The position numbers were made by a program, and so were the translations under genes. A stretch of DNA of 64,000 nt from Macrostomum lignano (Eukaryota): NCBI GenBank assembly GCA_002269645.1, contig NIVC01000150.1, forward strand, positions 558,001 to 622,000. The letters are read 5' to 3'. Below are positions 1 through 64,000 of this stretch, in pieces; within the stretch, counting starts at the first letter, position 1, and each line of letters begins with the position of its first letter. The notes under the pieces are model-generated. The model worked only from the letters and a program-made list of their open reading frames with translations, did not search any database and was not told the DNA's origin.

Positions 1-240
1 CTCATCAAATCTACAATGACCTCATCAAATCTACAATGACCTCATCAAATCTACAATGACATCATTAAATCTACAATGACCTCATCAAATCTACAATGAC
101 CTCATCAAATCTACAATGACCTCATCAAATCTACAATCACCTCATTAAATCTACAATTACATCATCAATTTTATAATAAACTCATTAGTTCTAAATTGAC
201 CTCAAATATTCTACAATGACCTCAAAGATTCTAGAATGAC
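1..240. repeat. 20-bp tandem repeat (CTCATCAAATCTACAATGAC), decaying rightwards
   Basis: Directly visible; lies downstream of the 715-534 exon, i.e. intronic. Confidence 0.95.
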
Positions 241-533
241 TTAATCAATTCTTACAATAACATAATTGTTAGAAAAAAGAACCAATCAATACTTTAACAT
301 CATCATCAATACTACAATGACATCATAGGTATTAAAATTATCTCATTGTTACTGCAATGACTGTACCAATACTACGATGACCCCATGCATATTGCAATGA
401 CCTCATGAATATTTCTAATAAATTTATAATCTATGAACTGCTACTATGATCTCATTAACAGTTACAATGGCCCATAAAATCGTTACAAGGATTTCTGAAG
501 CTGTCCCCAAATCGCATACGAATAGCCACTCAC

Positions 534-3058
534 CGTTAAATTCAGTTCCTTTAAATTTGCTGGCGAAGGCTGGCACTCGCCATTGGCATCAAGGTAGGAT
601 CGCTCGGAGCCCTCATAAGTGCTGCAGGCGTTTCGGCTGGGACTCTCCGTTGTTGAACAGGTGGCGCACGGCGTTTCTAAATGCGGTGGAGTGGTTTTCC
701 AAATTACCTTAAATTCTGGGGATTCTTATATAAATTGTAAAAATTTACCTCATTAATTACAGAGACGTAAATCTTATACGATCGATGGGGCAATCTCAAG
801 GGGATTACCAAGAGAATCGCAAGGGGAATCCTAAAGGCTATCCCAGGGAAATCCGAAAGGGTAATCCCCAGGGAAATCCGAAAGGTTATCCCCAGGGAAA
901 TCCGAAAGGGTATCCCCAGGGAAATCCCAAAGAGTATCCCCAGGGATATCCCAAAGGGTATCCCCAGGGAAATCCCAAAGCGTATCCCAGGAAAATCGCA
1001 AAGAGAATTGCAGAGGAATTCCCAAGAGAATTTCCAAGGTTTAAAGCGGAATCCCAAGTGGGAATCCCAAAGAGGAATCCCAAAGGTGAATTCCGAACGG
1101 GAATCCCAAGGGGAATACAAACTGGTGAACCCCAAAAGGAATCTCAAAGGAAACCTTCTAAGGAAATTTCGAAAGGAAATCTTTAAGGGAATCCCAGGGA
1201 AATTCCGGACCAGAATTCCCATACTGCAGAGTCCTTCAAAGAAAATCAAATGCAGGAATTCGGTGAATTGTGCGGGAAATCCCATACTACTTCGAGGGGA
1301 AATACTAAGGGAGTCGCCTTTCATTTTTGTTAAAGCATTCAGAATGAAAAGTTAAATTCATTTCGAAGATTAAATTCTAAAAGAATGCGAACAAATTCCT
1401 GGGAAATAAACTTATTCAAAATGATTTATGAAGCCAAGCAGAGAACCAAGTAAACAACATGAAGAATTTTCCAAATCCCACTTCACTTTCTTGCCAAACT
1501 CCAGACGGAATCGAACAGGTTATCCCAGCGAATGTACTTTTCATATCAATGAATAATAATTCACTGTCGGAGATGCTGAATCCACGTTTTTTAAACCAAC
1601 CACTTGCACCTTCGGATTCAGCGATATTGACTGCCTGGGCTTGCCGCATCTTACCAAGCACGCAGGCCTGTGCATCTTCCTCCTTTCAGCTTCCCTAATG
1701 TACTTTCTCCCCCGCCCGTTCTTCATCTATCAGATAGTCTTCAACCCTAGAAGGTACAGCCGAAGAAAAGTCGACGGTCACGGGATGGAAAATAGCGAAC
1801 TAAGCTTATCTATAAAATTAGTTGCATTTACAATCCAACGAATTGCTTTGGCTAAATGAATTCGATGGATAGGAAATAAAGAATTGGCTAGGGGTTAAAC
1901 TGTGCAGTCTTTATGAATTTCTTTAATCTCTTGATCATTGATTGCTGATTGCTGGACCCTTTGCAAATACTAAATATTAATTCCCTGTTGTGCCCCAGTC
2001 ATTCTCTGTGTTCCATGGTTGCTGCTTTGAGTTTCCCGACTCTGTCTCCGTCACTCTGTGACTCTCTTTGTCACTCTGTGTCACTGTCACTCTCTGTCAC
2101 TCTCTGTCACTCTCTGTCACTCTCTGTCACTCTCTGTCACTCTCTGTCACTCTCTGTCACTTTCTGTCACTCTCTGTCACTCTCTGTCACTCTCTGTCAC
2201 TCTCTGTCACTCTCTGTCACTCTCTGTCACTCTCTGTCACTCTCTGTCACTCTCCGTCACTCTCCGTCACTATCTGTCACTCTCTGTCACTCTCTGTCAC
2301 TCTCTGTCACTCTCTATGTCCCTCGATGCCATTCCTGTTTCTGTGGCCCAGTCTTCCAGTCTCCACCCAGCCTAACCGACGCTGGTGTCTCTGACAGTTG
2401 TCTCTGAGTCCACCGTCGGAGTTTCCGTCGGCTCGTCGACCAGCACGCCGGCGAATTTGATGCAGATTGGGCAGCGTCGCTCCTCGCTGACCCCTCCGAC
2501 GCTTTCAGCCAGCAGCAGGCGGAACGGGAGTTGCACCGGGGTCGCTACATCGGGGCTGACGCCCAGTACAGCCGGGTACGGCACCAGGGTGAGCGGGTCG
2601 GTCTGGTAGCTCAGCGTCACGCTGCTCACCCCGTCGGAGCCGCGGAACTCCTGGCGTCGTAGGAACTCGCAAAGCGGCAAGCCGGCACTGGGACAGGCCG
2701 GGTCGCAGGCGAACAGCGCCTTGACAGTTCGGCTCTGCAGGAGGGTCTGGCAGTGGGTGTAGGCATGCGAGCTGAGCTTGGCGAATTCCGCTGAGCAGCT
2801 TCTGGTGAGCAGCAGCTCCACCGAGGCGTTCGATCTTCGCCGACAGTCCGGCGGGTCCTGGCAGATGCTGTTGCTGGCAGCAAGGCTGTCACCAGCGGTC
2901 GCATTCTCAACTGCCCGAGCCAGCAGTTCGGCCGCGGCAGCGACGCTTTTCGAGCACATGATGTCCGAAGTTTGGTACAATAAATTTCCGGCCGCCAGAG
3001 ACTCGGCCGGTTGCCATAGCAACAGAATAATTGACAGGAGAATAGCGTAGGGCGGCAT
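534..3058 (-). CDS. Orphan Cys-rich secreted/membrane protein, 5' exons (continues beyond the left edge)
   Basis: Exon 3058-2377: MPPYAILLSIILLLWQPAESLA signal-peptide-like start, 228-aa ORF, donor G|GTTAGG in phase 1. Exon 715-534: acceptor CCCCAG, open frame EFKVIWKTTPPHLETPCATC...ELNLT, donor GTGAGT. Phases match. No family recognised. Confidence 0.65.
785..1210. repeat. Degenerate ~24-bp tandem repeat (CCCCAGGGAAATCCGAAAGGGTAT)
   Basis: Visible periodicity; accounts for the spurious ORFs at 704-1355. Confidence 0.85.
2060..2315. repeat. 10-bp tandem repeat (CTCTGTCACT)
   Basis: Directly visible. Confidence 0.95.
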
Positions 3059-3699
3059 GCTTCGCTTGGATATGGTAGGGTTGGAAAGCGCCGCTGCGAA
3101 GGGCAGTGCTCGCTGTCTTATTTATTCACTCTCTGAGCGACCACCTGTCTCTCCAAGGACACCTACAGCCAGAGCCTGGGGGTTGATCATTCTTCCCTTT
3201 CAGCTGTTAATTCCAAGACGCAATAGGCGTGACAGATCTGTCCGATTTTATGGTGAACAATTTGACAGAATTGCGGTATTACAATTTGAAACTGTATTGG
3301 GACTGGGGTTTAATATCGTCTTAGAAAATATTCGTTAAGGAGTTGCCAGTCCAAATTTTGGTTTCAAGTGCTCCTTGATTTCTCACAAGCCTGCATGTAT
3401 GTGCCTACCAGCCTGCCCTTATGAATAATTAATGATCAGGTGCTGGGTGGTCATGCAGGGAGTGTCCTCTCGGTGACTCAGAGCTAGCCGAGCGACTAAT
3501 AAAAGCAGTTGATTAATCAGTCAGGCGAGGGGAAACGGCGAATGAAGCACCTCGTAAACAATCTGGCTTATCCTCAGGGAGATTGATATCAGAGCTGCGA
3601 ACAAGTCTGTTTCTGATTGGCTGGACTGAGGGAATCGTTGTATGTTACAGCATCAGGAAAATTTAAAGGGCAAGACCATGTCGAAATAGATAAATCCTA

Positions 3700-3805
3700 G
3701 ATTGATTTATTGACTTATTGATTGATTGATTAATTGATTTATTTATTTATTTATTTATTATTTGATTGATTAGCTGATTCGTTTATGATTGATTGATTGA
3801 TTGAC

Positions 3806-3850
<45 letters not shown>

Positions 3851-3867
3851 AATTGATTAATTGATTA

Positions 3868-3926
<59 letters not shown>

Positions 3927-3987
3927 AATTGATTGATTGATTGATTTATTGATTTATTGATTATTTGATTGATTAGCTGATTCGTTT

Positions 3988-4029
<42 letters not shown>

Positions 4030-4038
4030 AATTGATTA

Positions 4039-4071
<33 letters not shown>

Positions 4072-4074
4072 CTA

Positions 4075-4128
<54 letters not shown>

Positions 4129-4297
4129 CGATTGATTGATTGATTGATTGATTAATTGATCGATTGATTGATTGATTGATTAATTAATTGATTGATTGAT
4201 TGATTGATTGTCTAATTGATTGATCGATTGATTGATTGATTGATTAATTGATTGATTGATTGATTGATTGATTAATTGATTGATTTATTGATCGATC

Positions 4298-4338
<41 letters not shown>

Positions 4339-4344
4339 ATCGAT

Positions 4345-4385
<41 letters not shown>

Positions 4386-4442
4386 ACTTGATCGATTGCT
4401 TGATTGATTGGTTGATTAGCTGATTAGTTGATTGATTGATTG
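3700..4442. repeat. (ATTG)n microsatellite
   Basis: Directly visible. Confidence 0.97.
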
Positions 4443-4493
4443 AGTCGCATGCAGATGTGAGTTCATTTAAAGTTTATTTATTTTTCAACTCAC

Positions 4494-5428
4494 CAAACCG
4501 TCCGGCTCCATCCCGCCTGTCGCTTTGAGGATTGGAAGTGGGCAGTTTCTGATTGAGCATCGAGGGCAGCTCTGTCGTCAAGGTGAATCCTGCACTGCTG
4601 GAGTTTACTAAAATTAAATTAATATTTCAGTTTTTGACCGGAAGGAACCTTTTGTATGAGTTTTAGTCGCAGGGATCGTTATCAGTCATTTATCACTGTC
4701 GCAATGAGTGGGTCTCTCCCGATTCTCCAGCCAAAGTCCCCGGATCTACTTCACAATAACCAAATCGCGGCCCATTGTTAATATTCTATCTCATCGTTTA
4801 ACCTGTTTGGACAAGGTCATTTCATTTAAAAAAATAATATTTAACCTATTGTTACTGAAAGATCAACTTACTGCAGTTGTAGGACCCGTTAAGAATTCGC
4901 TTCTCTGAGAAGCACCCGTGGTACAGAGCCTCTCTGACCGATTTCGGATTTTTAATCTGGCAATTGAAGTAGCCGCCGCGATCAGCAACGAAGCAGTCGG
5001 TTCTGCGGTAATTATCGGGCAACTCTTAGTGTTAAAAGCTCAATTATATTGTGTAAGTATGGTGAGCACATATTGTGTGAGATGACGTACTTTCGCTGCA
5101 ATGCTTGGGTGAAATTCTCTGCCGAAAGAGAGCAGTCGCCCGTAGAGTCGATAGTTTCTAAGTCAAATGGGCTGTTGCTGAGTTCCGGCTCTGCTTTCTT
5201 CTGAAACGTTACTTTCTTGCCAGGCTCCATAAGCAACATAAAGCCAACAAATTTGTTGCACTGTGGTTCAAATGTGTCCCCAGGTTCGATCGTCATAGTG
5301 CACGCGACTTCAGAGCACGGATCTTTATTTAAGCGAACCGCAGAACTTGACACAAAGGTCAATATAAGAATGCGAACTAGAATCGATCGACAGAACAGTT
5401 GATATTGAAGCTTCGTCACCGCCAACAT
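4494..5428 (-). CDS. Orphan Cys-containing putative secreted protein, at least 3 exons
   Basis: Exons 5428-5091 (donor GTACGT, phase 2), 5002-4872 (TDCFVADRGGYFNCQIKNPK..., donor GTAAGT, phase 1) and 4607-4494 (donor GTGAGT, phase 1) join in frame. Hydrophobic N-terminus. A possible last exon starts at 3319 (DDIKPQSQYSFKL*), unconfirmed. Confidence 0.55.
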
Positions 5429-6049
5429 TGCTTTGATTTGGAATGAAAAATTACGAATATATTATTGGTTTATTTTTATGAATAATATATAATAAATGAT
5501 TAGTTAACTAATACTAAGTAATATTAGATAATTTCGGTCGAAAATTAATAGCTTAGAAGCGAATTTGCTCTATGCATACACACACTTAGCTGCGTATTTT
5601 TTATCACTACGAGTAAGAGTTTAAACTATATAAGAATTTGTTTTTTACTTACCTATTGGAAGATGTGGTAGTATTTTTTTCTTTAATGTCGCAACGTCGC
5701 AATGCGGCAATGGCATAAAAACCAATGATCGTTTTTAAGAACAAAATCAAGTGTGCGTTTATAATATCGCCTCTTTTTATCGTGCCGAGTAAAACAATTT
5801 TTTAAACTAAGAATTTGTTAAGTGTAGTAAAAAGGCGTTGATAATGTTCAACTATACAAAGAACCATGACAGGAGTTGAATCTATTCATTTAATCCTTTT
5901 AATTTACAGTGTTCATATTTGGAGTCTAGAATGGTACGAATTTAATGAGCGTGACTTTTTTACTTTCGAGCTACTTAACGTACGAATTTTACTCAGGATC
6001 GCGACCTCACTTGGTTAATTTCTAGTTCTGGCTATCTCCGTAAACAGAT

Positions 6050-11836
<5,787 letters not shown>

Positions 11837-12164
11837 ACAGCTGCTACGAAGGAACTTCTTCATGTTTCAGCGTCATTTTAAAACCGTCTACACAAGTTCA
11901 AATGCAAAGGACTATTTAGCTCATAGCAACTGTCATTAATCGCTTCCATGACTCTGCTGTCGGTTGGCACTGCTTTGAGATGCAAATGTTTATAAAAGTA
12001 AATGTATATGACTTTCTATTTAACATTTTATATAAAAGCGTCATATTTAATCCTAAATAATTCAAAACAGGTGTTTTTACGATTGACTTGAGTTGCTTCA
12101 AATTCTGGATCTAATTACCCCTTGGTCACCACCACAGATACTTCGTGGATATTGCTACAGGGTA

Positions 12165-13192
12165 CAGTAGGTATTGCTACAGCCTTCATCGGGTACTTCA
12201 GTAGGTATTGCTACAGCCTTCATCGGGTACTTCAGTGGGTATTGCTACAGCCTTCATCGGGTACTTCAGTAGGTATTGCTACAGCCTTCATCGGGTACTT
12301 CAGTAGGTATTGCTACAGCCTTCATCGGGTACTTCAATAGGTATTGCTACAGCCTTCATCGGGTACTTCAGTAGGTATTGCTACAGCCTTCATCGGGTAC
12401 TTCAGTAGGTATTGCTACAGCCTTCATCGGGTACTTCAGTAGGTATTGCTACAGCCCTAATCGGGTACTTCAGTAGGTATTGCTACAGCCCTAATCGGGT
12501 ACTTCAGTAGGTATTGCTACAGCCTTCATCGGGTACTTCAGTAGGTATTGCTACAGCCTTCATCGGATACTTCAGTGGGTATTGCTACAGCCCTAATCGG
12601 GTACTTCAGTGGGTATTGCTACAGCCTTCATCGGGTACTTCAGTAGGTATTGCTACAGCCCTAATCGGGTACTTCAGTAGGTATTGCTACAGCCTTCATC
12701 GGGTACTTCAGTGGGTATTGCTACAGCCTTCATCGGGTACTTCAGTAGGTATATTGCTACAGCCTTCATCGGGTACTTCAGTAGGTATTGCTACAGCCTT
12801 CATCGGGTACTTCAGTGGGTATTGCTACAGCCCTAATCGGGTACTTCAGTAGGTATTGCTACAGCCTTCATCGGGTACTTCAGTAGGTATTGCTACAGCC
12901 TTCATCGGGTACTTCAGTGGGTATTGCTACAGCCTTCATCGGGTACTTCAGTAGGTATATTGCTACAGCCTTCATCGGGTACTTCAGTAGGTATTGCTAC
13001 AGCCTTCATCGGGTACTTCAGTGGGTATTGCTACAGCCCTAATCGGGTACTTCAGTAGGTATTGCTACAGCCTTCATCGGGTACTTCAGTAGGTATTGCT
13101 ACAGCCTTCATCGGGTACTTCAGTAGGTATTGCTACAGCCTTCATCGGGTACTTCAGTGGGTATTGCTACAGCCTTCATCGGGTACTTCAGT
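12165..13192. repeat. 34-bp minisatellite (GTAGGTATTGCTACAGCCTTCATCGGGTACTTCA)
   Basis: Directly visible. Confidence 0.96.
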
Positions 13193-13493
13193 GATTGCTG
13201 CCACAGCCCGCTCAGCTTTTAGCCCCATTCTGGCGATCCCAAAGCATTAAGCTATTACGGCTTTCTAATCTGCCTGCTTTCAGTAGTGTAGACTCTAAGA
13301 AATTTAAATACCATTAAATGCTGAGTGAGCCACATCGGATAAATCAAAGATCGATCAGTGCTAAATTTTGCTGACCGATTTACTCTTCGCTTTGTTTGTC
13401 GAATTCCAAAGCATGCAACTGGGTCGTGTGAAATTTTAATAGTTGACAATTCTGGTAACTTGTTTACCAGTGCCTTGAAGTTATTTTGGTTGA

Positions 13494-15040
13494 CTATTTG
13501 CTAAATAGAAGACTGCTTATAGCTCTTAATACCTCAATTTTTGGCAGCGGTTGGTGCTGCACAGGGTGAACCGCTGCCAGCACACTTAAATACGATCGTA
13601 GTTAAGCTCTTCAACTAACGACTGTTGACATCTGCAATGGCTCTTCATCTGAAACTGCTGCTTCTGTGCTTCTGCTGCACCAACTGCGGCTGTGAGACTG
13701 CTTTTTTCTGCTCTGCTCTTGGCTTTGCTTTTGCGCCTCCTTGCTGCAGCTTTTGCGCCTCCTTGCTGCAGCTTTTGCGCCTCCTTGCTGCAGCTTTTGC
13801 GCCTTCTTGCTGCAGCTTTTGCGCCTCCTTGCAGTAGCTTTGGCGCCTCCTTGCAGTAGCTTTTGCGTCTCCTTGCAGTAGCTTTGGCGCCTCCTTGTAG
13901 TAGCTTTGGCGCCTCCTTGCAGTAGCTGGTGCTGGCGCCCCTCCCTGGTGCTGGCGCCCCTGGTGCTGGCGCCCCTGGTGCTGGCGCCCCTGGTGCTGGC
14001 GCCCCTGGTGCTGGCGCCCCTGGTGCTGGCAGTCTTCTATTTGCTAAATAGAAGACTGCTTATAGCTCTTAATACCTCAATTTTTGGCAGCGGTTGGTGC
14101 TGCACAGGGTGAACCGCTGCCAGCACACTTAAATACGATCGTAGTTAAGCTCTTCAACTAACGACTGTTGACATCTGCAATGGCTCTTCATCTGAAACTG
14201 CTGCTTCTGTGCTTCTGCTGCACCAACTGCGGCTGTGAGACTGCTTTTTTCTGCTCTGCTCTTGGCTTTGCTTTTGCGCCTCCTTGCTGCAGCTTTTGCG
14301 CCTCCTTGCTGCAGCTTTTGCGCCTCCTTGCTGCAGCTTTTGCGCCTTCTTGCTGCAGCTTTTGCGCCTCCTTGCTGCAGCTTTTGCGCCTCCTTGCTGC
14401 AGCTTTTGCGCCTTCTTGCTGCAGCTTTTGCGCCTCCTTGTAGTAGCTTTGGCGCCTCCTTGCAGTAGCTTTTGCGTCTCCTTGCAGTAGCTTTGGCGCC
14501 TCCTTGCAGTAGCTTTTGCGTCTCCTTGCAGTAGCTTTGGCGCCTCCTTGTAGTAGCTTTGGCGCCTCCTTGCAGTAGCTGGTGCTGGCGCCCCTCCCTG
14601 GTGCTGGCGCCCCTGGTGCTGGCGCCCCTGGTGCTGGCGCCCCTGGTGCTGGCGCCCCTGGTGCTGGCGCCCCTGGTGCTGGCGCCCCTGGTGCTGGCGC
14701 CCCTGGTGCTGGCGCCCCTGGTGCTGGCGCCCCTGGTGCTGGCGCCCCTGGTGCTGGCGCCCCTGGTGCTGGCGCCCCTGGTGCTGGCGCCCCTGGTGCT
14801 GGCGCCCCTGGTGCTGGCGCCCCTGGTGCTGGCGCCCCTGGTGCTGGCGCCCCTGGTGCTGGCGCCCCTGGTGCTGGCGCCCCTGGTGCTGGCGCCCCTG
14901 GTGCTGGCGCCCCTGGTGCTGGCGCCCCTGGTGCTGGCGCCCCTGGTGCTGGCGCCCCTGGTGCTGGCGCCCCTGGTGCTGGCGCCCCTGGTGCTGGCGC
15001 CCCTGGTGCTGGCGCCCCTGGTGCTGGCGCCCCTGGTGCC
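13494..15040. repeat. Tandem duplication of a 543-bp unit (starts 13494 and 14037) containing 22-bp and 15-bp (GGTGCTGGCGCCCCT) arrays
   Basis: The unique segment CTATTTGCTAAATAGAAGACTGC...TTTGCTTTTGCGCC occurs twice; both internal arrays are longer in copy 2. Confidence 0.92.
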
Positions 15041-15101
15041 CTGGAAAAATTGACTAGATTAAAACTTTTTTAAGTTACAAAATGTTTTAACAAATCAACA
15101 G

Positions 15102-18100
15102 GCTTTTGCTTCAACGTCTCGTCAAACGATTTTCTTCAAGCCTGGCAATCTTCCTATTACTATCAGCCCGAAGCCAGCTGCTTCCGCCATTCGTCTGCCA
15201 GACCAGATCATTGGGAGTATTTCCACACGAGCGGGACTCCGGACTCATTTGGCTACCAATGGCTGCTGCTGAAGTTGAAGCAGAGAGTTCGAGTGCGTTC
15301 CGTCGTTGTCTATGGCAGGAAGAACCGTGAGTAGCATCTGCAGATGTGCAACCGACAGCTCAGCCGCAGCTATTGCGCGGCGCATCTGAAGGCTGCGTAC
15401 GGCTGTTCAGTCCAAGGACTGAGGGGGGGGGGTCGCCACACACACCCTCAATTACCCCAGCTAATGCTGGCACCCATTTTACAGCTGGGTGAACTGAAGC
15501 AAATGCAGAAGTTAAGCGTCTTGCTCAAAGGCACAAATTGTTCTGGATAGAGAATCGAACCCCCGACCTTTCAGTTTTGAGGCCGACGTTGACTCTATAA
15601 AACCCCCCAAAGACTTCTAAAAAACTTCTCACTAAAACTGATGCAACACTGCAACAGTGCAATTGTTTGATATTTTCCAGCAAATTTTGCATCCGAGAGA
15701 GCCAGAGCACTGAGCATTGAAGTGCTGCTCAGCCACCACATGCCAGCAGGTCTGGTTGAGCATCCGCATGACTGCACAGCGAGTTTTAATCACAATCTGA
15801 CTGGATTTCACCTGTGCGGCTTCACGAAAAATTCGAGCAATTCAGAGTTAACCTACAGAGTGGCCTGCCCAGACTGGACCGATCCCGAGGTTCGCCACTT
15901 TTCATTTTTGGTTAGGCTTTGGGGTGTTCGGGTTTCCATTTTTAAATCCCGGGGTAAACCCCGAACCCGAAACCCGACCCGGACCGAAACCCGAACTTTC
16001 CCTGAAAGGAGAACGCTTCATCTTAGGTTTTCCTTGATGATCTTTTTTTCCAAGAGTGACGACTGAAGGGAGTTACTCGTCCTGAGGTACCTCTGGTAGT
16101 CTACGTCTCGTTCTCATTTGAAGTCCTGGCTCCTTAACTCCTATTTCTAGTCATCAGCTAGCAATTTCAAGTCTTCACTCCTCTCCTCCCTGTAATTTGA
16201 CTCCTCATTCTTAAGATCTTAGCATTGACTTAACATCCACTTATCCAAATGTTTACCAACTTGGCTTTAAGTTGTCATTGTTAGCGCAACACTCGAGTGT
16301 AGCTTAATGAGGAATAGGAAAATAAAGGTTGAACAACCTTAAGTCTTTCATTGATGTGTTTAATAAAAATGTATGCAATTGAAAATAAAGGGATTTTTTA
16401 AATCCACAAGCACAGACCAGCGACCAGCCAGAATCCATGGATTCATAGATTACATCCGTTAAAACCTTAAATTTGTAATTGAAAACTTAAATTCAAGCAT
16501 TATTTTCGAAGTTTAAATATTCGCCTTTTTATGCTTAAAAGCGTTTCATAACGGCTAGGAGAAATTTATTTTTAAAAAGTTTATTCTTCCTTTGAACTCG
16601 AAAACCCCGAAAACCCGACCCTAAACCCGACCCGACCCCGAAACCCGACCCGAAACCCGACCCGACCCCGAAACCCGACCCGAAACCCGACCCGACCCCG
16701 AAACCCGACCCGAAACCCGACCCGACCCCGAAACCCGACCCGAAACCCGACCCGACCCCGAAACCCGACCCGAAACCCGACCCGACCCCGAAACCCGACC
16801 CGAAACCCGACCCGACCCCGAAACCCGACCCGAAACCCGACCCGACCCCGAAACCCGACCCGAAACCCGACCCGACCCCGAAACCCGACCCGAAACCCGA
16901 CCCGACCCCGAAACCCGACCCGAAACCCGACCCGACCCCGAAACCCGACCCGAAACCCGACCCGACCCCGAAAACCCGACCCGAAACCCGACCCGACCCC
17001 GAACCCCGAACACCCCTAGTTAGGCTCCATCAGTTTCAGAATCCGCAGCGTCTCAACACTTCATTCCAGCTTCCTCAATTTCTGCTACTAAGAAAGTTTG
17101 TGGCCAATCAAACTGACACGTTCGTGACCTTCCGGCTGCTGGGAATTGAAGAAGGTGAGAGTTTCTGATAGAAAATTTGCCAGATTAGAATCACCTTTAG
17201 CAGACAGCTCTTGCTCTGCTTTTTTTCAGTCCACTTCTGCAAGCTGCAGAGCAACGGCTGCTCAATCAACGCCTTGTTCCATCTGAAGCTGAATGACAAT
17301 CTGCTGATCAGGGCTTGGCTACCGAGAATCTGCAGCAGTTCGCCTGCCTCTGCATCAAACTGCAGATTAATCATGTGCAACGGTTTCAGTATTGGACTTG
17401 GCAGGGTAAGCGCAAACTTAAAATCTTTGACTACTTGCAGTTCAGTAGAAAGTTGAATAGAAGCATTTTAATGTATTTTTGGGCCAGACTCATTCTTTGA
17501 ATGTGTTTCCAGAGCAACACAACAGACGACACCTTGGTTTTGAAGGCTTTCACAGTGACTTGGCAAGTCCACTTGGCGACTCTGCATTGCCGACGGGCCT
17601 GTCAAGATGGCACTCAACGAGAGACTGCTCAACTACTCCAAATCAGTAACTGGGAGGCCATCAGCAGTGTTCGTGAGTTCGTGATACTAAGATAACTGGA
17701 TATGCTTAGTAAAACAGCTTTCTACTTTCAGTTCAGTAGCAAAGAAGAATACATAAGCTATTTTATAAAAAAGGCAGCTAAAATGACTTTGATAGGTTTA
17801 GAAGCCCAATGCTTACAGGCGCAAACAGCTTGCTAATTGGTTCAGCAATAATGTACACAAGTCCACTGAAATGTACATGGCAGCTTTTGGAATTCCGAGA
17901 AGGGCAATAAAAATTAGGGCGGGGAGGGGGTAGTGTGGAAAGGCGCGGTTGGAGGGTTTAAGCTGGGGGGAGGGTTAGAGCCTATAAATAAGCCGTGGCT
18001 TTAATAATACATTAAAATGCTTCTGTTTAACTTACTACTGAACTGAAAGTAGCTTACACGCAAATGTGCTGAGTGGCCCATCTAGTTATTCAGTATCTAT

Positions 18101-18831
18101 AGTATCTGTGCACTAAACTGCACATGCCTGTTTACTTTGTCCGCAGTCCCTTCCAGATCAATCCACTGGTTTGATCAACAATTCAATGGTTCGCACTTGA
18201 ACCTAACACTGCACACTGATGAAGGAATCCCCAAGCCAGAGCTGCACTGCTCCCTGAGAACTGAGACTGTCAGCATCTGGAATCTCACGGTGAGATGCCG
18301 AGTTGATGCCGAGTGATTAATTACGGAGATCTGCCAAACTGTGGCCTGTGCTCATTCCACAGCTCATTCCAGAGCCAGATCTCATCGGCAGCAGTGGAGG
18401 CTGGATTCAACGATCTCGGCTGTTGCACAGGTTCGCGGAGCGTCATTCCGAGGTCACTGTCACGTGTCTCATCAGCCAGGGTCTGCTTCCACCAGCAGAG
18501 AGCTCAAAGACCCTTCGAGCCGTGTGTCGTGAGTTGCTTTGCGAATAAGCCGACTCCTACTCAAATCGCTGAATCGAGGCTTAGAAAGAAGTGCGCTTTG
18601 TACTTTTCAGCCAGCATCAGAATTATAGGCTCGTCGCCATCTGTTGACGTCAGCGCGTTGACCCGTGTCGTGCTCTGCTGCTTGCTGGCGGTGGCACTGG
18701 CAGCTGTGGGTCTCGCAGTGGCTGCCGCGGTGCTGAAGCGGTCGGGAACAGCCGGCACCGCTGCCAGAAGGGCCGCGGAGCGGTCAGCTGCTGCCAAGCC
18801 GGCCGACCCCAGCGTGAGCTGCGTTTTTTAA
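15102..18831 (+). CDS. Type I membrane protein with F-type-lectin (F5/8C)-like and Ig-like segments; 5' exons not resolved
   Basis: Exons 15102-15326, 15681-15889, 17040-17154, 17230-17405, 17513-17672, 18147-18289, 18363-18528, 18611-18831 join in frame. FHTSG...[21 protein letters not shown] is FTP-like; [18 protein letters not shown]...VTVTCLISQ is Ig-like; [25 protein letters not shown] is followed by KR and a short tail ending SCVF*. Confidence 0.7.
15339..15597 (-). mobile_element. CORE-type (MIR-like) SINE
   Basis: Reverse strand has a B-box-like GGTTCGATTC, then GAGCAAGACGCTTAACTTCTGCATTT..CAGTTCACCCAGCTGTAAAATGGGT, resembling the CORE domain. Second copy at 35930-37055. Confidence 0.75.
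15919..17018. mobile_element. Non-autonomous hAT-like DNA transposon (1.1 kb) with a 30-bp subterminal array
   Basis: Terminal inverted repeats (T[A/T]GGGGTGTTCGGG ... CCCGAACACCCCTA); perfect 8-bp TSD GTTAGGCT at 15911-15918 and 17019-17026; (GAAACCCGACCCGACCCCGAAACCCGACCC)n at ~16605-17010. Confidence 0.88.
17683..18110. mobile_element. MITE-like dispersed repeat, copy A
   Basis: ~400 bp highly similar to 37093-37550; imperfect terminal inverted repeats (GATACT.A.ATAACT.GAT / ATCTAGTTATT..GTATCTGTG). Confidence 0.8.
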
Positions 18832-19067
18832 ACATCTTCTTCTGTCTTCTTTTGCAAAAACTTGCAGCCCTGTTCCATTGCAGACTGAGTACTGCTATGA
18901 GGCTTAAATCGGTCGTATCAAGTGTTGACTCTCAAGCTTCGAGACGAAGAAGAATTTGCAAATCTGATTGACTTACGAGCGTATTTATCCTCGAACTCTT
19001 TTTATTTCATTGGCAAATTTTTATCAGAACTTTTAATTAGAAGTACTTTTAGTTGTAGTCCTCTCCG

Positions 19068-19290
19068 AGCTGCTTTTGTACTTTTAGTAGCTGAAGTTAT
19101 TCACTGAGCTGCTTTTGTACTTTTAGTAGCTGAAGTTATTCACTGAGCTGCTTTTGTACTTTTAGTAGCTGAAGTTATTAACTGAGCTGCTTTTGTACTT
19201 TTAGTAGCTGAAGTTATTCACTGAGCTGCTTTTGTACTTTTAGTAGCTGAAGTTATTCACTGAGCTGCTTTTGTACTTTTAGTAGTTTAA
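19068..19290. repeat. 39-bp tandem repeat (GAGCTGCTTTTGTACTTTTAGTAGCTGAAGTTATTCACT)
   Basis: Directly visible. Confidence 0.92.
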
Positions 19291-19715
19291 AGTACTCTTG
19301 TACTTATAGTACTTGTTCCCATAACTTTTTCTGTACTTTTAGTAGCTGTTCACTGAGCTGCTTTTGTACATTTACCAGGGTAGTACAAGCTAGTGAAAGT
19401 ACAAGTTTAAAGTACTCTTGTAATTTTAGTACTCGTTCCCTCAACTTTTTCTGTACTTTTAGTAGCTGTTAATTGAGCTGCTCTTGTGACGCACGAATCG
19501 ACGGGTCTTCAATAAGAAAAGAAAGCAAACTCGCTACTCGATTTAATCGAAAATATTTTATTTATGATTTGGTTAGAGACGGAAATCAGTCAAATTGAAG
19601 GGATACGGGCAGGTAAGCAAGCATCAGGCGGAGCCATACTAAACATCAAGCATGATTTTTACACGGGGCCTTGTACAGAACTTGATATGAACCACAGTGC
19701 GCCCGTCGGCCACTG

Positions 19716-22700
19716 TCACATCGGAGTCGCTTCCTCCGCTTCAGCCTCGCCTTCCGCCTCTTCGTCGAGCCTGTCGCTGCCGGCCTCCTGGCACCAGAGC
19801 CGACGATTGTTGATTATCCCGGATCCGTTATTGCCAGGAGCTTCCGTTGCTCCACCGCCCACGGATGCTTCGTCCAGCGTCGCCGCGTGCAGCGTCTCGA
19901 TGGTGATCGGCCTGGACATTGAGCAGCCGCCCGACCCACCCGACTGGCCGCCAGCAGTCGGCGTGGTGGCCGCGCTTCCGCCGCCGACGCCGCCGCCGCC
20001 GCCGCCGCCTTCGACGCCGCATTTCCGGTTGTGCTGTCGATAGTAGGACTTCAGGTCCAGCTGGCGGCCGAACTCCGCCTCTTTCTTCTGCCTGTCGTAT
20101 TTCCAGTTGCGCTCCACAACTGTGCCAGAGGAATAGGGCAGAGAGAAAGTGAGGCAAATGGCGGAGTGAGGGGTGGTGGAGTGAGGTGGGTGGCGGAGTG
20201 AGTTGGGTGGCGGAGTGAGGGGTGGCGGAGTGGGGTGGGTAGCGGAGTGAGTCAGGTGGCGGAGTGAGGTGGGCAGCGGAGTGGGGTGGGTGGCGGAGTG
20301 AGGTGGGTGGCGGAGTAAAGTGGGTGGCGGAGTGGGTTGGGCGGCGGAGTGAGGTGGACAGCGGAGTGGGGTGGTTGGCGGAGTGAGTCAGGTGGCGAAG
20401 TAAGGTGGGTAGCGGATTAAGGTAGGTTGCGTAATAAGGAGTGAGGTGGATGCATGTAGTTAAAACATTTACCTCAATTGAGAATCGTTTACCTTAGCTC
20501 ATTTTGCCCCCAGAAAAGTGCGATTCAACTATGAAAATATTTGCAATTTTGACATTCTAGACAGAAGCATACTTTTCATAATAGCAGGATTCAATTCATT
20601 CTTACACTTCTGCATTTAACGCAATCCAGCCTAGAAGCTCCGTTCACACCACTAAATTTAAAATAAGTAGACAATATTGGGTAATTTCTCAGTCACTCAC
20701 ATTTGTAATTGGGATTCCTCGGTTTCCAGTACACCTTCTCCCAGATAAGCAGGGCTAAAAAGATGGCCAAGAATATGCCCGCCACAATTCCCAGGGCGGC
20801 GTTGCTGGTGGAGAACAGGCTCTGGGCCACCTCCTCAGCCACCTCGGAGCTCTGGCCCGCCTGCCATGAGGGTGGAAAGCAATAAATCTGTTTTTTTTAT
20901 ACTTAAGCGCACTCACCCACTACATGCGCCTATAAACCCTAATCTAGACACCCACCTCACTCCCTGCACCTATAGATCTTCATCTAGCCACCTACCCTAC
21001 TCCCTGCCCCTATAGACTCTCATCCAGCCACCCACCTCACTCCTTGCCCCTATAGACCCTCATCCAGCCACCCACCTCACTCCTTGCCCCTATAGACCCT
21101 CATTTAGTCACCCACCTCACCCCCTGCCCCTATAGACCCTCATCTAGCAACCCACCTCACTCCTTGGCCCTATAGACCCTCATCTAGCAACCCACCTCAC
21201 TCCTTGGCCCTATAGACCCTCATCTAGCAACCCACCTCACTCCTTGCCCCTATAGACCCTCATCTAGCCACCCACCTCACTCCTTGCCCCTATAGACCCT
21301 CATCTAGCCACCCACCTTACTCCATCTCAGCTTCCTACCTGGTCGGCCCCATGCGTGTGGCCTACAATTCTGCGATAGACGTTGATCTGCTCTCTGAGGA
21401 TTGTGGCAGCCAAGCAGCTGTTGACTTCTGTGCCCAAGTTTGAGTACATTCCTCTGAGTGAGGGCCTTTTGAGCACGTACTGCGGCTTAATCCGATTCAT
21501 TCTATCCTGATGCTCCTCGCGCAGGTGCAGGTACATGTAGTGCTCGATCAGTGCTCCGTGATGTCGGGCCTCCGACTCTTTGTCTTCCGTGAAGTTGCTG
21601 CGGAGCAGACTGCGCCAGTCGCTGATCACTGAGGTTTTGAAGTTTTTTGAGCACGAAAAAGCTCACCAAATGCTCACTGCCTCACATTGGGCTTTATTAT
21701 CACATCCACCCACTCCTTGCCCTCAGAGCCTCATCCAGCCACCAATTTCACTCCTTCACACTTCATCCCACATTAATATCAACTCTTCAGTCAGATACCC
21801 ACCTCACTCCCTTTCCCACATCAACTCAGTCAGACACCCACCTCACTCCCTTTCCCACATCAACTCAGTCAGACACCCACCTCACTCCCTTTCCCACATC
21901 AACTCAGTCAGACACCCACCTCACTCCCTTACCCCATCAACCCCTCTGTCAGACACACACCTCACTCCCTTCCCCACATCAACTCCTCAGTTAGACACCC
22001 ACCTCACTCCCTTACCCCATCAACCCCTCTGTTAGGCACCCACTTCACTCCCTTCCCCACATCAACCCCTCAGTCAGACACCCACCTCACTCTCTACCCA
22101 CATCAACCCCTCTGTCAGACACCCACCTCACTCCCTACGCACATCAACCCCTTAGTCAGACACTCACCTCACTTCATACCCCAAGCAATTCCTAAAAGCG
22201 AAAATCTCCACAGAGTGCACGGAAAACTTTTTTAAAGTAGCAACTCACAAACGGGTGTCGAGCCTAGCTCATAAACAAATATTTGTTCATACGACCCGTT
22301 GATAACAGTGATCTGAAATGAATTAATTCAACAAATCTAGGTTAGGCAAGAAACGAGATTAAACTTAAATGACTAATTTCTCAGTAAACTTTAAAATACA
22401 AGCTATAAGATTTTTTCTTGAACAGCTGTCGCCGCCCAGACCAGAGACTGGAAGTCGTGGTTGTACTTTATTAAAATTAGAAAAATTTGCATAAAAAAGC
22501 GCCCAGTCCATTGCAGACACTGCTGGCTAGGCTATGATATCTAAAATGACTGTACACCAAGCCACTATTTAGTACATTGTAGAGACGAAAGCAGGGCGAA
22601 AATGAAAAATGAGCAGTGCCTGTTTTCAGCACTCTATACGTGTAATTGCACAGATAATAACGGTCCCAAATCTCCAAGGCAAACGTCTCCTGAAAAGCAG

Positions 22701-23241
22701 CACCAACAGCAGGGCTCTGGTTTCGCTGTCTGCAGAGATTACAGCTGATTGATGGCCGGTGGGGATCAACACTGCCGCTCCCCCTGCCATCAGTTGGATT
22801 GATAGGCGGGGGGATCACAGGACAAAGCAGAACCTCAAGTATATATTGGAGAAACAATGCATTTTTTCTGTTTGATGCGGCATCTTGGAATGAAAGCTTT
22901 TATATTTCCTGAAGATTTTCTTTAGGAAGGGGGGGCGATCGGCAGGCGGCCCCTGGGTCAGACTGAAAGACCTTTTCCTTCGGCTCTTCTACTTGGCAAC
23001 AGCTGGCTTTCCTCTTTTGGACGGCGCTGGGGGCTCCGGGGTGCGGACACGGGCGGTCAGACTGCAAGACGACACCGCCGGAAAAAAGAAACTCGCGGGC
23101 TTAGCAGGCGGGGCGAGGGAATTCGGGATGGCAAAGTGTGGGAGACGCTGCTGCACTGCTGAGTGTCTTCATTTGAATCATTGGGTCTGTTTGATGGCCC
23201 CTTGACCTGGTTTCCTGGTTGACTTTCTGTCTGTCTGTCTT

Positions 23242-23282
<41 letters not shown>

Positions 23283-23283
23283 G

Positions 23284-23374
<91 letters not shown>

Positions 23375-26300
23375 GTGTCTGTCTGTCTGTCTGTCTGTGT
23401 GTCTGTCTGACTGTCTGTCTGTCTGTCTGTGTGTCTGTCTGACTGTCTGTCTGTCTCCAGTCCTCAGGCCGTCCATATTGGCAGTAAAGGACTCGCTGTG
23501 CCGAATCAGTGCAGCAAGGCGCCTAACGACTTGGACGGCAGCAATAAAAGTCGGTCCCGCTTGCATGCATGGCCGACAATCAATACAAATGCGCCAGCTG
23601 GGCCGCTGTTTCAAGCGCAGAAATCTGCTGTTTGACTGATGAGGGAAAGAGTGAAAGATTTGCACCCAGCTTCACTCCCATCAGCCTAAATACTCTTATT
23701 CATGCCCTGAGTGTTGAAATCTTCAGCTTGAAATCAAATATTTTCAATCTTGATCTTCTGTTAGCCACCTGAATCTCATTCTCTTCAGCCACCTGAATCT
23801 CATTCTCTTCAGCCACCTGAATCTCATTCTCTTCAGCCACCTGAATCTCATTCTCTTCAGCCAACTGAATCTCATTCTCTTCAGCCACCTGAATCTCATT
23901 CTCTTCAGCCACCTGAATCTCATTCTCTTCAGCCACCTGAATCTCATTCTCTTCAGCCAACTGAATCTCATTCTCTTCAGCCACCTGAATCTCATTCTCT
24001 TCAGCCACCTGAATCTCATTCTCTTCAGCCACCTGAATCTCATTCTCTTCAGCCACCTGAATCTCATTCTCTTCAGCCACCTGAATCTCATTCTCTTCAG
24101 CCACCGGAATCTCATTCTCTTCAGCCACCTGAATCTCATTCTCTTCAGCCACTTGAATCTCATTCTCTTCAGCCACCTGAATCTCATTCTCTTCAGCCAC
24201 CTGAATCTCATTCTCTTCAGCCACCTGAATCTCATTCTCTTCAGCCACCTGAATCTCATTCTCTTCAGCCACCTGAATCTCATTCTCTTCAGCCACCTGA
24301 ATCTCATTCGCTTAAGCTGAGCTCAGGGCTCACATTGGTCTGAAAGAACCGGCTGTCCTCCTCGGTCTGAGCGCCCTGACTCAGAGCGGTGGTCACCCCC
24401 GCGGTGAACATGGAGATGAGCACCAGCCCGAAGCTGATCCAGGCCATGGCGAACAGCCGGCCGCAGATGGTCTTCGGCGAGCGGTCGCCGTAGCTGCGGG
24501 ATCGAGGGGATTGTTATGGGAGGAGGGGTCATGAGACCTCGTTTAGATCTGAGACTGGTTAGAAAGATTGCGATAGGAAAGAACAGAAATTTGACCTTTA
24601 ACTGGTCTGGAAGGTCTAGATGACTTAACTATCTACTCTAAGGGATCACATGACTTCGGATGACCTTCAACTGGTCTGAAAGGTCTAGTTGATGTATCAT
24701 ATATTCTGAGGGGTCACGTGACTTCGGATGACCTTCACCTGGTCTGAAAGGTCTAACTGATTTTACTATCTATTCTGGGGGGTCACATGACCTCTGATGA
24801 CCTGCAACTAGTCTGGAAGGTCCTGGTGACATGCCCTCTGCCCTCCACTTTGATAATATGCCGACTTGGAAATATCAGAATGAATTTGAAAAGGGATTCG
24901 AAATGACTTCCTATAGGACCCAGATGCACTTCGAAGTAGTTTAATAGAAAAATAATTTCCAAACGAAGTTAGAACTTTAGGATGTTTTTCATCATTCCAA
25001 CCAAGCTTCCGTTTTTATCTCTTTGTCGGCAGGCAAGCGAAGGAAGCAGCTCTCAATCTGTCTATTCAGTGCTTTCTTTATTCACGTTTCCGTTGCCGTC
25101 TCGGTCTCAGACGGCAGGTAGCAGAGCCAAGGAACCAGAGTCAGTGCCCTCAATCCAACAGCAGAGAGCGACGGCTGATGAATTATTAATTTGTCAAGAA
25201 ATCGGCAAGAACCCTCTGAGTGGAAGGGATAAGTGGGTGCTGACGGAGAGCAGAAATCTATGGATTCGATTTATTCCTCGAGTGGGGGGACGGCTGGGAG
25301 ACCCCCGGGCTCTCAAGTATGCGATCGATTAATGCTACCCGCCAGCGGTGAGGCAGGTAGAATAAGCGAATAAACGACAGAATTTCTGGCTGCATATATT
25401 TTTTTTCAAAAAAATGCGAGACAATGGCTTAAAGCCCCTGATCTCGCCTTACCCCACAGTTGTCATGGTGATGAAAGCCCACCACCAGCCTTCCCAGAAG
25501 CCGCGAACAAAAGGCCTGGGAAATTCTTGGGGATTTCTCAGCCTCTCCTGCGGGTGGGCAGATGCGGGGCGAGAGTGATGAGGCGTATTCTGCATGCTTA
25601 GTAAAGAAAAGCTCCCAGCCAGTGCACTATTTTTCTGCAGTTGAATTCTTTTGCACTATAAAACTTGGTTTTGCACAACATTTGATCTGGTCATTGGGTT
25701 TCCCACTGTGGTTTATTACTCATTCCTCTGGCTCATTTTACTGAATCATTCCATGGATTCATTCCTCAATAACTCATTCCTCTGACTCATATCTTTATGA
25801 CTAATTCCTCTGAATCATTTCTTTATGACTCATTCCTCTGACTCATCTCTTTATGACTCATTCCTCTGACTCATCTCTTTATGACTCATTCCTCTGACTT
25901 ATCTATTTATGACTCATTCCTCTGACTCATCTCTTTATGACTCATTCCTCTGACTCATCTCTTTATGACTCATTCCTCTGACTCATCTCCTTATGACTCA
26001 TTACTGAATGACGCATCTTATATCCTCCAAATGCCCCCTATAACCTAAGAGTTAGCAAAAATTAAATTCAATCCATTCACTACAAATTCTAACAAAACTT
26101 TTTGAGATGACGCCAGACCTCACCATGAACCAGACAAGCACTGCAGCGAATGAGCAGGAGACAATGATGATGAGCAGCAGAGGCCAGGCCTGTCCAATGA
26201 CTCTCAGCTGCGGCATGCTGGTCTGGTGCGGACCCGCTGGCGGATCCAGCCACACGGCGCCTAAGAAGAGGAGCAGGGAGGAAGGTTTCAAAGGGGGGAT

Positions 26301-28826
26301 CTTAATTGAATCTAAAAATAGCGCGATCCCGTTCAGCTCACAGCCAATTAGAGAGCGGCTCTAGGGATGGGGTGTGCAGAGTGTACATTTACTGTGGTTA
26401 CTGGATGAACGGGTATGAAGACGCAGTCTAAAAATAGCATTCGTGTACAACTGAGAGCCTATAAAAATAAAGCGTTGGGGTTGACTTTACCGAATGTACA
26501 AGCATAGACAGATCACGTGATCTGCAATTCGATTGATGCACGTGATACACGGCCCTAAACAGATCGAAAACGCGATTCGAAAGAAGGCCTGCTCGAAATT
26601 TTCCTTGTTAAAAAAATTTTACTGGTACGTAACGAAGCAAACCCGGAAAATTCAATAGAATAAAAGACAAGGAAATCTCATTTGGACATCTGTAAACGAA
26701 TTAGTGCTAATTTGATTAGAAATGTGCCTCAAGAAACTGAAGGCTTTGCAGACAAAACGATGAGATTCGATTAATCTGCTTGACTAAACTCCGAAGCGCA
26801 AGTTCCAAGTTCTTTAAGTACAGCCGTGAATAATAAAAAGCTTTGGCTTTCCCAAGCAAATCGATTCCCATGGCTCGAACGGCTTGAATCTATAATCGAT
26901 TAAAACAAAAGCACTTCCTTAAGTCTGAGCCTTTTTTTCCTCTTTGAACAAGCAGGACAGCAATTTTCGGAGCTCTCCAGAGTTCACCGAGGTCAGCGCA
27001 TGGATTAGCCTGCTAACATTCCGGCAGCAATTGACAAACGTCACTGCAGCTTTCCTAACTTTCCACCCCGATAAGCCGGGATTTCGCCCTCCAGGCTCCC
27101 AAGGCCTGTCCAAAAAGTCGACCCAAACAGTTTGAAAGTGCCAGAAGAGGAGAATAGGGGGGGGGGGGCGCTGGCATATGTCCCCTTTGAACTGCATTTT
27201 TTCGGCCAGTTTTTCAAAGCCTGCTTTTATCACAGCTGTGCTTTGGCCTCTCCCCCTCTGCTGCATCAGCCAAACAAGTGGGGTGTAAACAGTCCACCGA
27301 AAGGCAATTTAGCCAACTGCACTGCAGTTTTGCTTTCGCCAGCTGCAAGTGGAAAGCCGTATATAATTGCGCAGAACGAATAGAGGAGCTTTCGAACCAG
27401 AGAAATGGGAAAGGGATCGAAGCGTGTGGAGCGTTGACGTTTTGAAAGATGACCGGGTCACAGGTGGCTGGGCAAGAGTTACTGTTAAAGACGAATTGCA
27501 AAAGCACGCAACTCAAACGAGGCACTAGGACTCCGTTGCTACGGGGATAGGGAAATGAAGATTTCGAATCTCGAGTTAACCGGAGTAGAAGGGGGTTAAT
27601 AAAGATTTATGAGGCAACGCTGTTACTTCGACAGACGGATGAGATGAAGGAAAGTTACGAGTAAATGCAAAATCTCAATTATTGAACAGGTGTGCTAGTA
27701 GGGTCAGCTGACACTCGCGCCGCGATCCCTGGTTCGATTCCGTGTTAATGCAAATTCATTTGGGGCTTCTGTGCACTAAAATTGGGCAGTGGGGTTGTTG
27801 TGCGATTCGCAGCAGTGAGGGACAACCCCACCCCAAGGCACAGAGAGTGTACAGTGAGGGACAACCCCACCCCAAGGCACAGAGAGTGTACAGTGAGGGA
27901 CAACCCCACCCCAAGGCACAGAGAGTGTACAGTGAGGGACAACCCCACCCCAAGGCACAGAGAGCGTACAGTGAGGGACAACCCCACCCCAAGGCACAGA
28001 GAGTGTACACGCCTGACGATTAGAACGCCAGGGCCGCTGTTGACCCTGTGTGAGCGTGTGAGTGCCTGGGTACACTATTGGCGCTCAGGAGACAGCAGAA
28101 TGGGCAGAATTGCCTCAGCACTGGTTTGTGGGACGATGTCACTGAAGTCGTTGCGCTAGAGTGCCCCTCAGCCCTCCTGCCAATATTTATTTTATTTTGG
28201 ATTCATTTTTAGAGCCGCATAACTTTATCGCGGAGTTCGAACTGAACTTTTCTCAAAGTCGTAGCATTAAATTTAATCAGACGAGTAAAATTGAGTCTCC
28301 AGGTACGTCTGAAGCGAGTATGTCAGGTCTTCAAATATTAATAAATTTCAATATTTAATAACTTCCAGACCAGATTTTGGAAGATGCAGGACAACAAACA
28401 ACAACAGGATGAGACAACAAGATCAGGTGACCAAAAGAGCAGAGAATCGGGGGAAGTGGGGTTCAGTGAAGCACAGCTGGAACCTCACCTGGCGAGCTCA
28501 CAACCGGAATGAATGCGGTGTCGAGCGCCAGCCGACTAAGGAGCGGCGTGCCCGTGACCGGGAAGCTGAGGTTGCACTCAGCCAGACCCTGGCGCAGCAG
28601 TTCGTCTTCGTTCTGATAGCGTCGAAGGCGATATTTTGGTGAAGGTGTTGAATCAACTTTATCGCTAGCTAAACAGTCAGCGAGGGTCTCTTTGGCGAGG
28701 TTCCAGAACACGCCTTCGGTGTGGCCGTGTACCAGATCGGCGAATGGCGGGTGGCTGAAGTAGCCGATAGTTATTTCGGGTCCACTGGCTGTCATGCCAG
28801 TAGAGGACAGACCAGCGGTTGGGCAC
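19716..28826 (-). CDS. iGluR-architecture ligand-gated channel with K+ selectivity filter TTVGYGD (GluR0/AvGluR1-like); signal-peptide exon not located
   Basis: Exons 28826-28489 (S1), 26260-26124 (M1), 25547-25453 (pore helix [12 protein letters not shown]), 24493-24334 ([37 protein letters not shown]), 22312-22249 ([10 protein letters not shown]), 21628-21339 (S2, GALIEHY), 20860-20701 (M4) and 20119-19716 (tail). All are GT-AG, phase-consistent and stop-free. Confidence 0.88.
20160..20420. repeat. G-rich degenerate minisatellite (GGTGGCGGAGTGAG)
   Basis: Directly visible; intronic. Confidence 0.85.
20950..21325. repeat. 40-bp minisatellite (CCCACCTCACTCCTTGCCCCTATAGACCCTCATCTAGCCA)
   Basis: Directly visible. 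Confidence 0.92.
21780..22170. repeat. ~39-bp C-rich minisatellite
   Basis: CAGTCAGACACCCACCTCACTCCC...CACATCAAC repeats. Confidence 0.88.
23225..23455. repeat. (TCTG)n microsatellite
   Basis: Directly visible. Confidence 0.96.
23765..24308. repeat. 24-bp minisatellite (CAGCCACCTGAATCTCATTCTCTT)
   Basis: Directly visible; source of the AEENEIQV pseudo-ORF. Confidence 0.96.
25740..26005. repeat. 28-bp minisatellite (TGACTCATTCCTCTGACTCATCTCTTTA)
   Basis: Directly visible. Confidence 0.9.
27690..28065 (+). mobile_element. tRNA-derived SINE with an internal 39-bp tandem expansion (x5)
   Basis: B-box GGTTCGATTCC at ~27731; unit CAGTGAGGGACAACCCCACCCCAAGGCACAGAGAGTGTA repeated at ~27813-28008; tail shared with 6912-6980. 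Confidence 0.65.
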
Positions 28827-28894
28827 CTTGAATTGCGATTTATTTTTTTGTTTGGAGTGAGACGATAAAAACCATAGAATAAAACTTTATTAGA

Positions 28895-29255
28895 CCAGCC
28901 AATCAGGAGGAGTCTAGTGCAGAGAATCATTAAATGGAGCTGTTCTGGGCCAGCCAATCAGGTGAAGGAGGAGTGAGGTGGCGGTTAGCCTAGTGAAGAG
29001 AACCATAGAACGGAGCTGTTTTAGGCCGGCCAATCAGGAGAAGGAGGAGTGAGGTTGCAGTGAGCCTAGTGCAGAGAACCATAGAATGGAGCTGTTTTAG
29101 GCTAGCCAATCAGGAGAAGGAGGAGTGAGGTGGCGGTCAGTCTAGTGCAGAGAACCATAGAATGGAGTTGTTTTAGACCAGCCAATCAGGAGAAGGAGGA
29201 GTGAGGTGGCGGTCAGCCTAGTGCAGAGAACCATAGAATGGAGCTGTTTTAGCCC
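28895..29255. repeat. 76-bp tandem repeat (CCAATCAGGAGAAGGAGGAGTGAGG...)
   Basis: CCAATCAGG recurs at 29030, 29106 and 29182. Confidence 0.9.
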
Positions 29256-30039
29256 GAATGTTTGAGGTGCGGAAAATCGTGAAGCAATTTAGTTTTATGT
29301 AGATAAAGCAAGTGAAAGAAAAGGAAAGGACACATAGAATTTTCTCCTTAAACGACAGAGATAATCGGATGTAAATAAATGCAGGAAAGTCTGCTGGTTA
29401 CAATTTACAGACAGTTACAAAACCATACCTTGTTTTAGCTGACTCGCGCCTATGTTTGGTTAGGGAAAATTCGATTTTAAGATAAGCCTCTCTGATTGCC
29501 CAACAGTTAAAAAAGCTAGCAATGGTTCTGGTTTATAGTGAATCGGTTTGGTTTGCTCTCTACTACGCAAAGAATTCAAGCCCTGCTTTCATTGGCCGCT
29601 GTCTCGATGCAGCCAATCATATTCAGTCGATGGAGAGACTATTGAAAAAATTGGAAGTCCACTTTTAGCTAAGTCTTTTTCGATTGTAAATTTTATAAGA
29701 ACTGTGTGCAGTGTCTTGTCTTTTTTGTATGAATTGTGCCAGGAAAGCAAGCAGCTCTTTCCTGCTGAAAGTCTCACACTACAACAGAGGCAAAATAAAG
29801 AAATTTATTCGGGTCTAAAGAAACGCAGGCTGACAGTAGGGGTTGAGGCTTCAGAATATTCTGGATTAAAGCGGATTTGGCCTCAGATCTCCGCGCGGAG
29901 ACAGAAAGATGGAGTCAACATTCTGACAGCTGGTTAGAGTAACTGCCATTCTAGTTAGGCATATAATTCGTCCTGTTGTTTATTAAATATTACCGACAAA
30001 AAATTCAAGAGAGCTCTAATTCGGAATAAAATCAGGATG

Positions 30040-31012
30040 AGAGGCGCCAAAATCGGGGTAAGAGGCGCCAAAATCGGGGTAAGAGGCGCCAAAATCGGGA
30101 TAAGAGGCGCCAAAATCGGGTAAGAAGCGCCAAAATCGGGGTAAGAGGCGCCAAAATCGGGGTAAGAGGCGCCAAAATCGGGGTAAGAGGCGCCAAAATC
30201 GGGGTAAGAGGCGCCAAAATCGGGGTAAGAGGCGCCAAAATCGGGGTAAGAGGCTCCAGTATCGGGGTAAGAGGCGCCAAAATCGGGGTAAAAGGCGCCA
30301 GTATCGGGGTAAGAGGCGCCAAAATCAGGATGAAGGCGCCAGTATCGGGGTAAGAGGCGCCAAAATCGGGGTAAGAGGCGCCAAAATGGGGGTAAGAGGC
30401 GCCAAAATCGGGATAGAGGCGCCAAAATCGGGGTAAGAGGCGCCAGTATCGGGGTAAGAGGCGCCAAAATCGGGGTAAAAGGCGCCAGTATCGGGGTAAG
30501 AGGCGCCAAAATCAGGATGAAGGCGCCAGTATCGGGGTAAGAGGCGCCAGTATCGGGGTAAGAGGCGCCAAAATTAGGATAGAGGCGCAAGTATCGGGGT
30601 AAGAGGCGCCAGTATCGGGGTAAGAGGCGTCAAAATCAGAATAAAGGCGCCAAAATCGGGGTAAAAGGCGCCAGTATCGGGGTAAGAGGCGCCAAAATCA
30701 GGATAGAGGCGCCAGTATCGGGGTAAGAGGCGCCAAAATCGGGGTAAGAGGCACCAAAATCGGGGTAAGAGGCGCCAGTATCGGGGTACAGTAAGAGGCG
30801 ACAAAATCGGGGTAAGAGGCGCCAAAATCGGGGTAAGAGGCGCCAAAATCGGGATAGAGGCGCCAAAATTGGGGTAAAAGGCGCCAGTATCGGGGTAAGA
30901 GGCGCCAAAATCAGGATAAAGGCGCCAGTATCGAGGTAAGAGGCGCCAGTATCGGGGTAAGAGGCGCCAAAATCGGCATAAGAGGCGCCAAAATCGTGGT
31001 AAGAGGCACCAA
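30040..31012. repeat. 21-bp minisatellite (ATCGGGGTAAGAGGCGCCAAA)
   Basis: Directly visible. Confidence 0.96.
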
Positions 31013-31505
31013 ACTAAAGCAAAGCAATGGATTGCCTTTAAAATAGTAACTGTGCAGCAAAGTTTCGCATGCATGCCTACTTCAGAGCGGAAACCTTCGC
31101 TCGTTATTAATAGTTCACAAGCTTTTTTAAAGAGCGTTTACTCTGTCACTCCGGCCACTCCACTTAGGTTGACAGCATAAAGTATCTATACATGAATATA
31201 TATTTTAGTTAATACGATTGGCTTGGCTTTTACAACTCGACGTAATCAACTTGCGGGGTCACTGAGCTTTCCATCTCGCCCTTCTACGAGTAGCGCTCTC
31301 TCTCTCTCTCTCTCTCTCAATAATATTTCTATTTCCTATCCTCCGCGAGGTGCTTAATTAACTGCACAATGCTCAGAACAGTCTTTCAACTGGCGCACTC
31401 TGCTCTGTACAGTAATGAATGCACTGAGCCAGGCTGTAAAATATAGTAAGTATATGTAAAATATAGTAACTATATTGTGTTTATAATTAATTCTAATTCT
31501 AGAAC

Positions 31506-33010
31506 TTCATTCAATTCTATTGTGTAGCCACACACGTAATCATGCATATTTTAGATAACAATTAATTAATTATATTCTTTCCTCGGACGTTGGCTAGATT
31601 AGCAATCCATTCTATACCATAATATCCATGATGTTGGCTAGATTAGCAATCCATTCTATACTATGGCATCCATGATTGTTGGCTGGATTAGCAATCCATT
31701 CTATACCATAATATCCATGATGCTGGCTAGATTAGCAATCCATTCTATACCATAATATCCATGATGTTGGCTAGATTAGCAATCCATTCTATACCATAAT
31801 ATCCATGATGTTGGCTAGATTAGCAATCCATTCTATACTATGGCATCCATGATTGTTGGCTGGATTAGCAATCCATTCTATACCATAATATCCATGATGT
31901 TGGCTAGATTAGCAATCCATTCTATACCATAATATCCATGATGTTGGCTAGATTAGCAATCCATTCTATACCATAATATCCATGATGTTGGCTAGATTAG
32001 CAATCCATTCTATACCACAGTATCCATGATTGTTGGCTAGATTAGCAATCCATTCTATACCACAGTATCCATGATGTTGGCTAGATTAGCAATCCATTCT
32101 ATACCACAGTATCCATGATGTTGGCTAGATTAGCAATCCATTCTATACCACAGTATCCATGATTGTTGGCTAGATTAGCAATCCATTCTATACCATAATA
32201 TCCATGATGTTGGCTAGATTCATTCAATTCTATTGTGTATTCTTCATTCAATTCTATTGTGTAGCCACACACGTAATCATGCATATTTTAGATAACAATT
32301 AATTAATTATATTCTTTCCTCGGACGTTGGCTAGATTAGCAATCCATTCTATACTATGGTATCCATGATGTTGGCTAGATTAGCAATCCATTCTATACCA
32401 CAGTATCCATGATTGTTGGCTAGATTAGCAATCCATTCTATACCACAGTATCCATGATGTTGGCTAGATTAGCAATCCATTCTATACCACAATATCCATG
32501 ATGTTGGCTAGATTAGCAATCCATTCTATACTATGGTATCCATGATTGTTGGCTAGATTAGCAATCCATTCTATACCACAGTATCCATGATGTTGGCTAG
32601 ATTAGCAATCCATTCTATACCACAGTATCCATGATGTTGGCTAGATTAGCAATCCATTCTATACCACAGTATCCATGATGTTGGCTAGATTAGCAATCCA
32701 TTCTATACCACAGTATCCATGATGTTGGCTAGATTAGCAATCCAATCTATACCACAGTATCCATGATGTTGGCTAGATTAGCAATCCATTCTATACCACA
32801 GTATCCATGATGTTGGCTAGATTAGCAATCCATTCTATACTATGGTATCCATGATTGTTGGCTAGATTAGCAATCCATTCTATACCATAATATCCATGAT
32901 TGTTGGCTAGATTAGCAATCCATTCTATACCACAGTATCCATGATGTTGGCTAGATTAGCAATCCATTCTATACCACAGTATCCATGATGTTGGCTAGAT
33001 TAGCAATTTC
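31506..33010. repeat. 44-bp minisatellite array within a ~737-bp higher-order duplication
   Basis: Unit ATCCATGATGTTGGCTAGATTAGCAATCCATTCTATACCACAGT; a unique ~85-bp head occurs at 31506 and 32243. Confidence 0.93.
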
Positions 33011-33529
33011 CCACTAGAGCAGTATGCATTAAGTTCATCAGCGTCAATCAAGCAACGGCTCTACAAAAGTGCCCGTCAATCTGGCAGCAGTGTCTGGACA
33101 CACGAGAGAAGGAATTAAGCGCTCAATCATGTTCCCCAGCCCCCAAAACAAAGGGGAGGTGCTCCCCTCCCTGGCCGCAGCTCCCAAATCGATTGTAACC
33201 CAAAGGAAAGTGTCCCAACATGCCAGAAGACATTGATGGGGATTCGAGAAAATTAATAATCGCCTTTTAAGCCTCTCTCCCAATCCCCGCGGAGTTGGCG
33301 AAGTTTTGGGTGCCCGGTCCGCAATTTCCTGGCCTGCTCAATTGCCAAGTGGTTTCTCCGCTTTCTCTCTTGGTTCCGAGTCAATGCACAATAAATGCCA
33401 AATCCGAATCAATATTCAGCCTGCTGCAGACGGCAGTGTCAACAAAATAAAACTTGCTGGCGACCAAAAACGCTTTTGGCAATACCCAGGAACCCTGAAA
33501 CAGGCATGCAGAGTGACAGGGCCATGCTT

Positions 33530-34250
33530 ACAGAGATGCTGGAAGTTACAGCAGACAGAGTGACAGAAACATCACAGAGATACTGGGAGTTACAGCAGAC
33601 AGAGTGACAGAAACATGACAGAGATACTGGGAGTTACAGCAGACAGAGTGACAGAAACATGACAGAGATACTGGGAGTTACAGCAGACAGAGTGACAGAA
33701 ACATGCTTTACAGAGATACTGGGAGTTACAGCAGACAGAGTGACAGAAACATGCTGACAGAGATACTGGGAGTTACAGCAGACAGAGTGACAGAAACATG
33801 ACAGAGATACTGGGGGTTACAGCAGACAGTGACAGAAACATGCTGACACAGAGACCCGATAGAATTACAGCAGACAGTGACAGAAACATGCTGACACAGA
33901 GACCCGATAGAATTACAGCAGACAGTGACAGAAACATGCTGACACAGAGACCCGATAGAATTACAGCAGACAGTGACAGAAACATGCTGACACAGAGACC
34001 CGATAGAATTACAGCAGACAGTGACAGAAACATGCTGACACAGAGACCCGATAGAATTACAGCAGACAGTGACAGAAACATGCTGACACAGAGACCCGAT
34101 AGAATTACAGCAGACAGTGACAGAAACATGCTGACACAGAGACCCGATAGAATTACAGCAGACAGTGACAGAAACATGCTGACACAGAGACCCGATAGAA
34201 TTACAGCAGACAGAGTGACAGAAACATGCTGACACAGAGACCTGAGAGTT
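33530..34250. repeat. 41-48-bp minisatellite (…TTACAGCAGACAGTGACAGAAACATGCTGACACAGAGACCCGATAGAA)
   Basis: Directly visible; two subtypes in succession. Confidence 0.93.
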
Positions 34251-34659
34251 ACAACACAGTGACAGAGTCAGGCCACTGACGCAACACTGTCATACATATA
34301 CGTGGGTAATCTATAATGTATATGACTATTGCAGACATTGTAAATACATTTATACACATCATGGTATTAGTAAGTCTGCACGGATATTGGCATTAACGCG
34401 GTCAGTTTTAAAATTTTGCACTACCGCTGTAGCACTCCTGCATGAGTGCCCGGGCAGTGCATATACGAACTAGTTATGACCGAAGCGATTCCGTAGTCGT
34501 CGTACGTACGTATAAGCAGCATGCCAGCACTGCTAGCACATGATCCGTATTTGTATACACTTTTATGTTCTGTCTCTATTTATGAGGATGTGGGGGATAT
34601 AAAATCCGCCTGCTGTTCAGCATTTTGGGTCGCAAAATTTGAAGGAAGAAGAGAGGAGA

Positions 34660-35185
34660 GGAGGGGAGCATAAAAGGGAGGGAAGACGTGAGAACTGGGC
34701 ATGAAGAGACGAGAACGATGAAATAATGAAAACAAGAGAGAAAATGCGGACGCAAATGACTGGATTAAGAGGGGAGAAGGAGAGGGAGAGAGGGGAACGG
34801 AGACGGAGAGTGAGAAGAAAAGAGAAAGACAGGGAGAGGGAAACCGGGAGAGGGAATAGGGAGTGGGAGACGGGAGGGGTAGACAGGGAGGGGGAGACAG
34901 CTGGGAGGGGAAGACGGGGAGGGGAAGACGGGGAGGGGAAGACGGGGAGGGGAAGACAGGGAGGGGAAGACGGGGAGGGGAGACAGGGGGGGGGGGAGAC
35001 AAAAACAAAATACACAGCCCCGCATGCAAGTTCACAGTTAGAGCAGGGCGTCAAACGCGTCAGACGCCGCAGAGCCTAAGAGCATAGCATAGGGAGGGGT
35101 AGACAGGGAGAGGGAGAGATACAGGGGGATAGGGAGGAGACTAGGTGAAGGACAGAGGGAGATAAAAGGAGGGAGAGTGAGAGAT
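34660..35185. repeat. Purine-rich (G/A) low-complexity tract
   Basis: Directly visible. Confidence 0.85.
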
Positions 35186-36104
35186 TTACGTGATGATTCA
35201 CACACAGATCCAATCCGCACTCAGTAACAGCAAGCTGCATGCAGTCACAGCAGTGCAGCTCTGTAGAAAATTGCATTCGAGTGCCTTACTGCACTGAAAT
35301 ACCGCATTTAGTGCTGGATCAGAAAAGCTGTCAGGCTGTCTGAGCCCTGACTGACTTTAAGCTGAGTACGCTATTTTAGGCATTTTAATTTTTATTATAA
35401 TTATTTATCGAAGCCAAAAAGGCTTGTTGTATATGTAGATGAACTTCAACGTCTGGTAAGTAAGGTAAGTGCTTTATGTAAGGTTAATAAGGTAAGGTTA
35501 GTGCTTTTAGAACTTTTTTAAACGTTTTGGTTTAAAAAAAATGAGATTTTCCGCATTGCTTACTTTTAGTAGCCCGACATTTGGCAATTTGACAATTACA
35601 ATCATGCAGTGCAGCAGAGGGCTGTGACAATTAAAATTTATTTATTCCAGGTAAAAGGGTTCCAAAATTACGGAAAAATATACAAGCAAATACTATACTA
35701 CTAGTATGATAAGTAGCGTCATGAAAGCATTTAGAATAGGTAGATGGAAGCAGCACTCAAAATATAAGCCGAAGTTATACAAGTGAACTAACTCCTATAT
35801 ACTAAAAAAAAATAATAATTAAGAGGCAACACTTCTGAAATCACGCAGATGTGAAAGTTAAAATCAGGGAATTATACATGGCAATTAGGGACAATTAGAG
35901 AATTATACATATAATGCATTGGATTCACGACTAAAAGGTTCGACAATTTGTTCCCTCGAGCAAGACACTTAACTTCTGCATTTCTTCAGTTCACCCAGCT
36001 GTAAAATGGGTGCCAGCATTAGCTGGGGTAATTGAGGGTGCGAGTGGCGACCCCCCAGTCCTTGGACTGAACAGCCAAACGCAGCCTTCAGATGCACTGT
36101 GCAA

Positions 36105-37003
36105 TAGGGAATACAAAATCCCGAGTTTTGCCAATCACGAAATCCCGACAAATTGGGCCGGGATCCCGGGATTGAAAAAGTATCTAATTTTTGTCGGTGC
36201 AATTTTGGTTTACAAAGCCATCTAACCTGATTTTAAAGGGCTTTGAATAGTTAAACTAGAACAGAATAGAATATTTTGCATACAAGAAACTGACAATGAG
36301 CTCTGAATTGGAGTTTTTACATGCCAGTTACATGCCAGTATCAGCTCAGCAAAATCACACTTGATTGTGGGGTCAGCCCTCACCCTCCCAGGGGCACCCG
36401 CCCTAGATGAAGAATTGGTAGCTTGGGTTGTGGGTGAATCGATAACAAGGTCCCACTATTCTAATCCAACTATACGGCCAAGGAGTTTTGAAGGTAGGGA
36501 CTGCTTAAAGTAGTTCTACATTATTATCAGGGGCGTAGCCAAGGGTCATGATCGCCATGACCCCCCCAGCCGGCTGATCCAGGCCAAATTTTCAGGCCCC
36601 CTCCCCCGTCGCAGAGGCCTAGCACCCCCTGCCCCCGGTTGCCGCTGTGAGCCTGTGACTGACTGTGACCCCCCCCCCCCCCCAGAAGGAAATCCTGGCT
36701 ACGCCACTAATTATTACTCCTTAAATACCCTTACGACATGCTAACAGCTTCTTTTTTGTATCCCTGCAGCCCTATAGCCTTCTACTCACTAGCCTGAGCC
36801 CTGTATGCTTAAAAGATTAAGAAATCAAAGTAGGACAACTGGTTTATGATTTTCCGCTGCAGATACTACTACTCGAGAATGAATGATTGAATTATTGCAA
36901 ACCGGGATCGGGATCCCGATAGTCAATCCCGGGATTTTCGAATCCCGGACTATTGTGATCCTGGGATTTAGGCCTAATCAAAATCCCGGGATTGTATTCC
37001 CTA
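36105..37003. mobile_element. Non-autonomous hAT-like transposon (899 bp)
   Basis: TIRs TAGGGAATACAA / TTGTATTCCCTA; perfect 8-bp TSD CTGTGCAA (36097-36104, 37004-37011); subterminal ATCCCGGGA repeats. Confidence 0.9.
36528..36709. mobile_element. ~185-bp MITE nested in the hAT element
   Basis: Ends CAGGGGCGTAGCC / GGCTACGCCACTA; near-TSD ATTATTAT/ATTATTAC; same family as 49158-49345 in opposite orientation. Confidence 0.88.
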
Positions 37004-37092
37004 CTGTGCAATGCAATAGCTGCGGCTGAGCTGTCAGTTGCACATCTGCCCACTATAGCAGGTGTAATAAAAATATGGCAATTAGATACAAT

Positions 37093-37550
37093 CACAGATA
37101 CTAAAATAACTAGATGGGTTACTGAGGCATATATATTGCAATACTTAGTAAAACAGCTTTCTACTTTCAGTTCAGTAGCAAAGAAGAATACATAAGCTAT
37201 TTTATAAGAATAAAGGCAGCTGAAATGACTTTGATAAGTTTAGAAGCCAAGCTTGCAGGCATAAACAACTTGCTAATTGGTTCAGCAATAATGTACATTG
37301 GCCAGTCCACTGAAGTGTACATGGCTTGACTTAGTTGACTTGGCAGCTTTAGTCTGGAATTCTGAGAAAGGCAATAAAATTGGGGCAGGTGGGGTAGTGT
37401 GGAAGAGCGCGGTTGGAGGGTTTAAGCTGAAGGGTAAGAGCCAATAACTTTAAAATACATTAAAATGCTTCTGTTTAACTTACTACTGAACTGAAAGTAG
37501 ATTACACGCAAATGTGCTGAGTGGCCCATCTAGTTATTCTAATATCTGTG
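37093..37550. mobile_element. MITE-like dispersed repeat, copy B
   Basis: TIR CACAGATACTAAAATAACTAGATGGG / CCCATCTAGTTATTCTAATATCTGTG; matches 17683-18110. Confidence 0.82.
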
Positions 37551-37674
37551 GATATGATTAGGGAATTACACGAAATTACAAGGTTTTAAGGCGATATCCT
37601 TATCATTAGCACTGTAACATATTTAGCACGAGTATGAATTCAAATCGAATCAATCAAAAGGTTTAATTAACAGA

Positions 37675-38157
37675 TCACCCAATCGGATTGACCACCCGAA
37701 ACCTGCCAATATTTCGCTTGCATCGGTCAAATGCTTCATCTGTGAGCCTGCAGGACAGCGCAAAATATGTGGCATTGTTACTCAGCATCCGGTGGTCAGT
37801 TTCTCCAATCCGATCCCTAGCCAGCTTCACTGTCTCCTCATCCGGTCTGCAATCTGCCAAGTTAAATCTGTACAATCGAAAGTGACCATTGGCTGTATTG
37901 GTAGAATCCAGAGTTATATTCTCTTGTAGCACAGAGATTGCTTCAAATAGGTCTCGACGTCCATAGTGAATAACTCGAACTGTCACTGGGGGGCTGTCCT
38001 CTGATGAGTCAGACTCCAGGCTGGATAAAATGCTCTCAACTAAGTAGGGATGCCAGAACATGTAATAGGAGTTCTCAATGATGTCGCCTGGTTTTAGTGC
38101 TCGGGCCAGCTCCATAGTGAGGTTAACTAGCTGATAGGGTGCATCAGCATCTGCCAT
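37675..38157 (-). CDS. LRAT/PLAAT (permuted NlpC/P60) family protein, intronless, catalytic Cys absent
   Basis: LKPGDIIE..Y..FWHP, VIHY, LYRFN, EETVKLARDRIGE, LSNNATYFALSCR (family consensus NNCEHF..CR). Confidence 0.82.
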   Translation of the reverse strand: MADADAPYQLVNLTMELARALKPGDIIENSYYMFWHPYLVESILSSLESDSSEDSPPVTVRVIHYGRRDLFEAISVLQENITLDSTNTANGHFRLYRFNLADCRPDEETVKLARDRIGETDHRMLSNNATYFALSCRLTDEAFDRCKRNIGRFRVVNPIG

Positions 38158-39699
38158 TGTGTTGGGCCTGACATGAATTGGTTTGTATATTTATATAACA
38201 AATACTTGCTTCAGTATGTCAGTGGTGGCAACAATGCCCTTTGAAACTCAATAATAGCAATCTGGAATGCTCAAGGCTTATCTTTGCTTAGCTTAATTCC
38301 CTACCCTCTTTTCTTATCTCTCCTTCCAACTTCTCTAATCTCTCATTCTATTTATCCTTAAATAGGCTATAATTAGATACTTCAGTAAAGGTCCCATGAC
38401 TTGCCAATACAATATAGTTATAGATGCATTAGGCCTAGGCAGATTTGCATAATAAGTACGGCTCTTTGCAAAAATTACTAGGGAAGAAACCTTTTATAAA
38501 TATACTAAGTATATCTAGTTTTCATTGATAGGCCCTATGATAATGAAATTGTCATATTTTTTTATAGAAAATGCTTATTAAAAATTGTGATATAGTATAG
38601 TTATATTTATAGTTATACTTATAGGTATAGTCATAGAAAATTAGGGGTTTTGTATTTTCAAAATAAACAAGGCCTAAACCAAGGGTAGGGCCTAAATTAT
38701 AGTTTGAAGTCATTATAAAATTCAAAGCTTAAATATAATTTTTTTTCAATTCTTGGTCAACCCACCAACCTTTTGTCTTATATTGGCTTAAAATTTTGAT
38801 AAAACTTTCATTTTTTACTCTTTTTAGAAGGTTCAATTTGTTGCCCATAGTAAGGCTATAGAAAAAAAGCAAAAAGTCTACAAGACTAAAAACATATAAA
38901 AGTTATGACATGCAGTTTAGGCCTAAAGGCTAACTTTCTGCAGATCTTGATTTTTGCTATAAAGGTTTTGCTATCTATTTTTATTATTCTCTTATATTAT
39001 TAGATTAAATTGTATATAGATGGGCCTAATAGAAAAACAATGATATCATGCATAGAAACTGGTTTAAGTAGGCCTTAAGGTTTAAGTTTAAGTAGTATTA
39101 AAACATCAAAGTATGAAAAGATTTCTAAGTTTTATTAGGCTATGGTATTTTTTACTCAGGCAAAGGCAAGTTTCAAAAGTAGAGTAAAAATATCTAGATC
39201 GTAGGTTGCAGAGCTAAAATTATAACATAAATGGTTATCTACTAGAATAGGCCTAATGATTTAGTTTTTCTCACAAAGGAAATGATGACTCAAGAATCAA
39301 GATTTAAATTTCAAGAATAAAAGGGTTTACTTTATACGATCTTCATTAGACAAGAGCATAAAAAAGCCAACAGAAAACTGGGCAGTTTGTTGTGTCAACA
39401 GAAAACACAGGAAAAGTGCCAACTAGCTAACGATTTCAGTTCTATTTAGCTAGCCAGAGTACACTTTACGTTGCATACTCAGACCATACCCAATACAAAT
39501 AGACCTAACCTAAACGTGTTTCCTTTTCTTTCTAAAACACCCTCACTTCACTTAATGTACGCTAAATAGATTAAAAATGTGCCTGCGCTTATGTTTTTTA
39601 AACGTCGCGTCTCACTATAAAGAAATATACTTCGTACGTACTCCCAGGGCTATCTTATCTTGTAAGCTGAAGGGAAGGACTGAGTGAGCTATTAGCATG

Positions 39700-41800
39700 A
39701 CGGATAACGCAAGCTAAATAATAGGATGGGATTTTTCGGATAGGAAAGGGAACAGTGAAAGTCGAGCTAATTAATCCGCAACCCCACCAGCAGCAGAAGG
39801 AAGGCAAAAACGGCGGGATGGGCAGCGAGCATGAAGCAACGAAACCCCGCGACCCCAACCCCGAAAAGAAGAAAAAGCGGGGAAATAATTAGGGTTAGCT
39901 AATAGAAACAGCATATTTCGCTGGATCGCAGAACGCCCGCGGGCAAAAGCTGCATCGTCCGAGAAATAGCAGAAAACGGAGTTGGAGCGCCAGTCACCTG
40001 CATTAGGCAACGGATGTCGGGCACGAAGAGACCAACCCCGCAAAGTGGCGCTGGCTCCGCCCCTGCGCAGACCGCCGCCTGAGAAGTTGCCCTCAGAATG
40101 CCTCATATCGACAGGCCCCGCTAAAGCAGACAGATTAAGGTCAATTAGGCAGCAAACGGGACTCTGCGGGCACCTGCATGCAGGGCAGAGAAGAGTGGCT
40201 GTTGCGGCTCGACAACCTGGTTCCCACACGCAGACGATCGTGGCGAGGGCAGAAACTGGGCAGGTCGGTGGGCGTCGGGGCATTGCGGAAGGAAGACCAG
40301 CAGCTGATGCTCCTTGAACTGGTTGGTCTTGGACTTGCCGATGGTCAGACGAAGGCCGCCGGGGCAGACAGACAGCGCACTGTAGCGCAAAACAGCGCCA
40401 GCGGTAGATGTAGGCAGCTCGCCCAGACGAAGGACGCCCCATGCACCAGGCGACCAGCAGCGCAGCCTTGAAAGCCACGAGAGGAGATGCCGGGCAGAAA
40501 TTGCTGAAGCAGAGGGCTGTTGCAGAGCAGGCAGAGATGATGCGGCTGCAGTGGCTCTGCCCTGTTGGCCGCTGCCTGCTTTAGTAGGCGTCGGGCTCCA
40601 AAGGCCAGACGAGAGCCAGTCGGGCGTTGTCATTGGTAGGATCCGGTGCTGCCGTCGCCCTGTGAATGAAGGACACAGCTAGCGCTGAGGCTGGTTTGCA
40701 AGCTTTGATGAGTAGGAGGCGCCGCCTCTCTCCAATAAAAAGGCGGTGAAGTTGTAGATGTCCGACTTCGATGCGATCGTGGGGAAAACCCGCTGCTGTC
40801 TACAGAACTCACTCCAGAGTCGCAGGTGGCTGCAGCATACGATTTCCGGGTGCTGGGTGCGAAAGGCGGCACAGGGTGGGCACGGACACGGCGGGGCGGT
40901 GGGGCGCGGCTGCGACCTGTAAAAGGAGGGTGATAGGGACGCGGCAGAGATAGTGTGCGAGACAAACTCAGTAAAATAGACACTCAGAGAGCCATAGTGG
41001 CGAAAGCAAAAGTTCACGAGGAGCTCATGTTTTGAGCACAGCATCCGAGATGCAGAGTCGCTAGTGATCTGTCGATAAGCGAGCCAGGCCGGATGTGACG
41101 CACCAGATCCTGCACGGAGGAGAATCTCAGACTCCGCTTCTGCTCATAACTTCGTTGACCGAACAGCCGGAAGGACTGGAGAGAGATTGTGAATGATCCG
41201 TCGAACGCTGCCGTCAGACTTATAGGAATTGCGCCGATAGCATTCACCATGACGCGTCCGCTAACGGGTTTTAAGCGGTCAAGGCGGAGCTCTTCGGAGA
41301 GTTAATTGCTTGTCAACCTGGTCGCCATAGTCAGTTGGCAGAGTGCGTGAAGGCAGACGGAGGCTTGTTGATGAGGCAAAAGGCGTTATGAAGGCTTCGG
41401 AGGAATTTTTCGGAGGAATCTCTCGTCTGGTTCGTTGTGGAGCAGAAGATTCCAATAAGCCAGGTTCATGTTGGCCGACAGCACCCGATGCGTGGAGGCG
41501 GGTCGAGGCGACGAGCAGGGGCGATCGGGAATGCAAACAATGGGATGAGGACGGCGGGTGAGAGATAAAAGCATTATGGGTATAAAATAAATCTAGTTCT
41601 TTGACCCCGCCGCATCGTTGCTGTGACGATGCAGAATTGGGCGGGATGCGGCTTGCTACCCGTTTTGTGTTGTTTACGAGGTAACACTGAGAGAATGGCT
41701 TATTTAACGCGTATAAAGGTGGAGTAGTAGAACCAGAATGACCATTAAATACTCTGTACCCACTATCCTGTTCCCCTTCACCTTCACACAACTATCGATT
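39700..41800 (-). mobile_element. Decayed DIRS/Ngaro-type tyrosine-recombinase retrotransposon
   Basis: Frameshifted fragments in RT-RNaseH-YR order: KELDLFYTHNAFISHP (RT-like), GCCAQNM (RNaseH-like), APSTRKSY, LRLGE...LTIGKSKTNQF, LRRGGAS and GDWRSNSVFCY (YR). Confidence 0.8.
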
Positions 41801-42141
41801 TTTTGGTGGTACCAAGCTGGGACCATTTTTTCCACAGAATTTTTGTCAAAAAACACGCCGAGGGGATCATATCCAGTCTAGCTATAGATACAATCCGTGG
41901 TCTGTCTGTGCTCCGCCATCCCCAGTGTTCCCCATTTCTGCCCCCCCTCATATGGCCACCAGCCACAACCAATCGATAACTTGTGTGTGCTTTGTACGCT
42001 TTATGCCAGGCGTTTCAATTCTCACTCCCCATGTCACACTCTACGCCACTGCACTGGCTTCAAGGCCCTTAAAACCCCTAGCTTCAGTGCAAAGGAGAGG
42101 AAGCGCTCGATCTAGTAAATCATTTTCACAAGTGAACTACG

Positions 42142-42920
42142 ATGGAAGTAAACAAGCAAAAAATGGAATCCGACTGTAATAGCAGATTACAGAAGAGGCG
42201 AATCGAAGGCCAGTTCTGCTGCGCCCCGGGATGCAGAAATTCCTCAAAGAATACACGCGGCCTTAGCGTTTCGTTTCACGCTTTCCCCAAAGACGAGGAC
42301 AGGAAAACCAAATGGTTGGCAGCGCTGAACAGGAAAGACTTCAAGCCATCCGCTTCCTCCAAACTATGCTCTGAGCATTTCGTGCTGGATTGCTTTAAAG
42401 AGCAGATGGAAGGCTTTCAGCCAAGTACCAGAAAGAGGCTGTATCCGAATGCTGTGCCGTCAATCTTTACGACTTCATCCGCCATGCGCCGTAGAAGTAA
42501 GCATGAGCAGCAGGGTGCAAAATATCGCTTCGAGAAATAGAGTTCTCAGTCTTCACGGAATCAGAGGATCGTAGCCCAGCTTGTTCCTTTATTGTTAGTG
42601 CAAAACAACCTGATAAAATAAAGAAGTCCAAATCAAATATTTGCTTCCCCGAGCCAGAAATATTCAACGAAAATACAGTCAGAGCTGAAATTTCACCTCG
42701 ACAGACAACTGGCATTGGTGATGGTAAGTTGAAGTACATCCTTTTAGTGCTAAATGTGGACATATTTTTCATGCTCCATCTTATAACCATTACAGAATCA
42801 TATGTTTTTGAATTACCCTCGAAAAATTGTAGAATATTTATATTTTCATTTTCCAATTGTTTGATTATTCTGCTTCGATTCACTCATTATTCAATTTCAA
42901 CAAGCTTGAGCTATAGCTAG
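42142..42920 (+). CDS. THAP zinc-finger domain protein
   Basis: C-x4-C...FH.FP...W...LCSEHF...AVPSIF in exon 42142-42496 (donor GTAAGC). Probable exons 42541-42723 (44-nt intron, donor GTAAGT) and 42796-42920 join in frame. No transposase domain seen. Confidence 0.8.
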
Positions 42921-43720
42921 GCGCTAAAAATTTTCCTTTTTAAGTTTTAAAATTTAATAGAAGAATATGAATATTAAAATCAATTAGATATAACAATTAT
43001 ATTAATCTAAAGTTAACAACAAAAGTTTTACAAAAAACAAAGAAACATAAGAGAATACAATTTATATCACAGAAGAATGGACATTTCATCGGCCTACTGT
43101 AATCGTCCAGCTTGACTTTTTATTAACTTAATCTAGTTTTATATCGCGGTTACCGATTTTATGCACTTTCATGCAGAATTTTTCAAGATTCGTCAGTCTT
43201 CGAAAAAAGATAATATCAGAAGCTAGAATAGTTAAATAAATGGAGTATTCTGAAAGCCCCTGTGCTGCATTATACGAAACCATTTTAATTCTATAGATCC
43301 CTTCAGTAGACCAAGGACGACTCTACTCAATTCTGGTATTTTGATATATCTCGTGATATTCGAGGTAATTATAAGAATTTTAAAGAGTTAATGATCAAAA
43401 TATAGTGTTGCATGTAAGTAAACTAAAATATTACAATAAATATGCTTTTGCAGTTTTGACCCTTAAGAGCTAAATTGTTTTATTTTGAGCACTAATGTAA
43501 ACGTTTGTGTTATCGCGCTCGCTCATTTTATAAAAGCTGAATAAGCTTTATCTGAGGACGATTTTTTCCGTTACTGAGACAGTAGGCGTTACGTTGGTAG
43601 CTTTTCGTAAATAATGCATCTAGGGTATTAGCCATTCACTTATATCACGAACTGTGCATTGTCCTTATTATAAATCACGCCTACATATTTCTAGCATTAG
43701 ATTCGCATACATTGAAAATT

Positions 43721-45618
43721 ATGGCATCTACTTCTGAAGTCGAACAAACACCAGTTGCTAATGGTACCGAGAGCATCCCTTCAATAGAACTGTTTATTAA
43801 GGTAAGCAAACTGTACTTACTCTCTGTGTTAATAAAAAGGTGCATTAGCTCGTAAACATGCTTTACTCTACTTGCTTCATTTTTAGGAATGAATAAAATG
43901 ACAGTTTAACAACATTTTTTAACTCATACCATCTGCTATCCATATCAAAATTAAATCCATAATTAACTTGGATTTAAATGCATTTTTTGTATTCCAAATA
44001 TCATTTTAGCTATTTGTATCTATAGTTTTTTAAGCAATATATCATGTATTGAGTTTTAATTGTAAAACATTGTTGAAGATCTATTTTCGATACTGCATAT
44101 ATCATAGCATATTTATTGTTGAATGATAAAGGATATTTTAAATTTATGTGTAATTTGCATGGCTGAATTTAAAAAATGCCGAATGCAAATCACAAGTGAT
44201 AAAAAATGGAAATACAATTTTTCTCTGCAGGCCTCGCAGATCGCTCGCGAAGAGAAAGGTCCCTGCCCAATCAGCCAGCAATGGATTCTGGCATTCTACA
44301 TCCTGGCCGAGAAGAAACTCACTGAGCTTTACTTGACCACCGTAAACCCGGATGTGCCACCTGATTCTTACCTGGCCTTGAATGTCAGCCGCCGCCTACC
44401 AGTGGCCAATGTGACAAAAGGCCCCGATCCCAGGCTCAAGACGAGTAACGCCGCCGACGCTCCCGACCCTGCCGACACAAACGACGAGATCGAGCAGCTG
44501 ATGGACGCTTTCCGCTGTCCCAACTTGGCCCTGCCGAAAGACTCGCGAGACGAAGCCAACGCCGAGAAGGCCATCTGCGATCTGTACAAAAACTTCAGCC
44601 TCATGCTCAAAACCGACAACCGGGCGCCGTTGATCAACTCGCTGCGCAAGATCGACAACTTCCTGGGGCTGCGGCCGTGCCGTTATCTGCTGTCAGATGA
44701 GCTTACCTATGCCGACTGCCAGCTCATGCCTAAGCTGCATCACGTCAGACTGGCCGGAGAGGTAAATCTGATCCGAGAGGTCGGACCAGCCTCTCCTAGA
44801 AAACTGGAACTGAACTCGACCTGCACCCTACCTTGCACGACTTTTGCCCTACCCTACACTCGACTTCCGCCCTACCCTAGACAGTCCTACACTCGACCTC
44901 CGTCCCACCCTAGACACTTCGGGGCTTGGGGTTGGGCCTTTTGTCACATTGGCCGCCGAAGTGTCTAGGGTGGGACGGAGGTCGAGTGTAGGACTGTCTA
45001 GGGTAGGTCGGAAGTCGAGTGCAGGGTAGGGCGGAAGTCGAGTGCAGGGTAGGGCGGAAGTCGAGTGCAGGGTAGGGCGGAAGTCGAGTGCAGGGTAGGG
45101 CGGAAGTCGAGTGCAGGGTAGGGCGGAAGTCGAGTGCAGGGTAGGGCGGAAGTCGAGTGCAGGGTAGGGCGGAAGTCGAGTGTTGGGTAGAGCGGAAGTC
45201 GAGGGTCGAAGTATAGGGTAGGGCGGAAGTCGAGTGTTGGGTAGAGCGGAAGTCGAGGGTCGAAGTATAGGGTAGGGCGGAAGTAGAATGTAGGTTCAAT
45301 TACAGTTTCCAGGAAAGGCTTCTTCTACTTCAATTGTCCACCTCGTGAATGAGATAACCCTCACCGCCTCGTTCCCAGTTCTATCGAGGCTTCACCATCC
45401 CGGAGGAGCTTCGCCACCTTCAGGACTATCTGGTTGGCATGTACACCGCCTGCGACGCCTTTCGCACCAGCTGCCCGGCAGACCGGGACATTCTGCACCT
45501 GTACTACGACAAGGTGCCGCGGTCACTGCTGTCCAGCATCAGAGCCCAGCCAACGCTGATGGACAACCGCCGCACCCTGCTAGGTGAGAGCGGTGGCACA
45601 GGCGGCATCCCCTACTGA
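43721..45618 (+). CDS. CLIC: Chloride intracellular channel (CLIC/EXC-4-like, GST fold)
   Basis: Exons 43721-43801 (IELFIK), 44231-44761 (GPCPISQ..., LTTVN, YLLSDELTYADCQLMPKLHHVR) and 45379-45618 (FYRGFTIPEEL...TSCPADRDIL), phase-consistent. Confidence 0.92.
44815..45290. repeat. 23-bp minisatellite (GTCGAGTGCAGGGTAGGGCGGAA) in inverted arrangement forming a hairpin
   Basis: Arms ~44851-44922 and 44956-45028 are reverse complements. Confidence 0.9.
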
Positions 45619-45874
45619 TCTTCGCAGACCCAATAATTTGTTTGAATTCGCGCGGCCGAATATATTTTTGTTTAAATTTATTGATTATATATTTTTTATA
45701 AAATAACGAATTGCTCATATAATTGCTTCTCTTACCTGTTGGTGCGCAATATTTTACATTTCTGTTTTATCAATGCTTACCGTATTCTGTGTTTCCGTAC
45801 GAAAATTATGGCTTTTTCCCGATCTTGCGAGCTATCTCCGGCACTCTTTTGGGTAATTTACTCTGCTCTCCATG

Positions 45875-46410
45875 CATCTCTCTCCACTCTCACACCTTCA
45901 CTCTGCATCTCTCTCCACTCTCACACCTTCACTCTGCATCTCTCTACACTCTCACCTCTCCACTCTGCATCTCTCTACACTCTCACCTCTCCACTCTGCA
46001 TCTCTCTACACTCTCACCTCTCCACTCTGCATCTCTCTACACTCTCACCTCTCCACTCTGCATCTCTATCCACTCTCACCTCTCCACTCTGCATCTCTCT
46101 ACACTCTCACCTCTCCACTCTGCATCTCTCTACACTCTCACCTCTCCACTCTGCATCTCTCTACACTCTCACCTCTCCACTCTGCATCTCTCTACACTCT
46201 CACCTCTCCACTCTGCATCTCTCTACACTCTCACCTCTCCACTCTGCATCTCTATCCACTCTCACCTCTCCACTCTGCATCTCTATCCACTCTCACCTCT
46301 CTACTCTGCATCTCTCTACACTCTCACCTCTCCAATCTGCATCTCTCTACACTCTCACCTCTCCACTCTGCATCTCTATCCACTCTCACCTCTCCACTCT
46401 GCATCTCTAT
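45875..46410. repeat. 31-bp minisatellite (CACTCTCACCTCTCCACTCTGCATCTCTCTA)
   Basis: Directly visible. Confidence 0.95.
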
Positions 46411-47009
46411 CCACTTTCAACTCTCCATCTTTATCTCTCTTTTCCACTAACTTTCTTAATCTTAGCATATTGTTTGTGCAATGCAGTGTGCCACAAAAAT
46501 TATCTTCTGAGCTAATTGGGTTCTAAAAAGTAATCGAATTATTTTATATGCTAAGTCAGTGTTTTTCTTTACACTAAGGCGTCATTGTTCGGCAATAGAA
46601 CTTTTTTCTAACTTTGTCTTTAACTTGATCTGTCTAATTTTATTTCAACCAATTCGCGTAAACAAACGGAGTTCAACAAAAAACAATCGGTAATTTGTTC
46701 TGAATAAGTCTTTAGCGAAATATTTCTACATGCTGTAGCCGCTGAAGTTTGATTTTTGTCATTTTCTGACAATTTTGACAATTTTTAACAAGCTCTAGTT
46801 GTAGTTCGCTTTGGTGCTCTGAACACCTTCAATACACTTTGAACTGTTATGTTGCAGAAGTTCATTAGAACTTGTCATGTGTCCCTTGCCTTTTTCATTT
46901 CACTTGATGCATTTGATTGTGACAACTCACAAGTATCTGTGTGACTGAGACCGCAAATGTTAGACAGGATTGTGTCAACTGTTAAAGAGGATTTTGTCGC
47001 CTGTTAGAC

Positions 47010-47495
47010 AGGATTGTGTCACCTGTTAGACAGGACTATGTAACCTGTTAGACAGGACTATGTAACCTGTTAGACAGGACTATGTAACCTGTTAGACAGG
47101 ACTATGTAACCTGTTAGACAGGACTATGTAACCTGTTAGACAGGACTATGTAACCTGTTAGACAGGACTATGTAACCTGTTAGACAGGACTATGTAACCT
47201 GTTAGACAGGACTATGTAACCTGTTAGACAGGACTATGTAACCTGTTAGACAGGACTATGTAACCTGTTAGACAGGACTATGTAACCTGTTAGACAGGAC
47301 TATGTAACCTGTTAGACAGGACTATGTAACCTGTTAGACAGGACTATGTAACCTGTTAGACAGGACTATGTAACCTGTTAGACAGGACTATGTAACCTGT
47401 TAGACAGGACTATGTAACCTGTTAGACAGGACTATGTAACCTGTTAGACAGGACTATGTAACCTGTTAGACAGGACTATGTAACCTGTTAGACTG
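47010..47495. repeat. 22-bp minisatellite (ACCTGTTAGACAGGACTATGTA)
   Basis: Directly visible; shares its core with 59460-60005. Confidence 0.96.
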
Positions 47496-48104
47496 TTAGG
47501 GCGTTACTAAGTCTACCTGGGCGGTCCCGCCATTCACAAGCGCATTGTTGGCCTCTCTAACTTGACAATTTGCAGTCGAAGCCGCAGAAGCAGAAAGCTA
47601 TGCCCGCCAAAAATCGGCACAGAGATAAGTGGATCTGCAATTCTTATCTTTGAATTCGAGTTTTTTCCATTTTTCTGGCATGGTCGAGTATTTAGACAGA
47701 CCATTTTTACTTCGGGTAGGTCTATTTGAAATTCAAGCAAGAGACAGAATTTGAGAGGGGCAGAGAGTAGGACAGAGAGTCCACTATTTTTGTTGAGGTT
47801 TCAGGAATGCAAATTGAGAAATGCACACAGTACATGACATGTACATGCAGTTTATATACAAGTATACCACTGCCAGGCGCTTGCGTGAAATTGCCACAAA
47901 TATTGAATTTGGGCGGCCACTTTTAAATATTTCGATTGAACTAAAACATTTACATGCATCAATTAGGGTCATTGTTGAGAGCCATCGTGAGAGCGTCGGT
48001 AGACGGTAGATCACTGATCAACGCATTGACTGTGGGGTTGATAAACTCCTTTTGCTCTATTGATGATCAGTTGAGTTGAGTAACTTGATCGGTTGATACT
48101 AAAG

Positions 48105-48240
48105 CTACTAATTTGATCTGGTTGATCAATTGATTTCAAAGCATCAGTCTAATTGATCAATTGATTTCAAAGCATCAGTCTGGTTGATCAATTGATTTCA
48201 AAGCATCAGTCTGACTGATCAATTGATTTCAAAGCAGGCA
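48105..48240. repeat. ~30-bp tandem repeat (TGATCAATTGATTTCAAAGCATCAGTCT)
   Basis: Directly visible. Confidence 0.85.
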
Positions 48241-48649
48241 AAAGTGCTCCAAGTATATGCAAATCAGGTCACTCTTAAGTTTATATGCAGCAGCTGTCGG
48301 TATGCTGCCTCTGTCCTTTCAGTGCAAGCTGCTGCACATGAAATCAAAGTTAATAACATAATTATTCACTCTTGGCAAACAACTAGCCAGGTACAACCGC
48401 CGCCCCCCCCCCCTCCAAACTGAACAGTCGACATGCTTTGTAAGAAACTCAAAGAAGCCTAAGCTCAAATGCTAATTATTTCAGATCTCGCGCAATAGCT
48501 GAGCGTCTCCGGTTACTCAATGAGTTTGCGGGTTCAGCAGGTGGCAGATCGCGCACCTTGCTAAACTGGGTGGCATGGGGGCACGAAGTCACTGCGAATG
48601 TGGGGGCAGGTTTAGTTCTGAGGCGCCTCAAATGCTGTGTTGTCAGAGG

Positions 48650-49055
48650 CGCTAATCCGTGCGTGTCAGGGGGCGCTAATCCGTGTGTGTCAGGGGGCGC
48701 TAATCCGTATGTCAGGGGGCACTAATCCGTGTGTCATGGGCGCTTATCCGTTTGTGTCAGGGGGCGCTAATCCGTGTGTGTCAGGGGGCGCTAATCCGTG
48801 TGTCATGGGGCGCTAATCCGTATGTCAGGGGCGCAAATCCGTGTGTGTCATGGGGCGCTTATCCGTTTGTGTCAGGGGGCGCTAATCCGTGTGTGTCAGG
48901 GGGGCGCTAATCCGTGTGTCATGGGGCACTAATCCGTGTGTGTCAGGGGGCGCAAATCCGTGTGTGTCAGGGGGGCGCTAGCTAATCCGTGTTTGTCAGG
49001 GGGCGCTAATCCGTGTGTCATGGGGCGCTAATCCGTGTGGGTCAGGGGGCGCTAA
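48650..49055. repeat. ~24-bp minisatellite (GGGGGCGCTAATCCGTGTGTGTCA)
   Basis: Directly visible. Confidence 0.92.
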
Positions 49056-49157
49056 TTCGAGTTTCCTTAGTGAGTGAATAATTTGTAGATTAATAAAGGA
49101 ATAAATAAGTGAGCATTTTAACAAATCAAAATAACATCATTTAACACGAAGGGCTGT

Positions 49158-49345
49158 CAGTGGCGTAGCCAGGATTTCCTTCTGGGGGGGGGGGTCACAG
49201 TCAGTCACAGGCTCACAGCGGCAACCGGGGGCAGGGGGTGCTAGGCCTCTGCCACGGGGGAGGGAACCTGAAAAGTTGGCCTGGATCAGCCGGCTGGGGG
49301 GGTCATGACCCCCATGACCCCCCTCCCTCCTTGGCTACGCCCCTG
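49158..49345. mobile_element. 188-bp hAT-like MITE
   Basis: TIRs CAGTGGCGTAGCC / GGCTACGCCCCTG; perfect 8-bp TSD AGGGCTGT (49150-49157, 49346-49353). Confidence 0.92.
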
Positions 49346-50452
49346 AGGGCTGTTACCTGTATAATCCAGTACAGACAGCTTACTCAGTATACGTCCAAGC
49401 CAGTTTGCGTAATTACATTTTTCTTAGCTGGGTTTATCGTGCCAAGCCCAGTAACTGGCACGTTGGAACTGGCCGCGAAAGAGAAAGGTAATGTTTTGCA
49501 TTTTTTGCAGTTCAGTGATCATTTAGTCTAACTCGTAACTCTCTAACAAGGTACGAGTAAAAGCAGGGTTGCTCCTCTCTGCATGTAGTCAGATCGTGAC
49601 TTTCATTCTCAGAATTCTCCTGATAACGCCTGCAACGCGCTGGCACCGCGCAACGATTTTATTTTTCATTCACTGACTTTTCCGTGCTAGCTATACTACC
49701 TAGAAAGAGATAGTTAAGTAGTGCATTGGAGAAATATATATCTTTTAAATAAAAGCAATTAAAAAATTTACTATGGCGTACATGTAGATTTAAAGTAAGT
49801 CCTCCCACAAATAATATTCGTATTATTAACTTCAGCACGGGACACTAACAGAAGAATCGCCTCGATTGAACTGCTATAGTGCTATAGAACTTGTTGAAGT
49901 AATTTAGTGTTTGGAATTGGAAATAGACATTACACATTTGTTACCTAACAATACACTAAAGAAAGAGGGATGACCTCGTCCTCACGTCACTCCCCCCAAC
50001 CCTCCTCAAAGACTAAACGGTTCGGTCCTTCCACGCACGCGAACGGGGCGTGACGGAGACACTTTTTAGTGGGGGTGTAGTAAGGAAGACCTGGCACATC
50101 AACGTACACTCATCCGGGCCATGTACAGTCAGCCCCAGTCCCCTTCAAGGCCGGGGGTGGGGTCTTAAAGGTCGATAGAGTGTCCACGCGAAGGCTTTAC
50201 TCGCCTCAGTCTAAAAATAAAGTATTTTCAAGCATGGGGCAAAGCATTCTCGACAGAAGTGAGACTTGGGCCATAGCATCACTCCCAAGCCTCGTGCTCA
50301 GCCATTTCTACACAATGCATAAAATGGGCTCTGAATCTGCGGCTTCAGAGTTCAGAGAAGACAAAATCAACTGTTAAACGAGATCGCCTACCTAAATAGT
50401 ATACCTTGAGAGTTCTATCGCGTAAAACAAGGATCAACGGAATTTTATAGCA

Positions 50453-51953
50453 ATGAGTCGAGCCTCCAAGCTAGTATCCTACCGGGCTCTGTCTCGAGTG
50501 ACGCCTTCCAGAGCTGGTCAGATTCGCTTCAACAATGCAGCGTCTTCTGCCACGACGACTGCCGCCTGTACCATCGTGTCTCCGGCACCCTCGCCGTCGA
50601 TGGCCTGCTCGCACTACTACAACCAGGCTGCTGTGGACGCGGCTGCTGCTAAGAATTCTGTACGCCTCACCCCGGCTTCGCTGCTGTACTCAGGCCGAGC
50701 CGCAGACAGCCATCAGGTGCTCCGCTCCGCTCAGTATCTGCAGCGCGAACTGCCAGTCCGCATCGCCCATCGAGTGGCCGATTTTCGAGCCCTGCCATTC
50801 GTTGTTGGCTGCCATCCAACCCTGCTAGCGGTGCACGAGCTCTACCTGCGGGCCTTCCACATTCTGTCAAATACGCCGAGTCTGACTGAGCCCGAGGACG
50901 AGATCCAGTACTCTGGCCTGCTGCGCCAACTGCTCGACGAGCACAAGGACGTTGTGACCATGCTGGCCGAAGGATTCCGCGAGTGCGGCCGACACGTTCG
51001 TGACTCCGGCCTAGTGAGAACCTTCCTAGACAGGACCCTGACCTCTCGTCTGGGCATCCGGCTGCTGTGCGAGCACCATCTGGCCCTGCGGCAGGAGAAG
51101 CCAGACTTTGTCGGCATCGTCGGCACCAAATTCTGCCCGGGCGACCTCGTTGAGAGTCGCGCCGCCCTTGTTACCCGAATGTGCGACATGAAATATGGCC
51201 AGTCGCCGACAATTCGGGTTGACGGCAACGGCAGTAAAGCGGCTTTCTCCTACATCCCGCAGCCGATTGAGTACGTGCTCACCGAGCTGCTGAAGAACGC
51301 ATTCAGAGCCACTGTGGAGTTCCATCGGGGTCGCCCTGGCCCGGTGCCCGAGGTTCGAGTCACGGTCGCTAACAACGATGTCGACTTTGTTATTAGGTAG
51401 GAAAAAGAAAAATTTTAATGAAACTTTCTCACCATCTTACTTGAATTTCAAAGTAGCGCAAACCGCGTTTTTTATAATTTTTTATGCAGTTATATTTTGC
51501 TACAAATCTGTCGTTAAAATTGCCATGAAGTATAGCTCTACTCACAGATAATCAAACCAAACTCATTAATTTAGAAAGCCGATATGTATAGAAAAGAAGT
51601 TTTTATGAAGATATGAACAGATTCTATTATCATGAAATTCCACGCCTATTATAATTTGCAGAATCAGCGATCAAGGCGGTGGAGTGCCTCACGAAATTTT
51701 CGACAAAATTTTCGACTACAACTTCTCTACTGCCGAGGCCAGCGAGCAGCACGAGTCATTCTTTGACCGAGTCTCCGAGTCGCGCTCGTCGTCCAGCTCA
51801 ATGCACGGATTCGGCTTCGGCCTGCCGGCTTCCCTGGCCTACGCCAAGTACCTCGGCGGCGCGCTCACCTTCGAGACGATGCAGGGCGTCGGTTCGGATT
51901 TCTACCTGCGCCTGCGGCACATCGACGGCCGAGGTGACACCTTCAGAATCTGA
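50453..51953 (+). CDS. BCKDK: Branched-chain alpha-ketoacid dehydrogenase kinase (PDK/BCKDK family)
   Basis: Exons 50453-51396 and 51662-51953. Motifs [87 protein letters not shown]. Confidence 0.95.
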
Positions 51954-52609
51954 TTGATTCTTCGTCGTTTTTAGGACGATTATTTTTTCGATTTTTATTT
52001 ATATTTTAACTTTTCGTGTACGTGCTACTCTACTTATAACTATTCGCCAGTAGTCAGGCCGGGTTTGTTCAACAATTTTCTCGGATGCGTTATCTGCTTT
52101 AATTGAGCTTTGATTTTGCCTTTAACTGTAACGTTTTTTCCAGTTGTTGTGTTTCAGTTTCTGTTTTAAACAGTTGAAAAAAATCAGCGCAGCCCTCCTT
52201 GTATTTTCCAGCTTACTTCTGTTTTATTGCATATTTTGTTTTATTGGCTAGGTGAAAGTGGCTGCTTGTTCTGACATTATTATCAATTTTTCCTGCTAAA
52301 TTTTAAAGTGCAGCTGTGTGCCATATTTAAGGATCAATTCACCGTTATTTGGTTTGAAGCAATTCATCACTGTCGTTGACAATCTTCTTGTACTTTTGTA
52401 TGTTATATATTATTAATTATTAATTTCTAATAATCATCATTGCTAATGCTAAAAGTGTCCATTTCAAATAGCTGATGATTTTAATGTTGGCTTGCCGACG
52501 TGTCCAATTGTTTAAATAAAATATGAAAAATAATTCGTGTATTCTTTCGCGCTGGCTCTAAGCTAATAATAAAACACCTATCAATGCGTCACAAAGTCGT
52601 TTTTACCCT

Positions 52610-53720
52610 CCTGACATCCCTTATCTCCCTCCTGACATCCCTTATCTCCCTCCTGACATCCCTTATCTCCCTCCTGACATCCCTTATCTCCCTCCTGACA
52701 TCCCTTATCTCCCTCCTGACATCCCTTATCTCCCTCCTGACATCCCTTATCTCCCTCCTGACATCCCTTATCTCCCTCCTGACATCCCTTATCTCCCTCC
52801 TGACATCCCTTATCTCCCTCCTGACATCCCTTATCTCCCTCCTGACATCCCTTATCTCCCTCCTGACATCCCTTATCTCCCTCCTGACATCCCTTATCTC
52901 CCTCCTGACATCCCTTATCTCCCTCCTGACATCCCTTATCTCCCTCCTGACATCCCTTATCTCCCTCCTGACATCCCTTTGTCTCTCTCCTGACATCCCT
53001 TTGTCTCTCTCCTGACATCCCTTTGTCTCTCTCCTGACATCTCTTTATCCCCTCCTGACATCCCTTATCTCCCTCCTGACATCCCTTTGTCTCTCTCCTG
53101 ACATCTCTTTATCCCCTCCTGACATCCCTTATCTCCCTCCTGACATCCCTTATCTCCCTCCTGACATCCCTTATCTCCCTCCTGACATCCCTTATCTCCC
53201 TCCTGACATCGCTTATCTCCCTCCTGACATCCCTTATCTCCCTCCTGACATCCCTTTGTCTCTCTCCTGACATCCCTTTGTCTCTCTCCTGACATCCCTT
53301 TGTCTCTCTCCTGACATCTCTTTATCCCCTCCTGACATCCCTTATCTCCCTCCTGACATCCCTTTGTCTCTCTCCTGACATCTCTTTATCCCCTCCTGAC
53401 ATCCCTTATCTCCCTCCTGACATCCCTTTGTCTCTCTCCTGACATCCCTTTGTCTCTCTCCTGACATCTCTTCGTCTCTCTCCTGACATCTCTTCGTCTC
53501 TCTCCTGACACCTCTTCGTCTCTCTCCTGACATCTCTTCGTCTCTCTCCTGACATCTCTTTGTCTCTCTCCTGACATCTCTTTGTCTCTCTCTTGACATC
53601 CATGATTCCCTTTGTCTCATTTCTGACATCTCATTTCTCTTTCTCCTGACATCCCTTATCTCCCTCCTGACATCACCCCCCTCCTAACATTCCCTTGTCT
53701 CTCCTGACATTTCTTTGTCT
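52610..53720. repeat. 21-bp minisatellite (CTCCTGACATCCCTTATCTCC), degenerating rightwards
   Basis: Directly visible. Confidence 0.96.
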
Positions 53721-54455
53721 TTTCTGACATTCTTTGTCTCCCATTTGACACCCTAGCTCGTAATCATCCTTTTGACGCCATTTTTCACATTTCCCTCTGT
53801 GAGTAGCTTAAAAAAAGTTAAACCTAAAATTCGAGTAATTAAATTAATAAGATAAGTGCAAGTAATTGTGGTGTTCTGTCTTATTGAAGTTTGAAGTTTG
53901 AGAATAAAATCAGAAAGCGAATATCATTTGAGTTATATATTTTTTGGTTAAAGAAAAATATTCTTCCGTATGCGAATAAGCAATAGCAATGAGAGTCAAG
54001 GATCTTTTCTAGGCGCAAAAAATAAAAGGATTCCGGTTGCTGGGTGTAGACAAAAATGAACTTGCGTGTAAGTTCTAATTATAAACTCAGACGCATGCAA
54101 TATAACTATACTCGTATAGACATTTTTGAGTAATTTCAATAAAAACAGAGTAGTCTCACGTCTCCGAACTCTCTTTTGTGTCAGTGCACCGCTTCTTTAC
54201 TCACCCTAAGATGGTCTGCCTTAATTACTTGTAATTACTTACTTGAGCTGTAGCAAAAGTGTACGTATTACATTTCGCCTCAGGCATTCAAACCCTCACC
54301 GGCCGTACGACTTAGTTTAAACAAAAAATGTAACTTAAGGTATTTCTACAGAGGTGTAGGACATTTCCAAGGACATTAATTTTTTTCCCATCGAGTAAAC
54401 ATAAACATTTCATACACACAAATTTGTAATTTGAGCAGGCAATACACAACCATGG

Positions 54456-54710
54456 TTATTCCCAGTACGCTTGCAGATGATGCTTTGAAAAGTGCGAATC
54501 CGGCATCGTCGTGTTAAAATCCGACAAATCGGTGATGTCGCGATCTCTCGGAGCCGAAGGCTTCGGGCCGATGGCCACTTTCAGCCCGTTGTACTTGTAT
54601 GCGCCGAGGATTATGAGAATGGCCAGAAGAACAACCGAGACCGACAGCTCGAACGATAGAATGATCCACGGTACAGACAGCATCACTCGGGCCGGCTGGG
54701 GGTCTGCTGG
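54456..54710 (-). CDS. Probable terminal exon of a small single-pass membrane protein
   Basis: Acceptor ..CGCATTCCAG then DPQPARVMLSVPWIILSFELSVSVVLLAILIILGAYKY...AYWE*; upstream exons unresolved; start coordinate approximate. Confidence 0.4.
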   Translation of the reverse strand, partial: PADPQPARVMLSVPWIILSFELSVSVVLLAILIILGAYKYNGLKVAIGPKPSAPRDRDITDLSDFNTTMPDSHFSKHHLQAYWE

Positions 54711-55284
54711 AATGCGAGGACAAACTCAGGTTTGAAAACTTCTATAGTTAAAGCGTCCATTAATTTCTGTGCCTTTTTAATGCTACACAATTTATAGGCT
54801 TCTCTCTGTATCCCGGAGAAGACTGCATACTCTGCACTGCATCTGAGAGCTCAAACCACGGAGACAATAACTAACCATTTGCACACGTCGACTGTGCACA
54901 TTTTCCAGCATCAACCACGAGCAAACAAAAGCTAAATGCCCAATCGCAAAAAAATCGCTCATCTATACTCTTTTTCAGTAGCAAATTTAGTGTTTTTTGC
55001 TTTTATAACAGTAATTAAAAAAATAATTGCATTTTACCAGATTACTTAAAGTTATTGAGGCTGGAACAATCGCCTCTGCATGGTTTTCTACGAGCAGACC
55101 CATTGCTTAGCAAAATTAGCAATCCTTCATCTTGTCGACTCCATCCAAGTCTGCAAACTGCCTCTCTGACTCGAAATTATTAAAAACGAAGTCAATTTCA
55201 ATTTCAGACTGAAGATGCAGGAAAACTGGAAGACCCGGTTCCAGAGCGTGTGCATTATAGCGGGCAAGAGAGAAAAAGGGGCGG

Positions 55285-55380
55285 TGCTGGCGCCCCTGTG
55301 GTGCTGGCGCCCCTGTGGTGCTGGCGCCCCTGTGGTGCTGGCGCCCCTGTGGTGCTGGCGCCCCTGTGGTGCTGGCGCCC
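55285..55380. repeat. 17-bp variant (GGTGCTGGCGCCCCTGT) of the 15-bp array at 13930-15040
   Basis: Directly visible. Confidence 0.85.
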
Positions 55381-58203
55381 GGACTCGGCTGGATTCGGGG
55401 GTTCGAGCACCGGCCCTAAGTGAACCCCACGCCTCCAGTGGCGCAGTCACATGTACATATTTTAGCTCTCCGACGGACGCCGCAAAAGAGAAGATCCATA
55501 TGCTGGGATCGATCAAAGCTTCTAGTGGACGGGATCGTCGAGGAGATCCAGGCATCCGAGTAGATCTCGAATCTGGCAGTCGTCCCAAAGCCTGACGGCA
55601 GGATCCAAATCTGCAATGACGACCTCAGCTGCCCCAAAAAGTCAATTGTTCTGCTGGACAAGCGTGTACGTACACGTACATGTAGACGTAAAAGTTGTGA
55701 AAACATGCTAACTTTAGAAGCGATCATTTCGTGGCAGTTACATTGTGTCAATTGTCGTGCACCCATACCATAACTGTAATGTACACGCAAATTCATGTAC
55801 AGTTAAATTTATTTACCTGAAATATTCAGCATGTTTTATATGTATAGCAGTAAAGTACTGAGTCTGCGTTATTCTTATTCCCACCATCACGATTCACGTC
55901 CTTGGTACGGTTTCTTGGCGCATTTCAGCAGAAAAGTTTCTATTTCTATAGAAAAAATTTATATTTCATGACCATAAGTCGTTAGATGGTTTTTTTGCCC
56001 CTTTTAGGCCTTCAAACAGTATATTTACATGTATACAATAATCGTCAAATATTATGAGCAATCCTTATACTCGATATTTTTCATTGACAGATTAATGCAT
56101 ACAATCTATTGCATTTTGGACGAACCGTTGTTTGCATCAAAGCCATACGGTACCATGTTTTTAGTCCATCCGTAAAAACCGCAAAAAAATCCTATGAGCT
56201 CTTTCAAATTTTATATTTTATACATTTTGTTGTCATCTGATTAATATCTATATAATTTACTTTTATTACGTAAGTAATAAGCTGTTTTGAGCAATACCGC
56301 CAACTACATACATAAATCTCACGCAATACTTTTTTAACTCCTTGCTTTTTCTTTCACTTCGTTAGTCGTCCAAGTTTCGTTAATAACATTTCCGCGTTCT
56401 TTCAAATACCATATTTGTAGCAGGAACGGAGGCAGGACACTAAATTTGACTTTGAGCCTTTACCGCCCAATCACAAGCTTGCACAGCTGCCTGCTTACTA
56501 GGCACACTCTAAAGCATAGCCAGTAACAGTTCGAGCTATGATTCAGCATTTATTGGACTCACCATCGAGCTAAGGCGATGAAATTCAGCTGATATAAAGT
56601 TACGAATATAAAGTATTGAACGAAACGAAAATATACGAGTATTATTACATTGCGATGCGATTACTTTGCTTTACTTAACACACGCCTCGAGTTGGCACCA
56701 ATTTAAATTACGAAATTTAGGTGTACTACATATTGCAGAACTCGTACTAATCGTAATTAAATAACTAATGCTAAAATATTGTCTTCTATTCCTGAAGTAA
56801 TCAGGAAGTTATCTTAAACCTAAACCTTGATGCCAATGATGGTGTTGTGTTCGTGCATTATAAGAAATCATACAAAACAGTATTTTTAGCTTAGGAATCC
56901 TATTTTTGGAATCTAGCGCTAAAAGTATTTCATAAACTTAAGTAGTTCTCCACTTGTCTTAAGTTTAAAGCAGATATGTAAGCAACAAATCAAAAAGGCC
57001 ACAGACAGTCAAAAGGTCGGGGAAAGGGAAACTGTCGTCGACTCGTCAGCTTAAATTTAGTTTTTTATTCATGCCTACTTGAGTACCAAACAATAAAATA
57101 GTCTACAAGATCTACTATAGTATAATATAATGCTTCCACCTTCAATCAAATATTTAGGCCCCCAGCCTACTCAAAAAGTAATGAATAAGCCAACATAGGC
57201 TTACCAACCACACAGACTTCAGTGAGAGTCCTAGGTCTAGTCTATGGCTTGCCAATATGCATACAAAAAGCAAATTTAAATAAAAATTCGTTTTTTATAA
57301 ACTATCATAGGCTCCTAACATTCATAATTAGGCCTATATTACAAAAACATAATATATATACTTTTGTATTTTAAAAAGAAAAAATTAATAGGTTCTAGGC
57401 CCTAGCAAAAAAATTAATATAAAATGCTAAGCTAGGCCTAATATAAAGAACTATTTTTAAATTCTTAAATAATTCTTCTATTAGATAGCCTAGATACATA
57501 CTTAAATTTTTCATAAAATTCTCTAGAATATCTCTTTGTTTTTATTTTTTTAACAAGTTAGCTTTTTTGGTTTTTAGAATTTTAATCAAAAATAAGCATA
57601 GTGCCTAATTACCCTAATATGTCTATTTTTAAAAAATAAAATGCATTTAGGGACCTACAAAATTTTTGTAAATTTATAACGCTAAAAGTTGAATTATTTT
57701 TTAATTTATATAAATAATTTTAGCCAATTGGCCTTTACTAATATTAAATTGACTTTAAAATATACATAGCCAATGTATATAACAAACTAAGCAAATAGCA
57801 TGATTCTGCATAATGACTTTACCTACCCCTCACTCCTTGGTTAGCCATTTTATTTTGCTTGTTGTCTAATGTGTAGCCACCCCATGCCACTATGTACACT
57901 TTAACATTGGTTTAATCGAGATAAAAACCAATTGTTGGAAGTCCTTCAAATAGTAATATAAATATAGGTATAGTACTATAAAAATTACTAAATAAACTTA
58001 AAATTTAAATAATACTATAAATAGCAATCCTTAATTAAATGATTTTCTATTTTCTAATAATAAATAATTGACTATACCTATCTACTAGGTGGATATGCAG
58101 CTAATAGCTTAGCTAAAACTATAGTATAATGCATCTAAAGGCTATATATAGTTATTTTGTTGAAGTATTGGGGGTCACTATTCATACCTTTAATTAGCCT
58201 AAT

Positions 58204-58375
58204 CATGCTTGGGCGCAACCTAGGGATTCACCCGGCCGTTTCTATTGGCAACACACACATGTAAGTCGCTATTGGACAGAATAGTAGTCACGTGACTGCT
58301 CTCAGCCAATAGCGACTTACATGTGTGTGTTGCCAATAGAAACGGCCGGGTGAATCCCTAGGTTGCGCATGTATG
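58204..58375. mobile_element. 172-bp fold-back (palindromic) MITE with 8-bp TSD
   Basis: Perfect 63-bp arms 58213-58275 and 58306-58368; TSD AGCCTAAT at 58196-58203 and 58376-58383; central GTCACGTGAC. Confidence 0.9.
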
Positions 58376-59080
58376 AGCCTAATTACTTTAATTGTCTATA
58401 TTTTAACAATTTTTTAAATAAAAAGTGAGCCATTTTATTTTAAACTTATTTCACTAGCATTATATAGCATAAACTGCAACCTAAGGAAATTACTCACATA
58501 TATTTATTATTGCCAACTAAAAGTGAGAAAATTGCAATTGATTGTACTTTTTGACTAATAGACAATATAAAAACTCATAAAATGTTCAACAAAGGATTTG
58601 TTTGTCAGATAAGGATAGTTGCATAAAATTATACAAAAAATCAAAATGTAAAATTGACAAAAATAATAGAAAATTTATTGTAAAAAAGATTATCATAGTA
58701 TTAAAATTGATTTTGAAACTTGTTGAATGCTATTTTGGAAAGTCAAAATATATATATATATTTAGTGTAGATATAGTCATTAAACTATATCTACACTAAA
58801 TGCTAAATGAAATTGAGATGGTCTTAGGCTTTATAAAGTATGCAAATATGGAAATTCCTATTCAAGGCCTATTAGTAATAAAGATTAAGTCATTAATATT
58901 TATCCTTAGAGTTAGAAATATAATTCTAAGCCCAATAAAAAAACCAGTTATTGTGGCAAAAATAGGGATTCTGATCCCGAAAATGGAATCAATAAAATCA
59001 CTTTTTATTAATGCATGTGAGAGGCGCAATTTAAATTTAATCTTGTTTGACTATCAATCAGTTCCAGCAAAGTGATTGCA

Positions 59081-60523
59081 ATGGCAGCCTCTTCTGGCTC
59101 TCCAAGCAATGCTCGGACTTTTCCCGACTCCTACTACGAGGACCCAACATTCTATCAGTTCTTTGAGCGAATTTTAATCTCACTCAACGAATTCGCCTAC
59201 AATGGCACCAAATATCCTCATGACTACCAGTTCACTTATCAAATGGTCACCTCTGTTAAACTGACTGATATACTAACTGTACTTATGCTGGGCACAGTGT
59301 TCACTATCCTGAGGTGCATTGTAACTGCCACTGTGTCCCTGGTGAGTCTTGTTTTACAATTTCATTGCTGTGCAAGCTTTTCATTTCTGGTGGCATCTGT
59401 AATCACTGTTACAGTGTGGGCCACCGCTGTTAGATATGAAATTTTACACCTGTCGTCAACTGTTAGACAGCATGCGCTACACCTGTTAAACAGCATGGGC
59501 TAAACATGTTAGACAGCATGGGCTGTAACTGTTGACAGCATGGGTTACACCTGTTAGACAGCATGGGCTAAACCTGTTAGACAGCATGGGCTAAACCTGT
59601 TCAAGACAGCATGGGCTACAACTGTTAAACAGCATGGGCTAAACCTGTTAGACCGCATGGGCTACACCTGTTAGACAGCATGGGCTACACCTGTTAGACA
59701 GCATGGGCTACACCTGTTAGACAGCATGGGCTACACCTGTTAGACAGCATGGGCTAAACCTGTTAGACAGCATGGGCTAAACCTGTTCAAGACAGCATGG
59801 GCTACAACTGTTAGACAGCATGGGCTACACCTGTTAGACAGCATGGGCTACACCTGTTAGACAGCATGGGCTACAACTGTTAGACAGCGTGGGCTACACC
59901 TGTTAGACAGCATGGGCTACACCTGTTAGACAGCATGGGCTACACCTGTTAGACCGCATGGGCTACACCTGTTAGACAGCATGGATTACACTTCCACCTG
60001 TTAGACAGTTTGTTATCTAGTTTGTCACACCTGTTAGAGTAAGTTCCGTTACAAAAAACATTTCAGCCCCTGGCCGAGTCGCTGAACCTGAAGCGATGCA
60101 ACCGCGCCAAGTGGCCCGAGTCTGTGTGGAAGTTCCTCATCTACACGGGCCTGTGGGGCTACTCCTACTATGTTGTCATTTACAGCGGCCGGCACAATTT
60201 CTTTCAGAAGCCGCTGGACATCTTCAAGGATATTGTATTCGATGGTAGGTAGTGAGATGAGATGCTATGAAACAGACTGACCCCAAGTGACCTTCATTAC
60301 TCGCTGCTAAATTCAGAGGGCTACCTGACTAGGCCAATACCTGTCGATGTGTACTGGATGTACGCCCTGCAGTTAGGCTTCTATGTCCATTCCATCTACG
60401 GCACACTCTACATGGACGTCTGGCGCAAGGACTCCTACATGATGCTATTTCATCACGGACTGACAATATTCCTGTTGGAGTTCTCCTTTCTTATGAAGTA
60501 AGTGGACTAGGTTCGGCCTCACG

Positions 60524-60561
<38 letters not shown>

Positions 60562-61227
60562 TAGACAGACAGACAGACATAGAGACAGACAGACAGACAG
60601 ACAGACAGAAAGACATGCAAGCACACTGGCAGACACAGACACACATACTGACAGACACAGACAGGCACACTGGCAAACACAGACAGGCACACTGGCAGAC
60701 ACAGACAGGCACACTGGCAGACACAGACAGGCACACAGAGTCCTATCCCCCTAACTTCAGGTACTACAAGATCGGGGCCCTGGTGCTGCTCATCCATGAC
60801 CTGAGCGACGTGATCCTGGAGCTCACAAAGCTCAACATCTACATGAAGGACCGGGCAGGCAGGCACTGGCCACTGCACGAATGGATGGCTAACATTGGCT
60901 TTCTGGCCTTCACAGTCAGCTGGTGAGCAGCTCGGATACAGTACGAGTACTTCTTAAAGTCGCGCAGAGTAGTTCAGAGTATCCTCCCATCCACAGGGCC
61001 TGGTTCCGACTGTTCTGGTTCCCGCTGAAGGTACTGTACACCTCTCACTGGGGCGTGTACGTATATCATAAGGACAAGGATCCGAAGATGTTCTTATTCT
61101 TCAATACGATGCTGTTTGTGCTGCAGTTTCTGCATATTTACTGGTTTTATGTGAGTTGGATTTCTTATAAATCTGAAGAAGCTAGCTTTTTGGTTCCAGT
61201 TAAGTAGTTAGTCAGTCAGTCAGTTAT

Positions 61228-61265
<38 letters not shown>

Positions 61266-62791
61266 CTTCAGTTAGTTAGTTATTCAGTTAGTTAGTTATT
61301 CAGTTAGTTAGTTATTCAGTTAGTTAGTTATTCAGTTAGTTAGTTATTCAGTTAGTTAGTTAATTAGTTAGTTAGTTATTCAGTTATTCAGTTAGTTAGT
61401 TATTCAGTTAGTTAGTTATTCAGTTAGTTAGTTATTCAGTTAGTTAGTTAATTAGTTAGTTAGTTGGTTAGTCAGTTAGTTAGTTAGTTCTTCAGTTAGT
61501 TAGTCAGTTAGTTAGTCAGTCAGTCAGTCACATCAGTCAGTCAGTCAGTCAGTCAGTCAGTCAGTCAGTCAGTCAGTCAGTCAGTCAGTCAGTCAGTCAG
61601 TCAGTCAGTCAGTCACATCAGTCAGTCAGTCAGTCAGTCAGTCACATCAGTCAGTCAGTCACATCAGTCAGTCAGTCAGTCACGTCAGTCAGTCAGTCAG
61701 TCAGTCAGTCAGTCACATCAGTCAGTCAGTCAGTCAGTCAGTCAGTCAGTCAGTCACATCAGTCAGTCAGTCAGTCAGTCAGTCAGTCAGTCAGTCAGTC
61801 AGTCAGTCAGTCAGTCAGTCAGTCAGTCAGTCAGTCAGTCACATCAGTCAGTCAGTCACATCAGTCAGTCAGTCAGTCACGTCAGTCAGTCAGTCAGTCA
61901 GTCAGTCAGTCAGTCAGTCAGTCACATCAGTCAGTCAGTCAGTCAGTCAGTCAGTCAGTCACATCAGTCAGTCAGTCACATCAGTCAGTCAGTCAGTCAC
62001 GTCAGTCAGTCAGTCAGTCACGTCAGTCAGTCAGTCAGTCAGTCAGTCAGTCAGTCAGTCAGTCAGTCAGTCAGTCAGTCACATCAGTCAGTCAGTCACA
62101 TCAGTCAGTCAGTCACATCAGTCAGTCAGTCAGTCACGTCAGTCAGTCAGTCAGTCACATCAGTCAGTCAGTCACATCAGTCAGTCAGTCAGTCACATCA
62201 GTCAGTCAGTCAGTCAGTCAGTCAGTCGGTCACATCAGTCAGTCAGTCACATCAGTCAGTCAGTCAGTCACGTCAGTCAGTCAGTCAGTCAGTCAGTCAG
62301 TCAGTCAGTCAGTCAGTCAGTCAGTCAGTCAGTCAGTCACATCAGTCAGTCAGTCACATCAGTCAGTCAGTCAGTCACGTCAGTCAGTCAGTCAGTCAGT
62401 CAGTCAGTCAGTCAGTCAGTCAGTCAGTCAGTCAGTCAGTCACATCAGTCAGTCAGTCACATCAGTCAGTCAGTCAGTCACGTCAGTCAGTCAGTCAGTC
62501 AGTCAGTCAGTCAGTCAGTCAGTCACATCAGTCAGTCAGTCAGTCAGTCAGTCAGTCAGTCACATCAGTCAGTCAGTCAGTCAGTCAGTCACATCAGTTA
62601 GTCAGTTAGCTAGTTACCTTGACCTTTCCTCTTTCCAGTTCGTGCTGGTCCTGCTGGTGAAGGTGGCCTCCGGTCGCCAGAAGGAAGTGGACGATACTCG
62701 CGAATTCGACGAGCGGGACAGCGAGAACGGCAGTGGCGGCCACGGGTCGCCAAAACGCTCGGAAGGAGAGAAGCGGAGCCACGCTGATTAG
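59081..62791 (+). CDS. CERS1: Ceramide synthase (TLC/Lag1 domain, CerS1-like, no homeodomain)
   Basis: Exons 59081-59341, 60067-60244, 60317-60497, 60761-60922, 60997-61150, 62639-62791. Motifs K.PESVWKF, RKDS..ML.HH, GALVLLIHDLSD..LE..K, WFRL.WFPLK, LH.YWF, DTREFDE. Confidence 0.94.
59460..60005. repeat. 23-bp intronic minisatellite (ACCTGTTAGACAGCATGGGCTAC)
   Basis: Directly visible. Confidence 0.95.
60525..60740. repeat. (CAGA)n-derived microsatellite
   Basis: Directly visible. Confidence 0.9.
61205..62612. repeat. Compound (AGTT)n/(AGTC)n microsatellite, ~1.4 kb
   Basis: Directly visible; intronic. Confidence 0.97.
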
Positions 62792-64000
62792 CCATGCAGG
62801 GGTTTTGTTTTATTAATTTAAATCCCCCCCCCACCTGGGATGCGGGCGGGCAGGTTTTGCAGAGGGAGACACGGACCTTATGTTTTAAATGAAAACTTTT
62901 TAGTTTAGTTATATAGATTTAATGTACATCAACTAATCGGAGTTATTACAAATCTAAACTACAAAATCACCGGGTCCGTGTTGCCCACTTGCCCCCCATA
63001 GCTGGCCCCGGGATCTTCAGTTTGCTTAATTTTGCTTTCGTCCCGAATTGTTTGCCTGCTCCACCCGACTCGGCCGATTCATTACACTTTCTGTTTCCTA
63101 TCCGCTGCATCGCCCAGTTTCGTCTCTAAACTCGCTTGCTCAGACAATTAATTCTCAGCGAGATAGCGTGTTACCAACTATTATATCATTATTTAATTTC
63201 TATTCGTGATTCTTGTCTTTGAGGCTTCCGTTAATATTTCTCTCCTCTGGGCCGCTCTGTTATCTTTAGTTTGTGTCCAATAGTGCCATAGTCTGGCCTC
63301 GCACCAACCTGATCATAAATCATTATAATTGCTGTCGCTTGTTTTGCTATCCTTCAATTGAATTTTTGTTTGTGTCACAAAATATTTACTAGCATCGTCT
63401 GAGCTACTTATATAATTAATCTAAATATAAGTAGTATGCATGCGCTTGACTGACTTTGCGGCTGGACGCTTGATTTGAAAAAGAAATTCACGACGCACGT
63501 TGTTTGTTGCGGCTGTTCTATGGGCAACAAATTTATGCTATAATTTACCTTTTATATTGCTGGCTGGTACAAATTAATTCACGCAGACTAAAGTGATCAA
63601 TCAAGTTTTTTATATTTTTATTATATGCTTAATATGAATATTCGTATTGATGTTAAGTCGATATTGCTTTGTCTTGTTTATTAAATTTTACTGTAATAGG
63701 AACTCCGATGACAATTCAATAGCACCAATGGCCACCTGTCATCTTCCTTGCAAATTGTCTACAAAATAGTTATTATCCGCTTACAAATTAAAATCTATTC
63801 AAAACGGTGACTCTATTTTGATCTTCTTACGGCCTTCTCAATTAGCTTTGTTATATAGTTTTGTTATACCAGACTTTGGCATAAAATTCTCGTTATCATA
63901 TCTTTTTTATTCTATATTTATAAAATATAATTTTTTTCTGCTCCAATATCGACACTCGTGGTTTGCATTATAGAACAATAAAAACTCTTAACACATAGCG

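What the first reader, a model, noticed from the sequence alone, without database searches (positions are those of the whole stretch)
19716..28826. Hidden 8-exon glutamate-receptor-like channel with an intact K+ selectivity filter (TMTTVGYGD)
Seen: eight minus-strand exons, separated by repeat-filled introns, splice in frame to about 550 aa. The order is S1 ([23 protein letters not shown], compare GluA2 YEGYCVDLAAEIAKHC), M1 ([22 protein letters not shown]), pore helix and filter ([12 protein letters not shown]|YGD, with the filter split by an intron), M3 ([12 protein letters not shown] in place of SYTANLAAF), S2 (VINGSYEQ...GALIEHY...NSCL), M4 ([20 protein letters not shown]) and a Gly-rich, acidic tail. 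Known: animal iGluRs lack GYG and are non-selective cation channels. A K+ filter in this architecture is characterised for cyanobacterial GluR0 (no M4) and rotifer AvGluR1. Inference: a poorly characterised animal branch combining a GluR0-like pore and short N-terminus with a eukaryotic M4. If K+-selective, it would be an inhibitory, hyperpolarising ligand-gated receptor. I recall similar unannotated proteins in cnidarians but cannot verify that here.
Basis: partly seen in the sequence, partly recalled or inferred. Interest (0 to 1): 0.9.

Follow-up and report, generated by a model that had tools for sequence, protein, structure and literature searches.

The report
Flatworm glutamate-receptor-like channel with potassium pore
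The window (Macrostomum lignano, a flatworm) holds an intact 8-exon gene for a channel with the ligand-binding clamshell and fourth membrane helix of a glutamate receptor around a complete potassium-channel pore; it belongs to a large, uncharacterised animal family that could be directly ligand-gated potassium channels.

Summary
Eight minus-strand exons (28795-19716), all with GT-AG borders, splice in frame to 538 aa. The order is S1, M1, pore helix with TMTTVG|YGD, M3, S2, M4 and a Gly-rich acidic tail. The introns are full of minisatellites.

A profile built without flatworm sequences matches residues 7-418 as one domain (E 1.6e-84). Six of the seven introns, including the phase-2 intron that splits the filter, sit at the same positions and phases in a hemichordate gene. 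Five do so in Nematostella. The gene is therefore ancient and vertically inherited.

At least 150 full-length cluster representatives exist. The named ones come from cnidarians, hemichordates and Macrostomum, and all carry only generic names. The filter TTVGYGD is almost invariant across 101 members.

AlphaFold models of a hemichordate homolog and a flatworm paralog best match AMPA/NMDA LBD-TMD chains. By sequence, the binding domain resembles GluR0 and bacterial amino-acid binding proteins, not AvGluR1 or animal iGluRs.

The carboxylate-binding arginine is not conserved, so the ligand is unknown. The existing annotation of this locus omits the S1 exon and the pore-helix exon. Potassium selectivity, gating and the 5' end (no signal peptide found) remain untested.

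The parts
28489..28795 (-). Exon 1: start ATG (28795) and the S1 half of the ligand-binding domain (aa 1-102; [37 protein letters not shown] with R88 at 28534-28532). The donor is GTGAGG, phase 1. No signal peptide.
   Evidence: The junction SSPG|AVWL is matched by paralog P0003 (RTPGAVWLGPSAGPH). The family HMM alignment starts at aa 7.
26124..26260 (-). Exon 2: end of S1, pre-M1 and M1 ([22 protein letters not shown], 26189-26124). The donor is phase 0.
   Evidence: The same phase-0 intron follows M1 in Glandiceps, Ptychodera and Nematostella.
25453..25547 (-). Exon 3: M1-pore linker (NPQEFPRPF), pore helix and the first half of the filter ([15 protein letters not shown]). It ends inside the Gly codon (phase 2).
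   Evidence: 77% identity to hemichordate proteins over this exon. The filter-splitting phase-2 intron is conserved in a hemichordate and in Nematostella. This exon is missing from the existing annotation P0208.
24334..24493 (-). Exon 4: second half of the filter (YGD), M3 ([28 protein letters not shown], 24465-24382) and the M3-S2 linker. The donor is phase 0.
   Evidence: alignment to KcsA and Lmo2059 pores. The junction FFQTN|ITVINGSY is matched by paralog P0022.
22249..22312 (-). Exon 5: start of S2 ([21 protein letters not shown]). The donor is phase 1.
   Evidence: The junction appears in P0001 and P0208. The intron has the same position and phase in Glandiceps and Nematostella.
21339..21628 (-). 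Exon 6: the main part of S2 ([14 protein letters not shown] with E283 at 21545-21543; NSCL). The donor is phase 0.
   Evidence: S2 alone aligns to the S2 region of bacterial GluR0-like proteins (hhalign E 9e-7).
20701..20860 (-). Exon 7: S2-M4 linker, M4 ([21 protein letters not shown], 20800-20738) and the basic start of the cytoplasmic tail. The donor is phase 1.
   Evidence: hydropathy. G..(W)E at the end of M4 is conserved in the family. The Foldseek alignments to LBD-TMD chains span roughly the full length of the Saccoglossus model.
19716..20119 (-). Exon 8: cytoplasmic tail (basic, then Gly-rich, then acidic) and the stop codon (19718-19716).
   Evidence: It is 100% identical to the C-terminus of P0208 / A0A1I8GZG6.
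25086..25174 (-). An 89-nt segment inside intron 3. The existing M. lignano annotation (P0208) uses it in place of the pore-helix exon (peptide [30 protein letters not shown]). It is probably a prediction artefact or a non-functional isoform.
   Evidence: It has AG/GT borders and the same phases as exon 3, but I saw no similarity to it in the family members examined.
28914..29252 (.). A 76-bp tandem repeat (4.5 copies) immediately upstream of exon 1. An in-frame upstream ATG at 28930 lies inside it.
   Evidence: The 5' end of the gene is unresolved.

Best explanation
This is an intact Macrostomum lignano gene. It encodes one subunit of an uncharacterised, ancient metazoan branch of the iGluR/GluR0 superfamily.

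Shown:
- the gene structure
- membership in the family
- the architecture S1-M1-P-M3-S2-M4-tail, with no amino-terminal domain
- a complete K+-channel signature (WW cuff plus TTVGYGD)
- a binding domain of the GluR0 / bacterial amino-acid-binding-protein type

Inferred mechanism. Four subunits form a channel with iGluR topology. S1 and S2 lie outside the cell and form a clamshell. The pore loop re-enters from the cytoplasmic side. M4 and the tail point inward. A small extracellular ligand closes the clamshell, which pulls on the M3 helices and opens a K+-selective pore. Activation would hyperpolarise or shunt the cell.

The ligand is unknown. The S2 acidic residue that binds an alpha-amino group is retained (E283). 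The S1 arginine that binds the alpha-carboxylate is not conserved in the family, and in this protein an arginine (R88) lies two residues from the canonical position.
For: Gene model
- Eight GT-AG exons join in frame.
- Each junction is corroborated by paralog or homolog proteins.
- Intron positions and phases (0,2,0,1,0,1) are shared with Glandiceps, and five are shared with Nematostella.

Family
- HMM match E 1.6e-84 over aa 7-418.
- 393 cluster representatives at E<=1e-30, and the 150 best listed are nearly all full length.
- Named members come from cnidarians, hemichordates and the flatworm.

Pore
- Ion_trans_2 7.9e-16.
- The best PDB sequence hits are Lmo2059, KcsA and Kv pores, with WW..TTVGYGD aligned.
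- Filter columns across 101 members: T99, V95, G101, Y99, G101, D99.

Binding domain
- hhalign against bacterial GluR0-like proteins: E 2e-36, colinear; S2 alone E 9e-7.
- The LBD-only profile hits AncQR (2.4e-7) and the GluR0 LBD (7.5e-7).

Fold
- AF2 of Saccoglossus P0008: pLDDT 87.8. AF2 of flatworm paralog P0021 (53% identical to this protein in the core): pLDDT about 90 in S1, TMD, S2 and M4.
- Both best match GluA/GluN LBD-TMD chains (E 5e-13 and 1e-7).

Topology
- Cnidarian members carry Ig/CUB domains N-terminal to S1, and hemichordate members begin with hydrophobic leaders that look like signal peptides, judged by eye.
- K/R-rich sequence follows M4, and four N-X-S/T sites lie in S1/S2.
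Against: - No transcript evidence was available for the seven junctions.
- The only existing gene models of this locus skip the pore-helix exon and the S1 exon.
- The model has no signal peptide, and the 5' end is unresolved.
- Pfam detects no SBP domain in any member. S1 alone is only weakly similar to GluR0-like S1 (E 0.08).
- The spliced protein itself could not be folded, so the clamshell is shown only for a homolog and a paralog.
- A GYG filter does not by itself guarantee K+ selectivity. Gating by a soluble ligand is assumed by analogy.
- The canonical arginine is missing at the homologous position.
Confidence: 0.7

Rival explanations
1. The protein is a real member of this family but is not K+-selective. 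It conducts cations non-selectively despite the GYG signature, so activation would depolarise the cell.
For: The iGluR-type inverted pore differs in context from classical K+ channels. M3 lacks both the K+-channel glycine-hinge context and the SYTANLAAF motif (direct reading of the sequence). No permeation data exist for any member.
Against: The whole signature is almost invariant in 101 members. This includes the WW aromatic cuff, TTVGYG and the following Asp. That pattern is hard to explain without selection for a K+-type filter. GluR0 and AvGluR1, which carry the same signature, are reported to be K+-selective or K+-preferring (PMC12332018, PMC12226733).
Confidence: 0.12
2. The clamshell no longer binds a small-molecule transmitter. 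The channel is a leak or otherwise regulated K+ channel in which the LBD-derived domain acts as a structural, adhesion or protein-interaction module.
For: The alpha-carboxylate-binding Arg is absent at the homologous position in 99 of 101 members. Pfam SBP models do not recognise the domain. Many cnidarian members carry large adhesion-type ectodomains (Ig, CUB, FN3, F5/8C; one is named 'sidekick-1').
Against: The bilobed fold is predicted with high confidence. The S2 acidic residue (D/E in 84 of 101 members) and the G-S/T turn at the start of S2 are retained in this protein. The LBD profile still matches amino-acid binding proteins.
Confidence: 0.13
3. The locus in M. lignano is a decaying or non-functional copy. 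Real transcripts use the annotated splice pattern that lacks the pore helix.
For: All three database models of this or near-identical loci (P0001, P0207, P0208) lack exon 3 or start after it, and they use a cryptic donor that deletes 21 aa at the end of M3. The model has no signal peptide.
Against: All eight exons are open, and all splice sites are canonical. Exon 3 is 77% identical to hemichordate proteins. The filter and pore helix are identical to paralog P0021. The database models look like automated predictions; P0021 carries insertions exactly at intron positions.
Confidence: 0.05

Closest known systems
GluR0 (Synechocystis Slr1257) and bacterial GluR0-like K+-selective glutamate receptors
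   Same: Both have an S1-M1-P-M3-S2 arrangement with no amino-terminal domain and a TXVGYG K+ filter. The LBD is similar by sequence: the family LBD profile hits 1iit/1ii5 at E 7.5e-7, and the full profile-profile comparison with bacterial relatives gives E 2e-36.
   Different: This protein has a fourth transmembrane helix and a 146-aa cytoplasmic tail. It is a metazoan gene whose introns are conserved from cnidarians to bilaterians. The 'T-x-x-R' arginine, invariant in four of the five bacterial relatives aligned, is not conserved here. The family carries its own motifs: NPxEFPRPF between M1 and the pore helix, and CC in S1.
AvGluR1 (Adineta vaga)
   Same: It is an animal iGluR-superfamily channel with the K+ signature sequence and an M4 helix (PMC12332018).
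   Different: AvGluR1 is described as having the full eukaryotic architecture, including the amino-terminal domain. This protein starts directly at S1. The family LBD profile does not hit the AvGluR1 LBD chains in the PDB at E<=10, while it does hit GluR0. AvGluR1 is gated by amino acids; the ligand here is unknown.
Animal AMPA/kainate/NMDA receptors (LBD-TMD part)
   Same: They are the best structural matches for the predicted fold of a homolog and a paralog, with Foldseek alignments spanning S1 through M4. The end of M4 resembles the iGluR 'LIEF' end; that comparison is from my own memory of GluA2 and was not tested.
   Different: This protein has no amino-terminal domain, no SYTANLAAF motif (it has [11 protein letters not shown]) and no Q/R/N-type pore. 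The Lig_chan score is only marginal (31.4 against 30.8). No eukaryotic iGluR LBD is detected by sequence.
2TM/pore-only K+ channels (KcsA, Lmo2059, Kv pore modules)
   Same: The pore helix and filter align residue for residue (WWAxxTxTTVGYGD), giving the best PDB sequence hits.
   Different: The pore here is inserted between the two halves of a binding-protein fold, is followed by M4, and by inference lies inverted in the membrane.

Membership tests
iGluR superfamily (binding-protein clamshell interrupted by a P-loop pore) | A bilobed SBP-type ligand-binding domain made of S1 (before M1) and S2 (between M3 and M4) | tested here: met
   hhalign is colinear through S1, pore and S2. S2 alone gives E 9e-7. 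The LBD-only profile hits GluR0 and amino-acid-binding proteins. AF2 plus Foldseek of a homolog and a flatworm paralog supports the fold. This exact protein is placed in the fold only by alignment.
iGluR superfamily (binding-protein clamshell interrupted by a P-loop pore) | Pfam Lig_chan (PF00060) above the gathering score | tested here: met
   31.4 bits against a cut-off of 30.8, which is marginal. Ion_trans_2 scores much higher at 58.2 bits.
Eukaryotic (metazoan) iGluRs: AKDF, NMDA, epsilon | A LIVBP-like amino-terminal domain | tested here: not met
   The protein begins 5 residues before the first S1 strand. No Pfam domain lies N-terminal to it. Hemichordate members have only a short hydrophobic leader before S1.
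Eukaryotic (metazoan) iGluRs: AKDF, NMDA, epsilon | The SYTANLAAF gating motif in M3 and a Q/R/N-type non-selective pore | tested here: not met
   M3 reads [12 protein letters not shown], and the pore loop is TMTTVGYGD.
Eukaryotic (metazoan) iGluRs: AKDF, NMDA, epsilon | An M4 helix after S2 and a cytoplasmic C-terminal tail | tested here: met
   The hydrophobic segment aa 372-392 is followed by a K/R-rich tail. It is conserved in the family. The Foldseek alignment to LBD-TMD chains covers it.
GluR0-type prokaryotic K+-selective glutamate receptors | A TXVGYG selectivity-filter signature | tested here: met
   TTVGYGD is split by intron 3 and is near-invariant in 101 members.
GluR0-type prokaryotic K+-selective glutamate receptors | Only M1-P-M3, with no M4 or C-terminal tail; prokaryotic | tested here: not met
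   M4 and a 146-aa tail are present. The gene is metazoan, with introns conserved in Cnidaria and Hemichordata.
GluR0-type prokaryotic K+-selective glutamate receptors | The amino-acid-binding triad: S1 Arg for the alpha-carboxylate and S2 Asp/Glu for the alpha-amino group | tested here: inconclusive
   The S2 acidic residue is present (E283; D/E in 84 of 101 members). The S1 Arg is at the homologous offset in only 2 of 101 members. This protein has R88 two residues further on. No coordinates were available to inspect the pocket.
AvGluR1-like receptors | Full eukaryotic architecture (ATD-LBD-TMD with M4) combined with the K+ signature | tested here: not met
   The K+ signature and M4 are present, but there is no ATD. 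The AvGluR1 LBD is not hit by the LBD profile at E<=10. The AvGluR1 architecture is taken from PMC12332018.
K+ channels (Ion_trans_2 pore) | Pore helix with aromatic cuff, TVGYG filter and flanking Asp | tested here: met
   Ion_trans_2 7.9e-16. Alignments to KcsA and Lmo2059 support it.
K+ channels (Ion_trans_2 pore) | Measured K+ selectivity | not testable with these tools
   This needs electrophysiology.
Uncharacterised metazoan 'GluR0 + M4' family (Nematostella LOC5501882/LOC5517927, Hydra LOC100206068, Saccoglossus LOC102804213 and others) | End-to-end profile match and shared intron positions | tested here: met
   E 1.6e-84 over aa 7-418 against an HMM built without flatworm sequences. 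Six introns are shared with Glandiceps and five with Nematostella.

The most novel reading that the evidence does not exclude
These proteins are living representatives of a 'GluR0 + M4 + tail, no ATD' stage of glutamate-receptor evolution. They would work as directly ligand-gated, K+-selective (hence inhibitory) receptors in cnidarians, hemichordates and flatworms. Their ligands would not be classical alpha-amino acids. In cnidarians, adhesion-type ectodomains would take the place of the ATD. If so, this is a class of fast inhibitory chemoreceptor or neurotransmitter receptor that I did not find described in animals, apart from the single rotifer AvGluR1.
Probability: 0.35. Interest if true: 0.9.

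Novelty: new variant of a known kind. Interest (0 to 1): 0.72.

Why it matters
Textbook accounts derive iGluRs from a binding protein fused to an inverted K+ channel (GluR0), with M4, the tail and the amino-terminal domain added later. The order of those additions is unknown (PMC12551409). The only animal 'intermediate' discussed in the papers I found is rotifer AvGluR1.

This gene shows that a large, vertically inherited metazoan family keeps the GluR0-type binding domain and an intact K+ filter while already having M4 and a cytoplasmic tail but no ATD. That makes two questions directly testable: the order of domain acquisition, and when K+ selectivity was lost.

If the channels are gated by extracellular ligands and are K+-selective, they would be natural inhibitory ligand-gated K+ channels. 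Such channels would interest neurobiologists working on cnidarians and flatworms. They would also be a possible starting point for chemogenetic silencers; engineered K+-selective iGluRs have already been used for that purpose.

The finding also corrects the annotation of this M. lignano locus.

Tried and rejected
I used a Saccoglossus homolog and a flatworm paralog instead.
- Pfam finds no SBP_bac_3 or Lig_chan-Glu_bd domain in this protein or in three other family members scanned.
- Full-length sequence searches of the PDB return only K+-channel pores. The LBD became visible only with an S1-GT-S2 profile.
- S1 alone against bacterial GluR0-like proteins is not significant (E 0.08), although it aligns at the right place.
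- Ten full-text literature searches found no description of this family. I looked for GluR0, AvGluR1, TVGYG, cnidarian or Nematostella ligand-gated K+ channels, and 'GluR0-like'. Subscription papers are not covered, and Lomash et al. 2013 was not held.
- I looked for a signal peptide. The model has none. The in-frame upstream ATG at 28930 gives MILCTRLLLIGWSNK..., which lies inside a 76-bp tandem repeat and is a poor signal sequence. Ptychodera and Nematostella encode the signal peptide in the same exon as S1, so homology gives no guide to an upstream exon. This is left unresolved.
- Orthology to AvGluR1 was considered and rejected (no ATD, no LBD hit).
- Recent horizontal transfer from bacteria was considered and rejected, because intron positions are conserved across three phyla.
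- The NJ tree has no support values. It is used only as an indication that the metazoan family is separate from five bacterial relatives and that the flatworm sequences group near the hemichordate ones.

Full report
**1. What is in the sequence**

Reading the exon edges and joining them gives eight exons:
- 28795-28489
- 26260-26124
- 25547-25453
- 24493-24334
- 22312-22249
- 21628-21339
- 20860-20701
- 20119-19716

Every donor begins with GT and every acceptor ends with AG. Intron phases are 1,0,2,0,1,0,1. The coding sequence is 1617 nt, giving 538 aa and a stop.

The product reads, in order:
- S1 (aa ~5-105)
- M1 (127-148)
- the linker NPQEFPRPF
- pore helix and filter, [15 protein letters not shown]|YGD, with intron 3 inside the Gly codon
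- M3 (190-217)
- S2 (~230-345)
- M4 (372-392)
- a 146-aa tail that is basic, then Gly-rich, then acidic

Tandem-repeat arrays lie in the introns. The only adjustments are the length (538 aa, not about 550) and the start: the first usable ATG is at 28795, and 28826 is out of frame.

**2. Source and existing annotation**

The best database hit is a Macrostomum lignano protein. UniProt A0A1I8GZG6 (P0208, 398 aa) is 100% identical to the window over exon interiors and has the same C-terminus. The window is therefore this flatworm's genome and this very locus.

That model is wrong in three places:
- It lacks exon 1 (S1).
- It replaces the pore-helix exon with an unrelated 89-nt segment (25174-25086).
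- It uses a cryptic donor that removes 21 aa at the end of M3.

'Hidden' is therefore a fair description of the complete channel, although the locus is not unannotated.

**3. The gene model is supported by homology and intron conservation**

An HMM built from 100 family members, none from flatworms, matches the spliced product as one domain from aa 7 to 418 (270.7 bits, E 1.6e-84).

Each junction is bridged by an uninterrupted sequence in a paralog or homolog:
- SSPG|AVWL by P0003
- WFM|ERL and TVG|YGD by P0021 and the hemichordate proteins
- FFQTN|ITV by P0022
- the last three junctions by P0001 and P0208

I mapped the exons of three relatives on their own genomes.
- The Glandiceps gene (L001) has six introns with phases 0,2,0,1,0,1. 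They sit at the positions of flatworm introns 2-7; two of them are offset by one residue in poorly conserved stretches. They include the phase-2 intron that splits TVG|YGD.
- Nematostella LOC5517927 (L003) shares the first five of these.
- The Ptychodera model, which ends before M4, has four introns at the positions of flatworm introns 2-5.

The flatworm has one extra intron, after SSPG. This argues against chance, against a mis-assembled model, and against recent horizontal transfer. It dates the gene to at least the cnidarian-bilaterian ancestor.

**4. The family**

A profile search of 1.84 billion cluster representatives found 393 at E<=1e-30. The 150 best (E<1e-62) almost all span S1 to M4.

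Named members come from:
- Nematostella (many paralogs, including giant proteins with FN3, Ig or F5/8C ectodomains, one auto-named 'sidekick-1')
- Hydra, Clytia, Montipora, Stylophora and Dendronephthya
- the hemichordates Saccoglossus, Ptychodera and Glandiceps
- M. lignano

All are 'uncharacterized protein', 'potassium channel domain-containing protein' or similar. Many Logan contigs of 2.2-2.6 kb encode whole proteins. These look like assembled transcripts, which is an inference from their length.

A crude NJ tree without support values separates the metazoan family from five bacterial GluR0-like proteins. It places the two flatworm sequences next to the hemichordate ones.

**5. Pore**

Pfam gives Ion_trans_2 at 7.9e-16, Ion_trans, and Lig_chan just above its cut-off. 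The best PDB sequence matches are Lmo2059, KcsA and Kv/KCNQ pores, with WW..T.TTVGYGD aligned residue for residue.

Across 101 members the filter columns are T 99, V 95, G 101, Y 99, G 101 and D 99. The two cuff tryptophans are present in 100 and 98 members. Such invariance indicates selection for a K+-type filter. Selectivity itself is inferred, not shown.

**6. Ligand-binding domain**

Pfam sees no SBP domain, but profile methods do.
- The family aligns colinearly with bacterial GluR0-like channels through S1, pore and S2 (hhalign probability 99.9, E 2e-36, 287 columns).
- S2 alone aligns to the right region (E 9e-7). S1 alone aligns only weakly, though at the right place (E 0.08).
- A pore-less S1-GT-S2 profile of 19 members, including this protein, hits AncQR (2.4e-7), the GluR0 LBD 1iit/1ii5 (7.5e-7, almost full length), GlnPQ, a second bacterial iGluR LBD and LAO-binding proteins. 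It hits no eukaryotic iGluR LBD and no AvGluR1 LBD at E<=10.

The arginine that binds the ligand's alpha-carboxylate is invariant in four of the five bacterial relatives aligned ('TAxRE'). In this family it is at the homologous offset in only 2 of 101 members. This protein has R88 two residues later. The S2 acidic residue is retained (D/E in 84 of 101; E283 here). The ligand is therefore open, and for most members it is probably not a standard alpha-amino acid.

**7. Fold**

- The Saccoglossus homolog folds with pLDDT 87.8 and pTM 0.75.
- Its best PDB matches are GluA1/GluA2 LBD-TMD chains and a GluN chain (E about 5e-13, about 430 aligned columns of a 440-aa query).
- The flatworm paralog P0021 is 53% identical to this protein over 437 core positions. 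Its large insertions fall exactly at this gene's intron positions, so they are probably retained introns.
- P0021 folds with pLDDT about 90 in S1, TMD, S2 and M4. Its order of strands and helices is the same, and it again best matches GluA2 LBD-TMD chains (E 1e-7).

**8. Topology**

Cnidarian members have Ig/CUB domains N-terminal to S1. Two hemichordate members begin with hydrophobic leaders that I read as signal peptides. This protein has four N-X-S/T sites in S1/S2 and a K/R-rich stretch after M4. These features fit the iGluR topology: clamshell outside, re-entrant pore loop from the inside, tail inside.

This protein's own N-terminus has no signal peptide, and I could not find a convincing upstream exon. 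That is the main unresolved point of the gene model.

**9. Comparison with what is known**

In the papers held, GluR0 (bacterial, no M4) and AvGluR1 (rotifer, full eukaryotic architecture) are the only K+-signature iGluRs discussed. Ten full-text searches found no description of this family. The large metazoan iGluR phylogenies read here do not mention it.

The family differs from both:
- From GluR0: it has M4 and a tail, it is of metazoan origin, and it has lost the arginine.
- From AvGluR1: it has no ATD, and its LBD is of the bacterial type.

I therefore file it as a new variant of a known kind: an uncharacterised metazoan clade of the iGluR/GluR0 superfamily. A description in a journal outside the searched library cannot be excluded.

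**10. Verdict**

What the protein is, namely its gene structure, family and architecture, is well established. How it works, as a ligand-gated K+-selective and hence inhibitory channel, is a reasoned inference that needs transcripts and electrophysiology.

Noticed in passing
window 25086-25174 (-) and about 24397: The database model of this locus (A0A1I8GZG6 / P0208) uses an 89-nt segment of intron 3 instead of the pore-helix exon. It also uses a cryptic GT donor inside exon 4 that deletes 21 aa of M3 and its linker. The near-identical entries A0A1I8GB00 and A0A1I8G7B1 share the cryptic donor.
   Followed up: partly
window 28914-29252: A 76-bp tandem repeat (4.5 copies) abuts exon 1. Its last copy contains an in-frame ATG (28930) that would add MILCTRLLLIGWSNK... 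to the protein. It is unclear whether this is ever translated or acts as a signal sequence.
   Followed up: partly
window 19067-31000 (introns and flanks): Minisatellite arrays lie in the introns. Examples: a 24-bp unit x23.5 at 23756-24317, TCTG x58 at 23226-23456, a 41-bp unit x9.7 at 21778-22173, and a 40-bp unit x10 at 20910-21323. A 21-bp unit x46 lies upstream at 30028-31000. Similar arrays give long spurious ORFs all over the window.
   Followed up: no
window 42142-42540 (+): A 132-aa ORF with a clear THAP zinc-finger domain (Pfam E 3.9e-22). It is probably transposon-derived or a THAP gene exon.
   Followed up: partly
window 50453-51400 (+): A 315-aa open exon matching the N-terminal domain of mitochondrial branched-chain ketoacid / pyruvate dehydrogenase kinase (BCDHK_Adom3, E 5.6e-41). 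This is a neighbouring gene.
   Followed up: partly
window 44123-44968 (+): A 281-aa ORF with a weak GST C-terminal-like match (E 2.5e-4, below the Pfam cut-off). The sequence looks CLIC/GST-like, and its end runs into a repeat.
   Followed up: no
window 2372-3058 (-) and 37675-38157 (-): Two non-repetitive ORFs (228 aa with a hydrophobic N-terminus; 160 aa) have no Pfam match. They may be exons of unknown genes.
   Followed up: no
P0021 (M. lignano paralog, A0A1I8J4Y3): This gene model is fused to an SGF29 tudor fragment. Its 65-aa and 53-aa insertions fall exactly where the window gene has introns 1 and 4, so they are probably retained introns in the prediction.
   Followed up: partly
Nematostella relatives P0034, P0036, P0044, P0049, P0058: Some cnidarian members place the channel module at the C-terminus of 1400-4600-aa proteins with FN3, Ig or F5/8C domains; one is auto-named 'sidekick-1'. 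In these, adhesion-type ectodomains occupy the place of the iGluR amino-terminal domain. Whether these are real fusions or merged gene models was not checked.
   Followed up: no
family alignment A5 (P0008 positions 70-71): A CC pair in the first S1 helix is present in 93 of 101 members, often as CCGxC. This flatworm protein has only one of the two cysteines (C41, then L42).
   Followed up: no
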